NCBI RefSeq assembly: GCF_000039765.1
Contig: NC_004459.3
Span: forward strand, 3,226,104-3,258,103
Length of the DNA stretch: 32,000 bases
Direction of reading: 5' to 3'
DNA from: Vibrio vulnificus CMCP6
GTDB taxonomy: Bacteria; Pseudomonadota; Gammaproteobacteria; Enterobacterales; Vibrionaceae
In this document: in pieces, positions 1 to 32,000 of the stretch
Layout of the letters: the number at the start of each line of letters is the position of its first letter
How positions within the stretch are numbered: the stretch's first letter is position 1
Position numbers and translations under genes: made by a program
The notes under the pieces: generated by a model
What the model saw: only the letters and a program-made list of their open reading frames with translations
Databases searched by the model: none
Told to the model about the DNA's origin: nothing

Positions 1-1862
1 CGAACAGAGCCCGCATTGAGCATCTTCATAAAACCAGAGTCTTTATCCAATGCGACAACGTCGGTTGGTTCCCCCTCGGCGAGATAATAGCTCAGTTTGC
101 CCACAGCCCCCGTGATTAAAGGAGCGCCAATCGAGCCGAATGCAGAAGTCCAAGTGCCCTCGACAAGCGGTTGCGCCGCTTTTAGCTGACTATCAGCACT
201 ATTGATACGAACATTGACGTACTGTACCGGACCTGCCAAATAGTTGTTTGTTTCTGCTCTTCGAATGGTCAAACGGGTTTCACCCGCTTTCAAGACGTGC
301 AGAATGCCTCCGTCTAGCACTTTGACTACGTTAGGATCGCTGTTATTAAGTACCAACAAATCATTGGTACGGGGATTGAGATCTTGTTGAAGGTTGATCT
401 GAAGATCTTTGTAGTAGGTTTCTTGATAATCTTGCGTTTGATAAGGCTGTGCGGCCGCCTTTGCCACATCAATAGAGAGTGTAAACTGCGTTGATTGATA
501 CAACTCACCACCATCATCCTCAATTTGCAACGAGTATTGCCCCGCTTGCTCAATGAATAACGTTTTCTCCACAAGGGCCAGTTGAGGGGATGAACCACTC
601 ACTAATGTTAAACGACCTTTTTGACCCGCAAATTCAAACGGAATACGTAGATCTTGTTGATAAGTTAAAGAGATAGGATCTTGCTTGATGCCTTGGTGTG
701 GCGCTTTATCAATTTGGATGGTAAAACGTGCACTAGAGGCTTGATAGTTGCGCAGGTTTTGCTCAGTCACTTCCACTTCCGCCTGCCCTACACCATCAAT
801 AACGGGCAAGTTAGCAACGGTATCAATGTGGAGCACATCAGCACCGCTCAATAGTCGATACTGAACCTCGCCTTTGGCATTACTCACAACGGGTTGTAGA
901 CGGGCATTGGCTTGATATTCCGTCACCATATTGGCAACCGACAGCGGCTGGCGCGCAGCCTTATCAATCGTCACTTCGTATTCACTGGTTTGCTGAGCAG
1001 TTTTGTAAGTCTCTGGATAATATGCCGTGGCTTGCACCGTCACTTTGCCGCTGTTTTTGATCGCCAGCATGCCTTGGTTTTGCTGCGAAAACTCCGCGAC
1101 TTCCCAATCCGGTTCGCTTTTAACAATCTGATATACGATGCGTTCTGTTGGCGTCGTATCTAAGCGTTTTGGCGCTAACACCAACCCAGGTTGATATGCG
1201 CGAGAAAGTGCCGCAAAGCTAAGAGAGTCCGCGTCTACCGCTCTCACAATAACATCGGCTTCCACGCTTCGTTCAGAATAAAACTCATCACCCAAATCGA
1301 TCACTTGGATACGTGCAATACCAGGGCGACCTCGACTTTGTACTTCTCCTTGTGCAGAGAGATCAATGATAGCGTTAGGATCGGAGAGAACGCGATAACT
1401 CAACTCACCTTTTGCACCACGGACAGTAAGTGAACTTGGCGTGGATTGCGTGGTGGTTAAGTAAAGCGGACTGATGGAGAGAGCATCGTTCCAGCCCTTT
1501 TGAATGGTAATCGTAAAATTCGACTCTGAGGTTTGAAAGGTGTCGCTAGTGTCAATCGCCTTCACATGGGCAACACCTGGCTTTAATACTTTGATGCGGC
1601 CTTGGCTGTCGAGTAACACCACTTGTGCACTTTCGTCACCAATTAACTCAAACGCGACATCACCTTTCACTTCGAAAAGTTGCGGTTGAACAATCTCGCC
1701 ACTTTGTACATAGGTGGTGGTAAGGTCCAAAGATTCAAGAGGCGCACGATATTGCTTGCTTGGTTTCACAACCGCAGGGGCCGAACTACCGCCACCTCCG
1801 CCACCACACCCCACCAACACATTGGCAGTGAGCAATAAAATTAACCCATGTTCTATTCGCAT
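1..1862 (-). CDS. Partial lipoprotein with tandem bacterial Ig-like repeats; the C-terminus lies beyond the window start
   Basis: My own translation of the minus strand from the ATG at 1862-1860 stays open to position 1. The ORF track omits it because it has no stop in the window. A GAGG Shine-Dalgarno sits 7 nt upstream. The N-terminus is MRIEHGLILLLTANVLVGCGGGGGGSS, with an LVGC lipobox and a Gly-rich linker. At least 6 repeats of about 90-100 aa follow, each ending in a beta-strand-rich motif (FTITIQKG, VIVRAV, YEVTIDKA, FTIQIDKA, FTLSIDVAKA, YVNVRINS). Confidence 0.6.
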   Translation of the reverse strand, partial: MRIEHGLILLLTANVLVGCGGGGGGSSAPAVVKPSKQYRAPLESLDLTTTYVQSGEIVQPQLFEVKGDVAFELIGDESAQVVLLDSQGRIKVLKPGVAHVKAIDTSDTFQTSESNFTITIQKGWNDALSISPLYLTTTQSTPSSLTVRGAKGELSYRVLSDPNAIIDLSAQGEVQSRGRPGIARIQVIDLGDEFYSERSVEADVIVRAVDADSLSFAALSRAYQPGLVLAPKRLDTTPTERIVYQIVKSEPDWEVAEFSQQNQGMLAIKNSGKVTVQATAYYPETYKTAQQTSEYEVTIDKAARQPLSVANMVTEYQANARLQPVVSNAKGEVQYRLLSGADVLHIDTVANLPVIDGVGQAEVEVTEQNLRNYQASSARFTIQIDKAPHQGIKQDPISLTYQQDLRIPFEFAGQKGRLTLVSGSSPQLALVEKTLFIEQAGQYSLQIEDDGGELYQSTQFTLSIDVAKAAAQPYQTQDYQETYYKDLQINLQQDLNPRTNDLLVLNNSDPNVVKVLDGGILHVLKAGETRLTIRRAETNNYLAGPVQYVNVRINSADSQLKAAQPLVEGTWTSAFGSIGAPLITGAVGKLSYYLAEGEPTDVVALDKDSGFMKMLNAGSV

Positions 1863-2192
1863 TATTACGCCTCAACTGAATATTTACTCAACAGGCGCGG
1901 ACCTTATCACAAGGCAGAAAATTAAATCAGGCAAAGAAATCGGCAGATTTTGCGCGATTTCTTACATGCAAATAGGAATGAATCACATTGCTAAAAAACG
2001 CGTTACCAAACTCACAAATAAACGATACAAAACATGTAGTTATAGAAACTCACCTTTAGCTTACACTGTTATGAAAAATTAGAGAAAGCTGATATTGTGA
2101 ACATTGTTCATTTAAAATTCTTATCTTTGATACAGATAGATTCACTTGGTAACACCAATTTATTTACCATCGAAACTTATGCATCTCTTCCA

Positions 2193-2654
2193 TCATTGAC
2201 CAAGTGGTAGCGCGGTGGTGTATTTGAGTGGTTCCATAGCAAATGTCGAGGTGACGTTGGATATCCCCTCAACACTATTGACTAACTTCTTATAAAAAGT
2301 ATCGAAGTTTTTCATATCTTTGACCAACACTTTCATCATGTAGTCGTACTCACCCGCCATGCGATAGAACTCCATCACTTCCGGAAAATCATTTACCGTC
2401 GCAACGAAACGGTCATACCACGCATAAGAGTGATCACAGGTTTTAATTTGCACAAATGCGATAAATGAGAGATCTAATTTCTCTGCATTCAGCAAAGCCA
2501 CTTTCTTTTCAATAAAGCCTTCATCTTCTAAACGCTTCAGACGCTTCCAGCAAGGTGTCGTGGTGAGATTCACTTGCTCAGCCAAGTCACTCAAGGACAA
2601 GGTGCCATCCTGCTGCAATAGCGAAAGTAGCTTTAGATCAACTTTATCCAGCAT
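2193..2654 (-). CDS. ybaO: Lrp/AsnC-family transcriptional regulator (YbaO/DecR-like)
   Basis: 153 aa. N-terminal HTH ([28 protein letters not shown]) and a C-terminal RAM domain ([24 protein letters not shown]). It matches E. coli YbaO closely, as far as I recall that sequence. It is divergent from a PLP enzyme gene, as in the Salmonella ybaO-cdsH pair. Confidence 0.8.
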
Positions 2655-2677
2655 ACAATTATCAATCCGCTCAATTA

Positions 2678-2692
2678 TAGAAAATTTTTCTA
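2678..2692. promoter_or_regulatory. Candidate Lrp-family operator, 15-bp palindrome TAGAAAATTTTTCTA
   Basis: Perfect 7-bp arms around a central T. All 15 positions satisfy the E. coli Lrp SELEX consensus YAGHAWATTWTDCTR. It lies in the 129-bp divergent intergenic region, 24-38 bp upstream of the regulator start and about 92 bp upstream of the PLP-enzyme start. Confidence 0.45.
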
Positions 2693-2783
2693 CAATATAG
2701 AGACATCACCACATAAAAAGCAAAGCTTTTCTCTGCAAAGGTAGGTACTTTGTTACCGTCAATAAGAATTAAGAGAGGCCCCC

Positions 2784-3869
2784 ATGTGTACGGACCACAA
2801 CTGGATTAATAACGCGATTCGCAAGATTGAAGCTGACTTCCAACGCTCTGCTGATACCCATTTATTTAAGCTTGATCTTCCGTCTCTCGAAGGCATTGAT
2901 ATTTATCTCAAAGACGAAAGCACCCATCCAACCGGTTCGTTAAAACACCGCTTAGCGCGTTCGTTGTTTCTCTACGCGATTTGTAATGGCTGGATTGGTC
3001 CGGAAACCACCGTCATTGAATCATCTTCCGGCAGTACTGCCGTTTCAGAGGCATACTTCGCACGCTTACTGGGCTTACCTTTTATCGCGGTAATGCCGAA
3101 ATGCACCGCAAGAAAGAAAATCGAGCAAATTGAGTTTTATGGCGGTAAAGCCCATTTGGTGGATCGCTCCGATCAAATTTACGCAGAATCTCACCGCTTA
3201 GCCAAAGAGTTAAATGGTCACTATATGGATCAGTTCACGTACGCGGAGCGCGCAACGGACTGGCGTGGCAACAACAACATCGCGAACTCTATCTTCAGCC
3301 AAATGACGCTCGAAGAGCACCCAGAACCAAGCTGGATCGTGATGAGCCCGGGCACAGGCGGCACTTCGGCTACCATCGGTCGCTTTATCCGTTACCAAAA
3401 GCTGGACACCAAGCTGTGCGTGGTTGACCCAGAAAACTCGGTGTTCTTTGACTACTTCCAAAACGGTGATAAAACGATAACCGGTAATACGGGCAGTAAG
3501 ATCGAGGGCATCGGTCGTCCACGTGTTGAACCAAGCTTTATTGCTGGCGTTGTGGATGAAATGCGAAAAATCCCTGATGCCGCTTCTGTTGCGTGTACCC
3601 ACTGGGTATCTAAGCTGATTGGCCGTAAAGTTGGCGCCTCAACTGGCACAAACCTGTATGGTGTATTGCAATTGGCATGCGAAATGAAACAGCGTGGCGA
3701 GCGTGGCTCTATCGTGACCCTACTGTGTGACAGCGGAGATCGCTACTTAGACACCTACTTTAATGAAGAGTGGGTAAAAACCAACATTGGTGACATTCAA
3801 CCCTACTTAGAGCAGCTTGAAATCATTGAGCGCGATGGCTGCGTAGCCCCCATCTGCTGCCCTGCGTAA
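2784..3869 (+). CDS. PLP-dependent cysteine synthase-family enzyme (fold type II), possibly a CdsH-like cysteine desulfhydrase
   Basis: 361 aa. PLP-lysine motif [11 protein letters not shown] and glycine-rich phosphate loop [19 protein letters not shown] Shine-Dalgarno 5 nt upstream. The functional guess comes from its divergent pairing with the YbaO-like regulator. Confidence 0.75.
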
Positions 3870-3894
3870 CGCAGAGAATAAAAACACTCGCGAT

Positions 3895-3931
3895 AAAAAA
3901 TGCCCACGTGATTCCGTGGGCATTTTGTTTT
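3895..3931. terminator. Bidirectional rho-independent terminator between convergent genes
   Basis: An A-run, then stem TGCCCACG / loop TGATTC / stem CGTGGGCA, then TTTTGTTTT. The flanking runs would let it work on both strands. Confidence 0.7.
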
Positions 3932-3973
3932 AGACAGTGCGACGAGTTGAGCTTAGCGAGGCATTCGCGTTCG

Positions 3974-4312
3974 TTATTTCTTCTGTTTTGCCTCAAAAGC
4001 CGCCAATTGCTCTGGCGTGGCTTCAGGTTGATGATTGGTTTTCCACTCGTCATAAGTCATGCCGTAAACACGCTCACGAGCATCATCTAAATCAAGATCT
4101 AGCCCTAAAACATCCGCTTCGGCTTTGTACCATTTGCTAAAGCAGTTACGACAAAAGCCTGCCAAAATCATCAAATCAATATTTTGCACCTCTTTGTTGG
4201 CATCAAGGTGAGCCAGCAAACGGCGAAATGCAGCAGCATCGAGTTTGTCTTGCTGCTCTTGAGTCAACTCTTGGTATTTAAACTGTGTCACTTTACTTTC
4301 CTTTATTCTCAT
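3974..4312 (-). CDS. DUF1244-family small protein
   Basis: 112-aa ORF with the motif LAGFCRNCFSKWY, which I associate with DUF1244. The true start may be the GTG at 4291, which is preceded by AAGGAAAG. That would give MTQFKYQELTQEQQ. Confidence 0.55.
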   Translation of the reverse strand: MRIKESKVTQFKYQELTQEQQDKLDAAAFRRLLAHLDANKEVQNIDLMILAGFCRNCFSKWYKAEADVLGLDLDLDDARERVYGMTYDEWKTNHQPEATPEQLAAFEAKQKK

Positions 4313-4455
4313 TTTTCCGTCTTAATCACGGGCGGATGACCAGCATAGTACAAAATCCACTAATAAAACCAAGCTCTTCGCCGAGTAATTGTGTACTATC
4401 TCAGCCAACACTCTCTTATGCATCTTATTGAATCACTCTTAGGTGGCGAACAATT

Positions 4456-5037
4456 ATGAAAAAAATTATGCTGGCGTGTTCAACATTATTACTTTCCCAA
4501 CCGGTTTTCGCGGAAAAAATGGGCGAGTTGCCGAACTACTTTTACCTTGGTGCAGGCACCATTGCTTTTGACGTTTCTGCTTACGGCGACAACAGTGGCA
4601 GCGAGCTTTCAACCCCAAACTTTACGATCGGCTTTGGTAAAAACTTCAATGAACATGTTGCTGTAGAAGGTCTGTTTCGCTACACGCAAAATGAAGTCAC
4701 CAACAGCACGACAGGAACCAGCCTTAACCTAGACTATTATCAAGCGGGCGTTTCCGCTCTGCTCTCCACGGGCAACTTAGGGGATACCCCGATTTCACTT
4801 TTCGGTCGCTTGTCGGGTTTAATCACCCAAGCAAACATGTATGACGTAACGAACAACGCAGTGAAAATCTCTGAAGAAGCGGGAATGATTTTCAACGTCG
4901 GGGGCGGATTAGGCTGGGATATGGGGCAAAATTTCTGGCTGAAAGCCGAATATGTCTATAGCTTTGCTGACGCAGGCTTTGACGATTTTTACGATAAGTA
5001 TTCTGGTTTTCAACTCTCTATCGGTAAGCAGTTCTAG
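4456..5037 (+). CDS. Small outer-membrane beta-barrel protein (OmpA-like transmembrane barrel / OmpW-size family)
   Basis: 193 aa. Signal peptide MKKIMLACSTLLLSQPVFA, alternating aromatic/hydrophobic beta-strand pattern, and a C-terminal Phe (SIGKQF) typical of BAM substrates. Confidence 0.7.
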   Translation: MKKIMLACSTLLLSQPVFAEKMGELPNYFYLGAGTIAFDVSAYGDNSGSELSTPNFTIGFGKNFNEHVAVEGLFRYTQNEVTNSTTGTSLNLDYYQAGVSALLSTGNLGDTPISLFGRLSGLITQANMYDVTNNAVKISEEAGMIFNVGGGLGWDMGQNFWLKAEYVYSFADAGFDDFYDKYSGFQLSIGKQF

Positions 5038-5070
5038 CATCGTAGCACTCTATACCAGCCGAGATAAAAA

Positions 5071-5105
5071 AGCCGAGGTTTTTGTTCCTCGGCTCTTTGG
5101 GTTTT
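5071..5105. terminator. Bidirectional rho-independent terminator
   Basis: AAAAA, then AGCCGAGG / loop TTTTTGTT / CCTCGGCT, then CTTTGGGTTTT. It lies between the convergent OMP and RND pump genes. Confidence 0.7.
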
Positions 5106-5114
5106 AGGATTGGT

Positions 5115-8100
5115 CTAACCGTGACTCACTCGGCCTTTGGTATCATGGCTGAGGGCTTGATTTAGTTCCACTTCCACATGCCCTGGCGCTTCTGTGTATC
5201 GAGATATTAAGCGATACATCGCAGGGATAACGAACAAAGTGACGAGGGTGGCAAAACCCATACCGAAGAAAATAACCGTACCAACAGCGACGCGGCTTTC
5301 GTAACCCGCCCCATCCGACAGGATAAGTGGAATCGCGCCCGCTAAGGTCGTGAAGGCGGTCATTAAAATCGGGCGCAACCGTCGTGCCGAGGCATCAATA
5401 ATGGCTTGTTCAAACTCAAAGCCACGGTCACGCAGTTGGTTAGCAAACTCAACAATCAAGATACCGTTTTTGGTCACCATACCGATCAGCATGATCATGC
5501 CGATCTGACTGTAGATGTTCATGCCTTGCTGCATGATGAGCAAGCCTAAGAAACCCCCAAACACCCCCATCGGCACGGTAAACATCACCACCAGAGGGTT
5601 AATGAAGCTTTCAAACTGCGCAGCAAGAACGAGGTAGGCCACCAGCAAGGCCAAGGCAAACACAATAGCAACGCTAGACTGGTTTTCTTTGAAGTCCTTC
5701 GATTCACCAGAGTAGCTGATGGTAATATCCCCCGGCAGCGTCTCGATCGCTTGCTGATCAAGAAAATCCAACGCATCACCCAGCGTGTAACCATCCGATA
5801 AGTTGGCGGTGATCGTAATCGCCTTTTGCTTGTTGTAGTGCGATAAGCGAATCGACGACGCAATTTCTTCAACGTTGGTCACTGTATCTAAGGTAACCAG
5901 ATCGCCACTTTTTGTGCGCAGATAGATTTGGCTCAGATCTGCGGCGTTATTAAAGCGATTTTCATCACCACGAAGATAAACATCGTACTCTTCACCACGT
6001 TCCACAAAGGTGGTTTCTTTACGCCCACCCAACATGATTTCTAAGGTATCGGAAATCTCTTTGATGCTGATGCCCAGTTCTGCGGCACGACGTTTGTCCA
6101 CCGATACCACCAGTTCCGGCGTTTTCTCAGAATAGTTGATCTCCGCCCCTTCCATAATTGGGGATTCTTCCGCTTTGTTCTTCAACACCTCGGCCCAATC
6201 GCGCAGTTCGTTGTAATCCGAGCCGCCAAGCACAAACTGCACAGGCTCACTCGAACCACCACGGAATCCGGGCATAAACGGGAAAACACGAACATCAGGA
6301 ATGCCCGCCAGCGCCTTACGCACTTCGCCTAATGCTTGTTGCGCTGTCACTGAACGTTCATTCCAATCATCCAAGATCATAATAACGAATCCGGTTTGGT
6401 CACCCGCTTGGCCCCCAAACGCCGGCGACTGGATGCTGAATGATTTGAGGAACCCTTGCCCTAACAGCGGCATTAAACGCTCTTCCACTAAGTCCATATT
6501 GGCAGACATGCGGTTATAACTGGTGGCATCGGCGCCACGGACAAAGGCAAAAATGACCCCTCGGTCTTCTTGTGGTGTTAATTGTGCTGGCACTTGATTC
6601 ATTAGCGCGTAGCTGCCGCCCATACAAGCAAGGATGATCACGGGCGCAAGCCATCGCCATGCGAGGGCTCGCTTTAGCAACGCGCGATAACCGGACTCTA
6701 ACTTGCCGAACAACACGTCCACGACGTCATTGAAGCGGTTTTTCTTAACATTGGCTTTGAGAATTTTGCTGCCTAAGACGGGGGTGAGCGTCAGCGCAAT
6801 CAATGATGAAAAAATCACGGACATCGCCAGCAACACCGAGAACTCGGTAAAGAGTAGGCCCACCATGCCATCCATGAAGGAGATCGGCAAAAACACCATC
6901 ACCAACACTAAGGTGGTGGCAATGACCGCAAAGCCTACCTCTCGCGTGCCTTTATAGGCCGCAAGCAAAGGCGATTCACCTTTCTCGATATGATGGAAAA
7001 TGTTCTCAACGACAACAATCGCATCGTCGACCACCAAACCGATAGAGAGAATCAAAGCCATTAAGGTGATGAGGTTAATCGAAAAACCAAAGTAGTACGC
7101 GGCAATAAAAGAGGAAATCAGCGATACAGGCACGGTCACCGCAGGGATCAAAGTCGCACGAGCTTGACCGATGAAGATATACAGCACGAGGATCACGAGC
7201 CCGCCAGTGATGAATAGAGTGCTATAAACTTCAGAAATAGAGCGTTCAATAAACACGGTTGAATCGTAGTCGATAGCGAGACGTGTCCCTTCTGGCAAAA
7301 ACTTCTGCACTTTATCGACTTCTTCATGCACTCTTTTTGCAACTTCAAGCGGGTTGGCGTCCGACTGAGGGACAATCCCCATGCTGACATTGACTACCCC
7401 GTCACTTTTAAACGTCGAGTTCTCATTCTCAGCACCAATAAAGACATCCGCCACGTCTTTGAGATAAATCGGCGTGTTGTCACTGGCACGCTTGACCACC
7501 AGATACTGGAAGTCTTCTACTGAGTTATAGCTGCGCGCGGTGCGAACAGACATCACCGTTTGATCGTTCCGCACTTGGCCCCCCGGACTTTCAAGGTTCT
7601 CACTGCGTAGCGCGGCGGTAATGTCCGTGGCAGTCACACCTCGTCCGGCCATCAGCTCAGGACTTAGCTTCACGTACATAACTTTGTACAAGCCACCCGA
7701 GATATCAACGGAACTCACTCCGGTGATAAGACTAAAGCGATCCATGAGTACACGCTCGATGTAATCGGTGAGCTGAGTACGATCCATCTCTGACGAGCTG
7801 AGGTTGATGTAAACGGATGCCTCACCGCTACCGTTGTTTTTAAACACGATAGGATCGTCGGCTTCCTCGGGTAGCGAACGCTGCGCACGCGCAACCGCAT
7901 CACGAACATCACTCACTCCAGTATTGAGGTCATAACCCAATTCAAAGGTAATGGTGATACGAGACATGCTGTTACGCGTGGTCGACGAGATCTCATCAAT
8001 ACCACTGATGCCTGAAAGTTGATCTTCAAGCACTGACGTGATCTGGCTTTCGATGATCGTCGCCGACGCCCCATCGTAACGCGTACTAATGGAGACAACT

Positions 8101-8228
8101 GGGCTTTCGATGTCCGGCATCTCGCGCACTGCCAATTTGCTGAACGAGACAAAACCAAACACACACAGCAACAAACTCAATACCAGCGCAGCAACTGGCC
8201 TTTTCACCGAAACATCAGAGAGTAACAT
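5115..8228 (-). CDS. RND efflux permease (AcrB/AcrD/AcrF family inner-membrane transporter)
   Basis: 1037 aa. N-terminal TM1 (VKRPVAALVLSLLLCVFGF), two large periplasmic loops and 12 TM-like hydrophobic blocks. Its start overlaps the adaptor stop (TAATG at 8226-8230). Confidence 0.95.
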   Translation of the reverse strand: MLLSDVSVKRPVAALVLSLLLCVFGFVSFSKLAVREMPDIESPVVSISTRYDGASATIIESQITSVLEDQLSGISGIDEISSTTRNSMSRITITFELGYDLNTGVSDVRDAVARAQRSLPEEADDPIVFKNNGSGEASVYINLSSSEMDRTQLTDYIERVLMDRFSLITGVSSVDISGGLYKVMYVKLSPELMAGRGVTATDITAALRSENLESPGGQVRNDQTVMSVRTARSYNSVEDFQYLVVKRASDNTPIYLKDVADVFIGAENENSTFKSDGVVNVSMGIVPQSDANPLEVAKRVHEEVDKVQKFLPEGTRLAIDYDSTVFIERSISEVYSTLFITGGLVILVLYIFIGQARATLIPAVTVPVSLISSFIAAYYFGFSINLITLMALILSIGLVVDDAIVVVENIFHHIEKGESPLLAAYKGTREVGFAVIATTLVLVMVFLPISFMDGMVGLLFTEFSVLLAMSVIFSSLIALTLTPVLGSKILKANVKKNRFNDVVDVLFGKLESGYRALLKRALAWRWLAPVIILACMGGSYALMNQVPAQLTPQEDRGVIFAFVRGADATSYNRMSANMDLVEERLMPLLGQGFLKSFSIQSPAFGGQAGDQTGFVIMILDDWNERSVTAQQALGEVRKALAGIPDVRVFPFMPGFRGGSSEPVQFVLGGSDYNELRDWAEVLKNKAEESPIMEGAEINYSEKTPELVVSVDKRRAAELGISIKEISDTLEIMLGGRKETTFVERGEEYDVYLRGDENRFNNAADLSQIYLRTKSGDLVTLDTVTNVEEIASSIRLSHYNKQKAITITANLSDGYTLGDALDFLDQQAIETLPGDITISYSGESKDFKENQSSVAIVFALALLVAYLVLAAQFESFINPLVVMFTVPMGVFGGFLGLLIMQQGMNIYSQIGMIMLIGMVTKNGILIVEFANQLRDRGFEFEQAIIDASARRLRPILMTAFTTLAGAIPLILSDGAGYESRVAVGTVIFFGMGFATLVTLFVIPAMYRLISRYTEAPGHVEVELNQALSHDTKGRVSHG

Positions 8229-9295
8229 TATTGCTCATCCTTCTTCGCTACGGTCTTTTGCCCTGTCGCTGCGCCGCCAATTTCTTTGACTAACACACCG
8301 TCACGCATGTTCACGATACCTTGCACGACGATTTTATCGCCGATGTTGACACCCGACTCGATCACCACTTGGTTCTCTACTCGCGCACCAAGCAGAACTT
8401 CTGTGCGTTTCGCTTTGTTGTCGCTGCCGATGACATAGACATAACGTTTGGTCCCGGAATACTCTAGTGCCTGCACCGGAATGATCGGCGCTTCAATCGC
8501 AGGGAACGCTAAGGCGGTATTGAGTAACATCCCTGGTTTCAACTGATTTTCCGGATTTTCAAACTGAATGCGCACGCGTAGGTTCAACGTTTCGGCGTTA
8601 ATCCGTGAGTCAATGCCCACCACCTTGCCAGTGAACACTTGTTTGCCCCAAGCGCTGGATGTTGCTGTCACAGGCATACCTATCGACAACATCGACAGAT
8701 AACGTTCCGGAATTCTCAGATCCAGTTGCATCAACGACAGATCGTCGAGCGTCAGTAATTCAGTGCCTGAGTTCACCAACTTGCCGCGGCTAAAATCGAC
8801 GAACCCCACCGTTCCGGCAAAAGGCGCGGTGATATGAAGATCATTCAAGTTGGCATTGGCCGCGGTCAAACGCGCTTGTGCAATCTCGACACTGGCTTTT
8901 TGCGCGTCAATTTCTGTTTGAGTAATCGCATTGCGGCTGACCAGTCGCTCAAACTCTTTCAGCTTTCTCTGCTCATCTTTTAGATAAGCTTTTGCTTCAG
9001 ATACGGCTGCTAAGGCTTTATCGTCCTCAAGCTTCACCAGCAATTGCCCTTTAGTGACATTCTGGTTGGCTTTCACTTGAATGCTTTCGACTTTGCCGGA
9101 CACTTCGGACGCAATCACCACTGACTGCACCGCTTCCAATTTGCCGACCAGCGCTAAAGATTGGCTAATTTGGTGTGTTTGCACTTCTTCGGCAACCACA
9201 GTAACAGCAGATGGCCCTCTTGGAGCAGCATGGGATAGAGAGGAAGTCCCCATAAGAGCCAGAGTAATAAATGAGATAAGAATGCGTTTTTTCAT
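8228..9295 (-). CDS. RND efflux periplasmic adaptor (membrane fusion protein, HlyD/AcrA family)
   Basis: 355 aa. Signal peptide MKKRILISFITLALMGTSSLSHA, a coiled-coil hairpin (EAKAYLKDEQRKLKEFERL...IAQARLTAANANL) and beta-barrel domains. It is translationally coupled to the pump. No outer-membrane factor gene is adjacent. Confidence 0.9.
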   Translation of the reverse strand: MKKRILISFITLALMGTSSLSHAAPRGPSAVTVVAEEVQTHQISQSLALVGKLEAVQSVVIASEVSGKVESIQVKANQNVTKGQLLVKLEDDKALAAVSEAKAYLKDEQRKLKEFERLVSRNAITQTEIDAQKASVEIAQARLTAANANLNDLHITAPFAGTVGFVDFSRGKLVNSGTELLTLDDLSLMQLDLRIPERYLSMLSIGMPVTATSSAWGKQVFTGKVVGIDSRINAETLNLRVRIQFENPENQLKPGMLLNTALAFPAIEAPIIPVQALEYSGTKRYVYVIGSDNKAKRTEVLLGARVENQVVIESGVNIGDKIVVQGIVNMRDGVLVKEIGGAATGQKTVAKKDEQ

Positions 9296-9483
9296 GTTCC
9301 GTCAATCAATAAAGCCATAGTTGAGATTATAAGTTTATCAGCTCTAGCGTACTGTAACGTCAAGTTGTGTAAATTATGGTGAGAAGTGAAGGATTTAGCG
9401 GCCTAAGTTGTCACCAAAATGTGTACTTTCTGGCATCTTTGCCCAAAAAGGCAGCATTCAACATGTAAAGCACAGAAAAAGGC

Positions 9484-9520
9484 TTTACACACTGAACTGG
9501 TTTGCTATGATGCGCTCCGC
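9484..9520 (+). promoter_or_regulatory. tyrT-like sigma70 promoter with a GC-rich discriminator, driving the tRNA-Tyr array
   Basis: TTTACA (9484-9489), 16-nt spacer, TATGAT (9506-9511), then GCGCTCCGC. This is nearly the same hexamers, spacing and discriminator as the E. coli tyrT promoter as I recall it (TTTACA-16-TATGAT-GCGCCCCGC). It sits about 70 nt upstream of the first tRNA. Confidence 0.55.
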
Positions 9521-9585
9521 ACTTGAGCGATGCGTTGGGAAAACACCGCTTAAGCCTAATCCAGATGAGGTTAGGAAAACACCCT

Positions 9586-9670
<85 letters not shown>

Positions 9671-9760
9671 TATTTCTTCTTGTGATTATCCTCTGGATTA
9701 ATTGTGAGAAACACTTGGATAGTGTGTTGGGAAAACACGTTCTAAGTATAAAAATACCCT

Positions 9761-9845
<85 letters not shown>

Positions 9846-9935
9846 TATTTCTTCTTGTGATTATCCTCTGGATTAATTGTGAGAAACACTTGGATAGTGT
9901 GTTGGGAAAACACGTTCTAAGTATAAAAATACCCT

Positions 9936-10020
<85 letters not shown>

Positions 10021-10040
10021 TATTCTTCGTAAGAATCGAA

Positions 10041-10066
10041 AGCCAGCTCATTGAGCTGGCTTTTTT
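10041..10066 (+). terminator. Rho-independent terminator of the tRNA-Tyr operon
   Basis: AGCCAGCTC / loop ATT / GAGCTGGCT followed by TTTTT. Confidence 0.75.
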
Positions 10067-10275
10067 CGTACTGAATTCAGCTCATCCATTCGCCTCTCCC
10101 ACCGTATGAACGATGGCGCAAGTAACACTTTTCGCTCTGATCACCGTGACAATGGCGACTCGAAAGGCATCCTCTTACGAACTGGCTTCAATGAAAAAGT
10201 CATTCCAAACCATCAGAGAGCACTTGACCTATAGAGTCAGCTGCCCTATCCAATGACTCTGTCAGTCCAACAGAT

Positions 10276-10307
10276 AAAAAAATCCCGCTCATCGAAATGA
10301 ACGGGAC
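10276..10307 (-). terminator. Putative rho-independent terminator downstream of the Tim44-like gene
   Basis: On the minus strand: CCCGTTCAT / TTCG / ATGAGCGGG (one mismatch) followed by a run of 7 T. Confidence 0.5.
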
Positions 10308-10338
10308 TTTATGATGACTAAATCGAACGACGTTAGGC

Positions 10339-11208
10339 CTAGCCTTGGATACCCACGATCATCCACGGCGCATTTGGCGCAGTCAGATCTCGCTCAAGGT
10401 GCCAGATATCTGTGATATCTTCTTCAATGCCTTCAACAGCATCGCGGTAACGACCACTGAACTGTAAGCTCAAGTGCGCAGTTGACGCGTCGTAATCAGC
10501 ACGAACGATTTGTGCATCCACATACATGACATCCGTATGCTGCTCACCATCGAGTTTCGCTCGCTCCGCTTTTAGGTCTTCAAACAAGCTTGGAGAAACA
10601 TACTCTTCAATCGTTTCCAGTTGATTATGATTCCAAGCGCCTTGCAGGATACGGTAGTGTTCACGCGCGCCATTTACAAATGCGACTTGATCGAAACCTG
10701 GAGGGTAGTTGTGTGGTACATCAGATTGCGCGCCAAAGCCAAAACCACCAGTTGGCGTATTTGGTGACTGCTCGAAGTTATGAACATTTGATTGCTCAAA
10801 CTTAGGTGCTTGGCCGCCAAATGCTGGCTGCTGGCGATGCTGATTCATGCTGCCTTGCTTAGAAGCCAGCAAACCACGCATTAATTTAAAGATCACGAAA
10901 GCAATTAAGCCGATGATGAGGATATCCATAAACTGAATACCTTCAAACGCGCCCCCAAAGAACGCAGCAAGCAAACCACCCGCCAACAAGCCACCAAGAA
11001 TACCGCCCATCAGGCCTTTCTTAGAGCTCTGTTTTGCCGTCTGCTCTTTACCTATATTGTTCGTATTTTGCTGCTGTTGTTTTGGTGCAGGTGCCGTTTT
11101 GTAGCTTTTACCAAACGACTTACCACCACCCATTTTTTTCGCTTCAGCAATTGGCGTAGCAATCACAGAAACCATCAGCAGGGCAACAATCGATAATAAA
11201 CGTTTCAT
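10339..11208 (-). CDS. Tim44-like domain membrane protein
   Basis: 289 aa. Signal peptide MKRLLSIVALLMVSVIATPIAEA, a Gly-rich TM segment (GGILGGLLAGGLLAAFFGG), a low-complexity Q/G linker, and a C-terminal domain of about 150 aa resembling bacterial Tim44-like proteins. The assignment is from recall, not a search. Confidence 0.55.
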   Translation of the reverse strand: MKRLLSIVALLMVSVIATPIAEAKKMGGGKSFGKSYKTAPAPKQQQQNTNNIGKEQTAKQSSKKGLMGGILGGLLAGGLLAAFFGGAFEGIQFMDILIIGLIAFVIFKLMRGLLASKQGSMNQHRQQPAFGGQAPKFEQSNVHNFEQSPNTPTGGFGFGAQSDVPHNYPPGFDQVAFVNGAREHYRILQGAWNHNQLETIEEYVSPSLFEDLKAERAKLDGEQHTDVMYVDAQIVRADYDASTAHLSLQFSGRYRDAVEGIEEDITDIWHLERDLTAPNAPWMIVGIQG

Positions 11209-11388
11209 CTTTATCCTTTTGTAGTCTGATTGAAACTTTACTCACTAGTCCCCTTCTTGATACAAACCGTTTTGAAGAAAACCAGCTAACATGAATCATA
11301 CAAGCATCCTTTCATCATTGAAACGGAAACAATAGTTAGACATGTATCAGAATATTGCCGCTGTTCTATGCTTATTTTGGATGTTTTG

Positions 11389-11417
11389 TTGACGTATATA
11401 GTTGACAAATTTAGAAT
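11389..11417 (+). promoter_or_regulatory. Candidate sigma70 promoter for the TetR / MFS-acyltransferase operon
   Basis: TTGACG (11389-11394), 17 nt, TAGAAT (11412-11417), about 33 nt upstream of the TetR start. A short GAAC-GTT-GTTC inverted repeat follows and could be an operator. Confidence 0.35.
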
Positions 11418-11449
11418 ATCGAACGTTGTTCAATTTGTAGTACGAAAAA

Positions 11450-12040
11450 ATGGCCCGTAGAAACGATCACACCAGAGAAGAACTTATCGCCCTAACTCTT
11501 GAAACTGTTAAAGAGTTTCTGGCAGACCACTCGTATCACGAGTTAAGTTTGCGTAAGCTGGCAAATATGATCGGTTATGTTCCAAGCACCCTAGTCAATG
11601 TGTTTGGCAGTTACAACTTGTTGCTGTTGCACGCCGTCGCGCAAACCTTGGATGAGCTTTCCCAAGAAGCCATGCAAGTGGTCAAAACATCACAAGACAA
11701 AAAACAGGCGCTATTTAACCTTGCGTATTGCTACCATGACTTTGCCCAGCAACACCCTCACCGCTGGCGCTTAATTTTTGAGCACAACATGAATGGTGCA
11801 GAGTTACCAGAATGGCAAGCAAAGCGTATCGACAACATGACCGGTATGCTAGAAGCGCTATTGCAACAACTTGCGCCATCTCGCACACCGACCGAAGTGT
11901 TGCAAGCGAGCCGCGTGTTGTGGTCTGGCGTACATGGTATTACGCTACTGAGTGTGGATGACAAATTTTTCTCCAGTGAGCCAATTGATGGCAAAGAGTT
12001 GATAGACAGTCTTTTGACCAACTATCTGACCAACTGGTAA
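11450..12040 (+). CDS. TetR/AcrR-family transcriptional regulator (WHG-type C-terminal domain)
   Basis: 196 aa. N-terminal HTH (LSLRKLANMIGYVPSTLVNVFGSY) and a C-terminal LWSGVHGITLL motif (WHG-like). Confidence 0.85.
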   Translation: MARRNDHTREELIALTLETVKEFLADHSYHELSLRKLANMIGYVPSTLVNVFGSYNLLLLHAVAQTLDELSQEAMQVVKTSQDKKQALFNLAYCYHDFAQQHPHRWRLIFEHNMNGAELPEWQAKRIDNMTGMLEALLQQLAPSRTPTEVLQASRVLWSGVHGITLLSVDDKFFSSEPIDGKELIDSLLTNYLTNW

Positions 12041-12054
12041 TACAAGGAACTTTC

Positions 12055-13929
12055 ATGGCCGCGAATAGCCAAAGCTCGCTGTTAACACAGCGTAAGTTTC
12101 TGCCGTACTTCATTACTCAATTTTTCGGTGCCTTTAACGACAACATCTTCAAAAATGTGCTGTTGCTGCTTGTCGCGTTTGCAGGTACTGGTGCCCTGTC
12201 AATCTCCAGTGATCTTTTCATCAACCTTGCCGCAGGCTTATTCATTCTGCCATTTTTCCTTTTTTCCGCGTCAGCGGGTGTGCTGGCAGATAAATACGAA
12301 AAGTCTTGGTTTATTCGCAAGGTCAAACTGTTTGAAATTGCCATTATGTTGCTCGGCGCTATCGGTTTTATTACCGAAAGCTACACCATCTTATTGCTGC
12401 TGTTGTTTTTGATGGGCACACAGTCGGCATTTTTTGGTCCAGTCAAATATGCGCTACTTCCACAGCAACTGAAACAAGAAGAGCTCGTTCCCGGTAACGC
12501 TTTGGTTGAAGCGGGGACTTTTATTGCTATTCTTGTCGGCACATTAGGCGCGGGTATTATTGCCTCACACGAGCAAGCAAAATACGTTGCCGCTTTTTGT
12601 GTCGTTATCTTTGCTGTATTCGGCTATCTCGCTAGCCGCGCGATTCCTGTCGCGCACGCATGCGCGCCAGAGCTAAAATTTCGCTGGCAGCCTTATCGTC
12701 AAACGAAACACACAATTGCCATCGCGAAATCGGACCGTGTGGTATATCAATGTATTATGGCGATCAGTTGGTTTTGGTTCCTGGGTGCTGCGTACCTCAC
12801 TCAATTTCCCAACTTCACCAAGATTTATCTCAATGGCACAGAAAGTGCGGTCTCTTTCTTGTTGGCGCTCTTTTCTGTTGGCATCGCGCTCGGTTCACTG
12901 GCGTGCAACAAACTGTCTAAAGGCCGCATTGATGTGGGTATCGTCCCAATTGGTGCTTTAGGTATTACGGTATTTGGCTACTTGATGGCCACATCGATAC
13001 CCAGCGAGCTACCTCGCTTTCATACCTTCGCACAGTTTGTGCAGTATCAGCCATTTTGGCCACTGTTTAGCTACTTACTCATGATCGGTGTTTCAGGTGG
13101 ATTGTTTATCGTCCCTCTGTATGCCCTGATGCAACATCGTGCCAAGGAAAGTGAACGTGCGCAGGTGATTGCGGGCCTCAATATTTACAACTCACTGTTT
13201 ATGGTGGGCAGTGCAGTATTGGGCATCGTCTGTCTTGCCGCGATCGGCATATCGATTCCACAATTTTTTGTGCTACTTTCGATACTCAACTTTTTAGTGG
13301 CTGCGTATCTCTTTTTGCAAGCACCCATGTTTGTCGTGCGTTTCCTCGTGTGGGTGCTTACTCACACACTCTATCGTGTGACACATAAGAATCTACACCA
13401 CTTACCGAAAGAAGGTGGTGCGCTTATTGTTTGTAATCACGTGAGTTACATGGATGCCTTACTGCTGAGTGCCGTCTGCCCTCGATTGATTCGTTTTGTC
13501 ATGGAAGAAGAATACGCAAGGCTGCCGGTTTTGCGTCGCTTCTTACGCACTGCCGGGGTAATTCCTATCTCCGCCAGCAACAGAACCTCTATCCGCCGTG
13601 CATTTAACGATGTTGAACAAGCTTTGAGTGAAGGGCATATTGTCTGTATTTTCCCTGAGGGCAGATTAACGGAAAATGGCGACATAAATCCATTTATGCG
13701 CGGAATTGACATCATCCTTCGTCGCAGCCCGGTGCCCGTTATCCCAATGGCGCTAAAAGGCTTGTGGGGTAGTTATTTCAGCCGCCACAAAGGCCGAGCC
13801 TGTAAAGGACTCCCTAGCCGTTTCTGGTCTCGACTAGAAATTGAAGCAGGGTTGCCTGTCGAGCCTAAAGACGCCTCTGCGGAAGTCATGCAGCAAAAAG
13901 TGGCAGAGTTACGAGGCGATTGGCGCTAA
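12055..13929 (+). CDS. Fusion protein: LplT-like MFS transporter plus a PlsC-type acyltransferase domain
   Basis: 624 aa. The first 430 aa or so are a multi-TM MFS. The C-terminal 190 aa or so carry the acyltransferase HX4D motif (CNHVSYMDA) and FPEGRLT. The gene starts 14 bp after the TetR stop. Confidence 0.8.
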   Translation: MAANSQSSLLTQRKFLPYFITQFFGAFNDNIFKNVLLLLVAFAGTGALSISSDLFINLAAGLFILPFFLFSASAGVLADKYEKSWFIRKVKLFEIAIMLLGAIGFITESYTILLLLLFLMGTQSAFFGPVKYALLPQQLKQEELVPGNALVEAGTFIAILVGTLGAGIIASHEQAKYVAAFCVVIFAVFGYLASRAIPVAHACAPELKFRWQPYRQTKHTIAIAKSDRVVYQCIMAISWFWFLGAAYLTQFPNFTKIYLNGTESAVSFLLALFSVGIALGSLACNKLSKGRIDVGIVPIGALGITVFGYLMATSIPSELPRFHTFAQFVQYQPFWPLFSYLLMIGVSGGLFIVPLYALMQHRAKESERAQVIAGLNIYNSLFMVGSAVLGIVCLAAIGISIPQFFVLLSILNFLVAAYLFLQAPMFVVRFLVWVLTHTLYRVTHKNLHHLPKEGGALIVCNHVSYMDALLLSAVCPRLIRFVMEEEYARLPVLRRFLRTAGVIPISASNRTSIRRAFNDVEQALSEGHIVCIFPEGRLTENGDINPFMRGIDIILRRSPVPVIPMALKGLWGSYFSRHKGRACKGLPSRFWSRLEIEAGLPVEPKDASAEVMQQKVAELRGDWR

Positions 13930-13952
13930 GCGTTCAGATTATCTGAACGCTT
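13928..13952. terminator. Perfect 10-bp inverted repeat right after the fusion gene; a weak terminator or a binding site
   Basis: AAGCGTTCAG / ATTAT / CTGAACGCTT overlapping the stop codon. The following tract (GTTCAAAT) is not a good U-run. Confidence 0.35.
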
Positions 13953-14027
13953 GTTCAAATCATTAAGACTTTCTGATCTCATCGACTCAGCTATACTCGC
14001 GCTTTCACTTAATAAAACGCAATCACT

Positions 14028-14963
14028 TTGAATCGTAAGCATCTTCCTTTTATTTTCGCTTTACTGCTCTGCCTGAGTCCTTGGGTCTCTTCCCCCACAG
14101 CATTGGTTTTGGGTTTTCTGCTCGCAAGCACGGGGTTGGTGCCATCCCAACTGCCCATTTCGACTTACACTAAAAAGCTCTTGTCTTACTCCATTATTGG
14201 TTTGGGGTTTGGTATCCAATTTCAACAAGCCATTGCCGTAACCTCTGATGGTATCGGCCTGATTGTGGTCACCATCGCTGGTACCCTGCTACTCGGCTTT
14301 TTAGTGGCCAAAGTGATTAAGCTTGAAACCACAACCGCCTACCTTATCTCAGCAGGTACTGCGATTTGTGGGGGAAGTGCGATTGCGGCAGTCGCTCCGG
14401 CGATCAAAGCCAAAGATCAGCAGATTGCCCTCGCATTGGCGACGGTCTTCGTTCTTAATTCCCTGGCATTGTTTATTTTTCCGGTGATTGGACATGCGTT
14501 AGCGTTGGATCAACAAACTTTTGGGACCTGGGCAGCGATCGCCATTCACGACACCTCCTCCGTCGTCGGAGCTGCATCTGCGTATGGTGAGCAAGCACTT
14601 ACCACCGCGACGACATTAAAACTTGCCCGTGCATTATGGATTATTCCCGTTGCCCTACTCAGTGCAATTCTCTTTGCTCGCGGAAATGGTGAGGAAGGTA
14701 AGCGCAAGTTAGTGCTTCCATACTTCATTTTTTGGTATTGCGCTGCCATCGCCTTTAGCGATCTCTTCCCTCAATTTGAGAGCGTCTATCAGGGTATTTT
14801 CTCGGTAGCGAAACAGGCACTGGTGGTGTGTTTATTTTTGATTGGTTGCAGTATTTCTGTTGAGAAGCTGAAAAGTGCGGGTGCAAAACCTCTGATCTTT
14901 GGCTTAAGCCTATGGGTGGTCATCTCCACCACGTCGCTCAGTTGGTTGTTACTCACACGTTAA
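14028..14963 (+). CDS. YeiH/UPF0324-family membrane protein (putative sulfate exporter family)
   Basis: 311 aa with a TTG start. Polytopic membrane protein with the motif [15 protein letters not shown], which I associate with YeiH-family proteins. Confidence 0.65.
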
Positions 14964-14973
14964 ACTGACTCAA

Positions 14974-15150
14974 TTAAGCTGAGTGATGGGAATGAGGCAA
15001 AGTGGTGGTTGCTTGGCGTCGATAGTCAAAAACGATGGCGACAACAATCAAAAAGGCCGTCAATTCGGCCAAAGAGCGATAGAGGCCATCACTCAGCAAA
15101 GCAATACCGAGCTGCAAAACTGCCGTTGCTATTAAGATCCCTCTTACCAT
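14974..15150 (-). CDS. Hypothetical small two-TM membrane protein
   Basis: The ORF-track entry spans 14974-15156. The ATG at 15150 is preceded by AAGG at suitable spacing. Two hydrophobic helices. No family recognised, so it may not be a real gene. Confidence 0.3.
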   Translation of the reverse strand: MVRGILIATAVLQLGIALLSDGLYRSLAELTAFLIVVAIVFDYRRQATTTLPHSHHSA

Positions 15151-15246
15151 CTTCAACCTTATGCCTTTTCTTTGTCATATGATGCGCAATTATTGTTGAG
15201 GGTTATAAGGTTGAGAAATTCTCTTTTTGACTAATTCATGTCGAAA

Positions 15247-16677
15247 TCAACTAAGTTGATTTTCCAGCCATACTTTAACGGCTTGCCGCGAGACTTTAAT
15301 CCCTTCCTTCAGTAACGCCTCAGGCATTAAGTAATAGGCGACTGGCCACTTAAACTTTTGCAGTTTCTCTTTTAAGTGTTGCTCATACTGCGCTCTGTTT
15401 GCTAGCGATGGCGATTGGATGACAGCAACGGGTCGATAGCCAAATTCTGCATCGGGCATGGGAACCACAATACTCTGTTCCACGCCTTCAATCTCGTTTA
15501 GCACCGCTTCAATCTCTTCGCAGTGGATGTTTTCCCCGCCAGAGATAAACTGATTGTCCGCACGGCCGATGATCTTAAGTTCCTCACCTTGCCAGACGCC
15601 TAAATCTTTACTGTCAAACCACCCATGCTCATCCACCAGCGTCGTTAGGCTACCCTGAAAGAAATAGCCTTCTGCCAAGGTTTCACCACCGATATAAATG
15701 CGCTGACCAATCAGTTGCAGTGCTCGATTTTTCAATAGATGCCCTGCGTTGCTCACGCTGTCGATCTGCTTGGCGGTCACGGTTGAAGCGGCCTCTGTCA
15801 TGCCATAGCCTAGCCAGGTCTCTATTCCTTTACGCTGCGCCGCTCGGGCCAAGGCATGCTCCACATGACTCCCCCCCAGCAAAACATGGCTCAGTTGCAA
15901 AGGCGTGTTGTCATCAAGCAGGCGCTTCAACTGAGTCGCGACGAGAGACGCGTGTGTCACCCCTTGAATGTCCTCAGACAAAGCGCCATGCCCCACTTTC
16001 AAACATGCGCCGGCCAACAACCAGCGATAAACAATAGCCATGCCAGAAACATGATACAGCGGCAGGGAGAGCAACCACGTATCCTGCTGAGTAAAACAGA
16101 ACTCTTCTAACAATCCTTGTGCTGACGCGAAATGCTGCCGATGAGTATGAGCCACCGCTTTGGGATTGCCCGTGGAACCAGAGGTAAAAATGATGGTAGC
16201 AAGTTGATCGGCGCGATAATCGCAAACGTGGTTGCTAGGCATCGAGTTAAGATGATCCGAGGCGAGTGAGATTTCTAGCAGTACATTACGACGATCGTGA
16301 GAGCAAGCCGAGCGGGTCTGCACATCAACGTTAGGATCAAGCCAAATAAAGCGCGTTTGCTGCTCACGGTAAAGCGTATCAAGCTTTGCTGAGAACATTG
16401 CAATTGATTGCGGCATGATGATCGCCACCACAGCCCCCAGTTGATGCGCAGCGAGCAAGATAAGCACCATATCAACATGGTTTTTACCCAGCAGAGTGAT
16501 GACATCTCCACGAGTCACCCCTTGCGCACCAAGAACCGCCGCTAAACGTTCAATCTCGTCGTTCAGTTGTTGCCAGTTGAATTGATAACGTGATGAGTTC
16601 AGCGCCATAGAAAATGGGCTCTTCTGAGCCCAATATTTCCACAATGGTTGTTCACTGACCAATGCCGTTTCACCCAT
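15247..16677 (-). CDS. menE: O-succinylbenzoate-CoA ligase MenE
   Basis: AMP-binding motif IIFTSGSTGNPKAV, and the last gene in the men operon order. The ORF track extends to 16740, but the ATG at 16677-16675 overlaps the menC stop (TAATG). That start gives 476 aa, closer to the length of E. coli MenE (about 450 aa). Confidence 0.85.
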   Translation of the reverse strand: MGETALVSEQPLWKYWAQKSPFSMALNSSRYQFNWQQLNDEIERLAAVLGAQGVTRGDVITLLGKNHVDMVLILLAAHQLGAVVAIIMPQSIAMFSAKLDTLYREQQTRFIWLDPNVDVQTRSACSHDRRNVLLEISLASDHLNSMPSNHVCDYRADQLATIIFTSGSTGNPKAVAHTHRQHFASAQGLLEEFCFTQQDTWLLSLPLYHVSGMAIVYRWLLAGACLKVGHGALSEDIQGVTHASLVATQLKRLLDDNTPLQLSHVLLGGSHVEHALARAAQRKGIETWLGYGMTEAASTVTAKQIDSVSNAGHLLKNRALQLIGQRIYIGGETLAEGYFFQGSLTTLVDEHGWFDSKDLGVWQGEELKIIGRADNQFISGGENIHCEEIEAVLNEIEGVEQSIVVPMPDAEFGYRPVAVIQSPSLANRAQYEQHLKEKLQKFKWPVAYYLMPEALLKEGIKVSRQAVKVWLENQLS

Positions 16678-17666
16678 TATGAATGCCACACCAATTGCTG
16701 TTCTTCTAACGAGGCGATCGGCAGCGAGCATTTCGGCCATCCCACCATTAACTGCGATTGAAACAAACTTATGGTGTCCAAGCCCGGCGTCACGTCAGGC
16801 AACTGCCATTTGGCAAAACGCGCTAACTGGGTAAGCCCTAAACTTGATTCGATACTTGAACTGATGACCGCTTTGATGCCCAAAGAGTGCGCTTTTTTTA
16901 TCAGCGCAATACAACGAGGCAATGAACCGATCAACGTTGGTTTGATGACGATCGCTTTCACGCCCGTGAGATCGTCAAGCGCAAAGTCAGGTCGGTGCAG
17001 CGCGTGTTGTAAGGTTTCATCCCATGCAATCGCAATCCCGGTGTTGATAGCAAAAGAGAGGCTATCTCCGGGCTTTTGGCAGGGCTCTTCGATAAACACG
17101 ATCCGCTGACGCAAAGAGGGGGTGATGTACTTGGCAAATTGCTGCGCTTTTTCTGGCGTCCAAGCACGATTGGCATCCAGTCGCAGTGTGAGATCTGGGA
17201 TGCTTTCCAAGAACAAGTTGACCAGCATGCCATCACGAATTGGTTCGTACAAACCCACTTTGACTTTGGCGACTTTCTCACCTTGCATCGCATTCAATAC
17301 CGGAATGAGTTCATCGGGATCGCCAGTACAAAGTGGCGCGGGCAAATAGTGCCCATCGCGAGGCAACTTCCCTTCCAACTCATACATCGCGGTGGAAAGA
17401 CCAAACGCAACGGAAGGCAGTAAGGCGTCGTAATCGATGGGATGATCGGTGTTCATCCACAACTCAAGCTGTGCTTGCGCTTCAATGCCCGCTTCTTCTA
17501 TGGTCTCTAAGCTAAATCCTGGTAATGGTGAAACTTCGCCATACCCTTTTTGACCGTTCATGTTCAGCTCAATAATGTAGCCAACACGCTCCGTCAGTTT
17601 CTCATCTCTTAGCACAACACCGCTGTCCATTGGCAAGGTGTAGCGGTACAGTTTGGCTGATTTCAT
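16677..17666 (-). CDS. menC: O-succinylbenzoate synthase MenC (enolase superfamily)
   Basis: 329 aa. The size and its position between menB and menE fit. Metal-ligand regions typical of the MR/MLE subgroup are present (LRLDANRAW, FIEEP, IAWDE). Confidence 0.85.
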   Translation of the reverse strand: MKSAKLYRYTLPMDSGVVLRDEKLTERVGYIIELNMNGQKGYGEVSPLPGFSLETIEEAGIEAQAQLELWMNTDHPIDYDALLPSVAFGLSTAMYELEGKLPRDGHYLPAPLCTGDPDELIPVLNAMQGEKVAKVKVGLYEPIRDGMLVNLFLESIPDLTLRLDANRAWTPEKAQQFAKYITPSLRQRIVFIEEPCQKPGDSLSFAINTGIAIAWDETLQHALHRPDFALDDLTGVKAIVIKPTLIGSLPRCIALIKKAHSLGIKAVISSSIESSLGLTQLARFAKWQLPDVTPGLDTISLFQSQLMVGWPKCSLPIASLEEQQLVWHS

Positions 17667-17805
17667 AGCTGTCCCTTAATACTTCATCGACAAATTGCTT
17701 TACTGAAAGTCAGACTCTTTATGAATGAGACCGTCAATCGCAAAGAAAAGTCCCTAAACGATGCAGATTCTGTGCCTCTGCATCGTTCTCACATTGGGAA
17801 GAAAA

Positions 17806-18672
17806 TTAAGGGTTGCGTGGAAACTTATTGAAGTCTGGACGACGTTTTTCGTTGAACGCATTGCGCCCTTCTTGCCCTTCATCCGTCATATAGAACATCA
17901 TTGTGGCGTTGCCCGCCAACTCTTGAAGACCCGCTTGACCATCGCAATCGGCGTTCAATGCTGCTTTAAGGCAACGCAATGCCATCGGGCTGTGCTGAAG
18001 TACTTCACGACACCAACGTACGGTTTCTTTCTCTAATTCTTCTACAGGGACGACCGTGTTCACTAGCCCCATATCCAACGCTTCTTGAGCGTCATAAAAA
18101 CGACATAGGAACCAAATCTCACGTGCTTTTTTCTGTCCGACAATACGTGCCATGTATGACGCACCCCAACCGCCATCAAACGAGCCCACTTTTGGTCCAG
18201 TTTGACCAAATTGCGCGTTTTCAGCCGCGATGGTTAAGTCACACATCATATGAAGAACGTGGCCGCCACCGACAGCCCAACCAGCGACTGACGCAATAAC
18301 AGGTTTTGGACAAGTACGAATATCACGTTGGAAATCAAGAACATTCAGGTGATGAACACCAGAGTCATCTTTATAGCCGCCGTAATCACCGCGGATCTTC
18401 TGGTCGCCGCCAGAGCAGAACGCGTCTTCACCGAGACCGGTCAAAATGATCACGCCCACGTTAGAGTCATAGCGAGCATCCGCCAGTGCTTGGATCATTT
18501 CTTTGACGGTTTGCGGGCGAAATGCATTACGCACTTGAGGGCGTGCAATGGTGATTTTTGCAATGCCGTCTTCCGACTTGTGGTACTGAATATCTTCATA
18601 GGGCGCACTACAGTCATTCCAATTAACTGGTGCGTAAAGTTCTGCTTCAGTGATGCCTACTGTTTTAGCCAT
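17806..18672 (-). CDS. menB: 1,4-dihydroxy-2-naphthoyl-CoA synthase MenB
   Basis: Strong match to E. coli MenB from [21 protein letters not shown]...[18 protein letters not shown] onward. The ORF track extends to 18789, but the first 39 codons have no MenB counterpart. The ATG at 18672 gives 288 aa, against 285 aa in E. coli. Confidence 0.93.
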
Positions 18673-18697
18673 GGTGGTTCCCATTGTTCTAATGTGT

Positions 18698-19489
18698 TTA
18701 TCGTTGATAAACCGAATGAATAAACGCACGGACGATGTCAGCAAAAGCGTTAGGCTGCTCTTGATGGACATTGTGGCCCGCATTGTCAACTATCGAGCAG
18801 GACAAGCCACTCTGCCTCGCTAGTTCTTGAAATTTTGTGTCTTTTTCGCCGCATACATAGTGCAAAGGCACGCTAGAGCGTTGCAACTGAGGTAAAAGAT
18901 TCGGTTGCTTCGCCAAAGAAGTGGCTAATAGCATCTCCGCGACTGACGCACCAAGATTAGCACTTCGTTTTGCTATCAAGGTTTGTTTTTGCGCATGGTT
19001 TAGTGAAGAAAATACCCCTTGCTGATACCAATCGGCTAATACCTGTTCAATGGGCTCTTCACGAAATCGCTTCGCCCAATGGCTATCACTGATCCAGCGT
19101 TGCTGCTTTTCTTGCTCACTGACTAAACCAAAATTGCCGCCTTCAATCAAAGCTCCGCGTAGATTCAGTGCGGCAAAGGCGTGCTCAACAAGCCCCTGCA
19201 TGGCAATTCGGCCTCCCATTGAATAACCAATCAGAATACATGGGCGTTGGGCCAATTGCTGCTCAATCACCATCGCCACTTGCTGTGCACTCTCCGCAGC
19301 ACTACTTGGGGCAATGCCAACACTTTGGCCGTGCCCTGCAAGGTCAATCGTTAGGGTTGGATATTCTTTGAGTGAACATTGCGTGGCACGCCAATCTTCT
19401 GCACTACCCAATAAACCGTGCAGTAACACCAACACGGGCGAACGGCTATCACCATTGCCTTGCTGATAATTAAACGAGAGAACGGACAT
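18698..19489 (-). CDS. menH: SHCHC synthase MenH (alpha/beta hydrolase)
   Basis: 263 aa. Nucleophile elbow GYSMGGRIA and [13 protein letters not shown], as in E. coli MenH (YfbB). It overlaps the menD 3' end by 20 nt. Confidence 0.85.
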
Positions 19490-21164
19490 GATCAGCCAAT
19501 TGTTTTATGTGCTGTGACGCTTGGTTTGGCGGCGTGTTGACTTCAACCAATAAAGCGCCACAGCCGTGTGCAAAATGGCCAACAATTCGTTCTGTTAGCT
19601 CCGTCATCGATGTGGGGCACACGTAATCGAGGCCAAATTGTTTGGCGGCGAATTCGAAACGGTAGCCATGAGGCATTTGGTATAACGCTTGTTTTTGCTG
19701 CGGTGGTACCGGTAATAAATCAAAAATCGCGCCGCCGTCGTTGTTGGTCACCACGATCACCACCGGAGTCTCTTGATGGCTATACAGCGCCAGCGAATTC
19801 AAGTCATACAACGCAGACGTGTCACCAATCATCAATAACATTGGGTTGGATCTTGCCCTTTGCACGCCACTTGCTGTGGCAAAGAGACCATCAATCCCCG
19901 AGGCGCCACGATTGGTAAATGTTTCGACACCATGCAATTGACCAACCATATCGACCATACGCACAAACAAGCTATTGCCTAAAAACAGATCGGCGCTGCC
20001 CACAAGTGAGGATAAGTGCAGAGCAATCATCATTTCACACAGGCTGCTTTGGGCGATCTCTCTGGCTTGCTTGTTCACCTCCGCACTAAAACGCGGCAAT
20101 TCATTCGCCCACGCTACAGGCTGCACTTCGCGGTTGGTCACCACGTTCAACCACGCTGCGATTGAGCAGACAAAATGCTGTTGAGGTAGGTGGCTCTGGT
20201 TGTCTCGCTCAAAATCCGGTGAAACGTACCAATAATCGCAGCCAGCTTGCACTTGCTGCTCTAACCATTGGTGTAAACGCTTCGAGACCAAACGACGGCC
20301 AAACTGGATGATCAAATCACATTGGGACAGCTGTGCACGAGCTGCAGGATTTTGCAACCAGATATCAAAACCACTCCAATCAGAAGTGGTTCCGGATTGT
20401 GGGTCACACAGCACAGGCCATCCCATTTGCGCCCCAAATTGATGGGCCTGTTTGGCTTCTTGCAGTGTTACACTGCCAATCACCACCACGCCTTTACGTT
20501 GTTCAATTTCTGCAAGAGAAGGCGGCATGGGGAGCGGCATTTGTTTGTTACTGTAGATGCCCCCCTCTGCACGCCACACATCCACCGTATCGATATAACT
20601 CTGGTAAATCGACTTTGGTGCATTTGAATAAAGCGGCTCAGGAAAGGGACAGTTGATGTGCACCGCATGGCCACTGACCGCCTGTTGATGAAGCACTTGA
20701 TCCACAGATGTCAGTAACCAGTTTAATGACGTCTGCGTGTTTGGACTGGGCAAGTTTAATGAAGCACAAACATGATTTGAGAAGATGCCTTGCTGTGCGA
20801 TCGCCTGATTGGCCCCGCATCCCACCAGCTCGATCGGTCGATCTGCGGTCAGTAATACCAGTTTCTCCCCGGTTAAGCCTGCCTCTGCCACTGCAGGCAA
20901 AAGATTGGCCACCGCAGTGCCCGATGTCACCACCACCGCCACAGGCCGCTGGCTGGCTTTGGCTAAACCAAGTGCAAGAAAACCCAATCCACGCTCATCA
21001 AAATGCGTATGCAACTTCAAACGGGTATGGGCATTCGCTTCGAGGGCGAGCGGGGTTGAACGTGAGCCAGGTGCGACACAAACATCTCGTACGCCAAAGC
21101 GGTACAATTCTTCAAACAGCGTTTCACACCAAATACGATTCAATACGGCTTGATCGTGGTTCAT
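19470..21164 (-). CDS. menD: SEPHCHC synthase MenD (ThDP-dependent)
   Basis: 564 aa. [25 protein letters not shown] and [10 protein letters not shown] match E. coli MenD almost residue for residue. Confidence 0.93.
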
Positions 21165-22483
21165 GATGCCACTCCAAGCGGTGGGTGCTCAGAAATCAGT
21201 GACAATAAGGTCGACATTTTTTTATCCAGTTCACTCCATTCATGCTCTGCGATTGAGCCAGGAACAATGCCAGCTCCAGCGAACAAATGCAGTGAATCAT
21301 CCACAATCAAAGCGCTGCGTATTGCCACACAAAACTCCGCTTGTTCATGGCTAATGTAGCCAACAGAACCAGCATACCAGCCACGAGCGAAAGGTTCATT
21401 TTCAACAATAAACTGCATGGACTCTTGACGAGGCAATCCTGCAACCGCCGCGGTTGGTTGTAAAGCCGAGAGCAGTTGTACTCCATTGACTCCCGCCTTC
21501 AACTGCGCATGAATATTGCGCTTCAGATGCTGAACTTTACGCAGGCGCACTAAACGCGCTTCAGACTCAACCTCTACACTCGCAGCATGAGGTGTAAGGC
21601 GATCAACGATATCGTCAACCACATACTGGTTTTCATTCAGATTTTTGACATCCTGTGAAAGCCAACTGGCCAGTTCCATATCTTGCGTAGCGTTGTGGCC
21701 ACGACCAATGGTGCCCGCCAATGCTTCGGTATACAACTCTTGCCCTTGACGCAAGTAAAGTCTCTCTGGTGTTGAGCCGATGAAACTGTGTTTACTGTCG
21801 AGACTCAGCATAAAGTGAAAACTGTGGTGATTTTGCAGATAACTTGCCTTAAGCAACTGCGCCGCGCACAATGCGGAATCTAAATGCACAGTGGTTTTAC
21901 GTGCCAGAACGACCTTCTTAAACGCCTTAGCTTGTATGCCTTTCAGCACTTTACTCACCAAGTCACACCACCCCTCGCGCTCAGGTAAGTGTTCCACGCT
22001 CTGGATGTGTGCGGTGAGAGGTGCTAACGGTTTCGCCTCAGTCGTGAGTTTGCTCAACGTGTGCAGAATTCGGCTCTTATCACCATTTAGATTGACCGCC
22101 AACGACCACTTGTCGTCCAAACGGATCAGTTCAATCTGAGGTAAAAAGAAAAAAGAAGGCATACAACGGCGATTTTTCTCGCTGCTGCCATCGAATGATC
22201 GTCCTCCCCAAACACGTTGTCCGGGAGACAGTATGGTATAGGCCGGGCCTGGATCGACAAAGGTGTGCAATTGTCCTAACGCGACCACCTCTTCACGAGT
22301 ATCTCGTGACTGCCAATAAAATTTTGGAAAAACCGGCTGGGCTTCAAGCCAGTCAATGAACGTCAATGTAGGTTTTGTTGTTAAAAGCTCGACCAGACGA
22401 GTCTCGTCATCCTTGGCATTTTTGACACGTTCAATGAGATTGGTAATGGCTTGATGAAAATGTGACAAAACAACCTCGTACAT
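21161..22483 (-). CDS. menF: Isochorismate synthase MenF
   Basis: 440 aa. Chorismate-binding C-terminal domain (GTPERLY, ALAGT, RGWYAGSVGY, AGAGIV). It is the first gene of the men operon and has an ATGA overlap with menD. Confidence 0.88.
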   Translation of the reverse strand: MYEVVLSHFHQAITNLIERVKNAKDDETRLVELLTTKPTLTFIDWLEAQPVFPKFYWQSRDTREEVVALGQLHTFVDPGPAYTILSPGQRVWGGRSFDGSSEKNRRCMPSFFFLPQIELIRLDDKWSLAVNLNGDKSRILHTLSKLTTEAKPLAPLTAHIQSVEHLPEREGWCDLVSKVLKGIQAKAFKKVVLARKTTVHLDSALCAAQLLKASYLQNHHSFHFMLSLDSKHSFIGSTPERLYLRQGQELYTEALAGTIGRGHNATQDMELASWLSQDVKNLNENQYVVDDIVDRLTPHAASVEVESEARLVRLRKVQHLKRNIHAQLKAGVNGVQLLSALQPTAAVAGLPRQESMQFIVENEPFARGWYAGSVGYISHEQAEFCVAIRSALIVDDSLHLFAGAGIVPGSIAEHEWSELDKKMSTLLSLISEHPPLGVAS

Positions 22484-22714
22484 TAGAGGATAAAGAATTA
22501 CTGTCGCTACTCTATTGATAGACCCTGATCAAATCAAGGTTGTGTGCGATCTTTTGCAGAATCCTGTGATAACTGACGCCTCCCAACGAAGACGAGTCCT
22601 TCATCGAGATAGCGACACTGATCAAATTTCGACTTTTCTATAGATTTTTATTCTAAAAAATGTCAGTTTAGTATCCTTTAATAAAGAATTTTACGAATTT
22701 TCAGGAATTACACA

Positions 22715-23929
22715 ATGCAAAATATCGGGATGTCGTCAAAACTCGACAATGTCTGCTATGACATCAGGGGTCCTGTACTCAAACATGCTAAGCGCATGGA
22801 AGAAGAAGGGCATAAAATCCTTAAGCTAAATATTGGAAACCCCGCCCCATTTGGCTTTGACGCCCCTGATGAAATTCTGGTCGATGTGATTCGTAACTTG
22901 CCTACGTCGCAAGGTTACTGCGATTCAAAAGGCATCTACTCAGCACGTAAAGCCGTGGTACAGCACTACCAACGCAAAGGCATTCGTTCTCTCGATGTGG
23001 AAGATGTCTACGTGGGCAATGGCGTCTCTGAGCTGATCGTGATGGCCATGCAAGCACTGCTTAACAACGGTGACGAAATGCTGGTTCCAGCACCAGACTA
23101 CCCATTATGGACCGCTGCCGTGGCACTTTCGGGTGGTAAAGCGGTGCATTACCTCTGTGATGAGCAAGCAGACTGGTACCCTGATCTGGATGATATGCGC
23201 AAAAAAATCACGCCTAAGACTCGTGGTATTGTACTCATCAACCCAAATAACCCAACGGGTGCCGTCTACAGCCGCGATTTTCTACTGGAAGTGATCGAAA
23301 TCGCGCGTCAACACAAGCTGATGATTTTCGCCGATGAAATCTACGACAAGGTGTTGTACGACGGAGCGGTTCACACCTCAGTCGCGACCTTAACTGACGA
23401 TGTGCTGGTGATGACGTTTAACGGCCTATCAAAAGCCTATCGCGTATGTGGTTTCCGTGGTGGTTGGATGTTTATGACCGGACCAAAACATTTAGCGCAA
23501 GGCTATGTTAACGGTTTGGACATGCTGGCTTCGATGCGCCTGTGCGCCAACGTGCCAATGCAACACGCGATTCAAACTGCCTTGGGGGGCTATCAGAGCA
23601 TCAATGAATTGATCTTACCTGGCGGTCGTTTATTGGAGCAACGTGATCGCGCATGGGAGTTGATCAACCAAATCCCTGGCGTTTCATGTGTGAAACCAAA
23701 AGGCGCAATGTATCTGTTCCCTAAGATTGATACGAAAAAATACAGCATCAAAGATGACCAAAAGATGGTTTTTGATTTTCTCGTTCAAGAAAAAGTGTTG
23801 TTAGTGCAGGGTTCTGGATTCAACTGGCCAAAACCAGACCACTTCCGCATTGTCACTCTACCGCATATCGAAGATCTCGAAACCGCCATTGGCCGCTTTG
23901 AACGTTTCTTACATGGCTATAGCCAGTAG
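22715..23929 (+). CDS. alaA: Glutamate-pyruvate aminotransferase AlaA (YfbQ)
   Basis: 404 aa. Near-collinear identity with E. coli AlaA as I recall it (SSKLDNVCYDIRGPVL, LKLNIGNPAPFGFDAPDEILVDVIRNLP, NGLSKAYRVCGFR with the PLP lysine). It sits upstream of yfbR, as in E. coli. Confidence 0.92.
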   Translation: MQNIGMSSKLDNVCYDIRGPVLKHAKRMEEEGHKILKLNIGNPAPFGFDAPDEILVDVIRNLPTSQGYCDSKGIYSARKAVVQHYQRKGIRSLDVEDVYVGNGVSELIVMAMQALLNNGDEMLVPAPDYPLWTAAVALSGGKAVHYLCDEQADWYPDLDDMRKKITPKTRGIVLINPNNPTGAVYSRDFLLEVIEIARQHKLMIFADEIYDKVLYDGAVHTSVATLTDDVLVMTFNGLSKAYRVCGFRGGWMFMTGPKHLAQGYVNGLDMLASMRLCANVPMQHAIQTALGGYQSINELILPGGRLLEQRDRAWELINQIPGVSCVKPKGAMYLFPKIDTKKYSIKDDQKMVFDFLVQEKVLLVQGSGFNWPKPDHFRIVTLPHIEDLETAIGRFERFLHGYSQ

Positions 23930-23957
23930 TAATTATTGTTAAACTTTCATATGCTTA

Positions 23958-23985
23958 AAGGTGTTCCATAGGAACACCTTTTTTC
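23958..23985 (+). terminator. Rho-independent terminator after alaA
   Basis: AAGGTGTTCC / ATA / GGAACACCTT followed by TTTTT. Confidence 0.7.
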
Positions 23986-24009
23986 TAACTGCGTTTTGAG
24001 GTGACTATC

Positions 24010-24243
24010 GTGCAAGAAAGCCATTTTTTCGCTCATTTGGCTCGTATGAAGCTAATTCAACGCTGGCCATTAATGCGCTCTGTCTCCAGTGAGAATGTCT
24101 CTGAGCACAGTTTGCAGGTCGCCTTTGTTGCCCATGCTTTAGCGCTGATCAAAAACAAGAAGTTTGGTGGTCACATCAATGCAGAGCGGGTGGCCGTGTT
24201 GGCCATGTATCACGATAGTAGTGAGGTTTTGACTGGTGATTAG
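24010..24243 (+). pseudogene. yfbR: 5' fragment of yfbR (HD-domain 5'-deoxynucleotidase), truncated by an insertion
   Basis: The product (M)[22 protein letters not shown]...[15 protein letters not shown]...[13 protein letters not shown] aligns with residues 1 to about 78 of the 199-aa E. coli YfbR. It then hits a TAG at 24241-24243 supplied by the foreign DNA. The likely start is the GTG at 24010, with GAGG 9 nt upstream. The ORF track starts at 24001. Confidence 0.85.
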
Positions 24244-24284
24244 TTCGTTTTTCTAATATGAGTAAACCAGTGACTTAGTTCGTT
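24236..24284 (+). repeat. Direct repeat TTAGTTCGTT (x2, 35 bp apart) at the element terminus
   Basis: GTGATTAGTTCGTT at 24236-24249 spans the junction. GTGACTTAGTTCGTT lies at 24270-84. The exact 10-mer is at 24240-24249 and 24275-24284. Confidence 0.6.
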
Positions 24285-24326
24285 AATACACATAAGTTAC
24301 CATTAGACTATTGTAAGGATATTCAG

Positions 24327-24926
24327 TTGAAAAAATCACAAAGTACATTCATGGCATGGGTGACACGTATGCCATTAATAAAACGCTGGGCATTAATGCA
24401 CTGCTTTCAAGAAGAAAATGTTTCAGAACATTCTCATCAGGTTGCGGTAATAGCTCACTTATTAACTGTCATTAAAAACAAACGATATGGCGGTAACTTA
24501 AATCCAGAAAAAGCTGCAGTTACCGCCATTTATCATGAAATATCAGAAACAAAACTTCAGGATATAAATTCAAAAACCAAGTACCACAGCCCTGAATTTA
24601 CAGCAGCATTTAAAAAACTTGAAGATATTGCAGAAAAAGAATGTTTAGAAACATTACCAGAGGATTTACGTAATGAGTTCTCAGATTTACTTGTTCAAAA
24701 AAATGTAGACGCTGAATATAAAGCGATTGTAAAAGCAGCAGATATTCTATCAGCTTATATAAAGACTCTAAACGAACTTCGATTTAACAATGATGAATTT
24801 TTACATGTCAAAAAAGGACTTGATCCAAAAATTAAAAGACTTATTACTGAAATGCCTGAAGTAAAAGATTTTATGGATGTATTTTGTGATAGTTGCACTA
24901 CTACGTTTGACAAAATATCAGGATAA
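24327..24926 (+). CDS. Element-encoded full-length YfbR-like HD-domain nucleotidase paralog
   Basis: 199 aa with a TTG start and an AAGGA Shine-Dalgarno 7 nt upstream. It is collinear with YfbR over its whole length (MPLIKRWALM, ENVSEHSHQVA, YGGNLNPEKAAV, KAADILSAYIK, ELRFNNDEF). It is strongly diverged from the host fragment and has AT-rich codon usage. Confidence 0.8.
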   Translation: MKKSQSTFMAWVTRMPLIKRWALMHCFQEENVSEHSHQVAVIAHLLTVIKNKRYGGNLNPEKAAVTAIYHEISETKLQDINSKTKYHSPEFTAAFKKLEDIAEKECLETLPEDLRNEFSDLLVQKNVDAEYKAIVKAADILSAYIKTLNELRFNNDEFLHVKKGLDPKIKRLITEMPEVKDFMDVFCDSCTTTFDKISG

Positions 24927-25244
24927 ATAATACCTCTCGGTATCTATAGAGTTTTAAAAAAAAGCAGAATCTGTAATCACGCATAACTTCATCACACATG
25001 CGTTATCAATATGAGTAACGTATGTAAAATGTGTTTTAACTCAAACTTTTACATAAAATCAACACATCAAAATTTACATACAACGCCAAGTTTGGTAACG
25101 TAAAATTGTAAAGGTTATCGTCACCTAGCCCGACTCAAGGCAAAGACGATAGTTTTGAATAGACAAAGTAATCACTTTTCAGTGGCATTTTGCATGAGAG
25201 TCGCATAGCAAACTTCAATGCTGCACTACGACCAAGGTGAAACT

Positions 25245-25829
25245 ATGTCTAAAAACCATTCATTACCTCAAATTTCTCCATCCGACATCTTTAAGTTAAA
25301 AGCAAAACAATTTTCATTGTTAATAACCAAAATATCAGGTTTTAGTAATATACCGTCAAAAAAAAGGTATGATTGGTTAGCTCATGCTCTAGGTTATAAA
25401 GACCACAATGATTTATTACACTCTAATTATCTTAGAAGAATTACTGATAACCGTAATATCCTAAATATTTTTAGTAATAAAAAACAACGAGAAGACATAA
25501 TTAATATTTTCTGCTCTAACCTTCCTGACGTATCAAAGAAACATATAAGTGATGCTACTATTTTAATGGCTATTATAGAAAAGCCAGAATATAAAAAGTT
25601 ACTATTTTCACTAATACATAGTGGAATTAGATACCCCTCAATTTCTGGGTTAATTACACCTAAAAATAATAAAATAATCACATATAAATTAAACATCCCA
25701 AGAATAAAATCAGCACACCAAAGCCTACCAAATAACACCATCAACAAAAACCATATATTTTCGTTTTCAAAATTTCGTGAAGATTATGTTAAAAACACAT
25801 TATCAGAAAACTTAACGACAAATAAATGA
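25245..25829 (+). CDS. Hypothetical protein, lead gene of the recombinase operon
   Basis: The ORF track starts at 25218. The ATG at 25245 has an AAGGTGA Shine-Dalgarno. The stop overlaps the next start (ATGA at 25826-25829). No family recognised. Confidence 0.5.
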   Translation: MSKNHSLPQISPSDIFKLKAKQFSLLITKISGFSNIPSKKRYDWLAHALGYKDHNDLLHSNYLRRITDNRNILNIFSNKKQREDIINIFCSNLPDVSKKHISDATILMAIIEKPEYKKLLFSLIHSGIRYPSISGLITPKNNKIITYKLNIPRIKSAHQSLPNNTINKNHIFSFSKFREDYVKNTLSENLTTNK

Positions 25830-27703
25830 AATATAGATTTGGTGAAATGGGAAATAAAAAAGTATCTATCGGAAACTTATCCGCAAAAATAATAAGTGGG
25901 AAAAACATAAGTATCGGTGATAAAAGTGCACTTGGTGAATTAATTAAATATTTAAAAAAAGAGAATAAAAGTAAATTAATAACAACCAACTTTGATGATG
26001 TTGAATTTCTTAAATTTCTGAAATATTTATCTACGATTAAAACGACAAAACGCCGATATCAAATTTCTGTTGCAGTAAGACGCCTTATTGCTGAAGAATT
26101 TCACAACGGAGTTGTTTTCACTATATCACCCGACGAATGGCCTGTTCCGGAAAAACCGAGACCAACGCATTTTCAACCACTAAGCTCAGAACAAATAGTC
26201 AAATTGGAAGAATTTCTAAGAGAAGAAATTGACGTTGCTTATAAGAAAGATGAAATTTTTCAGAGTGCCCGAAAATCAGGAGTGGTTAGCAACAAAATCG
26301 GCATCGACTTTTGGCACCGAGCTAACCCAGATCCAGCGTTACCTAGATTTACTGACTGGCATGAAAGCCTAAAAAATGCCATTGCTACAATATATTCTAT
26401 TCATCCAAATTTTCCTAATAATGCATCAAATGAAGATTTGGCAGAAAATGGAAAATTTTATATTCCCAAAGACCTTACATATACAAATCTTACAACAACA
26501 TTTAAAACCCTCGCAAAGAGAATGGTCATGCAAAACATTCCTGGGTACACTTCATTTGTATTAGAAGCCCCAGAACTAACATATACAAAATTAATATCAT
26601 ATATCTACCCGGATTTACGTGAACTGATCGCTATTAAAATAGCGATTTGCTTCGAAACTGGTTGGTCACCCGATATCACCGAACGAATAGATCCAGATGA
26701 TTATATTTATGACCCAATTCCTATGGAAAATGACTGGGTATTTATTAAATCAACAAAAGCAAAGGGAGCTTCTGTAAATAAGAAAACAAGACTTCGCGAA
26801 CAGAGATTGATGATTCATCCTAGTTCAAAAACTGATAAATACAGTGCGTATAATTTAATAAAATTACTAGTAAAAAGAACTTCAACATTACGAAAAGGAC
26901 ATTTATACGAGAAAGCAACTACAGATCTTGACGTTCACCCTGCATTCATAAGTTTAGTAGTAAATGCTGGTCTAAAATTTGTAGCGCATTACCCATGCCG
27001 TAAAGGTGTTAATAGAAGTTCAAGTAGCAAGTTCATTGAAAAAAGTATTGGGTATAAGTTGGATCTAAGACGACTCAGGCCAACTCGATTGTATCTAAAT
27101 GAAAAAGAAAAAAAGCTGCCGCTATTGCTTCAAGTCGCGCTATTTGGGCACTCAACATCTGCAATTACTGACGAGGTTTATAAAGACAACTCCCACTTCC
27201 AACAGCTAAGAAATGACAAACTAGCAATGGAATTAGATAGTATATTCGACAGTATTCGTGATGGTTCTTTCAAAGGAAAACTAGTTCCATTAAAACAAAG
27301 AACATGTATCAAAAAAAAGATAATAAATATCTATACAAACCACAATGGCGAGTCACCATTAGCAATCTGTAATAACCCATACTACCCCACCTGGCACTTG
27401 TCTGATGGTGGACAAATTCCCAGATCAAATAAACCATGCAAACAATTTAACAAATGTCTTACGTGTCAACAATCATCCGTTACCAGTGACAACATTCCAT
27501 TTGTAGTAGATAGATTCCTCTATTTAGATCAGAAACGACGCTCAATGCGAAGTGACCAGTTTGATTGCATGTATAGGGAAGAATATGAAGCAGCAAAAGA
27601 AGTCATCGAATCATGGCCTTATCAAGAAGATATTCAAGAAGCTGAGTTGAGAAACGCTGTTGATGGATACCTACTTCCACCTATTATTTCAGAGAGTAAC
27701 TAA
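25826..27703 (+). CDS. Large (625 aa) tyrosine-recombinase-fold protein with an apparently incomplete catalytic set
   Basis: Box II-like LRRLRPTRLY and LFGHSTSAITDEVYKD (His and the candidate Tyr nucleophile) are present. The box I position reads FETGWSPDI, with Ser where the TGxR arginine is expected. A C-terminal extension of about 170 aa carries a Cys cluster. Confidence 0.65.
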   Translation: MKYRFGEMGNKKVSIGNLSAKIISGKNISIGDKSALGELIKYLKKENKSKLITTNFDDVEFLKFLKYLSTIKTTKRRYQISVAVRRLIAEEFHNGVVFTISPDEWPVPEKPRPTHFQPLSSEQIVKLEEFLREEIDVAYKKDEIFQSARKSGVVSNKIGIDFWHRANPDPALPRFTDWHESLKNAIATIYSIHPNFPNNASNEDLAENGKFYIPKDLTYTNLTTTFKTLAKRMVMQNIPGYTSFVLEAPELTYTKLISYIYPDLRELIAIKIAICFETGWSPDITERIDPDDYIYDPIPMENDWVFIKSTKAKGASVNKKTRLREQRLMIHPSSKTDKYSAYNLIKLLVKRTSTLRKGHLYEKATTDLDVHPAFISLVVNAGLKFVAHYPCRKGVNRSSSSKFIEKSIGYKLDLRRLRPTRLYLNEKEKKLPLLLQVALFGHSTSAITDEVYKDNSHFQQLRNDKLAMELDSIFDSIRDGSFKGKLVPLKQRTCIKKKIINIYTNHNGESPLAICNNPYYPTWHLSDGGQIPRSNKPCKQFNKCLTCQQSSVTSDNIPFVVDRFLYLDQKRRSMRSDQFDCMYREEYEAAKEVIESWPYQEDIQEAELRNAVDGYLLPPIISESN

Positions 27704-29646
27704 TGAAACTAATAAACTTTGGCGAGATCAACATTGATAAAGACATTCAAATATCAGAAGAAATAAATTTCAAATATAATGTTTGGAGAATTCAATATTC
27801 ACAATCAGAACATATATCACTAAACTTTGAAAATTTTAGTGAAAATAATAATGTATCTAACTATAACGATTTGGTAATTTTAATAAAAATACTAACTTAT
27901 TATGAATTCCCTAAATTATTCAATTTAAACATAACCAGTTGGTTGACAACAAATCATCGCCATTCATATTTTATTAATGTCGCTAAAAATTTTCTCCTTG
28001 ATTCTGGATTTACATCTAGAAAAATGCTTTCTAATATTACTTTAAGTCAATGTAAAGGATATATTGAAGATTGCATTTCACTATTTAAAAAAAGAATACC
28101 AGGTTCAATAACAAAACTGGATAGTGCAATATATTTTTTTGACAGATGGAGTGAATTATCTCACAAAAAAAGGTTACCAAAAGAATTCAGATTTGAATAC
28201 GATAAGTATGATATTTTAGATAAAGAAAAACGTGCTGAACTAAGAACTCTCAAAGATGAACAATGCGATCCATGGCAACCATTGGATTCAGAAATTGTAA
28301 AATCCGTTTTCGATGAATCATTAAAATATATACAAACTTTATCTCCAACAATTATTAAATGCTCCAATTTAGTAAAAGAAAAAGGACGACGAGACGATGG
28401 TTCTTCTTGGGGAACCATAAGAAAAGATGGTCGTACAAAACATATTTTTAAAGTACTCGAGAACATGGAAATTCCAGACATATATGATGGAGTTAAACTT
28501 TTCAATTTTAAGCCTGTAACCAAAGAGGTTACTTCTTTAGGTTACGCCAGTGGGAAGCAAGATAGAACAACAATACCAACCAATGAAATACGGCCAGCAG
28601 TTATAAAACTAAAACGAAGTTGTATATTTATTATAGGGTTATTTACTGGTTTAAGGCGTCGTGAGATTGCATCACTAAAGGCTAAGCCAGCATATAAAAA
28701 AAATGATTGTTTATACTTAGATATTATACGTTTTAAGCAAGCCGCCGATTCAGAACAAGAAGGTGAAGAAGATAGTATCCCTATACCAAAAATTGTTGGT
28801 GATGCTATTGATATATTAATTGAATTATTTGCTATCAGCCGAAAGACATTAAATAGCCAATATCTTTTGGTAACAGATATGCCTTCTAAAAAGAATTTCG
28901 AAAAAATAAAAATTGATACAATTACAAAAGACATTAGAAAAATAGTCGCTGATATGACAGATGTAACAGATGCTCACCCACACCAGCTGCGAAAAACTAT
29001 CGCATGGTTACTGATTTCTAGAAGTGAAAAAAACATTGATCTTATTCGTCAGCTCTTTGGTCATAAAAGTTATGGTATGACACTTCGATATATAATGCGC
29101 AACGAATTAATGGTAGAGAGTGTAATAGAGTTGTTAGAACACAACTACACAGAAGATCTACAAGAAATATTCGAGGCTATCAATAATAATAATACAGCGG
29201 GAGATCTATCAGATAAAATCAAAAAACGTATGGAAGAGCAAATTTATCCAGGTAGCATATTGGTAACCGATATTGAATCCTATGTGCGTGAATCACTAAA
29301 AGCTGGTATACCTTTGTTCGTATCGAGAGTCCCCATTGGTGGTTTCTGCATAAACGCGGGTAATGAAGATTCTATCCCACCATGTATGATGAAAACCAAT
29401 TCAAAAAGACCATGCGTTGATTTCTGTAACTACAAAGTGTGTGATTACCTAATTTTTAATGATGAATCAATTTCTAATATTCACTCTCAAATTAACTACT
29501 ACAAACAAAAGTTAAGCTATCTAGATGAATCAAGCAATGAAAAAGTTGTGACTTATTATCAAAAAGAAATTCTTGAACACAGAGAGCTTCTTGAGAGATT
29601 AGAAAATAAGAAAAATAACCAGAATTTTAAAAAGGCTCAATTATGA
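27703..29646 (+). CDS. Large (647 aa) tyrosine recombinase/integrase
   Basis: Canonical motifs: box I GLFTGLRRREIASL, box II AHPHQLRKTIAW, and LFGHKSYGMTLRYIM (His and Tyr nucleophile). It has a TAATG overlap with the upstream gene and a C-terminal Cys-rich extension. Confidence 0.85.
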   Translation: MKLINFGEINIDKDIQISEEINFKYNVWRIQYSQSEHISLNFENFSENNNVSNYNDLVILIKILTYYEFPKLFNLNITSWLTTNHRHSYFINVAKNFLLDSGFTSRKMLSNITLSQCKGYIEDCISLFKKRIPGSITKLDSAIYFFDRWSELSHKKRLPKEFRFEYDKYDILDKEKRAELRTLKDEQCDPWQPLDSEIVKSVFDESLKYIQTLSPTIIKCSNLVKEKGRRDDGSSWGTIRKDGRTKHIFKVLENMEIPDIYDGVKLFNFKPVTKEVTSLGYASGKQDRTTIPTNEIRPAVIKLKRSCIFIIGLFTGLRRREIASLKAKPAYKKNDCLYLDIIRFKQAADSEQEGEEDSIPIPKIVGDAIDILIELFAISRKTLNSQYLLVTDMPSKKNFEKIKIDTITKDIRKIVADMTDVTDAHPHQLRKTIAWLLISRSEKNIDLIRQLFGHKSYGMTLRYIMRNELMVESVIELLEHNYTEDLQEIFEAINNNNTAGDLSDKIKKRMEEQIYPGSILVTDIESYVRESLKAGIPLFVSRVPIGGFCINAGNEDSIPPCMMKTNSKRPCVDFCNYKVCDYLIFNDESISNIHSQINYYKQKLSYLDESSNEKVVTYYQKEILEHRELLERLENKKNNQNFKKAQL

Positions 29647-30743
29647 CTTTAAAGGAAAAGGATGTAGAAAATGTAATTGATATCCTTATCTCATCAGATT
29701 CTTTTAATGTAAAAAAACTAGCTGAGTATCTTAAGGTTTCTCGGTCCTATTTATATAAAGAATTCCGACATCTACTACCTAAACCAGCAAGTATCACCCA
29801 AAAAAGAATAGAAAATGCTATTTTACGAATTAGACAACGGACAGGTCGCTCTCTCTTAACTATTTCGGAAGTAGCAATAGAATCAGGAGTAAGCAGGCAA
29901 AGTATTTCTAGAGATTACAGTCATCTTTTATCTATGATAAAAGGTAAAAAATCTGTTGATATAATTCCTAATTCAACAACAGAATCAGAAGAAAAAATTA
30001 AATTCCTAGAAGATCAAATTTCTTCTCTTAGCATGAAAAATGAAGAATATGAAGAGAATATTAAGTTAAAGGTTTACTCCGATATGATGAAGCAAGATCT
30101 TGCTTCATTTACAGCCCAAAAGGACAAAGCAAATGCTATCAAGCTACAAAATCAAAATGATGAAATAATAGCTATTAATAAACAACAAATATCAGAACTA
30201 GCGGATCTACGATCGCAATTATCAGAATTAAAAAGAAAGTCTAAAACAATCATTCCCGGGTGTAATATTATTGCTCATATCAAACCAGATTATAGTAGTA
30301 TTTCATCAAAAATGGATTTAAAAACTTCAATGGAGATTTTCTTCGAAATAGAAGAAAAAAACATAAACGATGCCATTGATATCTGCTTCACTTCACAACC
30401 TAATTCAGTAATATTTTTTCAACCTTTTCTTAGTTGCAACTTTGAAAGTCTTGGTATTACTTTATCAAAAGGTGATGTTATTCTTATTGAAAGTAATTTT
30501 CCTCTTGCCAAGCAATTCAAAAAACTTTTACTAAATATAAGCGAAATTCCTGTCCATTCAATATCATGTAAAGGTCACGAATTACAATTGGCAAATTTCT
30601 ATTGTCGAAAGAATCACACCAATAAATTTAGCGAAGAGTTTATAGATAAGTTATATAAACTAATATCTTATCCAGATCAGAATGATGGTTTTAAATCTGT
30701 AACGCTCGTAAAGCCTAGCCCTTCTATTTCGGCGGTAAAATAG
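29643..30743 (+). CDS. Putative recombination accessory/DNA-binding protein: two HTH-like segments, a coiled coil and an unknown C-terminal domain
   Basis: 366 aa. VKKLAEYLKVSRSYLYKEF and ISEVAIESGVSRQSISRDY look like HTH units. Heptad-like stretches follow (EEKIKFLEDQISSLSMKNEEYEENIKLK and ISELADLRSQLSELKRK). It has an ATGA overlap with the upstream integrase. Confidence 0.5.
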   Translation: MTLKEKDVENVIDILISSDSFNVKKLAEYLKVSRSYLYKEFRHLLPKPASITQKRIENAILRIRQRTGRSLLTISEVAIESGVSRQSISRDYSHLLSMIKGKKSVDIIPNSTTESEEKIKFLEDQISSLSMKNEEYEENIKLKVYSDMMKQDLASFTAQKDKANAIKLQNQNDEIIAINKQQISELADLRSQLSELKRKSKTIIPGCNIIAHIKPDYSSISSKMDLKTSMEIFFEIEEKNINDAIDICFTSQPNSVIFFQPFLSCNFESLGITLSKGDVILIESNFPLAKQFKKLLLNISEIPVHSISCKGHELQLANFYCRKNHTNKFSEEFIDKLYKLISYPDQNDGFKSVTLVKPSPSISAVK

Positions 30744-30744
30744 T

Positions 30745-32000
30745 ATGCTTATTGAACGGAAATTAATTACATATCCATATGAAAGAACCGATTACTCTCA
30801 TTACATCCTAGTTTTAAAAATAAATGATAAGATAATATTGATGAGTGCTGTAAATCTATTTTTAAAAGAAAGGACATACAGAAGTTTTAAAACCAGCGAA
30901 CGGTATTCCAATATTTTAAAACGTTTCTTTCATTTTATAATAAAAAATAATGCCAACATAAGCCAAAATTTCTGGCGAGAAGTTACGGATAGCGATATTC
31001 GTGAATGGCAAGGATATATAATAAAAAAGAGAGATAATGAACACAAGAAAAGGCCAAAGGATGATACTATATATTTAGATGCTTGTATCGTTTTCGACTT
31101 CTATTCTTGGGCAGAAAGGAACCATTTTCCGGTTTTAATAAATTCAACAAGTGTTGACTGGAAATTTAATTTTCGAGATGAAAGCAAAATTTTATCAAGT
31201 AAAGGCATCCTATCAGGAAGTGTTCCAGATTATGCAAACATTGATATTCGTAACACACGAAGAAAGCAATTTAGAAGCTTTAATAATAAATCTGATACTA
31301 TAATGGAGTTTGAAAATATCATAGCTTTAGTAACATCATATAGTGATCTAGTTTATCCAGTAATGTTTCTTTTAGCACTAGCTACTGGTATGCGTGAACA
31401 GGGAGTATGCTCTTTCCCTTATATTGGAATCGGTGAAAATGATCATATTAGAACATATCCTGAAATAAAAAATTTGGTTCCCAAAGACCCCAAAGGAAAA
31501 ACTCCCAAAACATTTCCTTTCACTACTATAGAAAAAGGGAATAAAAAAAGAACTTTAAAGGTCAACATGTCTGCCTGGAAAATAATATGCAAAACATACT
31601 TACCACTTTATTACCAAAGAAAAAAATTATTTAGACAGAAATTTCCTCATAAAAACGATAATGCTGTATTCTTCTTGAATAAGGTCGGTAAACCCGTAAC
31701 ACCCAAAATGGTGTCAGATGCGACGAACCGAGCAAAAAAGAAACTTAATGACCAGCACTTTCATTGGTCATTTCACAGTACAAGGGACTGGTATGCCACA
31801 ATGTTTATTATCAAACACTTAACTCGAGAACAGATCAATGTAGCACATTATGACGCAGCTATTGAAGATGCTTTACGCAAACAACTAGGACACAGTGATA
31901 TCAGAACAACATACATGCATTACATCCGTGTAGCTTCTCTTCTGTTGGCAACACGTAATGGTGAATTAGATTTTTCGTTGGGGAATTCTGATGATTTTTG
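30745..32000 (+). CDS. Tyrosine recombinase/integrase, truncated at its 3' end by the window edge
   Basis: Not in the ORF track because it has no stop in the window. My translation from the ATG at 30745 is open to 32000 (418 codons). Motifs: LALATGMREQG (box I Arg), WSFHSTRDWYAT (HxxR) and LGHSDIRTTYMHYI (His and Tyr). It starts 1 nt after the previous stop. Confidence 0.85.
   Translation, partial: MLIERKLITYPYERTDYSHYILVLKINDKIILMSAVNLFLKERTYRSFKTSERYSNILKRFFHFIIKNNANISQNFWREVTDSDIREWQGYIIKKRDNEHKKRPKDDTIYLDACIVFDFYSWAERNHFPVLINSTSVDWKFNFRDESKILSSKGILSGSVPDYANIDIRNTRRKQFRSFNNKSDTIMEFENIIALVTSYSDLVYPVMFLLALATGMREQGVCSFPYIGIGENDHIRTYPEIKNLVPKDPKGKTPKTFPFTTIEKGNKKRTLKVNMSAWKIICKTYLPLYYQRKKLFRQKFPHKNDNAVFFLNKVGKPVTPKMVSDATNRAKKKLNDQHFHWSFHSTRDWYATMFIIKHLTREQINVAHYDAAIEDALRKQLGHSDIRTTYMHYIRVASLLLATRNGELDFSLGNSDDF

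Follow-up and report, generated by a model that had tools for sequence, protein, structure and literature searches.

We found that, from position 24240/24241, the 32,000-nucleotide stretch of Vibrio vulnificus DNA analyzed here (the window) probably carries the left-hand portion of an integrative, site-specific island that belongs to the PDE1 family and is inserted in the chromosomal yfbR gene, a reading to which we give a probability of roughly 0.75. The right end and the cargo of the element lie past position 32000, and its visible part amounts to ∼7.8 kb. The V. vulnificus element joins a family that has already been reported and whose recombination machinery has so far been unclassified.

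The G+C content is 0.44 to 0.52 across positions 1 to 24000 and falls to 0.29 to 0.36 from ∼24240 to 32000 (∼31% in the element), in agreement with the composition break at ∼24241 noted in a preliminary description of this DNA. The core neighbor 5' of yfbR is host alaA, an aminotransferase gene (22715 to 23929, forward strand; Pfam Aminotran_1_2, E value of 6.5e-51). The host yfbR is truncated, as the description had it. What is left is a 5' fragment of 80 codons (24001 to 24243, forward strand) that matches the Pfam YfbR-like family PF12917 over positions 1 to 73 of 182 only (E value, 4e-33) and codes up to the Asp of LTGD, ending in ...SSEVLTGD followed by a TAG at 24241 to 24243, inside the element's end. 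This stop codon had been read as the first three foreign bases; its position stands, but either partner could have supplied the T at 24240 and that at 24241, so that, strictly speaking, the TAG does not consist of three foreign bases. The stump is 100% identical to residues 1 to 77 of V. vulnificus yfbR. Alignment to E. coli YfbR places the Asp of the KQAD motif (E. coli D137) beyond the break and thus outside the stump.

Empty sites in conspecific genomes bear out the proposal of a site-specific insertion. All 10 V. vulnificus genomes with an identical AlaA (L001 to L010, including YJ016) have an uninterrupted alaA-yfbR locus in which an intact 194-aa yfbR is followed by a dGTPase-like gene. 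Between the window and these genomes, every base is the same through 24233 and the sequences are unrelated past 24240; in L008, 0 of 1,493 positions 5' of the spacer are mismatched. This empty-site comparison places the 6-bp spacer, or crossover region, of attL at 24234 to 24239 (forward strand). It reads TGGTGA in the window and GGGGGA in 10/10 empty sites, and because it is unlike any of them, it is foreign to this strain and arrived with the element. A second element from this species (L032) has GGGGGA at its attL. It shares 96% identity with the window's element over 6.07 kb of alignment, of which ∼2.2 kb is host flank; as distinct variants with different spacers in two strains, the two elements point to separate recent insertions. 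The target was rightly described as a conserved coding segment: hosts that span at least three gammaproteobacterial orders are interrupted behind one and the same Asp codon, between EVLTGD and LPTPVKY of a conserved motif.

The element begins with a core-type arm, C, of sequence TTAGTTCG (24240 to 24247, forward strand), which is present at every left junction examined. Its inverse, CGAACTAA, lies 6 bp from the host 3' remnant in V. vulnificus L031 and Vibrio L036, giving 8-bp inverted arms with a 6-bp spacer between them. The right ends read CGAACTAA-TCAGGA-TTTGCC in L031, CGAACTAA-AGGTGA-TTTGCC in L036, and CGAAATAG-GTCGGA-CTTACC in Paraglaciecola T6c. In all three, the 3' remnant begins with (D)LPTPVKY, as had been predicted, and the 3'-remnant ORFs of many Vibrio read ...R-T-N/K-(Q/G)-D-LPTPV, the first residues of which correspond to CGA ACT AAn. 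When the left arm of the window is joined to the right arm plus 6 bp of L031 or L036, imperfect inverted repeats with a 6-bp spacer result. The attR, size, and cargo of the window's element are thus extrapolated from its relatives. A second, direct copy of the arm, TTAGTTCGTT, lies 35 bp inside the end (24275 to 24284, forward strand) at a position kept in relatives and is a candidate accessory binding site; TTAGTTCG has only two copies in the window, a count not above chance. A repeat search of the intergenic region before the recombinase operon (24927 to 25217) found repeated motifs, among them AATATGAGTAA, which repeats 24255 to 24265, and a palindrome, TATGTAAAA/TTTTACATA, at 25021 to 25055.

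A complete second yfbR at 24327 to 24926, overlooked in the preliminary description, lies just inside the left end on the forward strand. This gene (yfbR') is a full-length 5'-deoxynucleotidase gene of 199 aa, matching PF12917 over positions 1 to 181 of 182 (E value, 5e-62) and the NCBIfam equivalog at 253 bits (cutoff, 122), and its product can be aligned end to end with E. coli YfbR (2PAQ). It is 42% identical to the host YfbR protein and, among the matches listed, 73 to 77% identical to proteins of Shewanella, Aliiglaciecola, and Tatumella; in one Shewanella group, the match is the native gene, with the same HE variant in place of the canonical HD dyad. Of the residues that correspond to E. 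coli H33, H68, D69, E72, D77, and D137, yfbR' keeps all except D69, which is Glu. The target motif is absent from yfbR', whose sequence marks it as another naturally occurring type of allele (HE...ETKLQDINSKTKY) that is most similar, among the matches listed, to native Shewanella yfbR. With dN at 0.10 to 0.37 and dS saturated, it is, on sequence comparison, under purifying selection, and we assume from its conservation that the enzyme is active. The earlier picture of a host that loses yfbR therefore holds for the truncation but not as a simple loss, because the element supplies a replacement gene.

An operon of five ORFs, A-B-C-D-E, all intact and translationally coupled, follows 3' of yfbR', with E still open at the window end. 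Profile matches and catalytic residues agree with the earlier statement that the AT-rich DNA encodes recombinases; the expected "integrase," however, is a four-protein module. ORF A (25218 to 25829, forward strand; 203 aa) overlaps the start of B by 4 bp and has no match in Pfam, NCBIfam, PHROG, or PADLOC. A homologue with 69% identity occurs in V. parahaemolyticus relatives, which have a paralogue after gene E, and tblastn gave no match in L015, L020, L021, or L024 to L026; by these searches, ORF A was found only in the window's sub-lineage. Gene B (25826 to 27703, forward strand; 625 aa) has no Pfam match. The top PDB matches of its AlphaFold2 model (pLDDT, 80) in Foldseek are all tyrosine recombinases but are weak (best E value, 0.036; probability, 0.98). 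W280, R418, H442, and Y452 are conserved, with Trp280 replacing the first catalytic Arg, and the model is that of a tyrosine-recombinase-like fold from which this Arg has been lost. [quoted passage not shown] Gene C (27703 to 29646, forward strand; 647 aa) encodes a large tyrosine recombinase with a Cys-rich C-terminal extension (Pfam Phage_integrase, 2e-10; PHROG integrase, 4e-24) and an invariant R-H-R-H-Y catalytic set (R318, H427, R430, H454, and Y463). Gene D (29643 to 30743, forward strand; 366 aa) is kept in all relatives and is otherwise unannotated; its weak N-terminal helix-turn-helix matches (sub-threshold HTH_11, HTH_7, and excisionase type) and its hhalign probability of 62% with P314 of a Pseudomonas module suggest that it is likely a helix-turn-helix recombination accessory factor. 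Gene E (30745 to 32000, forward strand; an open frame of 418 codons to the window end) encodes an ordinary tyrosine recombinase with invariant R217, H344, R347, H383, and Y390, and in every relative D is followed by a complete homologue of 417 to 429 aa. Sequence searches of the PDB with B, C, and E were uninformative, and we infer the roles of individual module proteins by analogy.

The same layout and the same break were found in V. parahaemolyticus, V. lentus, V. nigripulchritudo, Vibrio sp. WZ-1, two Photobacterium species, and Marinobacter changyiensis; in Paraglaciecola T6c and a Marinobacteraceae contig, the module and yfbR' are present and the left junction is not visible. A search of genome contigs with the B profile gave 7 loci, most of the context coming instead from exact-protein look-ups. 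The V. lentus island PDE1 has been reported to insert into yfbR, truncating it, and to encode its own distinct copy, with its recombination module, ends, and spacer left unanalyzed (Hussain et al. 2021, 10.1101/2021.03.26.437281). The published PDE1 primer dPDE1/F and half of R1 match V. lentus L015/L016 with no mismatch, which identifies these loci as PDE1. It follows that yfbR was already described as an insertion site, contrary to the preliminary description. Amino acid identities between the window and PDE1 are 60% for B, 61% for C, 56% for D, 69% for E, and 82% for yfbR'. The cargo of relatives includes type I restriction-modification genes (L015, L027, and L031), proteins with BrxR, WYL, and VspR domains (L031), and czc metal efflux (Paraglaciecola T6c); PADLOC returned nothing convincing for the cargo of the closest relative.

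One element (L013) lies in a yfbR-like gene of a pAQU1-type plasmid; as far as the junction, its flank shares 99% identity with MOBH conjugative plasmids of this type. The intact plasmid site reads GAAGTTCTCTG-TCAGGA-TGTTGTG, and the chromosomal element L031 likewise has TCAGGA as its attR spacer. This coincidence is no proof of a plasmid origin for L031, because yfbR' itself, with the codons CTT CAG GAT at the equivalent place, is a second possible source. A pAQU1-type conjugative plasmid is a likely transfer vehicle. Among the complete plasmids of PLSDB, none carried the element, and C and E matched eight Pseudomonas megaplasmids only.

We propose that the element circularizes to a joint of the form CGAACTAA-N6-TTAGTTCG, or, more fully, ...GCGAACTAA-N6-TTAGTTCGTTTTTC..., and that C and E, aided by B and D, would bring about recombination between this joint and the yfbR site. 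The exchange would span a 6-bp spacer in which mismatches are tolerated, so that spacers would move between sites, as in SEs, Tn554, and Tn916. The predicted empty site is GAGGTTTTGAC-N6-TTTGCCC, and the predicted right junction is CGAACTAA-NNNNNN-TTTGCCCACACC(A/C)GTAAAATA. A metagenome scan gave 0 matches to the predicted circular joint. After insertion, yfbR' would maintain the host's supply of the enzyme and would not itself be re-targetable, and yfbR-like genes on pAQU1-type conjugative plasmids may serve as landing pads by which the element passes from one species to another. The cargo past the window is probably a phage defense or other adaptive module, as in relatives.

The foremost alternative, that the element is an SE (SE-6283, SE-6945, and SE-PaeBT2436; Nonaka 2018/2022; Idola 2023, PMC10214605), is unlikely in our estimation, even though the parts list is matched: an ordinary and a large recombinase, both with R-H-R-Y, an accessory protein, and a protein that has the recombinase fold but not the catalytic Arg. 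The predicted joint, with inverted arms and a 6-bp spacer, also has the form by which SE termini are recognized, B shares the C-terminal Cys motif of Tfp, and SE-6283 likewise targets a gene, bcp, with a bcp copy on board. Profile links are weak between C and IntB (hhalign probability, 63%; E value, 7e-5) and between E and IntA, and those of B with Tfp and D with Srap have probabilities of 0.3% and 5.6%. In phmmer searches, moreover, SE Tfp, IntB, IntA, and Srap matched 0 of 132 B-superfamily representatives, most of which are matched by Pseudomonas P784. The order B-C-D-E corresponds to tfp-, intB-, srap-, and intA-like genes and not to intA-tfp-intB-srap, D has 366 aa versus 152 to 161 aa for Srap, and the module is preceded by yfbR' and other DNA, whereas the SE block sits at the extreme left (motif C) end. 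The foreign spacer at attL is the reverse of the usual SE outcome. Paraglaciecola T6c has a score of 0 in the published SE survey and is absent from the tfp-srap list, and the published V. vulnificus SE is a different, canonical element. Identity with the published SE-Vvu072444 was considered and rejected, its tfp having 1,749 bp and its srap 459 bp.

Still less probable is a reading in which the element is an immobile relic in decay, or a classical island or prophage with a single integrase, and the additional recombinase genes are irrelevant. A decayed copy does exist in V. nigripulchritudo, where B and E are split, the scan found no circular form, and the cargo is out of view. Yet the window's five ORFs are intact and coupled, B, C, D, and E occur together in every relative across three gammaproteobacterial orders, the two V. 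vulnificus insertions are separate and recent, one copy landed in a plasmid gene, and the visible 7.8 kb has no phage or conjugation genes. The reading as a Gamma-Mobile-Trio (GMT) island is effectively refuted. In its favor, GMT islands are reported to insert within genes, often with a replacement homologue, and to show inverted repeats where they insert (Mahata et al. 2024, 10.1101/2023.03.28.534373), and their recombination genes likewise lie at the 5' border. Against it stand the protein sizes (GmtY of ∼485 aa and GmtZ of 890 to 1,000 aa versus 625, 647, 366, and ∼429 aa) and the lack of any GMT-type NCBIfam match for any ORF at E values up to 1 in a release that may lack GMT models. The core genes, besides, are four rather than three, and neither yfbR nor a nucleotidase nor an HD domain is listed in the available portions of the GMT supplementary files.

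Beyond the PDE1 family, we tentatively suggest, at somewhat less than even odds, that the B-C-D-E module represents a separate, unnamed lineage of multi-tyrosine-recombinase transposons beside SE, GInt, Tn554, and GMT. Its signature protein is rare (134 representatives among 1.84 billion), and in a sister branch, found on Pseudomonas megaplasmids, the interrupted gene is of the PAPS-reductase family and is cut at its C-x-x-R motif. If such a lineage exists, its elements single out, within a housekeeping gene, the motif that is most conserved, the yfbR branch supplies an allele of yfbR that naturally lacks the target, target paralogues on conjugative plasmids serve as shuttle sites, and the 6-bp spacers are "stamps" of the site occupied before. 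In the human pathogen V. vulnificus, the locus would be a chromosomal site for swapping defense or adaptive cargo while the interrupted housekeeping function is kept, tied to pAQU1-type conjugative plasmids that circulate in aquaculture Vibrio. The comparison delimits the ends of PDE1-type islands, gives these islands a crossover of 6 bp and a recombination module of four proteins, and allows both the circular joint and the right junction to be predicted exactly.

Among known systems, PDE1 is the closest: it shares the target gene and codon, the divergent yfbR at the left end, and homologous B-C-D-E genes. It differs in its host, V. lentus, from which the V. vulnificus element has diverged, and in its cargo, a type I restriction-modification system. 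In the window's sub-lineage, an additional gene, ORF A, separates yfbR' from B. GMT islands resemble the window's element in intragenic insertion with a replacement homologue, and have defense cargo and plasmid-mediated spread, but their three proteins are of unrelated size and their circular form leaves out the flanking repeats. Tn554 (tnpA-tnpB-tnpC) is set apart by description: it has three genes, Firmicutes hosts, and no Arg-less recombinase-fold protein, whereas the window's module has four conserved genes including such a protein. GInt elements likewise combine three recombinase-fold proteins, one without the first Arg, with a small or accessory protein; all of their module proteins are needed for circle formation, excision gives att sequence variants, and insertion is site specific, frequently within conserved genes or at their ends. 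In ginABCD, however, the accessory gene is last and the operon lies at the 5' border, whereas D lies between C and E in an operon that follows yfbR' and ORF A. GInt flanks are 10- to 11-nt direct imperfect repeats, and no replacement target copy is reported. This separation from GInt is one of gene order and description, not of sequence; Paraglaciecola T6c is absent from the available part of the ginC/ginD list. SEs share with the window's element a multi-protein tyrosine-recombinase machinery, terminal inverted arms, 6-bp spacers that pass from one site to another, insertion into a particular gene of which a spare copy is carried (bcp in SEs), and gammaproteobacterial, often Vibrio, hosts, and they have no transfer genes of their own and are carried on MOBH plasmids. 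The window's element differs in its intA-like gene, which comes last, in its larger accessory protein, and in counterparts of Tfp and Srap without detectable sequence homology. The strategy of disrupting a conserved gene and bringing a spare has thus been reached with SE- and GInt-like parts, but in another order and with other sequences.

The AT-rich DNA that fills the window from about position 24240 to its right edge is an integrative element inserted into yfbR. G+C content was 0.44 to 0.52 over the first 24 kb and 0.29 to 0.36 from ∼24240 to the window end, which bore out the composition break claimed in the preliminary description; within the host DNA, positions 1501 to 3000 also dipped to 0.40 to 0.41 (surroundings, 0.45 to 0.50). 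The host gene is reduced to a stump (24001-24243), in which codons 1 to 80 for a YfbR-type 5'-deoxynucleotidase run into a TAG stop, and it matches only positions 1 to 73 of the 182 in Pfam PF12917. Directly upstream lies alaA (22715-23929), whose protein is identical in many Vibrio vulnificus genomes. At all 10 V. vulnificus places returned for identical AlaA, including YJ016, alaA precedes an uninterrupted yfbR (194 aa) and, after it, a dGTPase-like gene. This identifies the host as V. vulnificus and shows that empty sites exist, and the proposed truncation of the host gene held. Alignment with these uninterrupted alaA-yfbR loci, the check that had been suggested, showed that the window is identical to them up to 24233 and unrelated beyond 24240.

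At every left junction (attL) examined in the element family, host sequence ...ACnGGnGA was followed by TTAGTTCG, with the variants TTAATGCG in Marinobacter changyiensis and TTATTTCG in Photobacterium sagamiensis. A direct second copy of this arm lay ∼35 bp inside the left end (window copies at 24240-24249 and 24275-24284). Right junctions (attR) were taken from 3'-remnant ORFs of family members. The arm, spacer, and host remnant were ...GCTTAAGCGAACTAA, TCAGGA, and TTTGCCCACACC in V. vulnificus L031; ...CCGAACTAA, AGGTGA, and TTTGCCAAC in Vibrio L036; and ...CGAAATAG, GTCGGA, and CTTACCTAC in Paraglaciecola T6c. Remnant proteins of many Vibrio read R-T-N/K-(Q/G)-D-LPTPV, the translation of a CGA ACT AAn arm. 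The joined ends, CGAACTAA-N6-TTAGTTCG, form a perfect 8-bp inverted repeat with a 6-bp spacer between, and tyrosine-recombinase core sites usually take the form of an inverted repeat around a short spacer. Within LTGD, the spacer runs from the third base of the Thr codon through the Gly codon to the second base of the Asp codon. For the window element itself, we infer the right end and the cargo.

While the preliminary description was right about the inserted element, it overlooked a complete second yfbR (here yfbR'; 24327-24926, 199 aa) that starts 83 bases inside the foreign DNA. The yfbR' product matched PF12917 end to end (E value, 5e-62), scored 253 bits against the NCBIfam 5'-deoxynucleotidase equivalog (cutoff, 122), and aligned full-length to Escherichia coli YfbR (PDB 2PAQ), with only 42% identity to the host YfbR protein. 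At the cut position, where the host motif continues |LPTPVKY, yfbR' encodes YHEISETKLQD-INSKTKY, and the target sequence is therefore absent from it. Among island copies, dN was 0.10 to 0.37 with synonymous sites saturated, so yfbR' is kept by selection. The nearest relatives outside islands were Alteromonadales proteins (73 to 77% identity). In the one Shewanella group checked (P0134), the relative sat at the usual yfbR-dGTPase locus, free of any island, and carried the same HE/TKLQD signature. Native Shewanella yfbR (6001-6609 in loci L028 to L030) belongs to the island type, having HE in place of HD and TKLQD in place of VLTGD. It would lack the target sequence, suggesting a source for the element's spare gene. 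The window yfbR' is almost identical to that of a V. parahaemolyticus element (L014, 8482-9078; dS, 0.008); the V. vulnificus and V. parahaemolyticus element regions share ∼91% nucleotide identity in an alignment that takes in some host flank. This hints that the yfbR' segment was recently exchanged between elements.

Five ORFs (A to E), whose stops and starts overlap or abut, follow yfbR'. ORF A (25218-25829, 203 aa) had no match in any library searched; a paralogue lies just 3' of gene E in two V. parahaemolyticus loci (L013/L014, 16256-16696; 45% identity over 100 aa). Gene B (25826-27703, 625 aa) had no Pfam match, and the top Foldseek PDB matches of its AlphaFold2 model (pLDDT, 80) were only tyrosine recombinases (Tn1549 Int, XerH, lambda Int, and Cre), with a weak best E value of 0.036. 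Across 27 homologues, B has Trp280 at the position of the first catalytic Arg and retains R418, H442, and Y452. Gene C (27703-29646, 647 aa) encodes a large tyrosine recombinase in which R318, H427, R430, H454, and Y463 are invariant, and gene D (29643-30743, 366 aa) gave weak helix-turn-helix matches only. Gene E, which begins at 30745 and is cut by the window end, encodes an ordinary tyrosine recombinase (R217, H344, R347, H383, and Y390; 417 to 429 aa in relatives). The biochemical roles of these proteins are putative. We also observed AATATGAGTAA at the left end (24255-24265) and again upstream of ORF A (25008-25018), where the second copy adjoins a palindrome, TATGTAAAA/TTTTACATA, at 25021-25055; GTAAA(A/C)-type motifs recur close to the ends of relatives' elements. 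Any of these may be an operator or a site for an accessory protein.

Close homologues of B formed only 33 clusters; every one comes from marine Gammaproteobacteria and carries the annotation "hypothetical." A B profile search returned 134 representatives at E values up to 1e-3 among 1.84 billion. All loci with a visible left flank (V. parahaemolyticus, V. lentus, V. nigripulchritudo, Vibrio sp. WZ-1, Photobacterium marinum, P. sagamiensis, and M. changyiensis) shared one layout, in which the host yfbR breaks off after the same Asp codon and yfbR', B, C, D, and E come next. The module and yfbR' recur in Paraglaciecola T6c and one Marinobacteraceae contig, where the left junction lies beyond the retrieved DNA. 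In T6c, (D)LPTPVKY is the exact start of the 3' yfbR remnant, and czc metal-efflux cargo separates yfbR' from the module. The V. nigripulchritudo copy (L027, AP027052.1) is decayed, with B in three ORFs and E in two (11520-12995 and 16415-17702); its yfbR' is 99% identical to the window copy. A 1,519-bp contig labeled "Bacteriovorax sp. DB6_IX" (L022, NZ_AUNJ01000384.1) is 100% identical at the protein level to residues 382 to 625 of the window's B and residues 1 to 261 of its C and is probably Vibrio prey DNA in the predator's genome assembly. A 4,707-bp contig from a "Mycoplasmatales bacterium" MAG (L023, JBOFGK010000053.1) carries a Vibrionaceae-like yfbR stump (85% identity to V. vulnificus), yfbR', B, and C and looks like a mis-binned contig.

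The suggestion that yfbR was an undescribed integration hotspot did not survive, since V. lentus phage-defence element 1 (PDE1) has been reported to insert into yfbR, to truncate it, and to encode a distinct copy of its own (Hussain et al. 2021, 10.1101/2021.03.26.437281). In that study, deletion of PDE1 left the element's yfbR in place, and the ends and recombinases were not dissected. Primer dPDE1/F (9152-9171, inside the host yfbR stump) and half of primer R1 (11216-11235, inside gene B) match our V. lentus relative (L015/L016) without mismatch, which identifies it as PDE1. Amino acid identity between the window element and PDE1 is 60% for B, 61% for C, 56% for D, 69% for E, and 82% for yfbR'. 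The window element adds a member to the PDE1 family, not a new kind of insertion site. [quoted passage not shown]

The attL spacer of the window (24234-24239) is TGGTGA, while all 10 empty V. vulnificus sites have GGGGGA; one of them (L008) has no mismatch to the window across the 1,493 bp upstream. A related but distinct element in V. vulnificus L032 (96% identity in an alignment that takes in ∼2.2 kb of host flank) has GGGGGA at attL. There have been two separate insertions within V. vulnificus and, because the attL spacers of the two elements differ in this way, we conclude that the spacer can derive from either recombination partner. This pattern fits recombination over a non-identical overlap that replication then resolves; under such a heteroduplex model, attR of the window element is predicted to carry GGGGGA. 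Among the best-studied SE elements, attL normally keeps the spacer of the target and attR receives that of the donor, whereas here the non-native TGGTGA is at attL, the opposite arrangement.

V. parahaemolyticus GCA_001267945 (L013) carries a 94%-identical element downstream of a yfbR-like stump that has only 38% identity to chromosomal yfbR and ends ...EVLCQD, with spacer TCAGGA. Over the 8.4 kb upstream, the DNA shares 99% identity with pAQU1-type MOBH conjugative plasmids as far as the junction, and the intact pAQU1 gene (NC_016983.1, 114103-114942; 279 aa) contains the site GAAGTTCTCTG-TCAGGA-TGTTGTGACGCCAGTAAAA. In L013, the Vibrio plasmid version of this gene has served as an insertion site for the family. 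A similar N terminus is encoded by 808 plasmids, mostly conjugative; the yfbR-like protein occurs on conjugative plasmids from Vibrio, Klebsiella, Escherichia, and Salmonella, among others. The chromosomal L031 element likewise has TCAGGA as its attR spacer, and so, by translation (..TNQD), do 7 of the 11 remnant ORFs examined. Arrival from a plasmid-borne copy is an attractive reading, but that spacer may be of older origin, since yfbR' itself reads CTT CAG GAT at the equivalent codons.

Among known systems, GMT islands (Mahata et al. 2024) share the replacement-homologue habit but differ in protein sizes, and the window ORFs had no GMT-type match in an NCBIfam release that may not include GMT models. 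GInts have a recombinase-like protein without the first Arg, as B is here, but their ginABCD order differs; we set them apart by description rather than by sequence. The closest homologous module is on eight Pseudomonas megaplasmids (genes of 784, 700, 314, and 435 aa in the same order; hhalign probability, 99% or more with B, C, and E). In the P. aeruginosa plasmid pPUV-7 (NZ_MT732185.1), this sister module (4085-12133; G+C, 0.44 versus 0.57) adjoins a PAPS-reductase-family gene cut directly after C-S-A-R, which aligns with the C-G-A-R-F-G-C-W motif of the longer plasmid homologue. No replacement copy was seen, and on the right an efflux-pump fragment disturbs the locus.

SE were represented by SE-Pda04Ya311 from pAQU1 and SE-PaeBT2436 from pBT2436. 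In the published SE survey, Paraglaciecola T6c scored 0, and the V. vulnificus SE is an element other than that of the window. SE termini are defined by the same criterion as our joined ends, an inverted repeat with a 6-bp spacer. On comparison of protein sizes, the parts list is common to both: IntA (429 to 545 aa) and E (about 429 aa), Tfp (576 to 614 aa) and B (625 aa), IntB (671 to 679 aa) and C (647 aa), and Srap (154 to 161 aa) and D (366 aa), although D has twice the length of Srap. Further, the SE order is IntA-Tfp-IntB-Srap, whereas the window has Tfp-like, IntB-like, accessory, and IntA-like genes. By sequence, the ties to SE proteins are weak or lacking: the hhalign probabilities were 63% for C and IntB, 66% for E and IntA, 6% for D and Srap, and 0.3% for B and Tfp, and the SE proteins had no matches among 132 B-superfamily representatives from the representative search. 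A C-terminal Cys motif, C-x5/6-C-x2-C, is common to B, its 784-aa Pseudomonas counterpart, and both Tfp proteins, and it is the only specific resemblance of the module to SE proteins.

What the first reader, a model, noticed from the sequence alone, without database searches (positions are those of the whole stretch)
24327..24926. The element carries its own diverged full-length yfbR paralog just inside the junction
- **Position:** 83 bp after the junction, in the same orientation as the broken host gene, the element encodes a complete 199-aa YfbR homolog. It is collinear from the N-terminus (MKKSQSTFMAWVTRMPLIKRW vs MKQSHFFAHLSRLKLINRW in E. coli) to the C-terminus.
- **Not a duplication:** it is highly diverged from the host fragment at both protein and DNA level, so it is not a target duplication.
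- **Expression:** I saw no convincing terminator between the host yfbR promoter and this gene. It could therefore be read from the host promoter, functionally replacing the gene the element destroys.
- **How it differs from known cases:** elements that repair their target usually supply only a short replacement end (for example in prfC, dusA or trmE). A complete substitute gene is different.
- **Motif change:** the metal-binding HD dyad reads HE here (AIYHEISE vs host AMYHDSSE).
- **Other possible roles:** a nucleotidase acting on dNMPs could also serve the element itself, for example in nucleotide-pool manipulation or anti-phage activity. This is speculation.
Basis: partly seen in the sequence, partly recalled or inferred. 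Interest (0 to 1): 0.72.

Follow-up and report, generated by a model that had tools for sequence, protein, structure and literature searches.

The report
Defence island carrying its own yfbR
A mobile phage-defence island has split the Vibrio vulnificus nucleotidase gene yfbR and brings a complete, diverged working-looking copy of that gene with it; this is real, but it was already reported for a related Vibrio lentus island in 2021.

Summary
The window is V. vulnificus chromosome (98.4% identical to an element-free strain) up to base 24241. There, canonical yfbR is cut after codon 77 (..EVLTGD). A 31% G+C element follows. Its first gene (24327-24926) is a full 199-aa YfbR-family protein with HE in place of HD.

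This is not new. Hussain et al. 2021 described V. lentus phage-defence element PDE1 as truncating yfbR while encoding its own divergent copy. I recovered that V. lentus element, and it has the same gene order as the window. An island in recA that carries its own recA is an older parallel.

What I add:
- About ten diverged relatives cut yfbR at the same base, and all carry the copy.
- The ends are 8-bp inverted repeats around a 6-bp spacer.
- The 3' half of yfbR survives at the far end, next to an anti-phage dGTPase gene.
- The copy is under purifying selection.
- HE is common in the family (17 of 40 representatives).
- The copy belongs to a clade that is the ordinary resident yfbR in most of the 139 species genomes that encode it, and island-borne copies do not form their own clade.

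Verdict: a new member of a known kind, of modest interest.

The parts
22715..23929 (+). Host alaA (aminotransferase), the conserved left neighbour of yfbR.
   Evidence: Pfam Aminotran_1_2, E 6.5e-51. It lies upstream of yfbR or the HE-type gene in nearly all related loci.
23957..23987 (+). alaA intrinsic terminator: an 11-bp stem followed by a U-tract, about 25 nt before the yfbR start.
   Evidence: RNA fold -18 kcal/mol, z -3.3, 0 of 200 shuffles as stable.
24010..24243 (+). 5' fragment of the host canonical yfbR (codons 1-77). The TAG stop is supplied by the first bases of the element.
   Evidence: PF12917 positions 1-73, E 4e-33. Collinear with the intact V. vulnificus yfbR in L102 up to base 24241.
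24234..24239 (+). 6-bp crossover spacer TGGTGA at the left junction (attL).
   Evidence: Element-free V. vulnificus and a second V. vulnificus insertion (L088) read GGGGGA here. The Vibrio sp. WZ-1 element has TGGCGA at attL and TGGTGA at attR.
24240..24249 (+). Outer copy of the left-end motif TTAGTTCGTT. This is the terminal inverted repeat and the first bases of the element.
   Evidence: Direct repeat D1. The same motif abuts GAT in all diverged relatives. It occurs inverted (CGAACTAA) at the right end in L100.
24275..24284 (+). Inner copy of the left-end motif, 35 bp from the outer copy.
   Evidence: The paired motif is found upstream of the HE-type gene only in element-type loci, never in resident-type loci.
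24327..24926 (+). Element-borne full-length YfbR-family 5'-deoxynucleotidase with the HE variant (the finding).
   Evidence: PF12917 E 5e-62, NF003009 252.6 bits, 2PAQ E 1.6e-41. The residues matching E. coli R18, W19, H33, H68, E72, D77 and D137 are invariant across the clade, and D69 is replaced by E. dN/dS 0.05.
25218..25829 (+). orf203, of unknown function. It is present only in this sub-lineage of the element.
   Evidence: No Pfam, NCBIfam, PHROG or PADLOC hit. Homologous ORFs of 194-195 aa occur in L082 and L083, and none in the V. lentus, P. marinum or WZ-1 elements.
25826..27703 (+). First large recombinase-like core gene (625 aa).
   Evidence: Conserved in all elements that carry the module (50-95% identity). 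Its C-terminal pattern ..RRLRPTR..GHS..T..Y resembles a tyrosine recombinase (my reading). The distant homolog on plasmid pPUV-7 is annotated as a site-specific integrase.
27703..29646 (+). Large tyrosine recombinase (647 aa).
   Evidence: Pfam Phage_integrase E 2e-10, phrog_216 integrase E 4e-24. Similar to the pPUV-7 700-aa integrase, E 7e-32.
29643..30743 (+). 366-aa protein with weak helix-turn-helix matches. Probably an accessory DNA-binding factor.
   Evidence: Only sub-threshold HTH hits. Conserved in position in all elements.
30745..32000 (+). Second ordinary-size tyrosine recombinase. It is cut off by the end of the window (418 codons are visible; the homolog in L083 is 429 aa).
   Evidence: Open reading frame to the window end; Pfam Phage_integrase E 1.4e-9. 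Collinear with L082 and L083.

Best explanation
**What it is.** The window holds the left 7.8 kb of a site-specific integrative phage-defence island. It belongs to the family published as PDE1 of Vibrio lentus and sits in V. vulnificus yfbR.

**Shown**
- The island's recombination module comprises a 625-aa recombinase-like protein, a 647-aa tyrosine recombinase, a 366-aa protein with weak helix-turn-helix matches and a roughly 429-aa tyrosine recombinase.
- The island is inserted at one fixed position of canonical yfbR, between codons 77 and 78 (..ACN GGN GAY | YTN CCN..).
- Its ends are 8-bp inverted repeats (TTAGTTCG / CGAACTAA) flanking a 6-bp spacer.
- Insertion splits the gene into a 77-codon 5' stub and a 117-codon 3' stub. 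Neither stub holds all the metal ligands.
- Directly inside the left end, in the orientation of the broken gene, the island carries a complete yfbR of a different subtype (the 'HE type', about 42% identical to the host protein).
- This copy keeps every residue needed for dNMP hydrolysis, apart from a conservative Asp-to-Glu change in the metal dyad.
- The copy reads ..CTT CAG GAT ATA AAT.. where the target sequence would be.

**Inferred**
- The copy replaces the 5'-deoxynucleotidase activity that insertion destroys, so the host pays little for carrying the island.
- Because the target sequence is absent from the copy, the island cannot insert into its own gene.
- The copy is transcribed from upstream host sequence or from the left end of the island. 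In most relatives it would be the first gene of an operon with the recombinase genes.
For: **A published match**
- Hussain et al. [quoted passage not shown] It carries a type I restriction-modification system, and deleting it changes phage sensitivity.
- The V. lentus loci L093-L098 have the same order: alaA, 77-aa stub, 199-aa HE gene, then genes of 614, 650, 367 and 427 aa, then cargo. The HE protein is 82% identical and the recombinase region 67% identical in nucleotides.

**Mobility**
- Near-identical elements (HE protein 97-99% identical) sit in V. vulnificus, V. nigripulchritudo and V. crassostreae. Identity jumps from 73% to 98.8% exactly at the junction.
- An element-free V. vulnificus site shows the uninterrupted gene.

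**Fixed target and ends**
- About ten diverged elements have the same cut after GAT, followed by TAGTTCG, TATTTCG or TAATTCG.
- The right end was recovered in Vibrio sp. WZ-1. The element is 20.8 kb and carries inverted copies of the motif. The 6-bp spacers are TGGCGA at attL and TGGTGA at attR. The 3' stub of yfbR is retained just before dgt.

**The copy is a core gene under constraint**
- It is present in all relatives.
- Its divergence ranks the relatives in the same order as the recombinases do (L016, then L019, then L024).
- dN/dS is 0.05, and dS is saturated with dN 0.06-0.17 in more distant pairs.

**Catalytic residues**
- The counterparts of E. coli R18, W19, H33, H68, E72, D77 and D137 are invariant, and D69 is E. 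Their roles are described.
- HE occurs in 17 of the 40 best family representatives, including sequences that are otherwise canonical-like.
- The HE type is the only yfbR found at the alaA-yfbR-dgt locus in most species that have it.

**Defence cargo in relatives**
- HsdR; Lamassu LmuA, LmuB and LmuC plus BovA.
Against: - There are no expression data. No sigma-70-like promoter was found on the + strand between 23800 and 24400. The host yfbR promoter is not located, and a strong alaA terminator lies 25 nt before the yfbR start.
- No enzymology exists for any HE-type protein. In E. coli YfbR, substitutions of the metal ligands inactivate the enzyme. Whether Glu works in this position is inferred only from conservation.
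- To my knowledge yfbR is dispensable in E. coli, so a need for compensation is assumed rather than shown.
- The cargo and right end of this particular copy lie outside the window.
- In this sub-lineage an extra 0.9 kb containing orf203 separates the copy from the recombinase genes.
Confidence: 0.8

Rival explanations
1. The yfbR copy is kept for the island's own benefit. It might manipulate the deoxynucleotide pool as part of phage defence, or act during transfer. On this reading it does not mainly compensate the host.
For: - The island family carries defence systems.
- The insertion site lies beside an anti-phage dGTPase gene.
- The protein matches a phage family annotated as dATP triphosphohydrolase (phrog_7076, E 2.4e-23).
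Against: - No PADLOC model matches the protein.
- The same subtype is the ordinary resident yfbR in most of the species that have it, with no island attached.
- It scores far above the cut-off of the NCBIfam 5'-deoxynucleotidase equivalog.
- Residues that in E. coli YfbR specify deoxyribonucleoside monophosphates are all kept.
Confidence: 0.12
2. The copy is an inactive relic, crippled by the HD-to-HE change, and is merely carried along.
For: - D69 is a metal ligand, and substitutions of the metal ligands inactivate E. coli YfbR.
Against: - Strong purifying selection: dN/dS 0.05, with synonymous sites saturated while proteins stay 75-90% identical.
- The gene is full length in every relative.
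- HE is invariant across 18 aligned clade members and occurs in 17 of the 40 best family representatives.
- The HE type is the only yfbR found at the locus in most of the 80 species genomes examined.
Confidence: 0.04
3. The HE gene is not part of the mobile element. It would be a resident gene, and the upstream stub would be a leftover of a local duplication or rearrangement.
For: - In 76 of 80 species loci the HE-type gene is resident, with no recombinases beside it.
Against: - Element-free V. vulnificus has a single canonical yfbR, and homology with the window stops at 24241.
- The spacer plus HE gene is 94-99% identical in three other host species whose flanking stubs are only about 73% identical.
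- G+C of the gene is 32% against 47% for the flank.
- The paired end motif precedes the gene only in element-type loci.
Confidence: 0.02

Closest known systems
PDE1, a phage-defence element of Vibrio lentus (Hussain et al. 2021, bioRxiv 10.1101/2021.03.26.437281; my understanding is that it was later published in Science)
   Same: - It inserts into yfbR and truncates it, and it encodes its own divergent yfbR.
- The V. lentus loci I recovered share the junction sequence, the gene order (HE yfbR followed by four recombination genes) and the presence of defence cargo.
   Different: - The host species differs (V. vulnificus).
- The HE protein is 82% identical and the recombinase region about 67% identical in nucleotides.
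- The window's lineage has an extra orf203 between the yfbR copy and the recombinases.
- The cargo of this copy is not visible in the window.
recA mobile element (RME) of V. cholerae S24 (Rapa et al., PMC4405046)
   Same: - An island that targets one site inside a housekeeping gene.
- It carries a complete, divergent copy of that gene at one end.
- It is bounded by short inverted repeats.
- The authors argue that the copy spares the host the loss.
   Different: - The target is recA, not yfbR.
- The integrase lies at the opposite end from the gene copy.
- Excision was shown to restore an intact recA.
- The recombinases were not compared here.
[quoted passage not shown] 2023, PMC10214605)
   Same: - A module with several tyrosine recombinases at the left end.
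- Imperfect terminal inverted repeats with a 6-bp spacer.
- The 6 bp at attL and attR can differ (the 'footprint').
- Hosts are Vibrionales and Alteromonadales.
- Supplementary file 8 enters 'bcp' in the cargo/description column for SE-6283, and the text reports an SE-6283 insertion into bcp.
   Different: - BLASTP finds no similarity to IntA, Tfp, IntB or Srap of SE-PaeBT2436.
- The gene order and sizes differ: 625, 647, 366 and 429 aa here against 429, 576, 679 and 154 aa.
- Copy-out behaviour was not tested.
[quoted passage not shown] 2017, PMC5385486)
   Same: - A four-gene recombination operon at one end with three integrase-like proteins.
- Site-specific insertion into or beside genes, flanked by imperfect repeats.
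- Cargo often includes restriction-modification systems.
- One P. aeruginosa pair lies at the end of a duplicated ribonucleotide reductase gene.
   Different: - The fourth protein here is 366 aa, not a small helix-loop-helix protein.
- Sequence relationship was not tested, because no GInt sequence was available to me.
Islands that rebuild only the end of their target gene (SXT in prfC, dusA islands, SGI1-type islands in trmE)
   Same: Site-specific insertion into a conserved housekeeping gene with a device that limits the damage (my own knowledge; the dusA and trmE papers are listed).
   Different: Those elements supply a short replacement end that fuses in frame to the host gene. Here the host gene stays broken and a whole second gene is supplied.
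E. coli YfbR 5'-deoxynucleotidase (PDB 2PAQ)
   Same: Same fold family and collinear over 195 residues. The metal ligands H33, H68 and D137, the residue E72, and the substrate-specificity residues R18, W19 and D77 are conserved.
   Different: About 40% identity. D69 is replaced by E. The sequence after the dyad reads SETKLQDINSKT instead of SEVLTGDLPTPV.

Membership tests
YfbR-like 5'-deoxynucleotidase (Pfam PF12917, NCBIfam NF003009) | Full-length match to the family profiles above the curated cut-offs | tested here: met
   PF12917 209.3 bits (cut-off 25.9), positions 1-181 of 182. NF003009 equivalog 252.6 bits (cut-off 122).
YfbR-like 5'-deoxynucleotidase (Pfam PF12917, NCBIfam NF003009) | H...HD...D metal-binding motif (E. 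coli H33, H68, D69, D137) | tested here: inconclusive
   H35, H70 and D139 are present. The dyad Asp is Glu (E71), so a carboxylate is retained. HE occurs in 17 of the 40 best family representatives.
YfbR-like 5'-deoxynucleotidase (Pfam PF12917, NCBIfam NF003009) | Deoxyribose-specificity residues R18, W19 and D77 | tested here: met
   R20, W21 and D79 are invariant across 18 clade members. Their roles are described.
YfbR-like 5'-deoxynucleotidase (Pfam PF12917, NCBIfam NF003009) | dNMP phosphatase activity | not testable with these tools
   Needs purified protein.
PDE1-type phage-defence element (Hussain et al. 2021) | Inserted in yfbR, truncating it | tested here: met
   The 77-codon stub ends at the junction, as shown by comparison with the empty site.
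PDE1-type phage-defence element (Hussain et al. 2021) | Encodes its own divergent yfbR | tested here: met
   Window 24327-24926, 53% identical to the stub.
PDE1-type phage-defence element (Hussain et al. 2021) | Homology and shared gene order with the V. lentus element | tested here: met
   L093-L098 have the same order. The HE protein is 82% identical and the window is collinear at 67% nucleotide identity over 26598-31985. That these loci are PDE1 itself is inferred from the species, the yfbR site and the type I restriction-modification cargo.
PDE1-type phage-defence element (Hussain et al. 2021) | Carries an anti-phage system (type I restriction-modification in PDE1) | not testable with these tools
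   The cargo lies beyond base 32000. The copy in V. nigripulchritudo (94% identical) has HsdR 3 kb further on. The WZ-1 relative has Lamassu and BovA.
[quoted passage not shown] | Core genes intA, tfp, intB and srap | tested here: not met
   No BLASTP similarity (E below 0.1) to the four SE-PaeBT2436 proteins; gene order and sizes also differ. Remote homology is not excluded.
[quoted passage not shown] | Imperfect terminal inverted repeats with a 6-bp spacer, and 6-bp differences between attL and attR | tested here: met
   In WZ-1 the ends are TTAGTTCG and CGAACTAA, with spacers TGGCGA and TGGTGA. The window's spacer differs from the V. vulnificus attB. The window's own right end was not seen.
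[quoted passage not shown] | attL x attR recombination yields circles without leaving an empty site | not testable with these tools
   Needs PCR or read-level data from a carrier strain.
GInts | ginABCD operon: three integrases plus a small helix-loop-helix protein | not tested
   The architecture is only loosely similar: three recombinase-like proteins plus a 366-aa protein with weak HTH matches. No GInt sequence was available for comparison.

The most novel reading that the evidence does not exclude
The island family may not only compensate for the gene it breaks. Over evolutionary time it may replace the host's canonical yfbR with its own HE-type allele, in place.

**What points this way**
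- Canonical and HE types are about 42% identical, yet they occupy the same alaA-yfbR-dgt slot in different Vibrio, Paraglaciecola and Enterobacterales lineages.
- Island-borne copies are scattered among resident HE genes: they were monophyletic in 0 of 100 bootstrap trees.
- The HE genes of Tatumella and Rosenbergiella sit in the exact enterobacterial yfbR slot but appear to nest within the Vibrionaceae clade. Vibrionaceae plus Erwiniaceae were monophyletic in 81 of 100 bootstrap trees, Vibrionaceae alone in only 10.
- Paraglaciecola genomes (L044, and L090 from strain T6c) show a possible intermediate: stub, end motifs and HE gene, but no recombinase genes beside them.

If this reading is right, hosts left with only the HE allele would also lack the target site and so be immune to further insertion.
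Probability: 0.2. Interest if true: 0.6.

Novelty: new member of a known kind. Interest (0 to 1): 0.3.

Why it matters
As an instance, this adds little. An island that breaks yfbR and brings its own copy is already in the literature, as are parallel cases for recA and for a thiol peroxidase.

The comparative picture is more useful.

- **Anatomy of a defence-island family.** It defines the exact target in canonical yfbR (..ACN GGN GAY | YTN CCN..), the 8-bp terminal inverted repeats, the 6-bp spacer and a four-gene recombination module. This family moves between Vibrio species and carries restriction-modification and Lamassu systems.
- **The island's copy lacks the target sequence.** This would explain why the island does not hit itself.
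- **Annotation caution.** 'HD to HE' should not be read as a sign of inactivation in YfbR-like proteins.
- **An open question.** If islands can drive replacement of a housekeeping allele across orders, that would be a clean example of a mobile element reshaping a core gene. I could not show this.

Tried and rejected
**Searches that found nothing useful**
- Megablast of the island part of the window (24244-32000) against plasmids and E. coli genomes: no match.
- Exact-protein look-ups to walk to the right end of this very element failed. The 647-aa protein is not on record, and the 366-aa protein was found only on a 2.4-kb contig.
- A protein search with the 77-aa stub returned mostly frameshift or contig-end fragments. 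Only V. crassostreae and Paraglaciecola T6c were cut at ..TGD.

**Are resident HE genes decayed islands?** I found no support:
- no canonical 5' stub;
- no 3' remnant before dgt;
- no paired end motif.

**Tests of family membership**
- SE membership by BLASTP against SE-PaeBT2436: no similarity.
- I asked whether the distant Pseudomonas pPUV-7 module also follows a duplicated target gene (a PAPS-reductase-family gene). No second copy was found.
- A profile of the 625-aa protein against PDB sequences: nothing.

**Expression**
- Promoter scan of the junction: nothing on the + strand.

**Technical**
- The first bootstrap script timed out. It was rerun with a faster distance routine.

**Not pursued**
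- Structure prediction of the HE protein. The sequence match to 2PAQ is already unambiguous, and the tool output could not resolve metal geometry.
Full report
**1. The observation**

The ORF list and sequence show an 80-codon ORF at 24001-24243. Its last 77 residues (from the GTG at 24010) are the N-terminus of a canonical YfbR and end ..[12 protein letters not shown] followed by TAG. Eighty-three bases later, on the same strand, a 199-codon ORF (24327-24926) starts with TTG, with AAGGA 8 nt upstream.

- Pfam places both in PF12917 (YfbR-like). The fragment covers profile positions 1-73. The long ORF covers 1-181 of 182 (E 5e-62).
- The long ORF passes NCBI's 5'-deoxynucleotidase equivalog model (252.6 bits, cut-off 122).
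- It aligns to the E. coli YfbR structure 2PAQ over residues 4-198 (E 1.6e-41). YHEISE lies opposite YHDASE.
- Fragment and long ORF share 53% of residues and 56% of nucleotides.
- G+C falls from about 47% to about 31% at about 24250.

**2. It is an insertion into V. vulnificus yfbR**

An element-free V. vulnificus locus (L102) has alaA, a 194-aa yfbR and, 5 bp after the yfbR stop, a dGTPase gene (dgt). The window matches this locus at 98.4% over 9.6 kb, and the match stops at base 24241.

The same element occurs in other hosts. The 83-bp spacer is 98.8% identical in V. nigripulchritudo, and the whole visible element (24244-32000) is 94% identical to the V. nigripulchritudo copy and about 92-95% identical to the V. 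crassostreae copy. It is also present in a second V. vulnificus strain (about 96% over the part that contig covers). The host stub next to it is only about 73% identical between species. The paralog therefore travels with the element.

**3. The element**

Downstream of the paralog lie:
- orf203, with no match in any library;
- a 625-aa protein with a tyrosine-recombinase-like C-terminal pattern (my reading of the alignment);
- a 647-aa tyrosine recombinase (Pfam and PHROG integrase hits);
- a 366-aa protein with weak helix-turn-helix matches;
- a further tyrosine recombinase that runs off the window end at 32000. The ORF lister therefore missed it.

More diverged relatives with the same module occur in Photobacterium marinum, P. 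sagamiensis, Vibrio sp. WZ-1 and V. lentus. Their recombinases are 50-63% identical to those of the window.

In every one the host gene is cut at the same base..ACN GGN GAT followed by TAGTTCG, TATTTCG or TAATTCG. A second copy of the 8-bp motif lies 35-36 bp further in.

For Vibrio sp. WZ-1 I recovered the other end by looking up its dgt protein.
- The element is 20.8 kb.
- Its right end carries the motif inverted, twice (..GCAACTAATGG..CGAACTAA).
- A 6-bp spacer follows, and then codons 78-194 of yfbR, directly in front of dgt.
- The spacers are TGGCGA at the left junction and TGGTGA at the right.
- In the window the left spacer is TGGTGA. Element-free V. vulnificus, and a second V. vulnificus insertion, read GGGGGA. 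The crossover region is therefore about 6 bp, and its sequence can come from the incoming element.

Inverted ends, a 6-bp spacer and non-identical spacers are the behaviour described for SEs and Tn554. However, BLASTP finds no similarity to the four core proteins of SE-PaeBT2436, and the gene order differs. The only distant homologs I found are a gene-for-gene int-int-hypothetical-int module on Pseudomonas megaplasmids.

Cargo in relatives is defensive: type I restriction-modification (HsdR) in V. nigripulchritudo and V. lentus, and Lamassu plus BovA in WZ-1.

**4. It is already in the literature**

A full-text search for yfbR plus genomic island plus Vibrio found Hussain et al. 2021. [quoted passage not shown] PDE2 does the same with a thiol peroxidase. 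PDE1 carries a type I restriction-modification system, and its deletion changes phage sensitivity.

The V. lentus loci I fetched match that description and share the architecture of the window.

The recA mobile element of V. cholerae is an older case of an island that targets a gene and carries a full divergent copy of it. For SE-6283, the SE paper's supplement enters 'bcp' in the cargo/description column, and the text reports an SE-6283 insertion into bcp.

**5. The paralog itself**

Relatives with the same YHE[IV]SETKLQD signature are encoded in 139 places in a one-genome-per-species collection. I examined 80 loci.
- 76 have no canonical stub and no recombinases.
- There the gene is simply the yfbR of the locus. 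It lies directly between alaA and dgt in Shewanella, Glaciecola and Alteromonas.
- In Vibrio it lies after alaA, with 0.7-10 kb of variable DNA before dgt.
- In Tatumella and Rosenbergiella it occupies the enterobacterial yfbR slot (alaA, the gene, then homologs that I read as yfbT/yfbV, then ackA and pta; gene names are my reading of the ORFs).
- These resident loci show none of the element's end motifs and no remnant of a canonical gene.

In bootstrapped neighbour-joining trees:
- the HE clade separates from canonical YfbR in 100 of 100 replicates;
- element-borne copies are monophyletic in 0 of 100;
- the two Paraglaciecola copies group with Alteromonadales and Shewanella residents;
- the Vibrionaceae element copies group with Vibrionaceae residents.

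The window protein is 42% identical to V. vulnificus YfbR. V. vulnificus and E. coli YfbR are 68% identical to each other.

**6. Is the copy functional?**

- Across 18 clade members, the counterparts of E. coli R18, W19, H33, H68, E72, D77 and D137 are invariant, and position 69 is always Glu. A review of HD-domain enzymes gives the roles of these residues and notes that substituting the ligands inactivates E. coli YfbR.
- dN/dS between the window and the V. crassostreae copy is 0.05. For more distant pairs, synonymous sites are saturated while dN is 0.06-0.17.
- Among the 40 best 50%-identity representatives of the whole family, 17 have HE and 23 have HD. HE also appears in sequences that otherwise look canonical (..YHEAPEVITGD..).
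- HE is therefore a common, tolerated variant and not a sign of decay.
- No anti-phage model matches the protein.

**7. How it most likely works**

*Shown:*
- site-specific insertion at codon 77/78;
- both halves of the host gene retained but separated;
- a conserved, constrained full-length yfbR of another subtype as the first gene inside the left end;
- in four of five lineages, this gene is followed within about 10-60 bp by the first recombinase gene.

*Inferred:*
- The copy restores the nucleotidase activity, which makes carriage of the island nearly free for the host.
- The copy reads ..AAA CTT CAG GAT ATA AAT.. where the target ..ACN GGN GAY YTN CCN.. would be, so the island cannot insert into its own gene.

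*Open:*
- Transcription from host sequences is plausible. No terminator-like site or stable hairpin lies between the stub and the copy.
- But the host promoter is not identified, and a strong alaA terminator lies 25 nt before the yfbR start.

**8. What remains open**

It is unclear which came first, resident HE genes or the island's copy. Three observations would fit island-driven replacement of the canonical allele:
- the scattered position of island copies in the tree;
- the apparent nesting of the Tatumella and Rosenbergiella genes inside the Vibrionaceae clade (Vibrionaceae plus Erwiniaceae monophyletic in 81 of 100 bootstrap trees, Vibrionaceae alone in 10 of 100);
- the Paraglaciecola loci that keep the stub, end motifs and HE gene but have no recombinases next to them.

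The resident loci carry no scars, and synonymous saturation limits tree resolution. I rate this reading at about 0.2.

**9. Verdict**

The finding is real and correctly read in its essentials. It is an instance of a published phenomenon in a related element: a new member of a known kind. Interest 0.3.

Noticed in passing
window 30745-32000: A fourth core gene of the element, a tyrosine recombinase (Pfam Phage_integrase E 1.4e-9), is open to the window end. ORF listing missed it for that reason. The homolog in V. crassostreae is 429 aa.
   Followed up: yes
L102 10001-11332; L100 9626-11335; L089 10600 onward: The gene directly after yfbR in Vibrio, 5-10 bp downstream, is named 'anti-phage deoxyguanosine triphosphatase' by NCBI. 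The island insertion separates it from the alaA/yfbR upstream region. In WZ-1 the right inverted repeat supplies an in-frame ATG for the 123-codon 3' yfbR stub just before it. The effect on dgt expression is unknown.
   Followed up: partly
window 24234-24239, compared with L101/L102 9636-9641 and L088: The 6 bp beside the left junction read TGGTGA in the window. Element-free V. vulnificus and another V. vulnificus insertion of the same element read GGGGGA. These are either two independent insertions or two different resolutions of the crossover region.
   Followed up: partly
window 25218-25829: orf203 has no match in any library. Together with about 0.3 kb of flanking DNA it is present only in the sub-lineage found in V. 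vulnificus, V. nigripulchritudo and V. crassostreae. It separates the yfbR copy from the recombinase genes, which are nearly contiguous in other lineages.
   Followed up: partly
L083/L084 10634-12032: An IS66-family transposase insertion lies between the yfbR copy and the orf195 gene in the V. crassostreae copies of the element.
   Followed up: no
L090 (Paraglaciecola sp. T6c, CP000388) 10001-19774; L044: Both loci have a canonical stub cut at the same ..TGD position, the paired end motif and an HE-type gene, but no recombinase genes beside them. In T6c, czc-type metal efflux genes follow. These may be decayed or rearranged relatives of the island.
   Followed up: partly
L099 (P. aeruginosa plasmid pPUV-7) 3050-10133: This plasmid carries a distant gene-for-gene homolog of the recombination module, with proteins of 784, 700, 314 and 435 aa. 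It lies a few kb from an RND efflux gene. It is distinct from the SE-PaeBT2436 core genes on plasmid pBT2436 (L103).
   Followed up: partly
L053, L056, L057: Contigs labelled Bacteroidaceae, Akkermansia muciniphila and Firmicutes carry an alaA plus HE-type yfbR pair that groups with the Succinivibrionaceae and Anaerobiospirillum copies in the tree. They are probably mis-binned metagenome contigs.
   Followed up: no
L015, L017 (Vibrio sp. MEBiC08052, V. ruber) 9900-10600: Here the HE-type yfbR is not next to alaA and has no end motifs. The Vibrio sp. WZ-1 element copy is closest to these two genes. Their context was not explored.
   Followed up: no
L002-L014, between the HE gene and dgt: In Vibrio species with a resident HE-type gene, 0.7-10 kb of DNA that differs between species lies between yfbR and dgt. 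The site looks like a hotspot for insertions even without this island.
   Followed up: partly
window 24327-24926: The protein also matches phrog_7076, annotated 'dATP triphosphohydrolase' (E 2.4e-23). YfbR-like HD hydrolases therefore also occur in phages.
   Followed up: no

Follow-up and report, generated by a model that had tools for sequence, protein, structure and literature searches.

The closest described systems to the locus analysed here are the SE elements, in which four genes follow the order intA-tfp-intB-srap and which leave no empty site. One of them, SE-6283, has bcp as its insertion site and brings a bcp copy with it (PMC9345347). In both SE and GInt elements, all four genes have to be present for attL x attR recombination to take place, and the Tn554 family leaves a 6-bp footprint (PMC10214605). 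A phage-defence element of Vibrio lentus, PDE1, is inserted in yfbR; it truncates the gene, brings a divergent yfbR of its own and bears a type I restriction-modification system. The published account calls it a defence island that has "integrases on the periphery", and its recombination module was neither dissected nor classified there (Hussain et al. 2021).

Here, we analysed a stretch of 32,000 nucleotides from Vibrio vulnificus CMCP6, referred to as the window. An earlier note on this DNA had proposed a five-gene coupled unit encoding three proteins with a tyrosine-recombinase fold, belonging to a distinct or undescribed family of multi-recombinase integrative elements. Our analysis indicates that the region is probably the recombination module at the left end of an integrative island with site-specific insertion in yfbR, and that the island is distantly related to SE, with its genes in another order.

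Results

The GC content of the window drops from ~0.48 to ~0.30 at 24.2 kb. Here lies the left end of a genomic island of low GC, whose insertion interrupts yfbR after codon 80 (Table 1). The element starts at 24240, with the 8-bp arm TTAGTTCG directly against host sequence, and its first bases provide the TAG stop codon of the truncated host gene. A second copy of the arm lies 35 bp inward, with GTGAC just before it, and this two-copy layout at attL is common to loci L002, L010, L011, and L012. The break in yfbR falls at the identical codon (…EVLTGD|) in L002, L011, L012/L013, and L014. The right end lies outside the window, and we infer the ends of this copy from a 58 to 68% identical relative. 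The complete copy of Photobacterium marinum is bounded by 8-bp inverted arms, with an identical 6 bp flanking both ends, and at the right end of L002 the inverted arm CGAACTAA is followed by the 6 bp CGGTGA, the same as at its left end. The arms at the termini vary from clade to clade. At the right junction of Paraglaciecola T6c, the expected host 6 bp were not found. A search of metagenome and viral contigs for the circular junction of joined ends found none, all 116 of 116 pattern matches being due to chance.

The full-length yfbR carried by the element sits within the low-GC block. Such a copy lies immediately inside attL in L002, L008, L011, L012, and L014; in L006 it is found upstream of the module with cargo between them, attL being beyond the locus covered. 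In most relatives the replacement yfbR is 7 to 105 nt upstream of Y2, and readthrough into the module from the side of yfbR may therefore occur.

Table 1. Position and assignment of the features at the left end of the element, in window coordinates
Feature	Position	Strand	Description
Host yfbR 5' fragment	24001..24243	+	80 codons, cut by insertion; PF12917 E 4e-33, profile positions 1-73 of 182
attL	24234..24284	+	Host 6 bp, terminal arm and second arm copy; direct repeat D6
Host-side 6 bp of attL	24234..24239		TGGTGA
Terminal arm	24240..24247		TTAGTTCG, 8 bp
Second arm copy	24275..24282		TTAGTTCG
Element-borne yfbR (5'-deoxynucleotidase)	24327..24926	+	Full-length replacement; PF12917 E 5e-62; NF003009 E 2e-75
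ORF1, 194 aa	25245..25829	+	Lineage-specific; AAGGTGA Shine-Dalgarno upstream of ATG 25245; frame also listed from 25218
Y2 (ORF2), 625 aa	25826..27703	+	Tfp-like tyrosine-recombinase fold; AF2 model/Foldseek, alignment, motif census
Y3 (ORF3), 647 aa	27703..29646	+	Large IntB-like tyrosine recombinase with C-terminal Cys-rich extension; PF00589 E 2e-10, phrog_216 E 4e-24
Y4 (ORF4), 366 aa	29643..30743	+	Auxiliary protein; weak HTH matches
Y5 (ORF5)	30745..32000	+	Ordinary IntA-like tyrosine recombinase, frame open to the window end; PF00589 E 1.4e-9; 418 of ~429 codons in window

Recomputation of the five ORFs and their junctions reproduced the coordinates given in the earlier note: ATGA at 25826-25829 and 29643-29646, TAATG at 27701-27705, and a 1-nt gap at 30744. 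The encoded proteins are exact matches to database entries of V. vulnificus (CMCP6-type). The gene overlaps suggest that the ORFs are translationally coupled. The overlap of ORF1 with ORF2 is uncertain because the start of ORF2 is ambiguous, at either 25826 or ATG 25847, the latter being used in public annotations (618 aa).

ORF1 had no match in searches of Pfam, NCBIfam, and PHROG. It is present in L010 and L011 and missing from L002, L006, L008, L012, L014, and L016, and its 90% cluster has 16 members, of which the named ones are nearly all Vibrio. By this distribution, ORF1 stands outside the conserved module and is confined to a few Vibrio species. The conserved unit consists of four genes, Y2-Y3-Y4-Y5, together with the element-borne yfbR. 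The proposal of a five-gene unit thus holds for four genes; ORF1 is limited to the small Vibrio cluster, and Y5 is sometimes distant.

The presence of three proteins with a tyrosine-recombinase fold was confirmed, for Y3 and Y5 by matches to PF00589 and for Y2 by structure prediction and motifs. Y2 had no match in Pfam, NCBIfam, or PHROG. Its AlphaFold model (pLDDT 80) was compared with the PDB using Foldseek, and the 21 best matches are all tyrosine recombinases, including Tn1549 Int, XerH, Cre, IntI, and lambda Int. The best match has an E-value of 0.014, a probability of 1.0, and a target-normalised TM score of 0.45 to 0.50; the E-values are weak, yet the matches agree among themselves. The motifs of Y2 align with the recombinase boxes: Arg-I is absent (motif TGWS), while Lys311, Arg418, His442, and Tyr452 are kept. 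The loss of Arg-I is universal in a motif census of 103 superfamily members. Towards the C terminus, Y2 carries a Cys4 motif, C515…C538-x5-C544-x2-C547.

Y3 has its own Cys4 tail and a complete R-K-H-R-H-Y set that is conserved in 9 lineages, and the catalytic set of Y5 (R-K-H-R-H-Y) is likewise full and conserved. Y5 ends ~11 codons beyond the window, its full length being 429 aa in L010. The earlier reading of ORF4 as an HTH/coiled-coil protein agrees with weak HTH matches and with the AF2 model of Y4 (pLDDT 73.5), in which a pair of HTH motifs at the N terminus is followed by a coiled-coil hairpin at ~111-200 and a C-terminal α/β domain at ~207-355. Foldseek gave weak matches of Y4 to P-loop-kinase-like folds.

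The genome survey found the module in Vibrio, Photobacterium, Paraglaciecola, Marinobacteraceae, Alteromonas, and a Pseudomonas megaplasmid, mostly without ORF1. Photobacterium marinum has a complete 13.7-kb element in yfbR. The module is also in yfbR in Paraglaciecola T6c, a Marinobacteraceae genome, an Alteromonas clade, V. parahaemolyticus/V. alginolyticus assemblies, V. lentus, and V. cyclitrophicus. This distribution and the insertion anatomy support the view of the earlier note that a multi-recombinase integrative element targets yfbR. A distant copy with the same gene order lies on the Pseudomonas aeruginosa megaplasmid pPUV-7, where the low-GC block consists of the four genes alone. 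Identities to the window proteins, given for Y2/Y3/Y4/Y5, are 58/63/59/68% in P. marinum, 44/46/36/54% in T6c, 40/40/28/44% in Marinobacteraceae, 40/41/29/40% in the Alteromonas clade, and 22/25/27/27% in pPUV-7. By these values, the four diverge together.

Tight joining is invariable only for Y2-Y3-Y4. ORF5 is the sole gene that does not overlap its neighbour, Y5 is separated by gaps of 222 and 385 nt in Marinobacteraceae and pPUV-7 and lies 7.7 kb from the module in the Alteromonas clade, and contigs of the P0039 clade have no Y5 beside the module. This could mean that ORF5 is a stray integrase or part of a separate adjacent element, leaving ORF1 to ORF4 as the unit, an origin that the earlier note had allowed for. 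We consider this very unlikely, given that a Y5 homologue lies inside the yfbR-bounded element in every lineage with the whole element covered, and that the distant Y5 of the Alteromonas clade is at the right end, adjoining attR. Moreover, the divergence of Y5 follows that of Y2 to Y4, and the low-GC block of pPUV-7 stops right after Y5. Y5 is part of the element.

GInt elements ("Tn6571 family") resemble this module in having three integrase-like genes and one for a coiled-coil/helix protein (the helix-rich, small-protein counterpart) in one operon at an island end, in site-specific integration, and in cargo that is often defence genes, as in E. coli. The Tn554 family (tnpA, tnpB, tnpC) has strong target specificity and the same pairing of a large and an ordinary recombinase. 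That the element belongs to either family is nevertheless most improbable. The GInt order is ginA-ginB-ginC-ginD, with two recombinases of ~400 to 440 aa and none above 600 aa. In comparisons with GinA to GinD of E. coli Sakai, BLASTP and profiles gave only a generic recombinase signal; GinC keeps Arg-I and is without C-x5-C-x2-C, and GinD has 132 aa versus the 366 aa of Y4. Tn554 elements, set apart here by description, have no Tfp-like third recombinase-fold protein and are found in Firmicutes. RIT elements also have three adjacent tyrosine-recombinase-family genes; these are of ordinary size, the elements have long inverted repeats and are not known to encode an HTH/coiled-coil partner, and RIT was likewise set apart by description.

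The resemblance to SE (comparators SE-6283/Tn6283, SE-6945, SE-Pda04Ya311, and SE-PaeBT2436) is more extensive. The four proteins encoded are of the same kinds in both. One is an RHRY recombinase of the ordinary type, one has a recombinase fold of ~600 aa that lacks Arg-I, one is a large RHRY recombinase (~650 to 680 aa) extended at its C terminus by a Cys-rich part, and one is an auxiliary protein of the HTH/coiled-coil type. In both, a tfp-like gene is followed by the large recombinase and then the auxiliary protein. Y2 and Tfp have in common the derived motifs TG-x-(N/S), Lys, LR-x-T, and an invariant Tyr, as well as C…C-x5-C-x2-C with matching spacing. The two groups occur in marine and other gammaproteobacterial hosts, with GC below the host's, a 6-bp junction logic, and short inverted ends; as with bcp in SE-6283, the disrupted gene is replaced by the element's own copy. 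Using SE profiles for IntA, IntB, and Srap built from just two reference elements, hhalign gave its best matches for Y3 with IntB (probability 87%, 317 columns including the C-terminal extension, where the Cys4 extensions align) and for Y5 with IntA (probability 88%, 324 columns). Those of Y4 were weak (Srap 27%, GinD 15%). The Y2-Tfp profile alignment was collinear over 272 columns but weak (P 0.011, probability 3.9%), and a shallow profile comparison of the two gave no match.

These likenesses, and the inverted srap already present in one accepted SE, would also fit an SE element that has diverged and whose genes stand in an unusual order. We regard membership as unlikely on several grounds. 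The ordinary recombinase comes first in SE and last, or at the far right end, here; intA-tfp-intB-srap was seen in none of 8 lineages. Y4 is more than twice as long as Srap (~155 aa) and has in addition an α/β domain and a second HTH; His-III is kept in Y2 and lost in Tfp; and the arms are 13 to 19 bp in SE versus 8 bp here, where the target is yfbR. Neither Tfp nor Srap was detected by BLASTP, by phmmer, or by an HMM built from 27 Y2 sequences, and none of the 133 matches of a Y2 profile among 1.84 billion representatives is Tfp-like. BLASTP and HMM comparisons with SE and GInt proteins showed only generic recombinase similarity. In addition, T6c, which carries a family member, scored zero SE in the published survey that defined SE, after 11 PSI-BLAST rounds. 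Judged from sequence comparison, the element is best placed as a reordered distant relative of SE, outside SE by gene order, BLAST/HMM similarity, and the SE survey. As a separate family it is distinct from SE and GInt on these measures, and from Tn554 and RIT as defined, while remaining distantly related to SE.

Discussion

For this probable relative of SE, we propose that Y3 and Y5 would be the catalytic recombinases, with strand exchange between the joined ends (CGAACTAA-N6-TTAGTTCG) and the site in yfbR taking place over a 6-bp overlap. Y2 may occupy core sites as a partner deficient in cleavage, and Y4 may be an architectural or regulatory DNA-binding factor. By analogy with SE and GInt, Y2, Y3, Y4, and Y5 would all be required. 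The replacement yfbR would preserve the host function.

The junctions also allow for an ordinary excising island, in which Y3 and/or Y5 perform two-step integration and excision that leave an empty site, and Y2 and Y4 are directionality or regulatory factors only; the resemblance to SE would therefore reflect ancestry, not mechanism. The same 6 bp at both ends of L002, with perfect inverted arms, look like products of classical attP x attB recombination, the insertion position is one and precise, and Y4 combines HTH motifs with a faint excisionase-type match. However, a conserved set of four recombination genes, one of them for a recombinase paralogue whose Tyr is invariant, far exceeds the needs of classical islands, SE elements as the closest homologues leave no empty sites, and the attR 6 bp of T6c differs from the host's, like an SE-type footprint. 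We hold this explanation to be possible, although tentative.

PDE1 is very probably a member of this family that is already in the literature. The V. lentus-type locus L012 has exactly the features of PDE1, including the truncated yfbR target and its own divergent yfbR copy, and the same four-gene module with 56 to 61% identity to the window; this match rests on the description, not on an accession. The recombination genes were not part of the analysis in that work. The cargo of the family is defence or metal resistance. The module of V. vulnificus CMCP6 and its relatives represent an element family that the published SE survey did not count.

An island interrupting yfbR

The region is an SE-like multi-recombinase integrative element (SE, strand-biased circularizing integrative elements, with the genes intA-tfp-intB-srap) that is absent from published censuses. 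The GC content of the window falls from ~0.48 to ~0.30 at about 24.2 kb; the host genes menF and alaA lie upstream of the insertion, and the inserted DNA starts with TTAGTTCG at 24240-24247, with a second copy of this octamer 35 bp inward. The presence of a host yfbR fragment together with a complete low-GC copy of the gene shows that the window holds the left end of an island, which splits yfbR and brings a replacement copy. This agrees with the target named in an earlier note on this DNA, and yfbR is broken at an identical codon in every relative whose left junction is covered. No RNA family was found with Rfam within 23900-32000, and a promoter and terminator scan of the window gave nothing above shuffled expectation.

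Features of the left end of the island in the window
Feature	Coordinates	Strand	Description
Host yfbR 5' fragment	24001-24243	+	80 codons, ending …SSEVLTGD, then TAG from the inserted DNA
Element-borne yfbR	24327-24926	+	Complete, low GC; PF12917 E 5e-62, NF003009 E 2e-75
ORF1	25218/25245-25829	+	194 aa
ORF2 (Y2)	25826-27703	+	625 aa
ORF3 (Y3)	27703-29646	+	647 aa; PF00589 E 2e-10
ORF4 (Y4)	29643-30743	+	366 aa; weak HTH matches only
ORF5 (Y5)	30745-window end	+	418 codons open in the window; PF00589 E 1.4e-9

The five ORFs and their junctions (two ATGA overlaps, one TAATG and one 1-nt gap) were found as the earlier note had described them, with an ambiguity in the start of ORF2. A second ATG at 25847 is an alternative start, and public annotations give a protein of 618 aa; the overlap between ORF1 and ORF2 is therefore not secure. 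Y5 is 429 aa at full length in L010, versus the 418 codons inside the window. All five proteins match V. vulnificus entries exactly, strain CMCP6 among them.

A conserved core of four genes

The proposal that the five ORFs form one unit held for Y2 to Y5, which are conserved among the relatives, and not for ORF1, which was found only in the V. vulnificus- and V. parahaemolyticus-type copies (L010 and L011). The core is thus Y2-Y5 plus the yfbR copy. ORF1 has no match in Pfam, NCBIfam or PHROG, and clustering at 90% places it in a group of 16 members. It lies between the element yfbR and Y2, behind an AT-rich spacer of 318 nt; in relatives without ORF1 the element yfbR typically stops 7-105 nt before Y2. 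Judged from this arrangement, ORF1 may be a recent insertion into the yfbR-Y2 junction.

In Photobacterium marinum AK15 a whole element of ~13.7 kb occupies the same yfbR site, in the order host yfbR 5' part, element yfbR, proteins of 614/654/366/425 aa, cargo (a RecD2-like helicase and an NTPase-TPR protein) and host yfbR 3' part. The four genes are found in the same order inside yfbR in Paraglaciecola sp. T6c and in a Marinobacteraceae genome, with metal-efflux cargo, and also in V. parahaemolyticus/V. alginolyticus assemblies, V. lentus and V. cyclitrophicus. The order Y2-Y3-Y4-Y5 is common to the window, P. marinum (L002), T6c (L006), the V. lentus-type locus (L012), loci L008 and L014, and the P. 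aeruginosa megaplasmid pPUV-7. Member hosts include V. vulnificus, V. parahaemolyticus, V. cholerae-related species and P. aeruginosa megaplasmids, and the cargo among members comprises type I restriction-modification, CBASS, AbiJ-like, NLR-like ATPase and metal-efflux genes.

Amino acid identity of the core proteins to those of the window (%)
Relative	Y2	Y3	Y4	Y5
P. marinum	58	63	59	68
T6c	44	46	36	54
Marinobacteraceae	40	40	28	44
Alteromonas-type metagenome elements	40	41	29	40
pPUV-7	22	25	27	27

The earlier note allowed that the third integrase might come from a separate, adjacent element. The identity to the window falls in parallel for Y2, Y3, Y4 and Y5, and the low-GC block of pPUV-7 consists of the four genes; Y5 therefore belongs to the element. 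Its position is nevertheless variable. Y5 follows Y4 after 1-2 nt in Vibrionaceae and T6c, and the spacing widens to 222 nt in Marinobacteraceae and to 385 nt in pPUV-7. Elements of the Alteromonas clade (L016 6174-20737; L017; L015) have Y2-Y3-Y4 in mid-element, with Y5 7.7 kb further downstream at their right extremity, next to attR (the right junction) and the yfbR 3' part. The cargo between Y4 and Y5 in this clade is defensive; it includes a YobI-type ATPase, and AbiJ-like and CBASS genes are close by. The invariably tight block is thus Y2-Y3-Y4 only. The reordered module, split in one clade, shows that co-translation of the ordinary recombinase with the remaining three genes is not obligatory.

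The insertion target also varies among clades, since an intermediate clade (P0039, L019-L021; 734-683-333 aa) occupies a comM-like gene instead of yfbR. The P0039 left flank is a truncated Mg-chelatase/ComM-like gene, and the module is followed by a 136-aa VPA1267-family protein and a 751-aa RecD2-like helicase. A similar pair (182 aa and 714 aa) follows the module in P. marinum (L002 11202-13891); a small protein with a RecD2-like helicase is a recurrent accessory pair.

In pPUV-7 (L003 5050-12133, NZ_MT732185.1) the low-GC block contains the four genes only (784/700/314/435 aa), with a GC content of 0.43-0.45 versus 0.58 for the plasmid, and has the appearance of a minimal element of ~7.1 kb without cargo. 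CTAG(T/A)GATGCT, found at 4999 and 12141, is a possible direct repeat of 11 bp. Duplication of the neighboring PAPS-reductase gene, as for yfbR here, was ruled out, given that the gene is present in a single copy. True SEs are also present in this plasmid family.

Element ends and target site

The window copy covers the left end only, and both ends were read in P. marinum. There the left junction is AAC-CGGTGA followed by TTAGTTCG, and the right junction is CGAACTAA followed by CGGTGA-TATGCC. The ends are therefore perfect 8-bp inverted arms flanked on both sides by the same 6 bp, and joining them would give a palindromic core of the form 8-6-8. The attR of T6c (L006 18740-18790) reads CGAAATAG-GTCGGA-CTTACC, where the 6 bp adjacent to the arm fail to restore the expected host codons (…GGN GAC). 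Since GTCGGA differs from the expected host 6 bp, a simple duplication would not give the register in which the yfbR 3' part is found. In this single case the sequence could be an SE-type footprint of an earlier site, or a mutation.

A search of public contigs for the predicted joined ends, CGAACTAA-N6-TTAGTTCG, returned 112 metagenome and 4 viral matches, none with a family protein. The spacers of these 116 matches are unrelated, and their total is about the chance expectation for 16 fixed bases. No resemblance was found between these ends and the terminal sequences of SE.

At the crossover, the host yfbR of the window reads ACT GGT GAT (core TGGTGA), versus CTT CAG GAT (core TCAGGA) in the element yfbR. 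In L010 (8150-8410) the same element interrupts a third yfbR-like gene, itself divergent, at the homologous codon; the core of this gene is TCAGGA. This indicates that element-type yfbR genes can be secondary targets, which would permit the tandem build-up of islands.

The core proteins

The earlier note had recognized three tyrosine-recombinase-fold proteins, two of them over 600 aa. This was borne out by PF00589 matches for ORF3 and ORF5 and, for Y2, by the structural model and the motifs. Y2 has no match in Pfam, NCBIfam or PHROG. Its AlphaFold model, computed with 27 homologues, has a pLDDT of 80, and the 21 best PDB matches found with Foldseek are tyrosine recombinases (best E-value 0.014, probability up to 1.0). 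Moreover, the C-terminal half of Y2 pairs with Y3 in profile comparison (probability 89%). A profile search of 1.84 billion representative proteins gave only 133 relatives, all of Y2 or pPUV-784 type.

A census of 103 family sequences showed that Arg-I is absent from all Y2 relatives, where the motif is T-G-W-N/S/T. The other catalytic positions are largely kept: Lys311 in 102, His442 in 100 and Tyr452 in every sequence, with Arg418 being R in 99 and K in 4. The Cys4 cluster C515…C538-x5-C544-x2-C547 is kept in 103 of 103.

Y3 and Y5 have the complete set R, K, H, R, H, Y in all lineages, and Y3 carries a Cys4 extension of its own. These residues were assigned from alignments within the family and from alignment to SE IntA and IntB, since neither Y3 nor Y5 had a phmmer match among PDB sequences at E <= 0.01. 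The model of Y4 has two HTH motifs, a long coiled-coil hairpin and an α/β domain; Foldseek found only weak P-loop-kinase-like matches (TM about 0.2) and yielded no functional call.

Comparison with SE

The order intA-tfp-intB-srap was confirmed in two SE reference loci, SE-Pda04Ya311 on pAQU1 and SE-PaeBT2436 on pBT2436 (L004 and L005), with coordinates from the SE survey. The yfbR family shares with SE the order of a tfp-like gene, a large recombinase and an auxiliary protein. Both have two RHRY recombinases, one ordinary and one large (Y5 and Y3 here), and a recombinase-fold protein without the full catalytic set (Tfp and Y2). They differ in that intA is first in SE, at the left (motif C) end, whereas the intA-like Y5 is last or, in the Alteromonas clade, at the right end. 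SE have imperfect 13-19 bp inverted repeats C/C' with a 6-bp spacer/footprint; in P. marinum the arms are perfect and 8 bp long, with CGGTGA on both sides, and at the T6c attR the 6 bp depart from the expected host sequence.

Applied to the SE and GInt reference loci, the comparison by BLASTP and synteny suggested in the earlier note gave generic recombinase similarity only, as did comparison at HMM level, and a different gene order. BLASTP returned no Tfp or Srap match, an HMM of 27 Y2 sequences scored Tfp at -1.6 bits, and none of the 133 Y2 library matches is Tfp-like. The SE-defining survey used PSI-BLAST for the tfp-srap synteny block; the T6c genome (NC_008228.1), which carries a member, has SE = 0 in that survey and is in neither the SE nor the stored GInt locus lists (GInt, islands with ginABCD). 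Operationally, the family is therefore neither SE nor GInt, given this survey score and the BLASTP and HMM results.

Profile comparisons revealed a more distant resemblance. The best partners are IntB for Y3 (probability 87%, 317 columns including the Cys-rich extension) and IntA for Y5 (88%, 324 columns). The match of Y4 to Srap is weak (27%, versus 15% for GinD), and Y2 and Tfp give a weak collinear alignment (272 columns, P 0.011). In a census of 55 sequences (the Tfp of L004, 9492-11336, and homologues), Tfp has T-G-x-N with Asn in the Arg-I position (55/55), the hairpin Lys (54/55), Arg-II in L-R-x-T (55/55) and, about 32 residues later, Tyr (55/55). An invariant C-x28-C-x5-C-x2-C lies at a distance matching Y2. 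Y2 and Tfp thus have in common the loss of Arg-I, the hairpin Lys, Arg-II, the invariant Tyr and C-x5-C-x2-C. The losses of Tfp in this census are Arg-I and His-III only; the literature describes SE Tfp as lacking the RHRY motif. From these sequence features we read the family as a lineage sister to SE and deeply diverged from it, in which the module is reordered and which falls outside SE under the definitions tested.

Comparison with other known elements

The E. coli Sakai locus served as GInt reference. Its operon, ginA-ginB-ginC-ginD, differs in order from the yfbR family, and BLASTP and hhalign gave no significant match to Sakai GinC and GinD. Y3 and GinB show a generic recombinase signal (probability 51%, below IntB). 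Sakai GinC keeps Arg-I and is without the C-x5-C-x2-C motif, the opposite of Y2 on both counts. High identity with identical order, which would tie the element to a characterized family, was found with neither SE nor GInt.

Tn554 has tnpA-tnpB-tnpC and is without a third recombinase-fold protein (PMC10214605). Going by this description, Y2 is an additional conserved recombinase-fold gene that sets the yfbR family apart. RIT elements have as sole core genes ritA/ritB/ritC, which encode complete recombinases of ordinary length. By this description they differ from the yfbR family, with its two proteins of >600 aa, one of them without Arg-I, and a 366-aa non-recombinase core gene.

The island itself is not new. 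PDE1 of V. lentus inserts in and truncates yfbR, for which it brings a divergent copy, and it also encodes a type I restriction-modification system (10.1101/2021.03.26.437281, Hussain et al. 2021). The window likewise has a truncated yfbR and an element-borne divergent one, and the V. lentus-type locus L012 has exactly the layout of PDE1, the four genes being at the left end of the island. Both the island and its replacement of the target gene were therefore already known. The recombination module was not analysed in the description of PDE1, and the literature on yfbR-targeting recombinase elements, Tn6571 and tfp/srap follow-ups gave no description of it. The proposal of a distinct or undescribed family thus stands as regards gene order and the other differences from SE, GInt, Tn554 and RIT, and has to be tempered by the distant relationship to SE and by PDE1. 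SE-6283 inserts in bcp, for a peroxiredoxin, with its own bcp copy (PMC9345347), and PDE2 may for this reason be an SE of SE-6283 type, a link stated in neither 10.1101/2021.03.26.437281 nor PMC9345347.

Proposed mechanism and significance

Knock-outs showed that all four genes are required in SE and in GInt (PMC10214605). By analogy, Y2-Y5 are probably all required, and we read the family as sharing with SE and GInt the need for a heteromeric recombinase set. Y3 and Y5 would catalyse strand exchange across the 6-bp overlap, Y2 would bind core sites as a cleavage-deficient subunit, and Y4 would shape or regulate the recombination complex. More speculatively, a synaptic tetramer mixing cleavage-crippled Y2 with Y3/Y5 would exchange one strand pair only; strand-biased, copy-out circularization would then follow from the make-up of the complex itself. 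The 6-bp mismatch at the T6c attR, a single unexplained case, would fit an SE-type footprint under this copy-out reading. Read-through from the interrupted host gene across attL (the left junction) into yfbR-Y2-Y3-Y4(-Y5) would make expression of the recombination genes depend on integration. That the yfbR- and comM-targeting elements and their Pseudomonas plasmid relatives make up a further deep lineage, the third of the SE/GInt kind, working by one-strand exchange and read-through, appears rather unlikely as a whole; if true, comparison with this lineage would explain how SE elements work.

Elements of the SE/GInt kind move antibiotic-resistance, metal-resistance and phage-defence genes, and their censuses hinge on few seed proteins. 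Seeded sequence searches miss whole lineages, one member here being in a genome scored SE-negative (T6c). The family also identifies, at the molecular level, how a phage-defence element already in the literature is equipped for integration, and the motifs common to Y2 and Tfp give specific targets for mutagenesis: the Tyr, the Lys and Arg-II, the position of the missing Arg-I, and the Cys4 cluster. One of its members was already known by phenotype, and the main value of the family is as a comparative handle on the Tfp-type protein.
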